Assembly: GCF_000091665.1 (NCBI RefSeq)
Contig: NC_000909.1
Location: 1,247,459 to 1,279,458 of the forward strand
Length of the DNA: 32,000 nucleotides
Direction of reading: 5' to 3'
Source: Methanocaldococcus jannaschii DSM 2661
GTDB lineage: Archaea; AGJL01; Methanococci; Methanococcales; Methanocaldococcaceae
Position numbers and translations under genes: made by a program. Positions 1 to 32,000 of this stretch are shown in pieces. Every line of letters starts with the position of its first letter. Positions within the stretch are counted from its first letter, which is position 1. Under the pieces are notes generated by a model. That model saw only the letters and a list, made by a program, of their open reading frames with translations. It was not told the origin of the DNA and searched no databases.

Positions 1-1
1 T

Positions 2-1192
2 AGAAAGGAGATAATTGAAGCAATAAAAAATCAAGCTGATAAAATCTGCCATTCAACACTTTTAGGCTGTGGAAACGTCCCATCAATTTTATTGGCAAAA
101 AAATTGGTGGATATAACTCCAAAGCATTTAACAAAGGTATTTTACTCTGAAGATGGAGCAGAGGCAGTTGAAATAGCAATTAAAATGGCTTATCAATATT
201 ATGTTTTAAGAGGAGATAAGGGAAGAACTAAATTTATTTCAGTTAAAGAAGGCTATCATGGGGACACTGTTGGAGCAATGAGTGTTGGGGGGAGTGAATT
301 ATTCCATGGGGTTTTTAAGCCTTTATTGTTTAAAGGCTATCATGCAAATCCTCCTTACTGCTACAGATGCAAATACCACAACTTTAAAGATACTGATGAG
401 AGAAATGAAAAAGGTTGTGAAATGGAATGTTTAAATGAGATGATTAGTTTAATTGAAAAACATGCTGAGGAAGTATTTTGTGTTATCCTTGAAGGAGGAA
501 TTATGGGTTCTGCTGGAATGATTCCATATCCAGATGGATATATTGAAGGAGTTGCAAAGGCATGTAAGGAGAATGATGTAATCTTTATCCTCGATGAGGT
601 AGCTACTGGATTTGGAAGAACTGGGAAGATGTTTTTCTGTGATAATGAAGAGCTAAAAAAGTTGGAGAAGCCAGATATCCTTTGTCTTGGAAAGGGATTA
701 ACTGGAGGCTATTTGCCATTAGCGGCAACTCTAACAACTGATGAAATCTATAACCAATTCTTAGGAGAGTTTGGAGAGAGTAAGCAACTCTATCATGGTC
801 ATACATACACTGGAAACCAACTTCTATGCTCTGCTGCATTAGCAACATTAGAGATTTTTGAGAAGGAGAATGTGATAGAGAATATCCAACCAAAAATAAA
901 GCTCTTCCATAAAGAATTAAGGAAATTAAAGGAACTTGAGCATGTTGGAGATGTTAGAGGAAGGGGTTTTATGGTCGGAATAGAGCTTGTAAAAGATAAA
1001 GAGACTAAAGAACCCTACCCTTACGGTTATAAAGCTGGCTACAGAGTTGCTGAAAAGCTGTTAGAAAAAGGTATCTACATGAGACCAATTGGTAATGTTA
1101 TTATCTTAGTCCCACCATTGTCAATAACTGAGAAAGAGATTATTTATCTATGCGATGCGTTGTATGAAGCTATAAAGGAAGCTGACCTGTAA
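2..1192 (+). CDS. bioA: Adenosylmethionine-8-amino-7-oxononanoate aminotransferase (class III PLP aminotransferase), 5'-truncated by the window edge
   Basis: The frame is open from nt 2, so the TTG at 92 listed in the track is internal. Motifs seen: DEVATGFGRTGKMF, the PLP-lysine context LGKGLTGGY, and YHGHTYTGN. Stop TAA at 1190-1192. Confidence 0.85.
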   Translation, partial: RKEIIEAIKNQADKICHSTLLGCGNVPSILLAKKLVDITPKHLTKVFYSEDGAEAVEIAIKMAYQYYVLRGDKGRTKFISVKEGYHGDTVGAMSVGGSELFHGVFKPLLFKGYHANPPYCYRCKYHNFKDTDERNEKGCEMECLNEMISLIEKHAEEVFCVILEGGIMGSAGMIPYPDGYIEGVAKACKENDVIFILDEVATGFGRTGKMFFCDNEELKKLEKPDILCLGKGLTGGYLPLAATLTTDEIYNQFLGEFGESKQLYHGHTYTGNQLLCSAALATLEIFEKENVIENIQPKIKLFHKELRKLKELEHVGDVRGRGFMVGIELVKDKETKEPYPYGYKAGYRVAEKLLEKGIYMRPIGNVIILVPPLSITEKEIIYLCDALYEAIKEADL

Positions 1193-1196
1193 TAAT

Positions 1197-1371
1197 GGAC
1201 ATTAATTAGGGCTGAAAGCCCTAACTTATAACCAATTATCAAAGCTAAATTATCTAATTAAGGAATATTTAGAAGCCCAAAGGGCTTCTATAAGTGCCTT
1301 ATTTAATTATAAAACTTTGATAATTGGTTAAATGGACGAGTTTTAATGAAACTTTTTCTAAAAGTTTCGAG
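1197..1371. mobile_element. Composite hairpin-rich MITE-like repeat: an outer element interrupted by a 102-bp palindromic element (1229-1330)
   Basis: Hairpins at 1206-1224 (ttagggct/gaa/agccctaa) and 1271-1289 (agaagccc/aaa/gggcttct). Perfect 16-bp inverted repeat taaccaattatcaaag (1229-1244) / ctttgataattggtta (1315-1330). The outer ends match the reverse complement of the repeat at 28266-28306. Confidence 0.7.
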
Positions 1372-1425
1372 GAGATTATTTATCTATATGATTCCTTATA
1401 TGATGCTATAAAGGAAGCCGACTAG
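1372..1425 (+). pseudogene. Relic duplicate of the bioA 3' end; would encode EIIYLYDSLYDAIKEAD-stop
   Basis: 1372-1434 aligns with 1136-1197 at about 53 of 63 positions with one 1-nt gap. The reading frame and a stop codon are retained in the copy. Confidence 0.7.
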
Positions 1426-1454
1426 TAAATAATGAATAGTTATTTTCTATTATT

Positions 1455-2636
1455 TTATAACACCTTCTTTATAGCATTCCAAACTAAAAAACTCTGAGGC
1501 TTTAAAATCCCTTCTATTGGATTTAAGAATAAGATATTTCTTTTAATTAAAAACTCTCTAATTTTTTTAGGTATTTTTATATCCTCTATTTCATAATCTT
1601 CTTTAAATAATTTTAATGCATCAACAACTTTTTTATAAAGTTCCTCATCTTCTTCTTTAACATCCTCTAAGAAATATTTTAACTTTTGAGTAGCATCCTT
1701 AAGCATAAAATCTAAAATATCGTTTAAATTTTCATATCTCAACTTATCAATAACTTTTATTATTAAAACTGGTTTTCCCCCTACATAATTATAGATTAAC
1801 TCTTTATCTTCATTAGTTAAGCTCATGTTATTCTCTTTAGCCAAAAAATCCATAAATTTTAAGGCAGTTTCCTTATCAAAATCATCCACTAAGATATATT
1901 CACCTCGCATAGAGGCAAAGCCTCTATTGCTATACTCCAGAGCGGGGTTGCCAAAGGCAACCCCACTTTCTATCTGGGGGAGTATACCAATAGAGGGGGC
2001 GTAGCCCCCTCTATGGTCATCCACCAAAATATAATCAACTCTATCCTCCAACATTGCTTCATTATAAACTCTCTCTATGAATAAGCTATCTGAACTTAGG
2101 CAGAAAACGTGGCATAGGTGTTTATGCTTGGTTAGAGATACAAAGTAATTAAATAGCTCATAGATTAAGAATCCATTAATTTTCATGTCTCCAATCTTTT
2201 GAAGTTCATCAATAATAATTATTGGTTGCTTTCCTTCTCTTTTAATGTCCATTAAAACATTGGTTATATATCTAAAAACATTTTTAGTTGTTTTCTTTTT
2301 AAAAATCTCGTTTAGAGTATTTTTTGGTATGGGAATGCCATACAATGAAGGTAAGTCATTGATAATTGCCTTAATTACTTCTATAGGGCTTTTATCTCCT
2401 TCATATTCCTCAAACAAAACTTCAATGAAATCATCGTATTTAGAGATAAAAATCTCCCTCAAATCAAAATAAAACACAATGTATTTATTTTTATCTAATC
2501 TATTGTTAATAATCTCATTTATTAAGGCAGTTTTTCCACTATTTATGGAGCCATAGATGAAATAAATCAAATTTGGTTCTCCTTCTATAATAGATAAGAT
2601 TTTATGAATTTCTTTCTCTCTATTGAAGAATTTCAT
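1455..2636 (-). CDS. Archaeal AAA-type ATPase (Arch_ATPase-like) carrying an in-frame repeat insertion
   Basis: Walker A GSINSGKT and Walker B IIIIDELQ. The ATG at 2636 is preceded by GGTGAT, so I prefer it to the track start at 2657. Confidence 0.75.
1905..2016. mobile_element. MITE-like palindromic element inserted in frame within the ATPase CDS
   Basis: Three hairpins: 1909-1927, 1944-1964 and 1990-2014. The two arms are inverted copies of each other (cctctattgCtatactcc vs cctctattgGtatactcc). Flanked by a 24-nt direct duplication, 1881-1904 vs 2016-2039, that encodes YILVDD twice. Confidence 0.75.
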
Positions 2637-2682
2637 AAAAATCACCAAAATTCCCATTATAAAATGAGAATATATAGTAAAT

Positions 2683-3189
2683 TTAATCCTTAATAATTCT
2701 CCTCAAATTAATTGATAACAATGAGCTAATCTTATTAATTTGCTCCTCAGAAATCTCAATTTTTTTCTGTAACAATTTTGATATATCAATCTCTATATAT
2801 TCTTCACCAACATCTCTTGGATGTATTGGAGATATTTCATTAAACACAGAAAAAACTGGGCAGAAGTCATGGCAATATAGGCAATATACACATTTTTCTG
2901 GATTAATTTTTGGTATTTTATCTTTAACATAGTTATCTGTTATTTTAACGGGCTCAATTGGAATCATCTCAATTGCCTTAGTTGGGCAGACGTTGGCACA
3001 TCCCTCACAACCAATGCAGAGTTCTTCAATAACGGTTTTTGGAATCTTAACAGTTCCAGTTAGTATAGCGTTTCTCATCTCTAAGCTTGTGTATCTTCCA
3101 GACCCAAAGATAATTCTCTCCAAATTTTCATATATCCCGGTTAAAAATATCTTGGCAAAGTTCTTTAGTTCAGCCAACTCAATCACCAA
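2683..3189 (-). CDS. 2x[4Fe-4S] ferredoxin-domain protein (EhbK-like by recollection)
   Basis: Two CxxCxxCxxxCP motifs: [12 protein letters not shown] and [12 protein letters not shown]. Lies 4 nt downstream of the polyferredoxin gene. Confidence 0.75.
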
Positions 3190-3193
3190 AATT

Positions 3194-4684
3194 TTATTCT
3201 TTCACTTTCCATTTTCTATGTAGATATATCGCTTTAGTTGGGCAAATATTGTAGCAAGCTCCACAGAACTCACATCTCTCTTTATCAATAACTCCATAAT
3301 CAATGCAATTATTTGGGCAGACCTTGTTGCAGAGACCACACTTTATACAGAAGTCCATATCAGTTCTAATAAATGAGTTTTCTCTATCAACAACCTTTTT
3401 ATAGCCAGTTGTGTTTGGAATCACATCTCTTGGGCAGTGAATAGCACATGTTTCACAAGCTATGCAATTATCAGTAAATAAAACCTCTCCATTACTTCTG
3501 TCTATTATTATAGCGTCTCTTGGACATACATTTGAGCATGTTCCACAGAGTATGCAGTTTTCATCTTTAATTTTCTCCAATTTAACTGTTGTTATTGATA
3601 TTGCTTCTTCTGGACAGTTATTTATACAAATTTCACATAGAGAGCAGCCTCCAACAACTCTATCATCTACAGGACTTTCGCAGGAGTAAAGTTTATTATT
3701 GCCCATAGATGCCTTTGGCATCAAATTTCCTTTATGGATGTATAATCTGCGAAAGTCCTGTTTAATTCTTCTAACATCGTTAGGGCAGATTTTAACGCAT
3801 TCCATACATTTCCAACAAACATCTGGGCTGTAATATAGATGTCCATTCTCAAACCTTAAAGCTCCACTTGGGCAGTGTTCAGCACACAACCCACAATTTA
3901 TACAATAACTTGTTGGTTGGGATGTTTTATCTTCCTTAACTTTAATAACTTTAAAGTTTTCAACTTTTAAAGCATCGTTAGGGCAGATTTCAACACATTT
4001 TAAACAGAGAATGCATTTATTATAATCTACTTCTCCATCTTTAATGGCATCTTTTGGGCAGTTCTCTCCACACAAATTGCAGGATGTGCATGCATCTATA
4101 GAATCTGGGACTATAGTATCTCTTGGACATAAATAAGAGCATCTTAAGCATCCAACGCATTTATCTCTATCAATTTTAATAGATTTCCTTTCTACTTTTT
4201 CAACAACTTTTCCTGGTTTTTCTTCAGCTCTAAATAATTTAACTTTCATAAGATTCTCTAAAACTTTTAAGTATCTCTCTGCTAAGCCTTCTCTCTTTGT
4301 GTTTAACAATTCATAAGAGCTAACTCTTGCATTGTAAGGGCAAACCTCAACACAGACGCCACACATTGAGCAAATTCCCATTGGGAATTTTTTTCCATCT
4401 TTCTCTACAATCTTTATAATTCCAATTGGGCAGACGTTGGCACATATACCGCAACCGTTACATCTCCTTCTATCTACATAATAGCCTCCAAACTCATTCC
4501 TCTTAATTGCCTTGTTTGGGCAGTTTCTTGCACACTCTCCGCATGTTAAACAGCTAAAACTTTTATTATTTAATAAAAATATTGCATCTGTTGGACAAGC
4601 TTCCATACACTTGGATGTTTGTGAGAAAGGACAGGATTGGCATTTCTCCTCTACCCTACATTCATCTAATATAGTTATAATCAT
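3194..4684 (-). CDS. Polyferredoxin with 14 predicted [4Fe-4S] sites (EhbL-like by recollection)
   Basis: 13 canonical CxxCxxCxxxCP motifs plus one atypical N-terminal motif ([17 protein letters not shown]). The ATG at 4684 is preceded by GGGGAGGAAGG. The track start at 4699 is a TTG. Confidence 0.85.
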
Positions 4685-4695
4685 CCTTCCTCCCC

Positions 4696-5154
4696 TCAAA
4701 TTTGTTTTAAGCCATATTTCTCTTTTAAAAAGTCTTTAATTACTTCCAACACATTTTCAGCATCTTTTAAACATTCTTCAGCATCTTCTTTAGTATATTC
4801 TTCCAATGGATTCCAAAGTTCTCCAAAATACGGTTCTGGATACCTTGGCATAACCCAATGTTCTTCTAAGCTTTCTATTTTTGGTATTAGATTTAGTAAT
4901 TTCTCTTTCCATGAATCCTCAATTTTCATCTCGTAGATGACATTCCTAAACACTCCTGAAACTACATGTCTTCTGAAAATAATTCCATTTAAAATTAAAA
5001 CTGCTTTTACAGCTTTTTCAACACATTGTTGGGAGTGATAGACTGAATCTGGATAGTGATTTGTTTTTAGTAGAACTTTTGCCACTTCTAAATCCTCTTC
5101 CGCCCTTTTTATGAATAGCTTAGCATACTTTATATTAAATCCGCTATCTTCCAT
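4696..5154 (-). CDS. HEPN-domain protein (cognate of the upstream minimal nucleotidyltransferase)
   Basis: About 150 aa and helical, with RRH and MPRYP segments typical of PF05168-type HEPN proteins. Overlaps the MNT gene by 25 nt. Confidence 0.75.
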
Positions 5155-5573
5155 TCTTTCTCCTCATCGATAAATATTGGCTTTATTCTTTTAATAATCG
5201 GTTTTATTCTCTCAAGGTAATTTTTCCAGAAGTTATCTCTATCATATATTATTTTATATCCAGTTAAAATACCACAAATCAACGGATTTATACTCTTCAG
5301 TGATAAATCCCTTGGCTCTACCAATATTGGAGAAATGTTAATCCCATATCTATAAATAAACTCTAATACTATGTCCCTTAAAACTTTATGTCTGTCAATC
5401 CTTCTTTTTGGTAAATTTTTAGCAATAACTAATAAATCAACATCTGAATACTCCACAGCAGTGCCTCTTGCATAAGAACCAAATAAAATAATTGAAATTA
5501 AATCATCTCCAAATTTTTGTTTGCATTTTTGTAGAAATTCATCTAAAATATTATTCAACATTTTTTCATCCAT
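5130..5573 (-). CDS. Minimal nucleotidyltransferase (MNT, pol-beta superfamily)
   Basis: GSYARGTAVEYSDVDLLVI, i.e. the G-S-x9-D-x-D NTase signature. Confidence 0.85.
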   Translation of the reverse strand: MDEKMLNNILDEFLQKCKQKFGDDLISIILFGSYARGTAVEYSDVDLLVIAKNLPKRRIDRHKVLRDIVLEFIYRYGINISPILVEPRDLSLKSINPLICGILTGYKIIYDRDNFWKNYLERIKPIIKRIKPIFIDEEKEWKIADLI

Positions 5574-5585
5574 TATTTCACCAAA

Positions 5586-5837
5586 TTAAATCATTTTCCC
5601 TCCAAATAACCTGTTTCCAATAATTATTCCAATTACTGCAGATAGATAAGAGCAAGATAAAGGAAGTAAGTCATAGTATGGAAATGCCTTTAAGAAATAA
5701 GCTATAACTACAGTTAAAATTAAGTATCCAAAAATATTTCCTATTTTATGCCTATACTTAGCTCCCATCAACACTCCAAACAAAAATGCAAGAATTGAAG
5801 GATAATATAAATAGTTTGATAATATTGCATCAAGCAT
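5586..5837 (-). CDS. Small integral membrane protein, part of the Mrp/Mbh/Ehb-type membrane gene set
   Basis: 83 aa with 2-3 hydrophobic helices. Tightly packed with its neighbours on the same strand. Confidence 0.55.
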   Translation of the reverse strand: MLDAILSNYLYYPSILAFLFGVLMGAKYRHKIGNIFGYLILTVVIAYFLKAFPYYDLLPLSCSYLSAVIGIIIGNRLFGGKMI

Positions 5838-5858
5838 TTAAATCACCATTATTCCAAT

Positions 5859-6647
5859 TTATTCCAATTTCTCCTCAGATTTGCTAATTTTTTCAATAAT
5901 AACCTTTTCACAAGACAGTAAGAATGCAGCAGTAGATAACCCTGCTAAAACCTTTAATCCAACTGCAATGTTTAGATATGGAATGATTCCAGCTGTTATG
6001 ATTTCTTTTGGAGCTGGAAAGATAGTAAAGCCATTAATTTCTGTGAAGTTGAATAAATAATATCCTCCAATAAACATTCCAGCAACACCAAGTAATAGAT
6101 AACCTAAAGCTCCCAATGCCTCCAACTTCTCCAAAAATTTATGGTCAAACCATAATGGGCTGTTAGAACCAAAGGCTATAACTGATAGTATAAATGCAGC
6201 AGCAATTAGAGCTCCTCCTTGAAACCCTCCTCCTGGTGTTATATGCCCTCCTAACACAGTTATAATTCCCAATGCAACCATTAAAACACTCATAGGAAAT
6301 GCCAAAAACTTAATTATTGGTGTATATTCTCCCCAACCTTGAAGTGTTATGTAATCATCTGACTCTGGAGCGTGAAATAACTCTTTTAGATAGGTGTTAT
6401 CATATAATGATTTCCCAAACACAATCCAAGAGACCATAACGGCAACAACTAAGACCAAACACTCTCCCAAGGTATCATAAGCCCTCCAGTCAAATATTAC
6501 AGCACACACATAGTTTGGGATTATATAGTGAGTGAGATAAACTTCATTAACTCCTGGACTAATCTGCATGTGTGCTAAACTATATAATACAGATGCCCCA
6601 AATACAAAGAAGGATATGGCAACAGCTAAATCTCTTTTAGAGTTCAT
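5859..6647 (-). CDS. MnhB-domain membrane subunit (Mrp/Mbh/Ehb type)
   Basis: The GGHITPGGGFQGGALIAAAF signature of MnhB-like proteins, plus multiple transmembrane segments. Confidence 0.75.
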   Translation of the reverse strand: MNSKRDLAVAISFFVFGASVLYSLAHMQISPGVNEVYLTHYIIPNYVCAVIFDWRAYDTLGECLVLVVAVMVSWIVFGKSLYDNTYLKELFHAPESDDYITLQGWGEYTPIIKFLAFPMSVLMVALGIITVLGGHITPGGGFQGGALIAAAFILSVIAFGSNSPLWFDHKFLEKLEALGALGYLLLGVAGMFIGGYYLFNFTEINGFTIFPAPKEIITAGIIPYLNIAVGLKVLAGLSTAAFLLSCEKVIIEKISKSEEKLE

Positions 6648-6648
6648 T

Positions 6649-6963
6649 TTACCACCTTGTTGTCATATAGATGCAGAATGCAATTGCCCCCAAGAATATG
6701 GAGAGCCAAAACAACTGGTAGTTTATGGCATTTGAGTTCTCTTCCTTAAACTTAAAGATTAAAGGAGACACTGACAGAGAGAAAGCTAATGCAGCTAAAC
6801 CAAACAAAGTCATCAAAGTTTTTCCATAAACTCTCCCAATAATCAAAGCTCCAAATATAAACAATAAATAGAGAGTAAATTCTCCAGTATAAACTGCTCC
6901 AACTGTGATTCCATCCCCATGCTCTTCTTTATCCAACTTTTTTTGAAAGTCATTATAATCCAT
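6649..6963 (-). CDS. Small membrane subunit (Mrp/Mbh/Ehb type)
   Basis: Hydrophobic. The ATG at 6963 is preceded by GGTGGA. The track start at 6975 is a TTG. Confidence 0.55.
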   Translation of the reverse strand: MDYNDFQKKLDKEEHGDGITVGAVYTGEFTLYLLFIFGALIIGRVYGKTLMTLFGLAALAFSLSVSPLIFKFKEENSNAINYQLFWLSIFLGAIAFCIYMTTRW

Positions 6964-6992
6964 AAAATCCACCAAAAATTAAGTTATTTTGT

Positions 6993-8438
6993 CTATTTTA
7001 AATAATAATTAACCCCTAACTCCTTTGCATAGTCCCAGAGATAGTTTGTTACAATGTCTGGATAGAGACCAATTATTATGCATAGAGCAGTTAATACAAA
7101 CAAGCTAAAGACAGCAAGTTTAGGAACTTCCTTGTTTTGATACTCTTTCAGAGTTTCTTCATCAACTGGTTTTAAGTAAATTAAATAGAATGCCTTCATC
7201 ATTGAGACAAACGTCCCTATACTAACAATAATCATTATTATAGCTATTTCTGGCATATTCACTTGCATAGCTGCTTGGGCAAGCATCCACTTACTCTGAA
7301 ATCCGTTAAATGGTGGAATTCCACTAATCGCAAGCTTTGCACATAAAACCATAAATGCCACAGAGGGCATTAGAGGCAATAAACCTCCCAACTTATGCAA
7401 ATTACTTCCTCTCTTACAGCTTACAATATACGCCCCCAAAAACAAGGCAGATTTATAAATAACGTGATTTATAGCGTGGAAGATACCAGCAACAATTCCT
7501 AATGGTGTTCCTAAAGCTAAGCCAGTAGCCACATAGCCACCTTGACTTATAGCGTGATATGCCAAAAGCTTTTTATAATCACTTTGCAATAACGCCATTA
7601 CAACCCCAAATACCATTGCCAAAACTCCCAATGCAATTAAAACAGCATGAGCACTTGCAAAATAATCTAATCCATTAAATAATTTTAGAATAATTATCAT
7701 CAAGCCAACTAACACAAATTTTGAGTATGTTTGGAGCATTGCAGAGATAAATCCCTTAGACCTTGCGTATAAATCAGCTTTAACGTTGTGGAATGGCGGC
7801 AATCCAGCCCCATAAGCTAAACCAACAATTAGCAACAACAAGCCACCATAAATCATTGGATTATCAACTAACAGATAGTGTTTCATGTCTGTGATGTTTA
7901 GAGTTCCAGTTGAAGCTAATAAGAACGCTATTCCTAATAGCATTAAGGCTGCCGCAACATTCCCCATTATCATATATCTTAATCCTGCTTTATATGCCTC
8001 TTCAGTTCCAGATAAAAATACTAATCCAGCTTGGACAATTGAAACTATCTCAAAGAACACATACAAGTTGAATATATCATCAGCCAAAACTATAGCTGCA
8101 ATACTTGCAAATCCCATTAATGAGAGGGTAACAAACATATTATTCTTTAATTTCTCTCCCATTCCTGTAATTAAAACAAGAGAGGCAATTAAAGACAGAG
8201 TTACAATAATTGCCTGCTTTGCTGGGTTATATAGATAGGCAATACCAGATACCCATCCATTAACAACTCCATGCCCACCAAAGTAATAATAACCATACTG
8301 GCTGATAAATGGCAAAATAATCAAAATAGCAGCTGTAATAAATGTTATATATTTTACTGCTTTCTCTTTTCCATGCAATAAATTCATTATTATTGCCATG
8401 ATTAATGGAAACACTATCATCATCGGCAGATAATTCAT
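6993..8438 (-). CDS. NuoL/M/N- or MnhD-like proton/sodium-translocating membrane subunit
   Basis: 481 aa and polytopic, with LLAYHAISQGGY and GLPPFH motifs typical of PF00361 antiporter-like subunits. Confidence 0.8.
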   Translation of the reverse strand: MNYLPMMIVFPLIMAIIMNLLHGKEKAVKYITFITAAILIILPFISQYGYYYFGGHGVVNGWVSGIAYLYNPAKQAIIVTLSLIASLVLITGMGEKLKNNMFVTLSLMGFASIAAIVLADDIFNLYVFFEIVSIVQAGLVFLSGTEEAYKAGLRYMIMGNVAAALMLLGIAFLLASTGTLNITDMKHYLLVDNPMIYGGLLLLIVGLAYGAGLPPFHNVKADLYARSKGFISAMLQTYSKFVLVGLMIIILKLFNGLDYFASAHAVLIALGVLAMVFGVVMALLQSDYKKLLAYHAISQGGYVATGLALGTPLGIVAGIFHAINHVIYKSALFLGAYIVSCKRGSNLHKLGGLLPLMPSVAFMVLCAKLAISGIPPFNGFQSKWMLAQAAMQVNMPEIAIIMIIVSIGTFVSMMKAFYLIYLKPVDEETLKEYQNKEVPKLAVFSLFVLTALCIIIGLYPDIVTNYLWDYAKELGVNYYLK

Positions 8439-8475
8439 ATTCTCCCTCCAATCTTTTAGAGAAAGTTAAATAGAA

Positions 8476-8832
8476 TTAATCCTCTTTTAGTATTACAGAG
8501 CTTCTGAGTGTTTTATATTTTTTATACAAAATTATAGAGACTCCAAGCATCACAGCAAGCATTGATGCCTCTATAACTATATTTGTCAAAACTAATGCAT
8601 GAGTTAATGGATAAGCAGATTCTTTAGCAAAAACTTCTACAGAAACACCCGGAAGTTTTATTGGGATTGTTCCACCATTGTAACCAATTGCAATTAAAGC
8701 TAAATTAACTCCACTACCTAAAATCTCTAAAGCTATGATTTTTTTCAGAACATTATCAACAAAAAACACACCATATAATCCAATAATAACTAAAAGCCCA
8801 GAAGTTATGAATGATGCCATCTGAAAATCCAT
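8476..8832 (-). CDS. NuoK/MnhC-like small membrane subunit
   Basis: IIALEILGSGVNLALIAIG motif. The ATG at 8832 is preceded by GGTGA, so the start is uncertain between 8832 and 8862. Confidence 0.65.
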   Translation of the reverse strand: MDFQMASFITSGLLVIIGLYGVFFVDNVLKKIIALEILGSGVNLALIAIGYNGGTIPIKLPGVSVEVFAKESAYPLTHALVLTNIVIEASMLAVMLGVSIILYKKYKTLRSSVILKED

Positions 8833-8993
8833 TCTATTCACCAAATAATTTATCATTATCATTAATGACAGATTAGGTTTAACAGTATATAAACATTACG
8901 TTAGCAACCAAAAAGCTAAAAGCTATTAAAAACATAAATATTAATTTGAAGCGTAAAACTAAATTAGACAAAAAATCAAAATGGGTGTTAGAT

Positions 8994-9827
8994 ATGAAAT
9001 TTGGTGTTTCATCATTAGTTTTTTTACCAGAGAGCTTAACTTCATCAATGGAGAAGATAGCTGAACACAACTTTGATGCATGGGAGATTGTCTGTGAGGG
9101 AACTCATTACCTATCTCCAAAGAATATAAAGTATCTCATGGAATTGAGAGATAGATACGAAGTTGAAATTGTAGTGCATGCACCTTTTTCAGATTTAAAC
9201 CCTGCATCAATGAATGAGAGAGTTAGGAAATTAACAGTTGAGTGTATTAGAGACGCTATAGAAGGTGCTTTTGAGCTTGATTCTGAGGTTGTTGTAGTTC
9301 ATCCTGGCTATATTCCAGAGCTCTGGAGTAACTATGTAAGTGAGATACTGGATAACAATTTCTCAACACTTTCTGAGATTGTAGAGATAGCTGAAGATTA
9401 TGGAATAAAGATTGGTTTGGAGAACATGCCAAACTTTAGAGGAGTTTTAGGGATAACTCCAGAATCATTATTGGAGATTGTTAAAGACATTGACTCAAAG
9501 AATTTAGGGATAACTTTTGATATAGGACACGCAAACACTGCTGGAAATCCAGCTGAATTTGTTGAAAAACTACAAAATATTGGAATTGGAATTATACATG
9601 TTCATGCCCACGACAATAACGGCTATGATGATGAGCATTTGAAAATAGGAGAAGGAAATATTAACTTTATTGAAGTCCTTGAAAAGCTAAAAGAAATTGG
9701 CTATGATGGAGTTATTAGCATAGAAAATAAAAATATTAGGGATGCTGTGAAGAGTAAGGAAATATTAAAAGAATATTTGGAAATCGTTAATGAGAAAGTG
9801 GCTGAGAAGGAGAAAATAGAGGAATAA
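8994..9827 (+). CDS. Xylose-isomerase-like TIM-barrel protein (sugar-phosphate isomerase/epimerase/AP-endonuclease-2 fold)
   Basis: Metal-ligand-like pattern VHAPF ... VVVHPG ... GLEN ... DIGHAN ... HVHAHDN ... E. The ATG at 8994 follows GGGTG. The track start at 8946 is a TTG. Confidence 0.7.
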   Translation: MKFGVSSLVFLPESLTSSMEKIAEHNFDAWEIVCEGTHYLSPKNIKYLMELRDRYEVEIVVHAPFSDLNPASMNERVRKLTVECIRDAIEGAFELDSEVVVVHPGYIPELWSNYVSEILDNNFSTLSEIVEIAEDYGIKIGLENMPNFRGVLGITPESLLEIVKDIDSKNLGITFDIGHANTAGNPAEFVEKLQNIGIGIIHVHAHDNNGYDDEHLKIGEGNINFIEVLEKLKEIGYDGVISIENKNIRDAVKSKEILKEYLEIVNEKVAEKEKIEE

Positions 9828-9857
9828 TTTTATATTTTATTTATTTTTGGTGGTTCT

Positions 9858-10823
9858 ATGACTATAGCATTTGGACCAGTTCCATCAAGGAGGTTAGGGA
9901 AGAGTCTAGGGATAAATAGCATTCCATGTAAGTTTTGTAGTTATGATTGTGTATATTGCCAAGTTGGAAGAACCATAAACAAAACTATAGAGAGGAGAGA
10001 GTTTTATAGTCCAGAAGATATTTTTAAGTCAGTAGAGGAGAGGATAGGTAAGCTAAATAATGAGAAAATTGACTACCTCACTTTTGTTGCAGATGGAGAG
10101 CCAACATTAGATATAAATTTATCAAAAGAAGTTGAAATGCTTAGAGATTTTGACATTCCAATAGCAATAATTACAAACTCTTCATTAATTTGGAGGGAAG
10201 ATGTTAGAAATGACATATTAAACTTTGATTTAGTATCTTTTAAGGTTGATTCTGTTGATGAAAAAATTTGGAGAGAAATAAATAGACCTCATAAAGATTT
10301 GGTGTTAGATAAAATCTTAGAAGGAATGATAGCTTTTAGAGATAACTATAAAGGAGAGTTGATAACTGAAACGATGATTTTAGGAAGTATAAAATATACA
10401 GAGGAATCTATAATCAAAACAGCAGAATTTTTAAAAGAATTAAATCCAAATAAATGCTATTTAAATACTCCAATAAGGCCACCATCTGAAAAATATATAA
10501 AACCTCCTAAAATAGAAGTTATAACTAAAATATTAGCCATATTTAATGAAATTATTGGTAAAAATAAAATTAAACTCTTAGGGAAATTTGAAGGAAATGA
10601 ATTTATATTCTCTGAAAATGTTGAAGAGGATATATTGGCTATAACTTCCGTTCATCCAATGAGAGAGGAAGTTATTAAAGAATTGTTAAATAAATCAAAT
10701 ATTAGCTTTGATATTATAAATAAAATGGTAAATGAGGGAAAACTAATAAAATTAGAATATGATGGAAAAGTATTCTATATGAAAAATATTAAAAGTAGGG
10801 ATAAAAATGTATCTAACCCATAG
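9858..10823 (+). CDS. Radical SAM protein
   Basis: CSYDCVYCQ (CxxxCxxC) near the N-terminus. The last codon and the stop codon lie inside the repeat at 10818. Confidence 0.8.
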   Translation: MTIAFGPVPSRRLGKSLGINSIPCKFCSYDCVYCQVGRTINKTIERREFYSPEDIFKSVEERIGKLNNEKIDYLTFVADGEPTLDINLSKEVEMLRDFDIPIAIITNSSLIWREDVRNDILNFDLVSFKVDSVDEKIWREINRPHKDLVLDKILEGMIAFRDNYKGELITETMILGSIKYTEESIIKTAEFLKELNPNKCYLNTPIRPPSEKYIKPPKIEVITKILAIFNEIIGKNKIKLLGKFEGNEFIFSENVEEDILAITSVHPMREEVIKELLNKSNISFDIINKMVNEGKLIKLEYDGKVFYMKNIKSRDKNVSNP

Positions 10824-10914
10824 GGCTTCGCCCTATTGGGATACCCAGAGCGGGGCTTCACTACATTCAGCCCTACTGTAATCTATTTTTAATCAGATTT
10901 TTAGTAAAAATTTG
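10818..10914. mobile_element. MITE-like structured repeat (half-element) flanked by a perfect 21-bp direct duplication
   Basis: agggataaaaatgtatctaac occurs at 10797-10817 and again at 10915-10935. Hairpin at 10820-10836. Shares the core CATAG-stem-CTATTGGGATACCCAGAGCGGGG with the copies at 1905 and 28235. Confidence 0.8.
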
Positions 10915-10924
10915 AGGGATAAAA

Positions 10925-12136
10925 ATGTATCTAACTAAAGAAGAAGAGAAAATATTAGATGGAGAATATGGAGAGGTTTTAAGAAGATGTATGAATTTAT
11001 TAGTTTCTTTGGGAGATATTTATGGAGCTGATAAGCTAATCCCTATAAGCTCAGCTCAAATTTCTGGAGTTTCATACAAAACTATTAAAGATATTGGTTT
11101 AGAGTTTTTGGAAGATTTTGCTAAAGAAGATGTTAAAGTTAAGGTCTATGCCACTTTAAACCCAGCTGGAATGGATTTAGATATATGGAGAGAGCTTGGC
11201 ATTGATGAGAAGTTTGCCAAAAAGCAGTTGAGAATTATTGAAGCATTTAAAAAGATGGAAGTTGAGATAAGTTGCACTTGCACGCCCTATTTAACTGGAA
11301 ACCTTCCAAGATTCGGAGAGCATATAAGTTGGGCCGAAAGCTCAGCTGTGAGCTTTGCAAACTCTGTCTTAGGAGCTAAGACAAATAGAGAAGGTGGGCC
11401 ATCAGCATTAGCAGCTGCAATTATTGGAAAAACACCATATTATGGATATCACTTAGATGAAAATAGAAAGACAACACATATCATTGAGTTAGATGGACAA
11501 TTAATCTCTAACTTTAAATATGGAGAGAGTTTTTATGGAGCTTTAGGTTACTTAGTTGGGAAGATTGTTAAGAATGGCATTCCATATTTTGAAAATCTAT
11601 ATAAATTAAATCCAAATAACGATAATTTAAAATCCTTGGGAGCTGCAATGGCTGCAAGTGGTGGTATCGCCTTATATCACGCAAAAAACTTGACAGCTGA
11701 ATGCAGAGTTAAAGAAGTTGTTAATGATAAAATTGAAAAGATATCTATTGGAGTTGAGGAGATAAAGGAAGCTTATGAAAAATTAAATACAACAAATGAA
11801 GAGCCAGATTTAATTTGTATTGGTTGCCCTCACTGCAGTTTAATGGAAATTAAAAAAATTGCTGAACTTTTAAAAAATAAAAAATTGAATGCTGATTTAT
11901 GGGTTTGCTGCTCTCTTCATATTAAAGCAATAGCAGATAGAATGGGATATACAAAGATTATTGAAAAAGCTGGTGGAAAGGTAGTTAAAGACACCTGTAT
12001 GGTTGTTTCTCCAATTGAGGATTTAGGTTATAAAAGAGTTGCAACAAACTCTGGAAAAGCTGCTGTTTATCTACCAAGCTTTTGTAAGAGTGAAGTAATT
12101 TTTGGAGATATTGAGGAATTGTTAAAAGGGAGATAA
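10925..12136 (+). CDS. Aconitase-X (DUF521) family catalytic subunit; possibly phosphomevalonate dehydratase large subunit
   Basis: About 400 aa. The N-terminus MYLTKEEEKILDGEYGE and the SSAQISG/SWAESSAV segments are as I remember for AcnX-type proteins. The functional assignment is by recollection only. Confidence 0.6.
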   Translation: MYLTKEEEKILDGEYGEVLRRCMNLLVSLGDIYGADKLIPISSAQISGVSYKTIKDIGLEFLEDFAKEDVKVKVYATLNPAGMDLDIWRELGIDEKFAKKQLRIIEAFKKMEVEISCTCTPYLTGNLPRFGEHISWAESSAVSFANSVLGAKTNREGGPSALAAAIIGKTPYYGYHLDENRKTTHIIELDGQLISNFKYGESFYGALGYLVGKIVKNGIPYFENLYKLNPNNDNLKSLGAAMAASGGIALYHAKNLTAECRVKEVVNDKIEKISIGVEEIKEAYEKLNTTNEEPDLICIGCPHCSLMEIKKIAELLKNKKLNADLWVCCSLHIKAIADRMGYTKIIEKAGGKVVKDTCMVVSPIEDLGYKRVATNSGKAAVYLPSFCKSEVIFGDIEELLKGR

Positions 12137-13059
12137 TGCTGAATCCAATAATCTTATTTTTGGCTATTATTTTTGATAGAATCATTGGGGAGTTGCCAGA
12201 GAGTATTCATCCAACGGTTTGGATAGGGAAGTTGATAGCTTTTTTAGAGAACATATTTAAATCTACAAATTGCAAAAATAAATATAGAGATTTTTTGTTT
12301 GGCTCACTAACAACATTTATTACTCTATTAGTTGTGGGAGTTATAGCTTTTTTTGTTGATAAATGCATAATGCTGTTACCATTTCCTTTAAACTATATTA
12401 TCTATGGTTTTTTGTTATCAACAACTATTGGCTACAAATCATTATTCGAATTCTGCAAAAAGCCGATTGAATATATAAAAAATGGTGATTTAGAGGGAGC
12501 AAGGAAAGCTGTTCAGCATATAGTTAGCAGAGATGCCTCAAAGTTGGATAAAGAGCATGTATTATCGGCTGCAGTAGAGAGCTTATCCGAGAACATAACA
12601 GACAGTATAATTGGAGCTTTATTCTATGCTATATTTTTTGGTTTGCCTGGAGCCTTTGTTTATAGGGCGATAAATACATTAGATGCAATGATTGGTTATA
12701 AAAATGAGAAATATCTATGGTATGGGAAGTTAGCAGCAAGGTTGGATGATATTGCCAATTTTATTCCTTCAAGAATAGCAGGGATTTTGCTAATAATTAC
12801 TGCCCCATTTTATAAAGGAGATGTTAAAAAGGCAATATATGGGTTTTTAAAAGAAGCTAATAAGGTTCCATCACCAAACTCTGGTTATACAATGGCTACA
12901 TTGGCAAATGCATTAAATATAACTTTGGAGAAGATAGGATATTATAAACTTGGTAGTGGGAAAATAGATGTTGAAAAATCTTTAAACGCTTTTAAGGCAG
13001 TTGATTATACAGTCGTTGTGTTTTTAATTATTTATACTTTAATTTGGTGGATAACATGA
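12136..13059 (+). CDS. cbiB: Adenosylcobinamide-phosphate synthase
   Basis: Polytopic, about 307 aa, with the CbiB/CobD-like segments HPTVWIGK, SENITDSIIGALFY and PSPNSGYTMA. The start overlaps the upstream stop (TAATG). Confidence 0.8.
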   Translation: MLNPIILFLAIIFDRIIGELPESIHPTVWIGKLIAFLENIFKSTNCKNKYRDFLFGSLTTFITLLVVGVIAFFVDKCIMLLPFPLNYIIYGFLLSTTIGYKSLFEFCKKPIEYIKNGDLEGARKAVQHIVSRDASKLDKEHVLSAAVESLSENITDSIIGALFYAIFFGLPGAFVYRAINTLDAMIGYKNEKYLWYGKLAARLDDIANFIPSRIAGILLIITAPFYKGDVKKAIYGFLKEANKVPSPNSGYTMATLANALNITLEKIGYYKLGSGKIDVEKSLNAFKAVDYTVVVFLIIYTLIWWIT

Positions 13060-14129
13060 TAAGTAAAGCTTATTACACTACAGAGATTCCAGAGGATAGA
13101 TTTGAAGCTCTGAGTTGTATTAAAGATAGTCAAAAACCTCTTAAAATTATATTACTTGGAGGAGTTGATAGTGGTAAAACAACATTAGCTACTTTTTTGG
13201 CAAATGAGCTTTTAAACTTAGGATTTAAAGTTGCTATAGTCGATAGTGATGTAGGGCAGAAGAGCATTTTACCTCCAGCAACTATAAGCTTAGCTTTCCC
13301 AGAAACAAATTTTAACAATTTATATGAAATTAAACCATACAAAAGTTATTTCGTTGGTTCAACAGCCCCAATACAATTTTTTGGAGAGATGATTACTGGA
13401 ACTAAATTATTGTGTGATTATGCTGAAGATAAGGCTGATATTATTATAGTTGATACCACTGGGCTGATATCTGGTTCTGGAGCTGATTTAAAGAGGATGA
13501 AAATAGAAATGATTAAGCCAGATATTATAATAGCATTGGAGAAAAGAAATGAACTTAAGAGTATTTTAAAGCCCTTTGAAAATAAAATCAGGGTTTTTTA
13601 CTTAAAAGTTTATGAAAATGCAAAATCATTCAGCAGAGAGGAAAGAAAAGAAATTAGAGCAGAGAAATGGAAAGAATACTTTAAAAACTCAAAAATTTAT
13701 AATATTGGTTTTAATGATGTAGTTATTGGTGGAACCAAGGTATTTCAAGGAGAGAAGATTTTAGAGGATGAGAAATACTTATTAGAATCACTTTTTAAGT
13801 GGAAGATACTTTATGGTAGCAAATGCGATGGAAGATATACAATAGTAAAAAGAGATTTGGTAAATATGCCAAGGCAAATAGATAAAAACATCCTATATTA
13901 CATTGAGCCAGAGCGGTTTAACAATTTAATAGTTGGATTGATTGATGAAGATAGCTTTTGCATTGGATTAGGTATTTTAAAAACTATTGATTTTGAGAAT
14001 GAAACATTAGAAATTTTAACTCCAATAAGTGAAGAGGATATTAAAAATATTAGAGAAATAAGGTTTGGAAGGATTAGAGTTGATGAAAATGGTGAGGAAC
14101 TTGGCTTATTAGATAGAGATTCTATATAA
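13056..14129 (+). CDS. Clp1/Grc3-like P-loop polynucleotide 5'-kinase family protein
   Basis: Walker A GGVDSGKTT and Walker B-like IIIVDTTG. ATGA overlap with the cbiB stop. The ATG at 13056 follows GGTGGA. Confidence 0.65.
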   Translation: MISKAYYTTEIPEDRFEALSCIKDSQKPLKIILLGGVDSGKTTLATFLANELLNLGFKVAIVDSDVGQKSILPPATISLAFPETNFNNLYEIKPYKSYFVGSTAPIQFFGEMITGTKLLCDYAEDKADIIIVDTTGLISGSGADLKRMKIEMIKPDIIIALEKRNELKSILKPFENKIRVFYLKVYENAKSFSREERKEIRAEKWKEYFKNSKIYNIGFNDVVIGGTKVFQGEKILEDEKYLLESLFKWKILYGSKCDGRYTIVKRDLVNMPRQIDKNILYYIEPERFNNLIVGLIDEDSFCIGLGILKTIDFENETLEILTPISEEDIKNIREIRFGRIRVDENGEELGLLDRDSI

Positions 14130-14142
14130 ATTGGGGATATTT

Positions 14143-14373
14143 ATGCTTAAAGAAATATTAAACAAAATCTTTTGGCATCCTGATTATAAGAGAGAAGATT
14201 TTGAAGTTGTTATATTACATAGAGGGGCTGAAGAAAATAAAAAAGCTATATCTTTAGATGATGTTGAGCTTAAAGGGAATTATTTAATATATTTTGACAC
14301 TTATATACCTCTACATAGAATCTTAGAGATTAGAAATAAAAAAACTGGAGAGATTTTATATAAAAAGAAGTAA
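14143..14373 (+). CDS. MJ1316/DUF504-family small protein (predicted RNA cyclic-end recognition domain)
   Basis: About 76 aa with the pattern ILNKIFWHP ... IPLHRILEI. Starts 13 nt after the Clp1-like stop, behind GGGGAT. Confidence 0.6.
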   Translation: MLKEILNKIFWHPDYKREDFEVVILHRGAEENKKAISLDDVELKGNYLIYFDTYIPLHRILEIRNKKTGEILYKKK

Positions 14374-15552
14374 CAAACCTGAAATTATAGCTAAGACACT
14401 TCCATATAAAAATGTCATTTCTGGGCTTATCTTCCACAAATATCCAGCTATTAAACTTGCAGGTAAGCTTGTTAATCCCACAACTGTATAAAACAGCCCT
14501 AAGGCTGTTGCTCTAATATCCTCTGACGATAAATCTGAGACATAAGCTTTCTGATTTCCAGCAAATAATGCATAGGCAATTCCATATAAAGCAAATAACA
14601 ATATTAAGCTTTTTTGAGATATAAAGTAGGCAAATCCTAAAGAGACAATACCATAAACTATATATCCAATAGTTAAAACACTCTTCCTCCCAATTTTATC
14701 AGATAAAATTCCAAATGGAATTGAAAATGTGGCGTAAAAGATGTTGTATAAAATATATAGAGCAATAGGGATTATAATAGCCATTTTTTCATCTACTATC
14801 ATTAAAAATTCCTGAGCTCTCAAAATATAAAACATATAGCTAAAGTTACTTAGGGTAAATATAGCTGAGATTAAAATAAAAAGCTTTAACTCTTTTGGTA
14901 AATTTTTAATCCCTACTCTAAATGTTATTTTATTATTAGAGGGTGAAGGTTTCTCTTTAACAAAATATAGAGGAATTAGGGTTAAAAATCCAATAACCGC
15001 AGCTATTAAAATTATTTGATTGAAACTATATTGAAGATATAGAATAAACAATAATGATAAGGTAGAGCCAAGTATAGCCCCAGCGGTATCAAAAGCTCTC
15101 TGTATTCCAAATCCTTTACCCAAAGTTTTAGGCATACTTTCAGATATTATCGCATCTCTTGGGGCTGTTCTTATCCCTTTGCCCATTCTTTCAAGGGAAG
15201 AAAATATAACAGCTCCTAACCAGCTTTTTGATAAACCTAAGAGTAGTTTAAACATTGAAGATGTTAAATAACCTAAAACAACAAAAATCTTCCTTTTCCT
15301 AACTTTATCTGAACAATAACCAATTAAAACCATTAAAATGTTTGAGATAAACTCTCTTAAACCTCCAACTAAACCTATTGATAAACTTCCTCCCCCAACG
15401 CTTGTAATAAGCATTGGTAAAATTGGCATTATCATCTCACTGCTCATGTCATTCAAAAAGCTTGTAAATCCCAATAAATAAACATTTTTAGATAATTCCC
15501 TATCATTCTCATTATTTTTTTGTAAATTTTGTTCTGCCACTTTTCTCACCAT
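14356..15552 (-). CDS. Major facilitator superfamily transporter
   Basis: About 12 predicted transmembrane segments, with MFS loop motifs SDKVRKRK and LSDKIGRK. Confidence 0.75.
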   Translation of the reverse strand: MVRKVAEQNLQKNNENDRELSKNVYLLGFTSFLNDMSSEMIMPILPMLITSVGGGSLSIGLVGGLREFISNILMVLIGYCSDKVRKRKIFVVLGYLTSSMFKLLLGLSKSWLGAVIFSSLERMGKGIRTAPRDAIISESMPKTLGKGFGIQRAFDTAGAILGSTLSLLFILYLQYSFNQIILIAAVIGFLTLIPLYFVKEKPSPSNNKITFRVGIKNLPKELKLFILISAIFTLSNFSYMFYILRAQEFLMIVDEKMAIIIPIALYILYNIFYATFSIPFGILSDKIGRKSVLTIGYIVYGIVSLGFAYFISQKSLILLFALYGIAYALFAGNQKAYVSDLSSEDIRATALGLFYTVVGLTSLPASLIAGYLWKISPEMTFLYGSVLAIISGLLLLFI

Positions 15553-15596
15553 AAAAAATAATAAAAATAAACTAAAAAATAAATATAAAAAGTTAA

Positions 15597-17384
15597 TTAA
15601 GCAGAAACTCTTCTTGCTAAGTATCCTCCTGCAAACCCTATTAATCCACCAATTATTGCAGAAATCATTATTCCAACATTATTTTCCTTAGTTGTAGTTT
15701 CTTCAATATTAACATTCTCGTTAGTGACTATATTAATTTCACTGCTGATATTTTCACTGATACTTTTATTCAACTCTTTTATTACATCTATATCCATTTG
15801 GGCGTAGTATGAGCTATATTTATAATACATAATTTTTGAAATGGTATCATTTAAACTATTTGCATATTCATAATAACCAAGGGCTGAGATTGGAGTTATT
15901 CCTAAGTTTTCAGCCAAGTTTATTTTGTTCCTTGCATATTTTTTGGAGTATTCAATATCTCCAAATATAACCAATGGAATCTCTGCCTTTACACAGGTAT
16001 CTATACTCTCAGCTATGGTTAGTAAATAGTCCCCATCCTTATATGCCTCTTTTGCTGATTCTAAATCATTTTCAAGGTCATCAGTAGGTAGATTGGGGAA
16101 TAATGTTTCTACATAAGTTAAGATTGTTTCAGCGTTGTCTAAATACTGCTGAGCTAATGATTTTAATTTAGCTTCATTTATTATCTTGCCATTGTTATCA
16201 TTTTCTTTTAAAGAAACCCACCATATTGCACTATCTCCCCTCAACTTCGCAAAGCTACCATACTTTATCGCTTCATCATAATTTCCTAAATAGTAAGATT
16301 TCCACGCATTATCTAAGAGTTTTTCCGCTTCAGCAATTCTTATCCTTCCTGCCAATATCTCTTCAAAGTTGTTAGTAGTTACATTTTTTGAATAAACAAT
16401 TTCTTTATCATGGCTAATTTTATTTTGAACCTCTGTTAAGAAAGTTTTAACATCTTCCTCTCCAGTTAAGTATTTTAGGGTGTGTTCAATAGTTTCAAGT
16501 TTAATTAATGCGTTAAACGCAGAGCATGTTGCAGAGTAGTATTTGTTTTTTAGATATTCATCATTAGCCTTCTCTAATAAGCTCTTTGAGGTAGTTAGTT
16601 CATTTAACAGGGCTTTTTGATATTCATATCCAACATAACTGTTACTTAACTCTTTAGAGAGGTTTTCATATTTTTCATTAGCTGTTTTTAAAACGTTTTC
16701 ACTTAACTCCTTCATTATGTCTTTATATTTCTCTTCGATAAGTGGATTTTCTGGATATTCCTTCATTATTATCTTTTTATTTGTGAAGTAAGGAATCGCT
16801 TCATATATACTTCCAACTTCTATAACCTTAATTCCCAATTTTTTACCAAATTCTACTGCATCAACTTTGTTGCCCTCTACTTCAACATACCTCTGCCCTT
16901 TTGGGATTAGCATAATTGTGCAGTTTGCTTTCTTAGCAGCTTCTATCTTTTCCAATATCCCTCCAACAGGTCCTATACTACCATCCGGATTTATCGTTCC
17001 AGTCATCATAACATGTTTATTTAAACTCCAGTTCATCAACTCACAGATGATTCCAATAGTCATCGTTCCCCCTGCTGATGGCCCCCCAACAACTGGAACA
17101 TCACTTCTTACTGTGATATATACATTATATTTACTCATATCTTTTCCAGTAACTTCCCCAGCAACTTTTGCAGCGATTCTTGCAGAACCTTGCATATCTA
17201 ATTCAGTTAGAGGCATAGTGTCCATAAATACATGTCCATCTCCCTTCGTAACATTAATTTGAATATTTATTGGAACCCCCACGTATCCTCTATCCGTTAA
17301 AGATACTGCTGGAGCTTTTATAATCACAGCAAAAGCAGAATTTAAAAGAAATGTTATTAATAGCAATGTCAATATTTTTTTCAT
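15597..17384 (-). CDS. Secreted, membrane-anchored Lon-type (S16) protease-domain protein with a long helical C-terminal region
   Basis: Signal-like N-terminus [19 protein letters not shown]. Lon catalytic context [10 protein letters not shown] with a downstream KIEAAKKA lysine. C-terminal transmembrane segment [20 protein letters not shown]. The ATG at 17384 follows GGAGGGAG. Confidence 0.7.
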
Positions 17385-17505
17385 ATTCTCCCTCCAAGTC
17401 TTCATAAGGATACATTATACTTCAGATAATACTTAAATAATTACTCAGAACAAATATAAAAAATAGTATGAAATTAAAGTATAAAGTAAAAGTAGTGTGA
17501 GTTAT

Positions 17506-18975
17506 ATGGAAAGAGAAAGCTGGAGCTCTAACTTGGGATTTATATTGGCGAGTGTTGGTTCGGCTATAGGATTAGGAAACATTTGGAGATTTGGATATAT
17601 GGTTTATACGAATGGTGGGGGAGCTTTTTTAATTCCATATATTGTTGCTTTGCTCTGTGTTGGTATCCCATTAATGATTCTTGAATTTGCCATTGGACAT
17701 TATACAAAAAAATCTGCACCCTTAGCTTTGGAAAAATTGCATAAAGGTTCAGAATGGACAGGGTGGTTTGCAGTTATTTCAGGGTTTATTATAACAAGTT
17801 ATTATGTTGTTATTATTGCCTGGTGTCTTTACTATTTGATAATTTTAGTTATCTATGGGTATCCATCAGACCCTAATGCTTATTTCTTCCATAATATACT
17901 TCAAATATCATCTGGTGTAGAGGACATTGGTGGAGTTTCTTATGGAATTTTAGTATCTACCTTAGCTGTTTGGGGAATTGTAGCTTTAATTTTAAGTGCA
18001 GGAATTAAAAATGGATTGGAGAAAGCAAATAAAATAATGATTCCTTTTCTACTGTTTTTAATAATTTTGTTGGTTTTAAACGCACTAACTCTACCAGGAG
18101 CTTTAACTGGGATTGAATGGTATTTAACTCCAGACTTTTCAGCACTCTTTAATTATAACGTGTGGTTAAGTGCATTCTCTCAAATTTTCTTTAGCCTATC
18201 TTTAGGATTTGGAATTTTAATTGCTTATGCAAGCTATCTTCCCAAAAAAAGTGATTTAACAATAAACGCTGTTACTGTATCTCTCTTAAATTGCGGTTTT
18301 TCATTTTTAGCTGGTTTTGCTGTATTTGGAACACTTGGATATATGAGCTATACAAGTGGCATTCCATTAGATAAGGCTGTTTCAGAAGGGATTGGCTTGG
18401 CTTTTGTTACCTTTCCAAAGGCACTGTCTTTATTACCATTTGCAAGTAGATTATTTGGGATAGTATTCTTTTTAGCCTTAGTTTTTGCTGGAATATCCTC
18501 TGCTGTTTCTATCGTAGAGGCAAGTGTATCTGCAATTATAGATAAGTTCTCATTGAGTAGGAAAAAAGCTCTACTTGCTGTATTGGCTTTATTTATTATA
18601 ATTTCACCAATATTTACAACTGGAGCTGGATTATATTATTTGGATATTATTGACCACTTTGCCTCTGGTTATTTGCTTCCAATAGCAGCAATCTTAGAGA
18701 TTATAATAGCCATATGGCTATTTGGTGGAGATAAGCTTAGAGAACATGTAAATAAACTTTCAGAGATAAAGTTGGGAGTTTGGTGGAAGTATTTGGCTGG
18801 AGTTGTGTCTCCAATAATATTAACTGCTGTTGTATTCTTAGATGCCTCTAATGTTTTAACATCTGGTTATGGAGGTTATAAAACAACCTATGTTATATTT
18901 GGGGCTTTAATCATTCCATTGGCGTTTGTTGTAAGTGTAATTCTTCAAAAAATGAAAACGATTAAAGGTTGGTAA
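17506..18975 (+). CDS. Sodium-dependent transporter, SNF/NSS family
   Basis: GSAIGLGNIWRFGY signature and about 12 transmembrane segments. The start is either the ATG at 17506 or the GTG at 17497. Confidence 0.85.
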   Translation: MERESWSSNLGFILASVGSAIGLGNIWRFGYMVYTNGGGAFLIPYIVALLCVGIPLMILEFAIGHYTKKSAPLALEKLHKGSEWTGWFAVISGFIITSYYVVIIAWCLYYLIILVIYGYPSDPNAYFFHNILQISSGVEDIGGVSYGILVSTLAVWGIVALILSAGIKNGLEKANKIMIPFLLFLIILLVLNALTLPGALTGIEWYLTPDFSALFNYNVWLSAFSQIFFSLSLGFGILIAYASYLPKKSDLTINAVTVSLLNCGFSFLAGFAVFGTLGYMSYTSGIPLDKAVSEGIGLAFVTFPKALSLLPFASRLFGIVFFLALVFAGISSAVSIVEASVSAIIDKFSLSRKKALLAVLALFIIISPIFTTGAGLYYLDIIDHFASGYLLPIAAILEIIIAIWLFGGDKLREHVNKLSEIKLGVWWKYLAGVVSPIILTAVVFLDASNVLTSGYGGYKTTYVIFGALIIPLAFVVSVILQKMKTIKGW

Positions 18976-18977
18976 TC

Positions 18978-19103
18978 ATGAATCTTGGAGCAATAGCAAT
19001 GTTTATATTTGGTGCTGTAATTTTGTGGGGAGGGGCAATTTATTTTTTATGGAGGTCAATTAGGAGTAAAAATAATAGAGATGATGAAAATAGTGAATCC
19101 TAA
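18978..19103 (+). CDS. 41-aa single-TM protein, a likely NSS-transporter small subunit (MetS-like); absent from the ORF track
   Basis: The ATG lies 2 nt after the transporter stop. Sequence MNLGAIAMFIFGAVILWGGAIYFLWRSIRSKNNRDDENSES has one transmembrane helix and a charged tail. Confidence 0.55.
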   Translation: MNLGAIAMFIFGAVILWGGAIYFLWRSIRSKNNRDDENSES

Positions 19104-19113
19104 TCATGCTTTA

Positions 19114-19122
19114 TTTTTTTTT
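19114..19122 (+). terminator. Oligo-T tract (T9), a candidate archaeal terminator for the transporter operon
   Basis: A run of nine T lies 11 nt after the small-ORF stop. Confidence 0.4.
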
Positions 19123-19587
19123 GCATCATTATATATTTATATGGATTCCATAGATATTATATTTTAGAATTTTACTATTAAGGTTTTTATGGGATTTTTA
19201 ATTTTGTTGTTTGGTTAATGGATTGTCTTGTTGAATATGTTTGGATTTTGAAAATAAGAGTATTTAGAATTTATTAATTAGTTCAAAGGATTTTTATTTA
19301 ATTTCTAAGGGTTAGCTGGTTTGATTGTTTAAAATATTTGAGTTTATTGAATTATTCAGATTTTTAAAAATTAGGATTAATTAGGTAAGTAAATAAGATT
19401 TCTCTAACAGACAAGTTAAATTTTTGAATTTAAGGAGATAAAAATACTCTGTTTTAGTAAAGAGATAAAATTTTAAATACTAAAAGGTTTATATTGTAAG
19501 ATGGTTATTTATCCTTAGAAAAATATGGTATAGAAAAGCTTAAATATTAAGAGTGATGAAGTATATTATGTTGTGAATGATTGCCCT
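19123..19587 (+). promoter_or_regulatory. CRISPR leader (AT-rich, non-coding) with a candidate TATA box at 19540-19547
   Basis: About 465 bp with no ORF lies directly upstream of the intact end of the array. TTAAATAT sits about 44 nt before repeat 1. There is also a GAGATAAAA..ATACT direct pair at 19435-19448 and 19462-19481. Confidence 0.55.
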
Positions 19588-20256
19588 GTTAAAATCAGAC
19601 CTCTTGGAGGATGGAAACTTATATTCACTTGTATAATTGTTTTCTATTGCATTCAAAGTTAAAATCAGACCTCTTGGAGGATGGAAACCGCATTCTTTTT
19701 GTATTTTTAACTCTTCTAAAATAGTTAAAATCAGACCTCTTGGAGGATGGAAACAAAGCTGAAATTACTGAGGAAGATACTGAGAAAGTTATAATTAAAA
19801 TAGTTAAAATCAGACCTCTTGGAGGATGGAAACGAAAAAGAGGGTAAATTAACAATCTATAATATTGAGGTTAAAATCAGACCTCTTGGAGGATGGAAAC
19901 GCATTCCATTACCTATATATATACCGTTTATATAGCCGTTTCCATTGTTAAAATCAGACCTCTTGGAGGATGGAAACTTTAATTCTTCAATGCTATTAAC
20001 AGTTTCATCCCTAGTTAAAATCAGACCTCTTGGAGGATGGAAACTGAGTATGGCCTATTGGGATGACAACATACTTAATTAGCCCATTTGTTAAAATCAG
20101 ACCTCTTGGAGGATGGAAATTAAACTCTTTTTTCTTATCTTCTGACAATTGTAAATGTTAAAATCAGACCTCTTGGAGGATGGAAATTATGTGGTTTTAG
20201 AGGATGGGAAGATTGTAGAAAAGGAGTTAAAATCAGACCTCTTGGAGGATGAAAAC
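19588..20256 (+). CRISPR. CRISPR array: 10 copies of the 31-nt repeat GTTAAAATCAGACCTCTTGGAGGATGGAAAC with 9 spacers
   Basis: Repeat starts are at 19588, 19658, 19724, 19803, 19870, 19947, 20014, 20090, 20157 and 20226. Spacer lengths are 39, 35, 48, 36, 46, 36, 45, 36 and 38 nt. Repeats 8-9 end in T instead of C and repeat 10 has a G-to-A change. The ATGGAAAC 3' end fits a + strand crRNA 5' handle. Confidence 0.97.
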
Positions 20257-20335
20257 TTTAGCATTCATTAAAATAAGACGTATTAGAGAATAAAAAAGCT
20301 TATAACTGGAATTTTTTATAAACAAAATAAAAATA

Positions 20336-20731
20336 TTATACCATTCCAAAAATCTCAAAATATTTTTTCTGTCTAACAACCATCACTGGGATGTTATTTT
20401 CCATTAATTTTTCCTTAAGTTCTTTATCGTTTGTTGCTACTATAACGTTTTCATTTTCCTTTGCATAATTTAAAATTGCTTCATCTGCATAATTGGCAGT
20501 GTAATCAACTAACTTATAGTTTTTTATCTTTGCAAGAGCTAAATTAACAGCCAATTTTTCTTTACCTTTTAAATCTCTACTTTTTAATAACCTTTCCAAC
20601 TCCTCTTTTATTGGAGATAAAATAACAATTTCAAATTTTGTATTTAAAGCCCTCTCTATCTCATAATCAAAGTTTATCTTATGCTTAAAAACGTAAATTA
20701 AAAAGTTGGTATCTGGAACTATTTTATACAT
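20336..20731 (-). CDS. PIN-domain nuclease (Fcf1/VapC-like)
   Basis: Acidic PIN residues occur in PDTNF (D7), IKEELE, ADEAIL and ATNDKELK. The ATG is preceded by GAGGTGA and lies 20 nt after the ago stop. Confidence 0.8.
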   Translation of the reverse strand: MYKIVPDTNFLIYVFKHKINFDYEIERALNTKFEIVILSPIKEELERLLKSRDLKGKEKLAVNLALAKIKNYKLVDYTANYADEAILNYAKENENVIVATNDKELKEKLMENNIPVMVVRQKKYFEIFGMV

Positions 20732-20751
20732 ATCTTAGATTCACCTCTTTT

Positions 20752-22893
20752 TTATATGAAATATAAGAATCCATGCTTTAGCAGTTCTTCATCTATTTTC
20801 CAATTTTTACCAAGTGCTTTAACAAATTTATCTGCATAATGTATTGGTGCTGGAATTCTAAGATATCTACCTTCTCCATATAGTGCAGAATAGTTCATTT
20901 TAGTTAAATCATATAACAATTGCATAATTGATTCATTAATTTTTAACCCTTCTTCATTTCCACAATTAAACCTTAACCAAGTTGATAATTTTACAGGATT
21001 TGAACCAAATGGAGTTTTGTGAGGTAAGAAGATACCATCATTTCCAAATACACTTCCAATTCTATAATCAGACGTAAAAACTTTATATTTATTGTTTTTT
21101 CTAATGCTAATTACTTCAATATTTGAATTTAGTTCTTTAGAGATTTCTTTTAGGTCATTTCTTTCAGAATTCTGAATAAAACCATCTCTTAAGAATAGAA
21201 TATTTTTATTTTCCATATCAATGTTTGCTTTATTTTCTAAATATTCTATTACATACGGCAGATGTAACCGTTCTCCTGGAGCTGGTGTCTCTATTGGCTG
21301 TATTCTTCTTATTTTACCTTCTGAGTCATATACCACAGTGCAACCTCCAACTCTATGATTACCAAAAATTCCCAATCCAGTGTCAAGTCCCATTATGTAA
21401 TCATAAGGTGTCTTAGAATCTAAGATAAAATATTTAATCCCCAATTTTCCCATAATTTGTATAAGTAAATTATTAGTCATATATCCTTTGTCATCTTTCC
21501 TCCAATTTTCCCATAATATATTTTGAGAGATTATTTTTAAATCAAAAAGTTGTTTTTTCAAAATTTCATAATAATCATTATCTTTGTATTTTTCTTTTCC
21601 AATAATTAACGCAAAACATATTTCATCATTAAATTCAGATTTTATTTCTTTTATAATTCCCCTAATGTCATCTGTAGAAAAATATTTCCATCTATTGGCA
21701 TAATTGAATTTTGGCAATTCTGTTTTATTAGCAATTTTGTTATAGTTTCTAAACATTTTATTTACTTTATCTTTAATAGCTTTTAATTCATCCTTGATTT
21801 CCTCATCAATAAGTATGTATGTTAATAAATTTTTGTTCCTTATAATTTCTGGGACATCATATGGGAGATATATTTTTGCATTTTGATTGTAAATCCACGT
21901 AAATAATGTATTTGTTGAATATATTTTGGTAGGATTTTTATTTACATCCTTCACGAGCAATGGAGTATTATTAAATTTCATAAATTCTAATTCTTTAGGT
22001 GTATTATCTATAAATCTAAGTTTTTTTGCTATTTCATTTATAATTTTTCCCTTATTTTCATTAGATAATCTCCAATAACTCTGCAATTCTTTAAGAATAT
22101 AGCTATCTAATTCATCCATATAAAATACAAGATTACAAAATTGTGGAGCAAATGGTTCTAAGATTTCTTCACAATACATAATGGGTTGATTATAATCAAT
22201 CTCCCCAAAAGTAGATTTTACCATATCTTCAGACCATTTGTAATATTTAATTATGTGACTCATTATTTCCTCTATTTTTTGAGGGTTTGGAGCATCAACC
22301 AGTGAAATTGTATATCTTACCTTTGGATTAGGTTTAAAGATAATCTTTTTCCCAACATACTCCTCTAATAGTGCTTTATCTCTATTAACAAAATCCCATA
22401 AGTGTTTTGTAATAGACGCTGTATGTCTAAAGTTTAATATAAGATAATAATCCCCATCATGTTTTTTAACTTCATACTCACAATATGACTCAACTTTTAT
22501 ATTTTCCACTACTTTGTGTTTTCTAATGTTTTTTATAATTCTTGATAATTCTGGCTCTATTTTATGGACAGATTTAAGATATCCCCTAACAAGTTTTTCA
22601 GCTATTTCTGGTTTTACATATTCTAATTTTAATGATTTAATATATTCAATGTCTATTGGGATTTCGTTATTTCCATCTTTGTATTTCAATACTTTATTAT
22701 CAACTTTGTATGGTAAAACAAAACTTTTATCTTTTTTATTAATTATCATGCCACCATAAAAATTAACAAATCTATAAAAATTAAATGCTTCATTAACAAA
22801 ACTTTTAATTCTATAGAAATGCACTTCTTTAGGAATAAATTCTTCTTTTATTTTGTATGCATTTATTTTATATGTAACTTTATTTAAAACCAT
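20752..22893 (-). CDS. ago: Long prokaryotic Argonaute (PIWI-domain nuclease), 713 aa
   Basis: PIWI catalytic tetrad counted in the translation: D504 (GLDTG), E541 (PGERL), D570 (FLRDG) and D688 (HYADKF). The length and sequence match my memory of MjAgo. A GAGGAGGA RBS precedes the ATG. Confidence 0.92.
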   Translation of the reverse strand: MVLNKVTYKINAYKIKEEFIPKEVHFYRIKSFVNEAFNFYRFVNFYGGMIINKKDKSFVLPYKVDNKVLKYKDGNNEIPIDIEYIKSLKLEYVKPEIAEKLVRGYLKSVHKIEPELSRIIKNIRKHKVVENIKVESYCEYEVKKHDGDYYLILNFRHTASITKHLWDFVNRDKALLEEYVGKKIIFKPNPKVRYTISLVDAPNPQKIEEIMSHIIKYYKWSEDMVKSTFGEIDYNQPIMYCEEILEPFAPQFCNLVFYMDELDSYILKELQSYWRLSNENKGKIINEIAKKLRFIDNTPKELEFMKFNNTPLLVKDVNKNPTKIYSTNTLFTWIYNQNAKIYLPYDVPEIIRNKNLLTYILIDEEIKDELKAIKDKVNKMFRNYNKIANKTELPKFNYANRWKYFSTDDIRGIIKEIKSEFNDEICFALIIGKEKYKDNDYYEILKKQLFDLKIISQNILWENWRKDDKGYMTNNLLIQIMGKLGIKYFILDSKTPYDYIMGLDTGLGIFGNHRVGGCTVVYDSEGKIRRIQPIETPAPGERLHLPYVIEYLENKANIDMENKNILFLRDGFIQNSERNDLKEISKELNSNIEVISIRKNNKYKVFTSDYRIGSVFGNDGIFLPHKTPFGSNPVKLSTWLRFNCGNEEGLKINESIMQLLYDLTKMNYSALYGEGRYLRIPAPIHYADKFVKALGKNWKIDEELLKHGFLYFI

Positions 22894-22911
22894 ATTATAT
22901 CCTCCTCATAA

Positions 22912-25900
22912 CTATCCATTAATCTTAACTTTTGAAACATTCCCATCTTTTTTAACATTGATTATCACATCTGCTACATCTTCAAGCTCTCTGTGGTGGG
23001 TTATAATTATCATCTGTGGAATGCTCTTAACCTTCCTAAAGATTTCAGCTAACTTTGCCCTTCTATTTTCATCTAAATATACAGTTGGTTCATCCAATAT
23101 AATGCACTCAACCCTATTTCCAATTAAAGCGTTAGCTATGGCTAATCTTAAAGAGAGAGCTACCGCTATCTGCTCTCCACCGCTTAAATTGTCAATGGTT
23201 AAAACTCCATTTGGAGCATGAACTCTTACTTCAAAATCTTTAGTGAGTTCTACAAAGCTATAAGGCAAGTCAAACTCACTAAATGCTTCATTTAAATATT
23301 TTTGGATTAATGGAACATATTTTTCTCTTAAATATGCTTGAAATCCATTTCTACCAAATATTCTCCTAACCTTGTCTAAATATTCAACAAACTTCGTTAA
23401 TTTCTCTTTTTCTTTCTCTAAATTAGACATTTCTTTTAATCTTGCTTTTAAACTTTCAACATCTTTTTTTAAATATTCAATTCCTGTCTCAATTTCTGTT
23501 TTTTGTTCTCTTACGTTATCAAGTTCTTGTCTCTTATTTTCATAGAGCTCTTTTATTTTTTTATGTTCTTCTTCATTGTAGTTTATTTCATCAAGTTTTT
23601 GGTTAATGTAGGATATTCTTTCTTCTATATCATTAATTTCCTTATTAACCTCTAAAATTTTGTTGTTTAGGTAAATTTCAATATCTTCTTTATTATACTT
23701 CCTCTTAATGTTATCTATTGCTAAAATCTTAGAGTTGCATATATTATAAATCTCTTCAAGCCCATCTTTAATATTTTTAAGCTCTTCTAATTTTTCAGTT
23801 AGACCTAAATATTCCTTATATTTATCAAACTTTAATGACCTCCTATTCTCAATTTCTATAAGTTCTTTTTCCTTATTTTTAAGTTCATTTAATTTGTCTT
23901 TTAATCTGTTTATTTCTCTTTCATCCTCTCTTAATTTGTTCAACTCTTCTCTACATTTTTCTTTATTCCATCCACTTACGATATTTTCAATTTCCTTAAT
24001 TCTATTTCTAATACCTTCCTCATCTACACTATTTAAATAGCTAACAGCTGATAAGTATTGGTTATAAAAGTTTTTAAATTTGTTCAGCTGGCTTTTAATG
24101 TCTTCTAATATCTCATCCACTGGCTTTCCGTTAATTACATAGTTGGATATTTTTTTATTGATTTCATCTAACTGCTCTTTATAATTCTTTAATTTTAATT
24201 CTAATTCTTCAATCTGACTTTGTTTTTCAAGATATAAGGTCTTTAGTGTCTTAAGATTTTCTTCTTTATCAATTTCTTTCTTTAATTTCTCTATATCTTT
24301 TTCAATCTCTCTAATTTTTTTATTTATTTCCTCCAATTCAGTATATTTATTGTTTAGCTGGGTTTTATGTTGATTTATTAATTCCATCTTTTTATTTTCA
24401 TCTATTGGTGTTTTACATAGTGGGCATTTTCCTTCAACTTCTTTAAGTTCATCTAAAATTTTTTTCAGCCTTTTAATTTCACTGTTAATTTCCCCAAGTT
24501 TTTTGTTTAGTTCTATCTTTTCTTTTTGTAGATTTTCAAGAACTTTCTTTTTTTCCTCTATCTCTTTTAATGAATTTTCAATACTTTCAATGTCAATATT
24601 TTTTGTTTCTTCTAAAAGTTTATTAATTCTTGTTTCTAAATCGTTAATATTTTTTTCAATGGATTTTTTCTCCTGAAGCAATGTTATATACTCTAAAGTT
24701 AGTTTATTGTATTCTACAGCCTTTTCTTCTAATTCTAAATACTTCTCATAGTATTCTTTGCACTCTTCACATATTCTTTTATATTTTTCAATTTTTTCAA
24801 TCTCTTCATTTAGATTTTTAAGTTCTTCAAGCAAATCTTTAATAGTTTCCACTCTTTCAATTTCATCTTTTATTTTATTTAATAGAGTATCTAAATTATC
24901 AATATCATCTCTATACTTACTTTTGTTGATGAATTCTTTCAATTTTTCAATGTCTCCTTTTATTATCTCCAACTGCTTTGTTAATTTTAAATAATCTTCA
25001 TAATGACTCTTTAATTCTCTTAATCTGCTCTCAATTTTCCTAATCTCATCAACTAATGATTTATATTTTTCATATTCATCTTTATGTCTATTTAGAGTTT
25101 CTCTTGCTTCAACAACAGTATTTAAATCATATTCTAAAATTTTAAGCTCTTGATTTTTAAGCTCTAAAGCTCTCTTCCTTTCTTCAAGTTTGTTTATGAA
25201 TTTTTCATACAACAACTTTTTATTTTCCCATTCATTAAATAATTTTTCAATATCTTCAAATTCCTTTTTTATTTTATTTAGTTTATCATTAATTTCCATT
25301 AATTTTTTATTTTTTTCTTCTAATTGGCTCATTTTATTTTTTAATTCTTTTTCATAATTTTCTTTGTAATTCAACTCTCCTTCAATTCTTTCTAATCTTT
25401 TTTCATATTCCTTAACAATCTCCCCCATTTTTTGATAGCATTTTTCAAACTCATCTATTCCCAAAAGTTTCGCAACTGTTTCCAATTTTTCGGAGGGTTT
25501 TAAACTCAAAAATTTAGCTATCTCCCCCTGTTTAATATATATGGAGTTTAAGAACATATTTCTATCAACGCCTAAGATTTCATTTACTGCTTTATTAACT
25601 GCACTAATTGTAGTAGCGTAAGGCTTTCCATTCTTATAGAGCTTAGCTCCCCCTCTTCCAGAATCATATTCTCTGATAATTTTGTAGTTGTTTCCATTGA
25701 CTTCAAAATCCAATTCAACATAAACGGATTTTTTTCCTTTGGTTATTATTGTGTCGTAATTAAAATTACTGCCTGCCCCAAACAAGGCAAAGAACACTGC
25801 TTCAAAGATAGATGATTTTCCACTTCCATTCTCTCCAATAATTGCAACAATCCCTTTTTCAAACTTAATTCTTGAATTCACATGACTTTTAAAGTTATTC

Positions 25901-25929
25901 ATCCTTATTTCTTTTAGTATCATACTCAT
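22912..25929 (-). CDS. rad50: DNA double-strand break repair ATPase Rad50
   Basis: Walker A GENGSGKSS, a long coiled coil with the CPLC zinc hook, signature LSGGEQ, Walker B IILDEPT and an ITHH H-loop. Confidence 0.95.
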   Translation of the reverse strand: MSMILKEIRMNNFKSHVNSRIKFEKGIVAIIGENGSGKSSIFEAVFFALFGAGSNFNYDTIITKGKKSVYVELDFEVNGNNYKIIREYDSGRGGAKLYKNGKPYATTISAVNKAVNEILGVDRNMFLNSIYIKQGEIAKFLSLKPSEKLETVAKLLGIDEFEKCYQKMGEIVKEYEKRLERIEGELNYKENYEKELKNKMSQLEEKNKKLMEINDKLNKIKKEFEDIEKLFNEWENKKLLYEKFINKLEERKRALELKNQELKILEYDLNTVVEARETLNRHKDEYEKYKSLVDEIRKIESRLRELKSHYEDYLKLTKQLEIIKGDIEKLKEFINKSKYRDDIDNLDTLLNKIKDEIERVETIKDLLEELKNLNEEIEKIEKYKRICEECKEYYEKYLELEEKAVEYNKLTLEYITLLQEKKSIEKNINDLETRINKLLEETKNIDIESIENSLKEIEEKKKVLENLQKEKIELNKKLGEINSEIKRLKKILDELKEVEGKCPLCKTPIDENKKMELINQHKTQLNNKYTELEEINKKIREIEKDIEKLKKEIDKEENLKTLKTLYLEKQSQIEELELKLKNYKEQLDEINKKISNYVINGKPVDEILEDIKSQLNKFKNFYNQYLSAVSYLNSVDEEGIRNRIKEIENIVSGWNKEKCREELNKLREDEREINRLKDKLNELKNKEKELIEIENRRSLKFDKYKEYLGLTEKLEELKNIKDGLEEIYNICNSKILAIDNIKRKYNKEDIEIYLNNKILEVNKEINDIEERISYINQKLDEINYNEEEHKKIKELYENKRQELDNVREQKTEIETGIEYLKKDVESLKARLKEMSNLEKEKEKLTKFVEYLDKVRRIFGRNGFQAYLREKYVPLIQKYLNEAFSEFDLPYSFVELTKDFEVRVHAPNGVLTIDNLSGGEQIAVALSLRLAIANALIGNRVECIILDEPTVYLDENRRAKLAEIFRKVKSIPQMIIITHHRELEDVADVIINVKKDGNVSKVKING

Positions 25930-27026
25930 CCCCTAAATTTAGTGTTGTAATATTCATCCAATAACTCTTTCCAATTTTCATTATTTAATAGAGCTTTATA
26001 TAAACTTAAAACTAAATCCCCATCAATTCCCTGCCTATTTGCATAATCCACTAAAAGCTCTTTAATGTTTAGTGACTCAATATCAACATTATCTGGCATG
26101 TCTATAAATTCGTCATCTACTATAATAGCTTTATTAATTAGAATTTTATCCTTTAAAGTGTCAAACCATGGTTTAAATTCTCTCTTAATTTTTCCAAAAA
26201 CAACTGGCTTATTTTTACATCTTTCAATTTTATTCACTGCCTCATTAAAAGATTTCTTATCTTTAATATTTACCTCTACAAATTCTCTGCATTCAATATC
26301 AATTTTTTCTATATCAGAGATATCCAAATCATTTCCACTAAAATCAACTAAGTAAAATCCTTTTCCTTCTTTTTTATAGTCCTCATATTCATTTCTATAA
26401 ATAATTTCTGTTGAACCACTGTAAGCTAAAATTCCATCATTAAACCTCTCTAAAATCCTCTTGTGAATATGTCCCAACGCATAGTAGGAAAATTTTGGTA
26501 AATCAAAATGTTCAAGTTCATAGTCAAGTGGAATATATGGATTTATTCCCTGATGAAGCATCAATATCTTTTTTTTATAGTTTTTAGCTTCTGATTCAAA
26601 ATTTTTTAATTTATCTAACATCTCCTCTCTTTTGCTCTTTTTGTGATAATAAGTCCCACAGATAAATATCTCTTCCCCATTTACATTTATAACATCTTTT
26701 CCATCTAAAATTTTAACGTAATCTTTTAGTAAGGCTAATGGAGATTCCTCCCCTAACCTTCTTGGCATTTCATGGTTTCCTGCAACAATATAAACCTTTA
26801 TATTATTTTCATGTAATTTTTTAAACGCCTGCATAGCTATTCTTAAAGCTTTTACTGGAGGTCTCAAATCGTTAAATAAATCACCACTATGTAAAACAAC
26901 ATCTGGCTTTATCTCTAAAATCTTTTTTATACATAATTTAAATGAGTCGTAAATATCTTTTTCCCTATCATCCAAGTTATACTGTCTATAACCTAAGTGA
27001 TTATCAGCTATATGAACGAACATCAT
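25926..27026 (-). CDS. mre11: DNA double-strand break repair nuclease Mre11
   Basis: Phosphoesterase motifs HIADNHLG, HSGDLF, GNHE, LHQG and GHIH. The stop overlaps the rad50 ATG (ATGA at 25926-25929). Confidence 0.95.
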   Translation of the reverse strand: MMFVHIADNHLGYRQYNLDDREKDIYDSFKLCIKKILEIKPDVVLHSGDLFNDLRPPVKALRIAMQAFKKLHENNIKVYIVAGNHEMPRRLGEESPLALLKDYVKILDGKDVINVNGEEIFICGTYYHKKSKREEMLDKLKNFESEAKNYKKKILMLHQGINPYIPLDYELEHFDLPKFSYYALGHIHKRILERFNDGILAYSGSTEIIYRNEYEDYKKEGKGFYLVDFSGNDLDISDIEKIDIECREFVEVNIKDKKSFNEAVNKIERCKNKPVVFGKIKREFKPWFDTLKDKILINKAIIVDDEFIDMPDNVDIESLNIKELLVDYANRQGIDGDLVLSLYKALLNNENWKELLDEYYNTKFRG

Positions 27027-27120
27027 ATACTATCCCTCAAATTTTTATTTTGTGATAGAATAATTAATGCATAAAATTTAAATATGTTAAACCTACAGTT
27101 TTTATATTTATGGTGATAAC

Positions 27121-27825
27121 ATGAGAGTCATAGGCGTTATTGGTTATAAAGATTCTGGTAAAACAACCCTAATTGAAGAAATTCTAAAACATTCTGATAA
27201 AAAAATAGCAGTTATCAAGCACACTAAAGAAGATGTAGAAGTAGATAAAAAAGGAACTGATACTTACAGATTGTCAAACGCGGGAGCTAAAATAACAGTT
27301 TTAGCAACTGACAGTAAAACAGTTTTCTTTACAGATAGGATGGATTTAGAAAACATTTTATCAGTATTATCAGATTACAATATAGATTTTGTTATTATAG
27401 AAGGTTTTAAAGAGGCTTTAAAAAGGTTAAACATCCCTAAGATAGTTATGCTTAAGGATAAAGATGGGAGTGATTTGATTGATGACCATACAGCAATGAT
27501 AATTGAAGATTACAACTACAACATTGACGATGTTTTAAAAGTTATTTATGAAAAAGCCGTAGTTCCTACAATGAACTTAAACTGTGGACATTGTGGGTAT
27601 AACTGCAGAACATTTGTTAAGGCAGTTGTTAAAGGAGAAGCAAGATGGGATGATTGTGTATTAGCGAAAGGTATAAAAATAATTGTTGATGGTAAAATAA
27701 TTCCTGCTGTTCCTTTTGTCTCTAAGATTGTTGGTAGCACAATTAAAGCAATGATTGAAACCTTGAAAGGTGTTGATAATCCAAAGACTATCAAGGTTGA
27801 GATTGACGTATCCAAGCTGAAATAA
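27121..27825 (+). CDS. mobB: MobB-like P-loop protein (molybdopterin-guanine dinucleotide biosynthesis adapter) with a Cys-containing C-terminal extension
   Basis: Walker A GYKDSGKTT near the N-terminus and an EGFK motif. The C-terminal ~90 aa contains CGHCGYNC plus a fourth Cys. A GGTGAT RBS is present. Confidence 0.7.
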   Translation: MRVIGVIGYKDSGKTTLIEEILKHSDKKIAVIKHTKEDVEVDKKGTDTYRLSNAGAKITVLATDSKTVFFTDRMDLENILSVLSDYNIDFVIIEGFKEALKRLNIPKIVMLKDKDGSDLIDDHTAMIIEDYNYNIDDVLKVIYEKAVVPTMNLNCGHCGYNCRTFVKAVVKGEARWDDCVLAKGIKIIVDGKIIPAVPFVSKIVGSTIKAMIETLKGVDNPKTIKVEIDVSKLK

Positions 27826-27964
27826 ACAAAACCAAAATATTTAAATACTAGTAATGTATTATAGTAAAGTTGATTGCAATTTAAACATCAATATGGAAAA
27901 ATATATGTCTAAATATATACTTAAACATTTTAATAGAAATAAAAAATAATCACGAGGGATAACA

Positions 27965-28234
27965 ATGGAGAAGTACGAAAAAGCGGCAGAAATTTTCAAG
28001 GCATTTGGAGACCCAACAAGATTGATGATTTTAAAGTTATTGGCTGAAAATGGAAGCATGTGCGTTTGTAAAATAATAGATGAGCTAAAAAAGCCACAGC
28101 CAACAATCTCACACCACTTAAACATCTTAAAAAAGGCTGGAATAGTTAAAGCAAGAAAAGAAGGAACATGGAATTTCTACTACATCGTAGATGACAGAGT
28201 TAAAGAGATTATTAAATTAGTTGATGAATTATAA
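27965..28234 (+). CDS. ArsR/SmtB-family winged-helix transcriptional regulator
   Basis: FKAFGDPTRLMILKLL ... CVCKIIDEL ... QPTISHHLNILKKAGIV is the classic ArsR HTH pattern. Confidence 0.85.
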   Translation: MEKYEKAAEIFKAFGDPTRLMILKLLAENGSMCVCKIIDELKKPQPTISHHLNILKKAGIVKARKEGTWNFYYIVDDRVKEIIKLVDEL

Positions 28235-28306
28235 CCATAGGAGGAGACCTCCTATTGGGATACCTCCCGTCCATTAAGTTGGGGCTTTCAGCCCCAATTA
28301 ATGTCC
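28235..28306. repeat. Structured MITE-like repeat, two-hairpin copy
   Basis: Hairpins at 28237-28255 (ataggagg/aga/cctcctat) and 28279-28297 (ttggggct/ttc/agccccaa). The left module matches 10818-10845 and the right module matches the reverse complement of 1197-1228. Confidence 0.7.
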
Positions 28307-28505
28307 AAGCTCTATAAAGAACAAGAATGTGACTTCTTAGGTAGTCAGAGGAAACTATAAATTTCTCTTTTTTTAACTATTTTATTTAATGTAGCAAACG
28401 CAATTTATAATAAATGCATGCGTAAAATTATAAATGCTATTTTTGTTATCTCTTAAGAGGATTTTTATTTTTAGAAACCATAAATTTAATATTGTTGGTG
28501 ATGTT

Positions 28506-29609
28506 ATGGGAATTGAAGAAGAAATTAGAAGGATAGAAGAAGAATTAAAAAAGACACCATATAACAAAGCCACACAGAAACACATTGGTAGGTTAAAGGC
28601 TAAATTAGCTAAGTTGAGAGAGCAGGCTCAGAGTAGAGGGGGAGGTGGAGGAGGAAAGGGCTATGCTGTAAAGAAAAGTGGAGACGCTACAGCTGCCTTT
28701 GTAGGATTTCCATCTGTTGGGAAATCAACCCTGCTAAATAAATTAACAAATGCTAAATCGGAAGTTGGGGCTTATGCTTTCACTACTTTAACAATTGTTC
28801 CAGGTATATTAGAATATAAGGGAGCTAAAATTCAGCTTTTAGATGCTCCTGGAATTATTGTTGGTGCTTCATCAGGGAAAGGTAGGGGGACAGAGGTTTT
28901 ATCTGCAGTAAGAAGTGCTGATTTGATTTTATTAACAGTTGATATCTACACATTAGACCACCTACCAGTGCTTGAAAAAGAACTCTACAATGTTGGAATT
29001 AGATTAGACCAAACTCCTCCAGATGTTAAAATCAAAGTTAAGGAGAGAGGAGGGATTAACGTTAGTTCAACCGTTCCATTAACCCATATCGATGAAGATA
29101 CAATTGAAGCAATATTAAATGAATATAGGATACACAACGCAGATGTTGTTATAAGGGAGGATATAACCTTAGAGCAGTTTATTGATGTTGTAGCTGGAAA
29201 CAGAGTTTATATCCCTTCTTTGGTGGTAGTTAATAAGATAGACTTAGCTGATGAGGAGTATCTAAAATATATAAAACAAAAGTTAGAGGAATTTGGTAAG
29301 GATTATATCTTAGTTTCTGGTAACAAAGGAATTAACTTGGATTTATTGAAAGAGAAAATCTATGAGAAATTGGGTTTTATAAAGATTTATCTAAAACCAC
29401 AGGGGAAAAAGCCAGACTTTGATGAACCACTAATTATGAGAAGAGGAGCTACTGTAAAAGATGTTTGTGAAAAACTGCATAAAGATTTCGTTAGAAATTT
29501 CAGGTATGCCCAAGTTTGGGGGAAGTCAGCAAAGCATCCAGGGCAGAGAGTTGGATTAGACCATAAATTAGAGGATGGAGACATTTTAACAATTGTCATA
29601 AAGAGATAA
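28506..29609 (+). CDS. DRG-family (Obg-like) GTPase with a C-terminal TGS domain
   Basis: G1 GFPSVGKST, G3 DAPG, G4 NKID and a glycine-rich RGGGGGGKG segment. The ATG at 28506 follows GGTGAT; the track start at 28434 is probably spurious. Confidence 0.88.
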   Translation: MGIEEEIRRIEEELKKTPYNKATQKHIGRLKAKLAKLREQAQSRGGGGGGKGYAVKKSGDATAAFVGFPSVGKSTLLNKLTNAKSEVGAYAFTTLTIVPGILEYKGAKIQLLDAPGIIVGASSGKGRGTEVLSAVRSADLILLTVDIYTLDHLPVLEKELYNVGIRLDQTPPDVKIKVKERGGINVSSTVPLTHIDEDTIEAILNEYRIHNADVVIREDITLEQFIDVVAGNRVYIPSLVVVNKIDLADEEYLKYIKQKLEEFGKDYILVSGNKGINLDLLKEKIYEKLGFIKIYLKPQGKKPDFDEPLIMRRGATVKDVCEKLHKDFVRNFRYAQVWGKSAKHPGQRVGLDHKLEDGDILTIVIKR

Positions 29610-29617
29610 TGCATTAA

Positions 29618-30355
29618 ATGGTGGTAAAATTGGTTAATAACGAACTTAAAATTTTATCGGGAAAATTAAGAGATATATTTAGGGAAATTTATAATAAAAT
29701 AAAAAATGATGAGAATATTAACGATAGAAATTTGGACGATAAGGTTTTAAGTTTATTAAAAGACTATACAATCTCTGAAGAAAACTTAAAAATTAAATTT
29801 TCTGAACCAAAGGATGAAATATATTCCTATGAAGGTAGAAGGACACCTTATGATTTATTATGCTATGGAATAATAAATGGAAAGAATTTTTTAATATTCA
29901 TAAACAATAAATTTGGTGATTTAAAAAGTAATACAAGAAACGATGTAACAACATACAATAACCTCTTACGTTTATATTTGGGCATAAAACGGCAGAGATT
30001 AACGTCAGAAATAACCATAAATGGAGAATTGGTCTATAATAGAATTTCAGGTAATGAAATTGTATCTTATGGAATTTTTGTTGTTGATAAGTATAGAAGA
30101 GGATACAAATTTTTCTTATTAGAAGAGATTAAGGACGATTTTTATGTTAATCCAAGAAATAACATGTTTCAGATAAGGTATAGCCCAAATCTTGGTGACC
30201 CAATAGATTACTTTGCTTTTGTTAAAAAACTTATAGATGCAATTTTAGAATCTTTAGAAAAGTCATTAAATTCAATAAAAACAGAAATTCTTGTCTTGAA
30301 CTCAATAAAAATCCAACTGATTAATATTAAAGAGGGCAAACATGGAGAAGATTAG
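29618..30355 (+). CDS. Hypothetical protein, candidate type II restriction endonuclease partner of the downstream methyltransferase
   Basis: No family recognised by eye. The call rests on a 14-nt overlap with the methyltransferase start. A possible degenerate PD-(D/E)XK-like pattern is PYD...FINNK. Confidence 0.4.
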   Translation: MVVKLVNNELKILSGKLRDIFREIYNKIKNDENINDRNLDDKVLSLLKDYTISEENLKIKFSEPKDEIYSYEGRRTPYDLLCYGIINGKNFLIFINNKFGDLKSNTRNDVTTYNNLLRLYLGIKRQRLTSEITINGELVYNRISGNEIVSYGIFVVDKYRRGYKFFLLEEIKDDFYVNPRNNMFQIRYSPNLGDPIDYFAFVKKLIDAILESLEKSLNSIKTEILVLNSIKIQLINIKEGKHGED

Positions 30356-31914
30356 CTTTGTTGAAACTCCAAAAGAAATAGCTGAATTAATGATAAATCT
30401 TTCTACAATCCCAAAAAATGGATTAGTGTTAGACACTGGATGCGGAAAAGGAATATTTTTAGAGGTATTAAGAGAATTTGGATACAAAAATTGTGTGGGT
30501 ATTGAAATAGATAAAGATTTATACAACCACTGCAAGGCAAAATTTGATGAATTTGAGATAATTTTAGGAGATTATTTAAGCTATAACTTTAAAGAAAAAT
30601 TTGATTTAATTATTGGAAATCCTCCCTATGCCCATTTCAACAGTCTTCCAGAATTTATAAAAAAAGAAGTAAAACGGATTATAGGCACAAGTGAGGGGGA
30701 CATTTATTATGCTTTCATTATAAAATCAATAAATCTTTTAAAAGATGGTGGAGAGTTGATTTATATTGTTCCATATCACTTTTTTTATAACACATATGCA
30801 AAAATTGTAAGAGACAACATTCTAAAACATGGAAAATTGGAAATAATTATTGATTTGGATGAAGTTAGGCTATTTAAAAATGAAAATCCTGAAACAATAA
30901 TATTTAAGTTTAAAAAAGGAGAATTTAACCACAAATCTGAAAAAATTGATGTTATTAGAATTATCTCAAAAAAAGTTAAATTAAAAGAGATAAAAGAAAA
31001 AGCTATTAATGTGTTAAATGCAAAAAAATCAAACGATATTTTTGAATACATGGAAATTCCTCATTACACTACACCAGAAACCTTGGTCTACCTTTTTTAC
31101 AAAAATCCCAGATTTTCCTCATGTGTTATTAAAGGATATAGCAAAAGTTGGAGTGGGCTTAGTTTCTGGATTTGATGAGGCATTTTTATTAAATGAAGAT
31201 GACATCTCAAAGCTAAATGAAGATGAAAAACAACTTATAAAAAATTTTGTTAAGGCAAAAAACTGTAAAAGGTTTGTAGTTGAGGGATTTGTTCAATATA
31301 TATTAATTGAAGACAACCTAAAAGATGAAGAAATATTTAAAACCAAATATCCAAACATATATAAAAAATTGTTGAAGTTTAAAGACAGAATGGAGAATAG
31401 ATACCTTCCAAAAAACAAAAAATGGTTTAATTGGCAGGCATTGAGAAACTATAAATTTTTAATAAAAAATCTAAATAAAAAACGAATATATGTTCCAACT
31501 TTAGACAGAAAACCATATAATAGGTTTAGTTTAGGAGATGATGAACTATTACCTTCAGGAGACGTTATATTTATCCAACCCTACAACGATGATGACATAT
31601 ACTTTTTGTTAGGATATTTGAACAGCTCATTTTTTAGAAATTATTATCTTGCAAATGGTGGAAGAAGAGGAGGGAGAGTGGCATTTACACAAAAGTTGTT
31701 AGAGAATGCAAAAATTCCCACGTTCTCAGATGAAGTTAAGGAGAAAATAAAAAATATAGTCAAGGATATTATCTACAACTTAAAAAATGGGAAAGATATT
31801 GAAAACTTAGAAAGACAAATTGATTATATTATAGTTTCAGCAATAAATAACAATCAATTTAAAGGTTATCAAACAACACTAAAAAACTTATTAAAACCAA
31901 AACTTAAAGGATGA
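30342..31914 (+). pseudogene. N6-adenine DNA methyltransferase (gamma-type motif order, TaqI/Eco57I-like C-terminal TRD) interrupted by a +1 frameshift near 31078-31098
   Basis: Motif I LDTGCGKGIF and motif IV NPPYAHF lie in frame 30342-31175. The TRD-like part (DIAKVGVGLVSGFDEAFLL ... GGRRGGRVAFTQKLLENAKIP) lies in frame 31018-31914. Deleting one A at 31078-31080 gives the continuous sequence ...HYTTPEPWSTFFTKIPDF... Confidence 0.75.
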
Positions 31915-31918
31915 AAGT

Positions 31919-32000
31919 ATGGAGATTGAAGGGTATGAAAAGATTATAGAGGCAGGGAAAATAGCATCTAAAGTCAGAGAGGAGGCCGTAAAATTAATAA
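31919..32000 (+). CDS. map: Methionine aminopeptidase (archaeal type 2), 3'-truncated by the window edge
   Basis: The N-terminus MEIEGYEKIIEAGKIASKVREEAVKLI resembles archaeal MetAP N-termini. Only 27 codons are visible. Confidence 0.55.
   Translation, partial: MEIEGYEKIIEAGKIASKVREEAVKLI

Follow-up and report, generated by a model that had tools for sequence, protein, structure and literature searches.

In the window (the whole 32,000-nucleotide stretch of Methanocaldococcus jannaschii DNA that was analysed, 1247459-1279458 of the chromosome contig C1), an open reading frame of 400 codons is located on the minus strand at 1455-2657 and adjoins bioA, as does its orthologue; the span from stop to stop is 415 codons. 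Pfam assigned ATPase_2 (PF01637, E = 6e-73, two matched stretches) to this ORF and the MJ1010-like domain (PF21690) to its C-terminal part and, judged by these domains, the host gene is that of an archaeal AAA+ ATPase. The database entry of 393 aa begins at the second ATG (window 2636), upstream of which are found GGTGAT and AT-rich TATA-like sequences, and this ATG is probably the translation start. Among solved structures, the C-terminal domains of MJECL15 and MJ1010 are the closest; by fold, the nearest neighbours are two archaeal AAA+ ATPases, PABY2304 and SSO1545, and then ORC/Cdc6 proteins. At least 12 paralogues of the ATPase are present in the M. jannaschii genome. No mention of the host gene was found in the literature searched for it.

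The ORF is uninterrupted across a GC-rich palindromic element. The preliminary description of this DNA had placed here a palindrome of about 111 bp with three perfect hairpins and inverted arms, and all these parts were found again with somewhat refined limits. The element measures 108-111 nt, starting at 1905 or 1908 and ending at 2015; the best limits of the element proper are 1908-2015, and its two ends form a terminal inverted repeat of 8 nt without mismatch, CATAGAGG...CCTCTATG (1908-1915 / 2008-2015). One terminal hairpin (1990-2014) has an 11-bp perfect stem (ATAGAGGGGGC / GCCCCCTCTAT; arms 1990-2000/2004-2014), the central hairpin (1941-1967) a 9-bp perfect stem (GGGGTTGCC / GGCAACCCC; arms 1944-1952/1956-1964) that extends to 12 nt at 92%, and the other terminal hairpin (1909-1927) an 8-bp perfect stem (ATAGAGGC / GCCTCTAT; arms 1909-1916/1920-1927), each closed by a 3-nt loop. 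Long-range inverted arms of 18 nt, 94% complementary, extend over 1921-1996 (1921-1938 and 1979-1996), indicating that the entire element is a single large palindrome centred on the central hairpin.

The GC content is 54% in the element, as compared with 26.6% in the rest of the ORF and 31% in the chromosome. The RNA of the segment 1881-2039 (159 nt) is predicted to fold at -71.9 kcal/mol (z = -5.75), none of 200 shuffled sequences being equally stable. In predicted folding at 85 C, the three hairpins persist at -16.4 kcal/mol while all other 162-nt stretches of the mRNA give 0.0. Two of the six frames of the element are stop-free, and the host gene reads one of them; as the element is a palindrome, its reverse orientation encodes a similar peptide. 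The Rfam search gave no family for the element, the matches within the window being CRISPR repeats elsewhere. Two of the hairpins weakly fit the bacterial-type terminator pattern, which was not taken as meaningful in an archaeon.

On both sides of the element a direct repeat is located, as had also been described. The copies at 1881-1904 and 2016-2039 are identical at 19 of 24 positions and can be extended to 1881-1907 and 2016-2042 (21/27), with a spacing of 135 nt. This period is equal to 45 codons, so that the frame is preserved, without a stop, as initially proposed. The copy upstream in gene sense (2016-2042, minus strand) encodes (R)VDYILVDD and is the closest to the ancestral sequence; the downstream copy (1881-1907, minus strand) encodes (R)GEYILVDD, and the protein continues from GEYILVDD into FDKETALKF. 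Between the two YILVDD copies there are three differences, all synonymous (ATT/ATC, TTG/TTA, GAC/GAT), in agreement with the first reading of the sequence, and the two remaining differences between the 24-nt copies replace V by G and D by E. As only about 3.3 of the 18 sites are synonymous, three synonymous-only differences have a probability of p ~0.006 if changes were random.

The AlphaFold2 model of the protein (70 homologues) has a mean pLDDT of 83 and a pTM of 0.80, with a confident AAA+ core. In this model, the upstream YILVDD copy forms the strand at residues 200-204 (beta5), the insert residues 208-247 show pLDDT <50 and almost no secondary structure, and the helix of the lid begins at residue 255, just past the downstream copy, the last residues of which join this conserved helix. 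This places the insert after the final strand of the P-loop core and ahead of the helical lid. Along the chain it follows Walker B (IIIIDELQ), where it had been located from the beginning, and the strand after sensor 1. As modelled, the duplication is a spare copy of a beta strand for the ATPase fold, and the insert probably adds a 45-residue floppy loop to the ATPase. Structure prediction had been proposed as a way of finding out whether the insert forms a surface loop, and the outcome is divided: the insert is indeed predicted to be disordered, but the site is the conserved beta5-lid junction and not an obvious loop. Because this site is a nearly invariant motif, tolerance of the insert is not self-evident.

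The empty site in relatives and selection on the host gene

After a six-frame search of 17 Methanocaldococcus genomes, every relative was found to match residues 1-214 and residues 251-400 separately, the stretch between residues 214 and 251 being covered by no relative. In each relative, the two matching DNA pieces share about 20 nt, indicating that the single YILVDD codons of the relatives align with both copies in M. jannaschii. In all eight relatives inspected, one YILVDD is located directly before FDKE and the insert is absent. The syntenic orthologue in a related genome (G011, contig 15), which is linked to bioA and shows 87-88% DNA identity, is also without the insert, and the flanking repeat is proven to be a target duplication because this orthologue has a single copy. 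In a search of 5.8 billion proteins, the best 119 homologues all carry a single YILVDD, and none has the 45-residue insert; YILVDDFD is nearly invariant across 71 aligned sequences. The preliminary description had called for an alignment with orthologues lacking the insert, and had named distant orthologues with the same 45 residues but no repeat signature as the case against it; every relative aligned in the first manner, and the second situation was absent from the best 119 homologues.

Two other arrangements were considered and rejected. A chimera of two paralogues joined at the element does not fit, since both halves are nearest to the same bioA-linked orthologue. A copy with 88% identity in another related genome (G012) is not an orthologous insert, being intergenic and upstream of a CRISPR array.

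Compared with the syntenic orthologue, the ATPase gene shows dN = 0.035 and dS = 0.97, giving dN/dS = 0.036. When four outgroups were included, five amino-acid changes fell on this lineage and four on that of the orthologue. Given this low ratio and no excess of amino-acid changes in the lineage, the ATPase gene looks alive, and the comparison of sequences argues for continued function, with exchange of segments between paralogues as a caveat. The signal of purifying selection is an average over the entire period after the species separated, and most of it could be older than the insertion.

Directly 3' of the insert there is a tract (1780-1889, minus strand) about 95% identical to the paralogue C1:68016-69095, whereas the flanks of this tract are only 65-79% identical to the same paralogue and the tract itself is 86% identical to the orthologue. 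From this pattern of identity, the tract probably arose by gene conversion. The ATPase paralogues look mosaic along their whole length, which suggests that gene conversion is frequent. Since the 5' edge of the tract falls within the downstream duplicate copy, the divergence between the duplicate copies may come partly from conversion rather than from age, and the adjoining tract makes duplicate divergence an unreliable measure of the age of the insertion. Frequent conversion between paralogues could also keep a weakly functional copy of the ATPase looking healthy.

The repeat family and known systems

The second copy of the element was identified at C1:1368225-1368315, with 97% identity over 92 nt and its own 33-nt duplicates identical at 31 of 33 positions, and partial matches to the modules occur elsewhere in the genome. 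When the central module, formed by the central hairpin, was used for an iterated nhmmer profile, 17 loci were detected in the genome, and the ATPase copy was the only one within a long open frame; searching with the 53-residue peptide in six frames gave no other copy in an open frame >101 aa. Modules of the element are present in 14 of the 17 Methanocaldococcus genomes. By sequence similarity, the element is a member of a genus-wide, modular family of hairpin repeats.

Direct repeats scoring >=16 flank 11 of the 17 family loci, as compared with 1.6% of 1000 random positions. The flank duplications range from 14 to 48 nt across 13 loci, several being perfect at 16-22 nt, and at most family sites one of the duplicate copies has a CATAGRGG-type hairpin no more than a few bases away. 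Long flank duplications are thus a family trait, and the one of 24-27 nt in the ATPase gene represents the normal signature.

Some individual insertions have features of their own. An intergenic family copy within the window (10797-10935) carries a perfect 21-nt direct duplication (10797-10817 / 10915-10935). About 3.2 kb before the window, a bioB-like ORF (C1:1243510-1244607) contains an in-frame, GC-rich double-hairpin module (...ERGTLIGAESPNLMDVGYPNRGFPLWV...), which is related to the ATPase element, NRGF being read in the same frame in both. In 8 of 13 family insertions, duplication and insert together have a period that is a multiple of 3, against about 1/3 expected (binomial p ~0.035); the excess may be caused by the many insertions that overlap gene ends. 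Three insertions (C1:97164-97443, 873509-873709 and 1150317-1150500) duplicate tRNA-3'-end-like sequence, such as TGGTGCCGAGGGAGGGAT and CGGCCGGCGCACCA, and tRNA gene ends may be a recurrent target of the family.

With respect to mobilisation, the genome contains two DDE_Tnp_1 and four TnpB-like ORFs. The 99.9%-complete genome gave no match to the Y1 HUH transposase (PF01797), and a RAYT-type REP was rejected for this reason; no match to reverse transcriptase (PF00078) was found in the genome, and the same applies to a retroposed element moving by target-primed reverse transcription. These searches thus identified no mobilising enzyme for the family.

The preliminary description compared the element with the MJRE elements, palindromic repeats with coding potential that were reported for the M. 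jannaschii genome by Suyama, Lathe and Bork (FEBS Lett 2005). Papers that cite this work present it as a description of repeats in archaea whose ORFs are fused into genes for proteins. In such papers, the M. jannaschii repeats also appear as in-frame selfish coding elements comparable with the RPEs of Rickettsia and the repeats of Wolbachia, and in-frame coding palindromic repeats are stated typically to sit in non-structured segments. MJRE elements and the ATPase element have in common the organism and a small, palindromic, multi-copy, mostly intergenic nature: the latter is a multi-copy palindrome of about 100 nt, of which the coding copies (ATPase and bioB) keep the ORF. The element matches the MJRE type as a class, and the multi-copy hairpin family of 17 loci together with the empty site in the orthologue upholds the first reading. 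MJRE elements reportedly number 141 in three groups, and three copies of MJRE2 are said to be located in coding regions with the frame intact. The ATPase and bioB copies are presumably among these three.

As summarised in PMC2996958, both the RPEs (Ogata et al., Science 2000) and the Wolbachia repeats (Ogata et al. 2005) are in-frame palindromes of 100-150 nt within conserved genes. Orthologues lack them; they lengthen the protein by a few tens of residues, in segments that are non-structured or at the surface, and they are seen as selfish DNA that the host protein tolerates. The ATPase element is likewise in frame in a conserved gene and absent from the orthologues and, by analogy, it works like an RPE. 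The likeness is one of description, and the RPEs belong to another domain of life. In contrast to the RPEs, the ATPase element is accompanied by a target duplication of 24-27 nt that doubles a core beta strand, and consists of GC-rich hairpins in the 31% GC genome of a hyperthermophile.

Two further groups of elements are similar in part. The MITEs are also small, multi-copy and of non-coding origin, with target duplications and terminal inverted repeats (8 nt and perfect here), and are occasionally fused into ORFs. The target duplications of MITEs are short, of a fixed length of 2-10 bp that is set by the parent transposase. The element is not an ordinary IS-derived MITE because its target duplication is long and variable (21-27 nt here; 14-48 nt family-wide). 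The GC clusters of yeast mitochondria are mobile palindromes of about 30-50 bp, optional among strains and flanked by short target duplications, and one optional cluster is in frame in var1. GC-rich hairpins in an AT-rich genome, sometimes in frame within a gene, are common to both systems, but the yeast clusters are much shorter, organellar and subject to other target rules, so that they serve as an analogy only.

The kind of event described here has already been published, for coding palindromic repeats in M. jannaschii and for RPEs in Rickettsia; the present case adds to this only its structural setting, the signs of continued selection, and target duplications that are long and variable.

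Explanations of the in-frame insertion

We are confident that an MJRE-type repeat was inserted in frame and that the ATPase with 45 extra residues stays under purifying selection, the insert being probably translated and looped out. Under this explanation, a non-autonomous GC-rich hairpin repeat of the modular Methanocaldococcus family inserted into the ATPase gene after the split from the lineage that carries the bioA-linked orthologue, and duplicated a target of about 21-27 nt, that is, the codons of the beta5 strand YILVDD. The ORF survived because the element and the duplication together make 135 nt and because the gene-sense frame of the element is without a stop. The product would then have gained 45 residues, predicted to be an unstructured loop that joins the P-loop core to the helical lid; the strand would come from one of the YILVDD copies, with the other leading into the lid helix, and the gene has remained under purifying selection.

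It is unlikely, in our judgement, that the insertion inactivated the ATPase and that the gene is a young, undecayed pseudogene among more than ten paralogues, its frame being open by chance. Such an open frame would not be improbable with two of the six element frames open, the loss of one ATPase would be cheap in a genome with at least 12 paralogues, and the nearly invariant motif where core and lid meet is interrupted by the insert. A decaying gene, however, is hard to reconcile with an ORF of about 1.2 kb that has neither a stop nor a frameshift although the duplicates already differ at 5 of 24 positions, with a dN/dS of 0.036 and balanced amino-acid changes (5 vs 4), or with intact start signals. 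Both YILVDD copies have also kept their amino acids (p ~0.006). Conversion from paralogues could account for part of all these signs.

Co-option of the insert, in which the loop or the thermostable hairpins have a function (for example, as a new surface for interactions, a binding site for proteins or a pause site in translation) and are kept by selection, we regard as very unlikely. It would account for the 97% identity between the element and its second copy despite about 20% divergence of the flanking duplicates, but this identity is equally explained if the 1368225 copy is a recent daughter, as its duplicates (31/33) would allow. Likewise, the conservation of amino acids in both YILVDD copies is in agreement with co-option, but gene conversion can account for the duplicate pattern. 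The predicted stability of the hairpins at 85 C, and the conservation in five proteins of several species of a different 45-nt hairpin insert in a paralogue, also speak for a function; the present insert, however, was found in one gene of one genome only, and its peptide is predicted to be disordered. The least probable explanation, to which we give hardly any credence, is the removal of the element after transcription or translation, as a bulge-helix-bulge intron or in an intein-like manner, to give a mature protein without the 45 residues. No segment of the mRNA other than the element is predicted to be folded at 85 C, the RNA of the element is strongly structured, and the direct repeats would permit exact restoration of the ancestral sequence. 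With the frame kept, however, removal is unnecessary; a loose scan for bulge-helix-bulge motifs gave 336 matches at chance level and no convincing junction motif, and the intergenic copies of the element have no exons to join. Inteins begin with Cys, Ser or Thr, end with His-Asn and exceed 100 aa. The insert, of 37-45 aa, begins with HRGG and ends with SMR/GEY, and an intein is ruled out by its size and terminal residues.

As an in-frame insertion into a gene that is apparently alive, the locus shows cleanly how, in nature, selfish DNA has lengthened a conserved AAA+ ATPase by 45 residues in a single step. The empty site preserved in the syntenic orthologue makes it a test case for the insertion tolerance of the junction between P-loop core and lid, and the insert is at the same time a test case for ribosomes and polymerases that meet hairpins folded at 85 C. 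It is conceivable, though we would not expect it, that the family moves by a non-ordinary transposition with long and variable duplications (14-48 nt), and that the duplication buffers the damage by supplying a second beta5 strand, which would allow completion of the fold from either side of the insert; if so, hyperthermophiles would have in these elements a separate route by which structured protein cores acquire loops. A possible coupling of insertion to break repair is hinted at by the gene-conversion tract next to the insert.

Other hairpin repeats in the window and in ATPase paralogues

The ATPase_2 paralogue at C1:939957-941087 carries a different in-frame insert of 45 nt near 940868 on the minus strand, which consists of two small hairpins and encodes EAKLRATKTFGFRLI. 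Near-identical inserts of the EAKLRATKTFGFRLI type, differing by 1-2 residues, are present in five database proteins, including those of Methanocaldococcus sp. 10A and sp. FS406-22. Shared by these five proteins, the insert at C1:940868 represents an older in-frame hairpin insertion that persisted.

In the window, hairpin repeats are nested at 1193-1374, after the bioA stop. The nest is enclosed by two diverged copies of about 54 nt from the 3' end of bioA (1139-1192 vs 1375-1428), the region as a whole extending over 1139-1428. It contains a palindromic element of 102 nt (1229-1330), which interrupts a unit found undivided at other loci. Units of 35-39 nt (1194-1228 and 1331-1369) recur <400 nt from the 3' ends of 5 of 13 ATPase_2 paralogues. 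With only 37 matches to the units genome-wide, this number of paralogue ends is far above chance, and the ATPase genes and the repeats seem to travel, or to be targeted, together. Further along the window, a CRISPR array is located on the minus strand at 19588-20256, with 10 repeats matching Rfam CRISPR-DR39.

Follow-up and report, generated by a model that had tools for sequence, protein, structure and literature searches.

The new analysis indicates that the 97-bp element between two genes of Methanocaldococcus jannaschii, which we infer to be MJ1312 (radical-SAM) and MJ1313 (AcnX, aconitase X), is probably an old insertion of a truncated MJRE-type repeat, placed by a polar copy-in event into the start of the AcnX gene, which at that time would have overlapped with the radical-SAM gene's end. 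The locus thus presents a small repeat that parts two presumably overlapping genes while harming neither. Small prokaryotic repeats are, almost without exception, believed to be moved by transposases, leaving short duplications of fixed length, so duplications that are long, variable, polar and located at gene ends, with filler or microhomology at their junctions, call for a different mechanism. Such a pattern would also explain how these elements spread where almost 90% of the genome is coding.

Within the window, i.e., the whole 32-kb stretch of DNA that was analysed, the 21-mer AGGGATAAAAATGTATCTAAC occurs exactly twice (Table 1), and no third copy was found there even with up to three mismatches allowed; in 100 shuffles, no chance matches are expected. 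The two copies enclose 97 bp (10818-10914), in agreement with the initial annotation, which had described a perfect 21-bp flank duplication around a structured element. The left copy comprises the last radical-SAM codons (RDKNVSN) together with a redundant RBS and ATG heading a 24-codon ORF (10807..10881), the decoy ORF that had been noted before. AcnX has its functional RBS-like AGGGAT, its ATG (10925) and its first codons in the right copy. The AcnX product is matched by the Pfam AcnX model from residue 1 to 400, and the gene indeed keeps its RBS and start thanks to this second copy, as previously claimed. Upstream, the conserved part of the radical-SAM protein stops at ...KSR and is followed by a lineage-specific tail, DKNVSNP; the ORF ends in ...SRDKNVSNP, and its stop codon (TAG, 10821-10823, within CCATAG, read as cca TAG) is, as proposed, taken from the element. 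When one copy and the element are removed, the sequence reads ...AGT AGG GAT AAA AAT GTA TCT AAC TAA and the AcnX ATG falls 14 nt inside the upstream ORF, which bears out the earlier reconstruction.

Table 1. Features of the radical-SAM/AcnX junction and of the related elements in the window.
Feature	Position	Strand	Basis or remark
Radical-SAM gene, MJ1312-like	9858..10823	+	ORF; conserved part stops at ...KSR
TSD-L, left copy of the 21-bp duplication	10797..10817	+	Identical to 10915-10935
Head hairpin module, CCATAG-GGCTTCGCC-CTATTGG	10818..10839	+	Conserved family terminus
Conserved linker GATACC (family consensus KATACY)	10840..10845	+	Comparison with family copies
Second hairpin module, CAGAGCGGGGC-TTCACTACATTCA-GCCCTACTG	10846..10878	+	Common to L044, L053, L089, L007 and L011
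TAATCTA, final stretch matching fuller copies	10879..10885	+	Alignment with L044, L007 and L011
Unique AT-rich tail	10886..10914	+	Two T5 runs (10886, 10898), small AT hairpin
TSD-R, right copy of the 21-bp duplication	10915..10935	+	Identical to 10797-10817
AcnX (aconitase X) gene, intact	10925..12136	+	ORF and Pfam match
Element C, second family member	1882..2041 including flanks; element 1907-2016	-	Head modules at both ends
Element B, third family member	28235..28309	+	Head directly follows the TAA of an ArsR-type gene

The head of the element is GC-rich (57% GC versus 31% in the window), and the 97 bp fold better than shuffled sequences, both as DNA (z = -3.3) and as RNA with flanks (z = -2.7). 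The CCATAG...CTATTGG stem encloses a variable GC hairpin, and its outermost pair changes from C-G to G-C in other copies; across copies, two hairpins are kept, with one compensatory pair. Past position 10885, three fuller copies (L044, L007 and L011) read ...CCCCACTGTAATCTAAGAGGCATT... into a mirror-image half, whereas the copy at 10818-10914 does not. Of the other copies, only the orthologous one (L004/L130) shares its tail, and no donor-flank source of the unique tails was matched in a partial sample of family loci. The 97-bp element is a half copy, truncated and ending in a unique AT-rich tail: it has a single head module, while the fuller copy at 1907-2016 carries terminal inverted repeats at both ends.

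Comparison of the same junction in relatives indicates that the insertion is not recent. In FS406-22 and M. bathoardescens, the radical-SAM/AcnX junction lacks the element. The expectation of an empty site in relatives therefore holds for these two species, but the reconstructed overlapping junction is present in no sampled relative: the empty junctions are non-overlapping, with 4- and 14-nt spacers and a GGTGA RBS. The sole basis for an overlapping ancestral pair is the presence of AGGGATAA in the right copy, a sequence homologous to radical-SAM C-terminal codons. An uncultured lineage (L004/L130), about 11% diverged in DNA from M. jannaschii, has the element in the same position; there it is 30 bp shorter and its flank repeats are 14/21 identical. 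Since the filled site is common to both lineages and its flank repeats have diverged, the insertion is old. Three of the four flanking genes place M. jannaschii nearer to FS406-22 and M. bathoardescens than to L004/L130, a pattern compatible either with loss of the element in the empty-site species or with movement of the filled allele by recombination. A recent transfer of the filled allele was rejected, as a sliding-window comparison gives only a mild mosaic. A metagenome scan for insertions at this junction returned only the lineage already represented by L004. In M. fervens, sp. 16A, sp. 10A and JGI contig L128, synteny breaks right at the end of the radical-SAM gene, which makes their junctions uninformative, and at a further locus (L127) the junction is interrupted by a TnpB-type IS.

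The element most likely belongs to the MJRE repeats, a hairpin-rich, non-coding mobile family. The MJRE1-3 elements were reportedly described by Suyama, Lathe and Bork (FEBS Lett 2005), whose abstract is said to be silent on long variable flank duplications and on gene-terminus anchoring. The literature searched, which did not cover Suyama et al. 2005, yielded no description of long duplications for the hairpin family, and a 2024 review of MITEs does not mention it. Two papers that cite this work present MJRE1-3 as palindromic repetitive elements of M. jannaschii (PMC2229807, PMC2996958). The elements described here resemble them in organism, in being short, multi-copy, palindromic or hairpin-rich and mostly extragenic, and in having a few copies within ORFs with the frame left intact, as in element C; they differ in their long variable flank duplications and gene-terminus anchoring, which go unmentioned in the two citing papers (PMC2229807, PMC2996958).

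Three family copies with four head modules lie in the window, the other modules starting at 1907, 2016 (minus strand) and 28235. Across about 700 kb of loci, picked for the head motif rather than as whole genomes, about 88 Methanocaldococcus loci together yielded at least 123 head modules that contain an interior hairpin. These modules are found at scores of unrelated places and in either orientation, and some sit within ORFs or CRISPR repeats. All 12 head-motif matches in viral contigs are chance matches without a hairpin, bacterial matches likewise lack the hairpin, and plasmid and phage records gave no family match. Element C lies between two 25-bp repeats (1882-1906 and 2017-2041) with 21/25 identity and thus bears the same duplication signature as the family, inside an ATPase_2 gene. 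Here it forms an in-frame insertion of 45 codons (DYILVDD...EYILVDD), which is absent from ATPase_2 homologues, each of which has a single YILVDD. Insertions of the hairpin family give rise to decoy start sites, append new tails to protein C-termini and enlarge proteins in frame.

The long, variable, gene-end-anchored duplication is a hallmark of the whole hairpin family. Specifically, in 48 of 103 modules the 18 nt adjoining the CCATAG end on its outer side are found again 60-330 nt onward, compared with 7 of 309 controls (2%), at a match threshold of at least 15/18. The duplications are 16-51 bp long (median 31), and many are perfect. About half of the head modules have no flank repeat, among them element B, for which none was detected; some of these are inner modules or old copies. 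The first reading of the locus as an insertion with a duplicated flank is thus largely supported: the element belongs to a repeat family and was inserted, its target was truly duplicated, and 21 bp does far exceed ordinary transposase duplications. This length is no oddity of the locus, as long, polar and gene-terminus-anchored duplications are a family-wide property.

The junctions, furthermore, are strongly asymmetric. In 14 of 21 independent events, the variable tail-side junction lies between -3 and +15 nt from the terminus of the right-hand gene (null 0.024), whereas the head-side junction lies that near a gene terminus in only 1 of 21 (null 0.026). Where the CCATAG head joins the inside of the rescued gene, there are 0-7 nt of filler or else microhomology of 1-6 nt; at the tail junction, the microhomology is ...CCTC|TTA. 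Stop-codon overhangs measure 0-5 nt, and the uniform distribution expected from selection only is rejected (p = 1.4e-4), ruling out selection alone as the cause of terminus anchoring.

These observations are best explained by a model in which the element inserted where the AcnX start region overlapped the radical-SAM end. The stretch from the insertion point to the AcnX RBS, 21 bp, would have been duplicated, rebuilding AcnX intact 3' of the element, while the radical-SAM gene would have come to read across the left copy and halt at the TAG of the CCATAG end. From the geometry of the whole family, we infer a nick-primed order of events. The 3' end at a nick in an AT-rich gene-boundary spacer would prime copying of the element, which would run from the variable tail end to the fixed CCATAG head; end joining of the microhomology or filler type would then attach the head 16-51 bp deeper in the gene; and filling-in of the staggered interval would finally duplicate the gene terminus. 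As to the machinery, we tentatively suggest a polar, target-primed copy-in at nicks in AT-rich gene-boundary spacers, possibly with an RNA or ssDNA template and a host polymerase, and with no transposase, a scheme that we consider possible rather than probable. If true, it would constitute a mode of transposition undescribed in archaea or bacteria, one that rebuilds the gene it strikes.

A more specific version of this explanation is SINE-like retroposition by TPRT, in which a transcript running from the head to an oligo-T stretch, its tail being read-through into the donor flank, would pair through its U/A-rich 3' end at a nick in AT-rich gene-boundary DNA and then be reverse-transcribed. The fixed 5' end with extra nucleotides, the variable 3' tail, the variable duplication and the polar geometry all fit such a process, as do the microhomology between the 3' end of the element and the start of the duplication, the tails that often finish in or beside T-runs, and the conserved hairpins with their compensatory change. 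Nonetheless, we regard it as rather doubtful. No reverse transcriptase is known in these Methanocaldococcus genomes; archaeal promoters lie upstream of the transcript, so that copies would not bring their own; the tails could not be traced to donor flanks in the partial sample; and the stable triloop hairpins, which are of the GCGAAGC type on the complementary strand, would suit a single-stranded DNA intermediate just as well.

Ordinary movement of a MITE, cut-and-paste or replicative, by a trans-acting DDE transposase with unusually long, variable staggered cuts, the link to gene termini arising from selection against disruption, is a still less likely account. Full copies such as element C and L090 do carry inverted heads at both ends and 21-25-bp flanking repeats, and some IS families, e.g., the IS1634 group, are known to leave direct repeats that are long and variable. 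Many mobile copies, including that at 10818-10914, nevertheless have one head and a non-conserved tail, and the junctions carry filler or microhomology. A symmetric transposase combined with selection would not yield the polar orientation (14/21 versus 1/21), nor does it accord with the non-uniform overhangs. Moreover, neither an autonomous IS with family ends nor any other transposase-bearing relative was found in the approximately 700 kb of loci selected for the head motif or in the phage, plasmid and viral collections; no transposase lies between inverted modules in the sampled loci, and the only inverted module pair 2.8 kb apart encloses housekeeping genes.

It is very improbable that the element is instead a resident, immobile structured regulatory RNA or terminator, its 21-mers being a tandem duplication kept for a function such as a decoy start or translational control. 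On the sense strand, two GC-rich hairpins precede two T5 runs, an arrangement that does resemble an archaeal termination signal; the left copy supplies an RBS and ATG with the 24-codon ORF, and the 21-mers are still identical in M. jannaschii despite the age of the locus. This identity is only mildly unexpected, as about two differences would be anticipated from an estimate based on divergence, but the left copy has decayed to 14/21 in L004/L130 and is thus not conserved. The occurrence of the same modules at scores of unrelated loci and the element-free junctions of close relatives argue further against residency. Rfam covariance models gave nothing that was accepted, either at the gathering score or at E-values up to 10 (best E-values on the element, 2-4), and ARAGORN found no tRNA. 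The suggestion that the element serves as a promoter for AcnX finds no support beyond a weak TATA-like octamer in the tail, with two mismatches, at a background of 3.8% per nt. The published TSS set lists neither MJ1312 nor MJ1313.

Integration by a Cas1-type enzyme (casposase-like or off-target spacer integration), which would duplicate tens of bp of target between two staggered attacks, is hardly conceivable: although several copies (L015, L105, L025 and L020) lie inside or beside CRISPR repeats and the window holds a CRISPR array, such duplications are of fixed length (14-15 bp for casposons, one repeat length for spacers), which the variable range of 16-51 bp rules out, the apparent flank repeat in the CRISPR cases is simply the next array repeat, with the interrupted repeat resuming past the element without duplication, and no Cas1 gene is associated with family copies.

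Several known systems share single traits with the family. Classical MITEs (Correia/NEMIS, Sulfolobus SM and Rickettsia RPEs) are likewise small, non-coding, structured and multi-copy, occupy gene-end or in-frame sites and can donate stop codons and other signals. They have two terminal inverted repeats and a short, fixed, transposase-set duplication, whereas the hairpin family often has one conserved end and polar duplications of 16-51 bp. An origin as IS200/IS605-derived PATE or REP/RAYT elements was rejected, since long duplications are present and no fixed flanking tetra- or pentanucleotide is. Non-LTR retroposons and SINEs share the variable duplications and 3' tails, the fixed 5' end with extra nucleotides, the 3' microhomology and the polarity, yet they are eukaryotic, and the duplications of the hairpin family are longer on average. 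IS elements of the IS1634 group also produce variable target duplications of tens of bp; these are autonomous DDE elements with two inverted ends, for which the hairpin-family sample offers no partner, and they leave the polarity unexplained. Finally, integrative elements at the ends of tRNA or protein genes duplicate an att site such that the flanking repeat equals the terminal segment of the gene, which stays intact; they depend on a site-specific integrase and carry one fixed att site, whereas each copy of the hairpin family duplicates the end of a different gene.

Two exact copies of the 21-mer AGGGATAAAAATGTATCTAAC are present in the window (10797-10817 and 10915-10935); a third match is absent from it at up to three mismatches, with none expected by chance. 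The 97 bp between the copies have a GC-rich beginning (57% GC versus 31% for the window) and fold better than shuffled sequence, both as DNA (z = -3.3) and as RNA with flanks (z = -2.7), in agreement with the initial annotation of a structured element within a direct repeat. Its account of the two genes also holds: the radical-SAM frame gains a proline and borrows its stop from the element, AcnX retains its start in the second copy, and the first copy heads an ORF of 24 codons. Deleting the element with one copy gives ...AGT AGG GAT AAA AAT GTA TCT AAC TAA, with the ATG 14 nt within the upstream ORF. Because radical-SAM conservation ends at ...KSR and the C-terminal tail beyond it is different in each species, the element-derived end of this protein is harmless. 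Two T5 runs 3' of hairpins in the element's tail could serve as archaeal transcription terminators. The TATA-like octamer TATTTTTA at 10884-10891 is weak, with two mismatches, and its implied start near 10914 is too near the RBS under the rules of PMC2699501.

Positions of features in the window and state of the orthologous junction in relatives (L numbers denote sampled loci)
Feature or genome	Locus	Position	Strand	Description
ATPase_2/MJ1010-like gene	window	1455-2657	-	38 element-encoded and 7 duplicated residues within the ATPase domain
Radical-SAM ORF	window	9858..10823		ends ...SRDKNVSNP; TAG supplied by the element (aac/cca TAG)
AcnX ORF	window	start 10925		start within second 21-mer copy; Pfam AcnX match, residues 1 to 400
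CRISPR array	window	19588-20256	-	10 repeats matching Rfam CRISPR-DR39
Element B	window	28235-28309	+	directly after TAA of ArsR-type regulator gene (27965..28234)
FS406-22	L001			junction empty: agtagagataatatctggTGAaacaATGtatctaac
M. bathoardescens	L006			junction empty: ...tacTAAatgctggtgaaacaATGtatctaac
Uncultured lineage	L004 (Logan), L130 (JGI)			junction filled, same site
M. fervens, sp. 16A, sp. 10A, JGI contig	L002, L005, L129, L128			other gene downstream; uninformative for the junction

Neither an Rfam family nor a tRNA matches the 97 bp of the element, which belongs to a larger family. Three further sites in the window, at 28235 (+), 1907 (+) and 2016 (-), repeat its initial 28 nt (CCATAG-hairpin-CTATTGG-GATAC), and a scan for this head motif in one genome per species returned at least 120 loci. 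About 88 loci among the matches listed are Methanocaldococcus strains and MAGs; the remaining, bacterial loci were set aside as chance matches. The listed loci contain at least 138 head motifs, 123 with a proper interior hairpin, whose stem varies among copies with pairing kept (GGC/GCC, GGGGC/GCCCC, GGAGG/CCTCC, GGAC/GTCC), and the outermost pair of the module is swapped from C-G to G-C between copies. The window element shares its second module, GAGCGGGGC-TTCACTACATTCA-GCCCC, with copies at five other loci (L044, L053, L089, L007, L011). In fuller copies, conserved sequence runs on beyond ...CCCCACTGTAATCTA into a mirror-image half, in place of which the window copy changes to a unique 29-nt AT-rich tail; it is therefore a truncated half copy. 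A full-length relative in L044 (~120-210) lies ~10 nt past the 3' end of an apparent tRNA gene (GGTTCGAATCCCCGCCGCCCTACCA). The AT-rich palindrome TGATGAAMCTTTTTCTAAAAGTTTC is a recurrent target or flank of several copies (L090 3668-3850, L061, L023, L073, L047) and itself belongs to composite elements, a pattern suggestive of nested insertion. The family is most likely that of the MJRE1-3 repeats of Suyama, Lathe and Bork (2005). PMC2229807 and PMC2996958 cite the MJRE paper for repeats fused into protein genes.

The repeat family has been described before, and nothing is unusual in one of its copies lying at a gene junction, but a long, variable, polar and terminus-anchored duplication appears undescribed in the accessible literature, which takes in two papers that cite the MJRE description. 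The pattern differs from all standard classes of small prokaryotic repeat, and the weight of the finding lies in the family-wide result rather than in the window locus alone. The loci, sampled through the head motif, represent part of the genomes (~700 kb) and include 103 head modules with enough flank to compare the 18 nt outside the CCATAG end with sequence 20-400 nt on. A direct repeat of at least 15/18 was found 60-330 nt on for 48 of these modules, compared with 7 of 309 mismatched-locus controls, and 13 modules have perfect 18-nt repeats; for about half of the 103, this test detected none. When the 37 best cases are extended, the duplications measure 16-51 bp, with perfect examples of 43, 40, 35, 32, 28, 26 and 21 bp. 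Long duplication is thus a hallmark of the whole family.

The duplications are furthermore polar. From head to tail, the layout comprises left DNA, one duplicate, 0-7 nt of filler, the head, a second hairpin, an optional AT-rich tail, the second duplicate and the gene body. Once orthologous duplicates, CRISPR-repeat targets and element-module targets are removed, 21 independent events remain, in 14 of which the right-hand copy starts -3 to +15 nt from the terminus of a rightward-extending gene (null 0.024), this terminus being a start codon together with its RBS or, where the gene lies on the opposite strand, a stop codon. No such association with left-hand genes is seen at the junction on the head side (1/21 events; null 0.026). 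It follows that 16-51 nt at the terminus of the right-hand gene have been duplicated and that the left copy is a redundant decoy. The window element conforms exactly, its repeat beginning at the RBS-like AGGGAT, 10 nt 5' of the AcnX start codon. One insertion with a ~43-bp duplication (...ATACAGTTGAAGAAGCAAGT) is common to five or more genomes or MAGs of Methanocaldococcus (L053 3371, L055 146, L116 495, L091 7526, L042 789), so that some of the decoys have been retained across species. If selection alone caused the anchoring, with insertions and lengths independent and only gene-restoring events surviving, overhangs would be uniform from 0 to the duplication length. The six independent stop-codon cases have overhangs of 0, 1, 1, 5, 0 and 0 nt at lengths of 43, 43, 43, 24, 44 and 50, a non-uniform distribution that rules this out (Fisher p = 1.4e-4).

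The window element is very probably an insertion accompanied by duplication of flanking target sequence. How such duplications arise is a more tentative matter, for which a polar copy-in mechanism is the leading proposal, though itself less likely than not. In this scheme, a 3' end at a nick in AT-rich spacer DNA bordering a gene would pair through a few bases with the tail of an element template and be elongated as far as the fixed CCATAG terminus of that template; microhomology or filler would then join the new end to a point 16-51 bp within the gene, and fill-in would duplicate the interval. Target-primed reverse transcription yields the same layout, and the likeness here is one of layout only. 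A single-stranded DNA template would be equally suited to very stable triloop hairpins. On one strand, many head hairpins have a GC-closed triloop, GCGAAGC or one like it (for example window 1987-2016 (-) and L090 3807-3828). The GCGAAGC DNA mini-hairpin is exceptionally heat-stable, which could be relevant to any single-stranded DNA intermediate formed at 85 C.

Alternatively, a DDE transposase making long staggered cuts, as in IS1634, might generate the duplications. Two-headed copies fit this reading, whereas one-headed copies, the polarity and the junctions do not, and an autonomous partner was not found in the ~700 kb of loci or in viral, plasmid and phage collections. The head junctions contain filler such as TCATCT, TGTAT or CCCAACA, or bases in common with the target, which reads CCATAG in L048 and shares CC in L063 and L016. 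At the tail, the element consensus ...GCCTCTTA overlaps duplications starting TTA (L026, L063, L121), and 9 of the 21 start TTA or TTTA. These filler and microhomology junctions argue against a precise transposase reaction.

The initial annotation had predicted an empty site in relatives, which is partly borne out. FS406-22 and M. bathoardescens have junctions without the element, with one copy of AATGTATCTAAC and non-overlapping genes, but the exact overlapping reconstruction occurs in no sampled relative. The right 21-mer copy starts with AGGGATAA, which is homologous to the FS406-22 radical-SAM codons AGT AGR GAT AA, so these codons must have been contiguous with ATGTATCTAAC when the duplication arose; on sequence comparison, an overlapping gene pair would best describe the state before insertion. 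The element of the uncultured lineage (L004/L130) has the same tail as the M. jannaschii copy and is 30 bp shorter, which looks like a deletion between two GGGCTTC repeats that removed most of the head hairpin, and its flank repeats share only 14/21 positions. The insertion is old, its two host lineages being ~11% diverged in DNA over this locus. The 21/21 identity in M. jannaschii is only mildly unusual, with an estimated ~2 differences expected; the 7 differences between the L004/L130 copies are odder. In the TIM-barrel, AcnX and CbiB genes, M. jannaschii is nearer to both empty-site species than to L130, and only at ~10000-11700 is it as near or nearer to L130. Two histories would account for this: loss of the element on the branch of FS406-22 and M. 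bathoardescens, or movement of the filled allele between lineages by recombination. That the element is instead a resident regulatory RNA is at odds with its scattered distribution, its absence from close relatives and the decayed left copy in L004/L130.

In different species, gene order diverges right where the radical-SAM gene ends at its 3' side (L002 10940-10970; L005 10940-11030; L129; L128), which is followed by AcnX, fibrillarin, CheF-arch (opposite strand) or biotin ligase, and this junction is a recurrent rearrangement point. On an ENA metagenome contig (L127 2270-2781), the orthologous radical-SAM protein is shortened to 219 aa and followed by a gene that looks like an IS200/IS605-type TnpB (OrfB).

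Some family copies lie in or at the end of CRISPR arrays (L015 ~1340-1570, L105 ~3260-3430, L025 156-510, L020 ~2510-2715). These carry a second module GTCCATTAAGTTGGGGC...GCCCCAATTAATGTCC and interrupt the repeat between ...GGTCTGA and TTTTAAC, beyond which it continues without duplication. Cas1-type integration is excluded by the variable duplication length, and the CRISPR-adjacent copies lack a true duplication. Element B contains the same module, but an array is not nearby; a flank repeat was not detected around it, and a TAA immediately 5' of CCATAG is seen in several other copies too. Element C (1907-2016) conforms to the family pattern, with 25-bp flanks that are 21/25 identical. Its host protein reads ...RVDYILVDD, then 38 residues, then a second YILVDD motif, and this motif is single in all homologues, including one at 82% identity. 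Insertion and duplication together add 135 nt, or 45 codons, which leaves the reading frame intact; the gene is still open, with its Pfam match in two pieces. Insertions at other places are possible in several paralogues (380-393 aa) from other genomes.

What the first reader, a model, noticed from the sequence alone, without database searches (positions are those of the whole stretch)
20336..27026. mre11-rad50-Argonaute-PIN packed as one apparent transcription unit
Seen in the sequence:
- Four co-directional genes on the minus strand.
- The mre11 stop overlaps the rad50 ATG (ATGA at 25926-25929).
- The rad50 stop (22912-22914) is followed by only 18 nt, carrying GAGGAGGA, before the ago ATG at 22893.
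- The ago stop (20752-20754) is followed by 20 nt, carrying GAGGTGA, before the PIN ATG at 20731.
- None of these gaps can hold a BRE/TATA promoter. T-rich terminator-like tracts appear only after PIN (20283-20333).

Established knowledge: in many thermophilic archaea mre11-rad50 are clustered with the herA helicase and the nurA nuclease. Bacterial pAgo guide acquisition has been linked to double-strand-break processing (RecBCD with Clostridium butyricum Ago). As I recall, MjAgo was reported to chop DNA without a guide.

Inference: no herA or nurA is visible here, and the position downstream of rad50 is taken by two nucleases. Mre11-Rad50 end processing may therefore be coupled to Argonaute, either for guide generation at DNA ends or for degradation of invader DNA, with PIN as an accessory nuclease. 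To my knowledge such a four-gene module has not been described as a unit.
Basis: partly seen in the sequence, partly recalled or inferred. Interest (0 to 1): 0.78.

Follow-up and report, generated by a model that had tools for sequence, protein, structure and literature searches.

The report
Argonaute cassette inside an Mre11-Rad50 operon
The well-studied Argonaute nuclease of Methanocaldococcus jannaschii sits tightly packed between the DNA-break-repair genes mre11-rad50 and a conserved PIN RNase gene, but relatives show it is an optional cassette dropped into a variable defence-gene hot spot, so a working partnership with the repair genes is possible but unproven.

Summary
Four co-directional minus-strand genes, mre11, rad50, ago and PIN, are joined by a 4-nt overlap and by 18-nt and 20-nt gaps that carry Shine-Dalgarno motifs. 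The only T6 run lies after PIN. The window is M. jannaschii, and the ago product matches the crystallised MjAgo over its full length.

Comparative data change the reading:
- mre11-rad50-PIN is the backbone of the array.
- Ago lies between rad50 and PIN in three Methanocaldococcus lineages and is missing from the same slot in close relatives of each.
- All ago-bearing loci share one derived PIN-start junction. All ago-less loci share another, which M. lauensis also has. This points to a single insertion later spread by recombination.
- In M. lauensis the syntenic locus carries a foreign-type herA-mre11-rad50-nurA operon, so nurA fills the slot that ago fills here.
- Two other relatives carry restriction-modification genes at this locus, and CRISPR arrays abut PIN in several.
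- PIN is a conserved Fcf1/Utp24-like RNase found across thermophilic Methanococcales, often far from rad50.
- Ago homologues at 43-44% identity sit in a bacterial genome and on a plasmid-like contig, with no Mre11 or Rad50 nearby.

Co-transcription is likely but untested. Functional coupling of Ago with Mre11-Rad50 is untested. Interest is moderate.

The parts
27027..27120 (-). Intergenic region between the divergent MobB-like gene and mre11. It is the likely promoter for the four-gene unit. A TATA-like ATATTTAAATTTTA lies at 27085-27072 and a Shine-Dalgarno GAGGGA at 27038-27033.
   Evidence: The sequence is shown. GTTTAACATATTTAAATTTTA is identical upstream of M. fervens mre11, and a shorter piece, ATTTAAATTTTAT, recurs in L004. 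Promoter function is inferred, not shown.
25926..27026 (-). mre11 (366 aa)
   Evidence: ORF. Pfam gives Metallophos plus the Mre11_C Rad50-binding domain. The protein matches PDB 3AV0 over its full length at E = 5e-246.
22912..25929 (-). rad50 (1005 aa). Its ATG overlaps the mre11 stop (ATGA at 25929-25926).
   Evidence: Pfam gives AAA_23, SMC_N, Rad50_zn_hook and SbcC_Walker_B. NCBIfam matches Rad50 models.
22894..22911 (-). 18-nt rad50-ago spacer with Shine-Dalgarno GAGGAGGA at 22907-22900. This is the left edge of the ago cassette.
   Evidence: The equivalent spacers are 26 nt in M. fervens and 13 nt in L022, each with a G-rich Shine-Dalgarno motif.
20752..22893 (-). ago (MjAgo, 713 aa), a long catalytically active prokaryotic Argonaute. 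It is an accessory cassette that is present or absent among close relatives.
   Evidence: Pfam. Full-length match to PDB 5G5T/5G5S. PADLOC pAgo models match. Presence/absence polymorphism is shown.
20732..20751 (-). 20-nt ago-PIN spacer with Shine-Dalgarno GAGGTGA at 20747-20741. This is the right edge of the ago cassette. The junction is nearly identical in DNA sequence in all three ago-bearing lineages.
   Evidence: Ago-less loci instead have GGTGAT..ATATAYAAAATAG and no ATG at this position; most can start at the GTG within GGTGAT.
20336..20731 (-). PIN_9 / Fcf1-Utp24-like PIN-domain RNase (131 aa). The acidic residues D7, E44, D83 and D102 are retained.
   Evidence: Pfam PIN_9 at 1.9e-19 and Fcf1 at 1e-5. 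PDB hits are 1O4W, Utp24 and P. horikoshii Fcf1. Orthologues at 49-95% identity occur across thermophilic Methanococcales.
20257..20335 (.). T/A-rich spacer between the PIN stop and the last CRISPR repeat. It is the likely terminator for the operon, with T5 at 20333-20329 and T6 at 20297-20292 on the coding strand. It may also terminate the convergent CRISPR transcript.
   Evidence: Termination is inferred from oligo-T tracts only.
19589..20256 (+). CRISPR array of 10 copies of GTTAAAATCAGACCTCTTGGAGGATGGAAAC. The degenerate repeat lies next to PIN. The leader is most likely the AT-rich non-coding stretch at about 19020-19588.
   Evidence: Rfam CRISPR-DR39 gives 10 hits. Transcription on the + strand is inferred; Rfam places the model on the - strand.

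Best explanation
These are four known genes of M. jannaschii: the canonical Mre11-Rad50 break-repair pair, the characterised DNA-guided DNA endonuclease MjAgo, and a conserved Fcf1/Utp24-like PIN RNase.

Transcription (inferred). The genes are most likely transcribed as one unit. The promoter would lie in the 94-nt region upstream of mre11, and termination would occur at the oligo-T tract after PIN. Each downstream gene has its own Shine-Dalgarno site.

Origin (shown by comparison). The unit is an evolutionary composite.
- The older array is mre11-rad50 followed directly by PIN.
- Ago is a single-gene cassette inserted once, precisely between the rad50 stop and the PIN start.
- The cassette has since passed between Methanocaldococcus lineages, probably by homologous recombination through the conserved flanks. 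Each of three clades now has ago-plus and ago-minus alleles.
- The site belongs to a variable hot spot that also collects CRISPR arrays and restriction-modification genes, and that holds nurA in M. lauensis.

Function (inferred). Ago uses the mre11 promoter and is therefore made together with the break-repair machinery. It acts as a stand-alone defence nuclease. Cooperation with Mre11-Rad50 is plausible by analogy with CbAgo and RecBCD, for example DNA ends as the source of guides or clearance of chopped invader DNA. Neither partner requires it. PIN is a housekeeping RNase that happens to lie downstream.
For: Packing and signals.

Identities.

Same gene order elsewhere:
- M. fervens: Ago 68% identical, gaps of 26 and 20 nt.
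- Vent contigs L022-L024: Ago 69% identical.

Ago-less mre11-rad50-PIN:
- L004 and L029: Rad50 84%, Mre11 91%, PIN 95% identical; the rad50 TAA lies 1 nt from a GTG start of PIN.
- L030.
- Methanocaldococcus sp. 28A.

Allele distribution and exchange:
- Trees of the Rad50 C-terminus and of PIN give three clades, each with ago-plus and ago-minus members.
- Ago of M. fervens and L022 is 86% identical, against 72% for their Rad50 C-termini.
- Their ago DNA is 82-95% identical, against 53-83% in the rad50 3' end.

Junction evidence:
- All ago-plus loci share the junction GAGGTGAATCTA..ATGTATAAAATAG.
- All ago-minus loci, including the M. lauensis nurA-PIN junction, share GGTGAT..ATATAYAAAATAG.
- The ago-minus form is therefore ancestral and the insertion happened once.

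Hot spot:
- M. lauensis has MobB | herA-mre11-rad50-nurA-PIN-AP_endonuc-AcnX-CobD-CLP1 with the same flanking genes. Its Mre11 and Rad50 are only 32% and 28% identical to those of the window.
- In L031 a methylase and an unknown gene replace mre11 and the N-terminal part of rad50. In L034 a C5-methylase gene truncates PIN.
- CRISPR arrays follow PIN in M. jannaschii, L004, L029 and L022.
- A type II restriction-modification system lies at 29618-31914 in the window.

PIN is a conserved gene of the order and lies elsewhere in M. infernus, Methanotorris igneus and L033.

Distant Ago homologues lack Mre11 and Rad50 neighbours: a bacterial MAG and a ParA/Rep3 plasmid-like contig.
Against: No transcript data could be consulted, so co-transcription is inferred from spacing only. 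The M. jannaschii TSS study and the MjAgo papers are not held in the library.

Some findings fit selection for linkage to Mre11-Rad50 as well as they fit inheritance of one insertion:
- All three known alleles of this Ago clade sit in exactly this slot and keep tight spacing despite about 30% protein divergence.
- In M. lauensis the slot holds nurA, the dedicated partner nuclease of Mre11-Rad50.

Only about a dozen loci were sampled, several on short metagenome contigs. The trees are quick neighbour-joining trees on 100-260 residues.

The housekeeping role of PIN rests on homology to Utp24/Fcf1, not on any archaeal experiment.
Confidence: 0.6

Rival explanations
1. Dedicated functional module. 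Mre11-Rad50 and MjAgo work together. Mre11-Rad50 processes DNA ends into 5'-phosphorylated small DNAs that load Ago, or clears Ago-chopped invader DNA. Co-transcription would be selected to keep their levels matched, and PIN would be an accessory nuclease.
For: - The tight, Shine-Dalgarno-linked order is conserved in three ago-bearing lineages that differ by about 30% in Ago.
- No convincing TATA box lies within about 180 nt upstream of ago.
- NurA occupies the same slot in M. lauensis.
- CbAgo guide biogenesis depends on double-strand-break processing by RecBCD, and SbcCD-made breaks feed it (bioRxiv 10.1101/2020.03.01.971358).
Against: - Mre11-rad50-PIN is intact without ago in close relatives of each ago-bearing lineage.
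- The three ago-plus loci trace to one insertion, so they count as a single observation.
- Ago homologues at 43-44% identity have no Mre11 or Rad50 neighbours.
- PIN is an Fcf1-like RNase conserved independently of ago.
- The published pAgo neighbourhood analyses that were checked never mention Mre11, Rad50 or SbcCD in their main text.
Confidence: 0.2
2. Ago substitutes for NurA. In the lineages whose Mre11-Rad50 operon lacks herA and nurA, the RNase H-fold PIWI nuclease of Ago would take over NurA-like end resection next to Rad50.
For: - Ago and nurA occupy the same rad50-to-PIN slot in syntenic loci.
- NurA and Ago/PIWI both belong to the endonuclease-type branch of the RNase H-like superfamily (PMC3985635).
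- No herA or nurA lies in the window.
Against: - Ago-less relatives keep the same type of Mre11-Rad50 with nothing in the slot.
- NurA needs the HerA helicase for activity (PMC3326311), and no herA is linked here.
- The M. lauensis operon is a foreign-type replacement (28-32% identity), so the shared slot reflects locus turnover rather than gene-for-gene replacement.
- MjAgo is documented as a guide-directed endonuclease.
Confidence: 0.05
3. Not one transcription unit. Ago and/or PIN are transcribed from promoters buried in the upstream coding sequence, so the packing reflects genome compaction rather than co-expression.
For: - The genome is AT-rich, with TATA-like octamers at about 5 per kb on each strand.
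- TTCATATA at 20760-20753 ends 22 nt before the PIN ATG, the right distance for a leaderless PIN transcript. The spacing rule is from PMC2699501.
- In sp. 28A a 127-nt gap with TTTATATATT precedes PIN, so PIN can have its own promoter.
- Six T5 runs lie inside ago, against one each in mre11 and rad50.
Against: - Gaps of 18 and 20 nt with well-placed Shine-Dalgarno motifs are typical of polycistronic genes.
- The TATA-like string before PIN is forced by the conserved Ago C-terminal codons LYFI-stop.
- The only candidate upstream of ago is a 7/8 match 181 nt away.
Confidence: 0.15

Closest known systems
herA-mre11-rad50-nurA operon of thermophilic archaea
   Same: It is a co-directional, tightly packed DNA-end-processing operon with a nuclease gene immediately downstream of rad50. 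In M. lauensis this canonical operon lies at the syntenic locus, between the same MobB-like and PIN genes.
   Different: No herA lies upstream here; mre11 faces a divergent MobB-like gene. The gene after rad50 is ago, not nurA. The Mre11 and Rad50 of the window are the Methanococcales type, only 32% and 28% identical to the M. lauensis proteins.
Stand-alone long-A prokaryotic Argonaute defence nucleases (MjAgo, PfAgo, TtAgo, CbAgo)
   Same: The ago product is MjAgo itself, with a full-length match to PDB 5G5T. It shows the patchy, horizontally transferred distribution typical of pAgos. The link between double-strand-break processing and guide supply is established for CbAgo with RecBCD.
   Different: Here the gene appears to have no promoter of its own and is embedded inside a break-repair operon. 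The pAgo neighbourhood papers I could read do not mention such an arrangement in their main text.
pAgo operons with dedicated partner genes (short pAgo with APAZ-SIR2/TIR/nuclease; pAgo next to cas1-cas2)
   Same: An Argonaute sits in a predicted operon with nuclease genes.
   Different: In those systems the partner co-occurs with the pAgo across many lineages. Here the neighbours (mre11, rad50, PIN) are older residents that persist without ago.
Defence islands / variable integration hot spots between conserved core genes
   Same: Conserved flanks carry changing cargo: ago, nurA plus a foreign operon, restriction-modification genes, or CRISPR arrays. Presence/absence alleles occur within clades.
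   Different: The cargo is a single gene inserted in frame with the operon's translation signals. It is not a multi-gene island with integrase or repeat boundaries, and no flanking repeats or ago remnants were found.
Fcf1/Utp24 PIN endonucleases (eukaryotic small-subunit processome) and the archaeal homologues AF0591 (1O4W) and P. horikoshii Fcf1 (5YZ4)
   Same: The alignment covers the full length and the four acidic residues D7, E44, D83 and D102 are conserved. The size is about 130 aa.
   Different: No archaeal substrate is known. Some database names call orthologues VapC toxins, but no antitoxin gene precedes it here.

Membership tests
Long catalytically active pAgo (MjAgo) | N-PAZ-MID-PIWI architecture | tested here: met
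   Pfam gives MjAgo_N-like (22-90), Ago_PAZ_arc (163-258) and Piwi (426-699).
Long catalytically active pAgo (MjAgo) | Sequence equals the crystallised, biochemically active MjAgo, which implies the catalytic tetrad | tested here: met
   Residues 1-713 align to 5G5T_A 1-713 at 1617.6 bits. A 100%-identical cluster representative, P0001, was found.
Mre11-Rad50 complex | Mre11 phosphoesterase domain plus C-terminal Rad50-binding domain | tested here: met
   Metallophos 1-189 and Mre11_C 321-364. Matches PDB 3AV0.
Mre11-Rad50 complex | Rad50 ABC ATPase head split by a coiled coil with a zinc hook | tested here: met
   AAA_23/SMC_N at the N-terminus, Rad50_zn_hook at 481-532 and SbcC_Walker_B at 899-965.
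herA-mre11-rad50-nurA operon | herA adjacent to and co-directional with mre11-rad50 | tested here: not met
   The gene upstream of mre11 is a divergent MobB/FeS gene. No HerA-type domain was found in any window ORF scanned.
herA-mre11-rad50-nurA operon | nurA adjacent to rad50 | tested here: not met
   The gene after rad50 is ago. NurA (PF09376) appears in that slot only in M. lauensis L025 and in L032.
pAgo system with dedicated partner genes | Partner genes co-occur with the pAgo across lineages and are absent without it | tested here: not met
   Mre11-rad50-PIN occurs without ago in L004, L029, L030 and L018. Ago homologues P0005 and P0006 lack these neighbours.
Single transcription unit (operon) | Co-directional genes, gaps too short for a promoter, own ribosome-binding sites, terminator only at the end | tested here: met
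Single transcription unit (operon) | One transcript spanning all four genes | not testable with these tools
   No RNA data are available, and the M. jannaschii TSS paper is not held.
Defence island / variable hot spot | Different, mostly defence-related cargo between the same conserved flanks in related genomes | tested here: met
   The cargo is ago, nothing, nurA plus a foreign operon, restriction-modification genes, or CRISPR arrays.
Fcf1/Utp24-like PIN RNase | PIN fold signature with four conserved acidic residues | tested here: met
   PIN_9 at 1.9e-19 and Fcf1 at 1e-5. The alignment to Utp24 keeps D7, E44, D83 and D102.
Fcf1/Utp24-like PIN RNase | Pre-rRNA cleavage activity | not testable with these tools
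   Inferred from homology only.
VapBC toxin-antitoxin pair (name given to some PIN orthologues) | Small antitoxin gene immediately upstream of the PIN toxin | tested here: not met
   The upstream gene is ago (20-nt gap), or rad50 or nurA in relatives.

The most novel reading that the evidence does not exclude
In some Methanocaldococcus lineages a DNA-guided Argonaute has been recruited into the Mre11-Rad50 operon, in the very slot that nurA occupies in the canonical archaeal end-resection operon. It would work with Mre11-Rad50 at DNA ends. Mre11-Rad50 processing of broken or Ago-chopped DNA would supply MjAgo with guides, or hand over invader DNA for destruction. This would be an archaeal counterpart of the RecBCD-CbAgo partnership that is hard-wired by co-transcription.
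Probability: 0.2. Interest if true: 0.75.

Novelty: new variant of a known kind. Interest (0 to 1): 0.45.

Why it matters
How prokaryotic Argonautes obtain DNA guides in their native hosts is still open. The question is largely unexplored in archaea, where RecBCD is absent and Mre11-Rad50 (with HerA-NurA) handles DNA ends.

MjAgo is a structural and biochemical model Argonaute. Its likely expression from the mre11-rad50 promoter, in the slot where a sister species keeps nurA, gives a concrete and cheap hypothesis to test.

Natural ago-plus and ago-minus alleles on otherwise near-identical backgrounds provide ready-made controls.

If the link is only positional, the locus still shows two things clearly. 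A defence gene can be spliced seamlessly into a housekeeping operon. It can then be traded between species by recombination through conserved flanks.

Tried and rejected
- **Genome-collection scan with Rad50.** The patterns came from the lysine/glutamate-rich coiled coil. Only two relevant loci were returned, and neither M. jannaschii nor M. fervens. The survey was rebuilt from Mre11 and PIN homologues and their contigs.
- **Literature not held.** Zander 2017, Smollett 2017 (TSS map) and Constantinesco 2002/2004 could not be read. Published TSS and operon data, and the location of herA and nurA in M. jannaschii, could therefore not be checked.
- **TATA-box scan, TWTATATA at 7/8 or better.** It was uninformative, with about 5 hits per kb on each strand in this AT-rich DNA. 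It was not used as evidence for or against internal promoters, beyond noting candidates.
- **Search for ago remnants in the ago-less rad50-PIN spacers.** Only chance matches of 9-14 nt were found.
- **Possible target-site duplication around ago.** GATAGTTAT after rad50 resembles GGTGATAGTTAT in L004. It is too short and diverged to call.
- **Ago relatives in viral contigs and PLSDB plasmids.** None were found.
- **Look-up of the M. bathoardescens PIN locus.** Not on record.
- **PIN as a VapC toxin or CARF-PIN defence effector.** Rejected. There is no antitoxin, the PADLOC hit is weak (3.8e-5, PIN domain only), and the best matches are Fcf1/Utp24.
- **Rad50 as a Lamassu LmuB-like defence ATPase (PADLOC hits).** Rejected. 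It has the zinc hook, pairs with an Mre11 that carries the Rad50-binding domain, and that Mre11 matches the one crystallised with Rad50 in 3AV0.
- **Bacterial sigma-70/hairpin terminator scanner.** Not used, because it does not apply to archaea.

Full report
**1. Observation**

The ORF table shows four co-directional minus-strand genes:
- PIN, 20336-20731
- ago, 20752-22893
- rad50, 22912-25929
- mre11, 25926-27026

- ATGA at 25929-25926 overlaps the mre11 stop with the rad50 start.
- The rad50 TAG (22914-22912) is followed by 18 nt carrying GAGGAGGA (22907-22900) and then the ago ATG at 22893.
- The ago TAA (20754-20752) is followed by 20 nt carrying GAGGTGA (20747-20741) and then the PIN ATG at 20731.

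Both motifs are complementary to the archaeal 16S rRNA 3' end; this rests on established knowledge. On the coding strand there is no T6 or longer run inside the four genes. A T5 and a T6 run follow the PIN stop.

**2. Identities**

Pfam confirms all four genes.
- Mre11 has the phosphoesterase domain plus the C-terminal Rad50-binding domain.
- Rad50 has its zinc hook.
- Ago has the archaeal N-terminal, PAZ and Piwi domains.
- PIN belongs to PIN_9/Fcf1.

The Ago protein matches PDB 5G5T over residues 1-713, and Mre11 matches 3AV0. The window is therefore Methanocaldococcus jannaschii, and ago encodes the characterised MjAgo.

The PIN protein's best solved relatives are A. fulgidus AF0591 (1O4W), eukaryotic Utp24/Fcf1 and P. 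horikoshii Fcf1. The alignment keeps the four acidic residues D7, E44, D83 and D102.

The other window ORFs of at least 100 aa that were scanned (20 of them) showed no HerA or NurA domain. The gene upstream of mre11 is a divergent MobB/Fe-S gene.

**3. Is the gene order conserved?**

Yes, but narrowly.
- M. fervens has MobB | mre11-rad50-ago-PIN. Its Ago is 68% identical, and the gaps are 26 and 20 nt.
- Hydrothermal-vent contigs L022-L024 carry a third Ago allele (69% identical) between a rad50 3' end and PIN.

The same backbone also exists without ago.
- In a Methanocaldococcus metagenome-assembled genome (L004, the same contig as L028, plus L029), Mre11 is 91%, Rad50 84% and PIN 95% identical to the window. 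The rad50 TAA there lies 1 nt from a GTG start of PIN.
- L030 and Methanocaldococcus sp. 28A (L018) are also mre11-rad50-PIN.

Further away, the arrangement breaks up.
- A Methanococci metagenome-assembled genome ends the unit at rad50.
- Methanotorris igneus has HycI-mre11-rad50 followed by an RPA-like gene.
- In M. villosus and M. indicus, mre11 is not followed by rad50.

**4. Direction of change**

Neighbour-joining trees of the Rad50 C-terminus and of PIN resolve three clades. Each contains both ago-plus and ago-minus loci:

| Clade | ago-plus | ago-minus |
|---|---|---|
| A | M. jannaschii | L004, L029 |
| B | M. fervens | L030, sp. 28A |
| C | L022 | L031, L034 |

The M. fervens and L022 Ago proteins are 86% identical, while their Rad50 C-termini are 72% identical. 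At the DNA level their ago genes are 82-95% identical, against 53-83% in the adjoining rad50 end.

The PIN-start junction is diagnostic.
- Every ago-plus locus reads GAGGTGAATCTA..ATGTATAAAATAG, with an ATG start.
- Every ago-minus locus reads GGTGAT..ATATAYAAAATAG, with a GTG start in most. This includes M. lauensis, where nurA precedes PIN.

I infer that the ago-minus junction is ancestral and that ago was inserted once. The cassette with its junctions would then have moved among clades, most simply by homologous recombination through the conserved flanks. No ago remnants remain in the ago-minus spacers.

**5. The locus is a hot spot**

- In M. lauensis the syntenic site has the same flanking genes: MobB on one side, and PIN-AP_endonuc_2-AcnX-CobD-CLP1-MFS-Lon on the other. 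It carries herA-mre11-rad50-nurA-PIN.
- Its Mre11 and Rad50 are only 32% and 28% identical to those of the window. A foreign-type operon has therefore replaced the Methanococcales-type pair, and nurA sits where ago sits in M. jannaschii. Metagenome contig L032 repeats this arrangement.
- In L031 an N6/N4 DNA methylase and an unknown 374-aa gene replace mre11 and the N-terminal three quarters of rad50.
- In L034 a C5 DNA-methylase gene truncates PIN.
- CRISPR arrays begin within about 80 nt of the PIN stop in M. jannaschii (10 repeats at 19589-20256). Arrays also follow PIN in L004, L029 and L022.
- The window also holds a type II restriction-modification system at 29618-31914.

**6. PIN is not an Ago accessory**

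Orthologues at 49-95% identity occur in M. fervens, sp. 28A, sp. 16A, M. bathoardescens, M. lauensis, M. infernus, M. villosus, M. indicus, Methanotorris igneus, Methanothermococcus and Methanofervidicoccus. Where both proteins could be compared, PIN is better conserved than Mre11: 79% against 60% in M. villosus, 71% against 51% in M. indicus and 62% against 52% in Methanotorris igneus.

PIN also sits away from rad50 in several genomes.
- In M. infernus it precedes type III RAMP genes.
- In Methanotorris igneus it lies among housekeeping genes.
- In L033 it sits beside IMP dehydrogenase.

No antitoxin gene precedes it, so the VapC label that some databases give its orthologues does not fit.

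**7. Ago beyond the genus**

The word-indexed protein search found only 13 homologues. Two had enough surrounding DNA to read.
- A 43%-identical Ago lies in a bacterial metagenome-assembled genome among housekeeping genes.
- A 44%-identical Ago lies on a 6.7-kb ParA/Rep3 plasmid-like contig.

Neither has Mre11 or Rad50 nearby. No relatives were found in viral contigs or PLSDB plasmids.

**8. Transcription**

The 18-nt and 20-nt gaps cannot hold a BRE/TATA promoter plus leader. M. jannaschii promoters place the TATA box 23 +/- 2 nt upstream of the start site (PMC2699501).

Upstream of mre11, GTTTAACATATTTAAATTTTA is identical in M. fervens, and a shorter piece, ATTTAAATTTTAT, recurs in L004. 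This is the likely promoter.

Internal promoters cannot be excluded.
- TATA-like octamers occur at about 5 per kb on each strand.
- TTCATATA ends 22 nt before the PIN ATG, although that string is dictated by the conserved Ago C-terminal codons.

Co-transcription is therefore a strong sequence-based inference, not a demonstrated fact.

**9. Mechanism**

Shown by the data:
- the gene identities
- the tight packing of the four genes
- the presence/absence polymorphism of ago
- the single-origin junction
- the turnover of cargo at the locus

Inferred:
- one transcript
- expression of ago from the mre11 promoter
- spread of the cassette by recombination
- a housekeeping role for PIN

By analogy only, Mre11-Rad50 end processing may feed or assist MjAgo. 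CbAgo takes its guides from double-strand breaks processed by RecBCD, including breaks made by SbcCD. NurA and PIWI both belong to the RNase H-like superfamily, but they fall in different clades, and NurA depends on HerA. I therefore rate direct substitution of Ago for NurA as unlikely.

**10. Novelty and verdict**

I found no paper in the searchable library that links MjAgo, MJ1321 or pAgos generally to an adjacent mre11-rad50. The pAgo neighbourhood papers I read do not mention it in their main text.

The arrangement is real and apparently undescribed, but it is a lineage-restricted, optional insertion rather than a conserved four-gene module.

I rate it a new variant of a known kind: a stand-alone pAgo spliced into a break-repair operon at a defence hot spot. 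Interest is moderate at 0.45. I give about a 20% chance that a genuine Mre11-Rad50-Ago partnership underlies it.

Noticed in passing
window 19589-20256 (leader probably 19020-19588): A CRISPR array of 10 repeats (GTTAAAATCAGACCTCTTGGAGGATGGAAAC) with spacers of about 36-49 nt ends only about 80 nt from the PIN stop. The repeat nearest PIN is degenerate, so the array probably runs on the + strand, convergent with the operon. Rfam places its model on the - strand. CRISPR arrays also follow PIN in L004, L029 and L022, but not in M. fervens or sp. 28A.
   Followed up: partly
L025 (M. lauensis) 894-8399: A canonical herA-mre11-rad50-nurA operon sits at the locus syntenic with the window, between the MobB-like gene and PIN. 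Its Mre11 and Rad50 are only 32% and 28% identical to those of M. jannaschii, which indicates replacement of the whole operon by a foreign type. L032 is a 95-98% identical metagenome copy.
   Followed up: partly
window 8946-17405 versus L025 8421-15906: The block AP_endonuc_2, AcnX, CobD, CLP1_P, MFS, Lon_C follows PIN directly and co-directionally in M. lauensis. In M. jannaschii the block is inverted. There it is separated from PIN by an SNF-family transporter gene and the CRISPR array, and it carries an extra radical-SAM gene. A rearrangement breakpoint therefore lies just downstream of PIN.
   Followed up: no
L031 6910-9984; L034 357-1577: In L031 an N6/N4 DNA methylase and an unknown 374-aa protein replace mre11 and the N-terminal part of rad50, leaving a 278-aa Rad50 C-terminal ORF in front of PIN. 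In L034 a C5 DNA methylase, split into two ORFs, is fused to and truncates PIN after residue 97.
   Followed up: partly
window 29618-31914: A type II restriction-modification system. The restriction enzyme ORF is at 29618-30355 (PADLOC REase_II, E = 4e-167). The methyltransferase is split into two overlapping ORFs, 30342-31175 and 31018-31914, which match the N-terminal and C-terminal halves of one model. This suggests a frameshift or a two-part gene.
   Followed up: no
window 4696-5573: An overlapping HEPN (4696-5154) and nucleotidyltransferase (5130-5573) gene pair on the minus strand. It looks like a typical HEPN/MNT toxin-antitoxin-like module.
   Followed up: no
L035 / L036 (vent metagenome contigs, about 6.5 kb): An Ago 44% identical to MjAgo lies between ParA and Rep3-family replication genes. 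This looks like a small plasmid carrying a long pAgo.
   Followed up: no
L026 (M. infernus) 8001-16393: The PIN orthologue is followed directly by a run of RAMP-domain genes (type III CRISPR-Cas effector-like). This is another defence module abutting this PIN gene.
   Followed up: no
window 21154-20655 versus L001 and L022: The last 400 nt or so of ago and the first 80 nt or so of PIN are 90-93% identical in DNA between M. jannaschii and M. fervens (86-94% with L022). The rest of ago is only 57-83% identical. This is either a recombination tract or very strong constraint on the PIWI C-terminus.
   Followed up: partly
window 22912-27026: T5 runs on the coding strand are scarce in mre11 and rad50 (2 in 4.1 kb). 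Ago has 6 in 2.1 kb, and the window averages 4.5 per kb. This may reflect avoidance of premature archaeal termination in the older genes.
   Followed up: no
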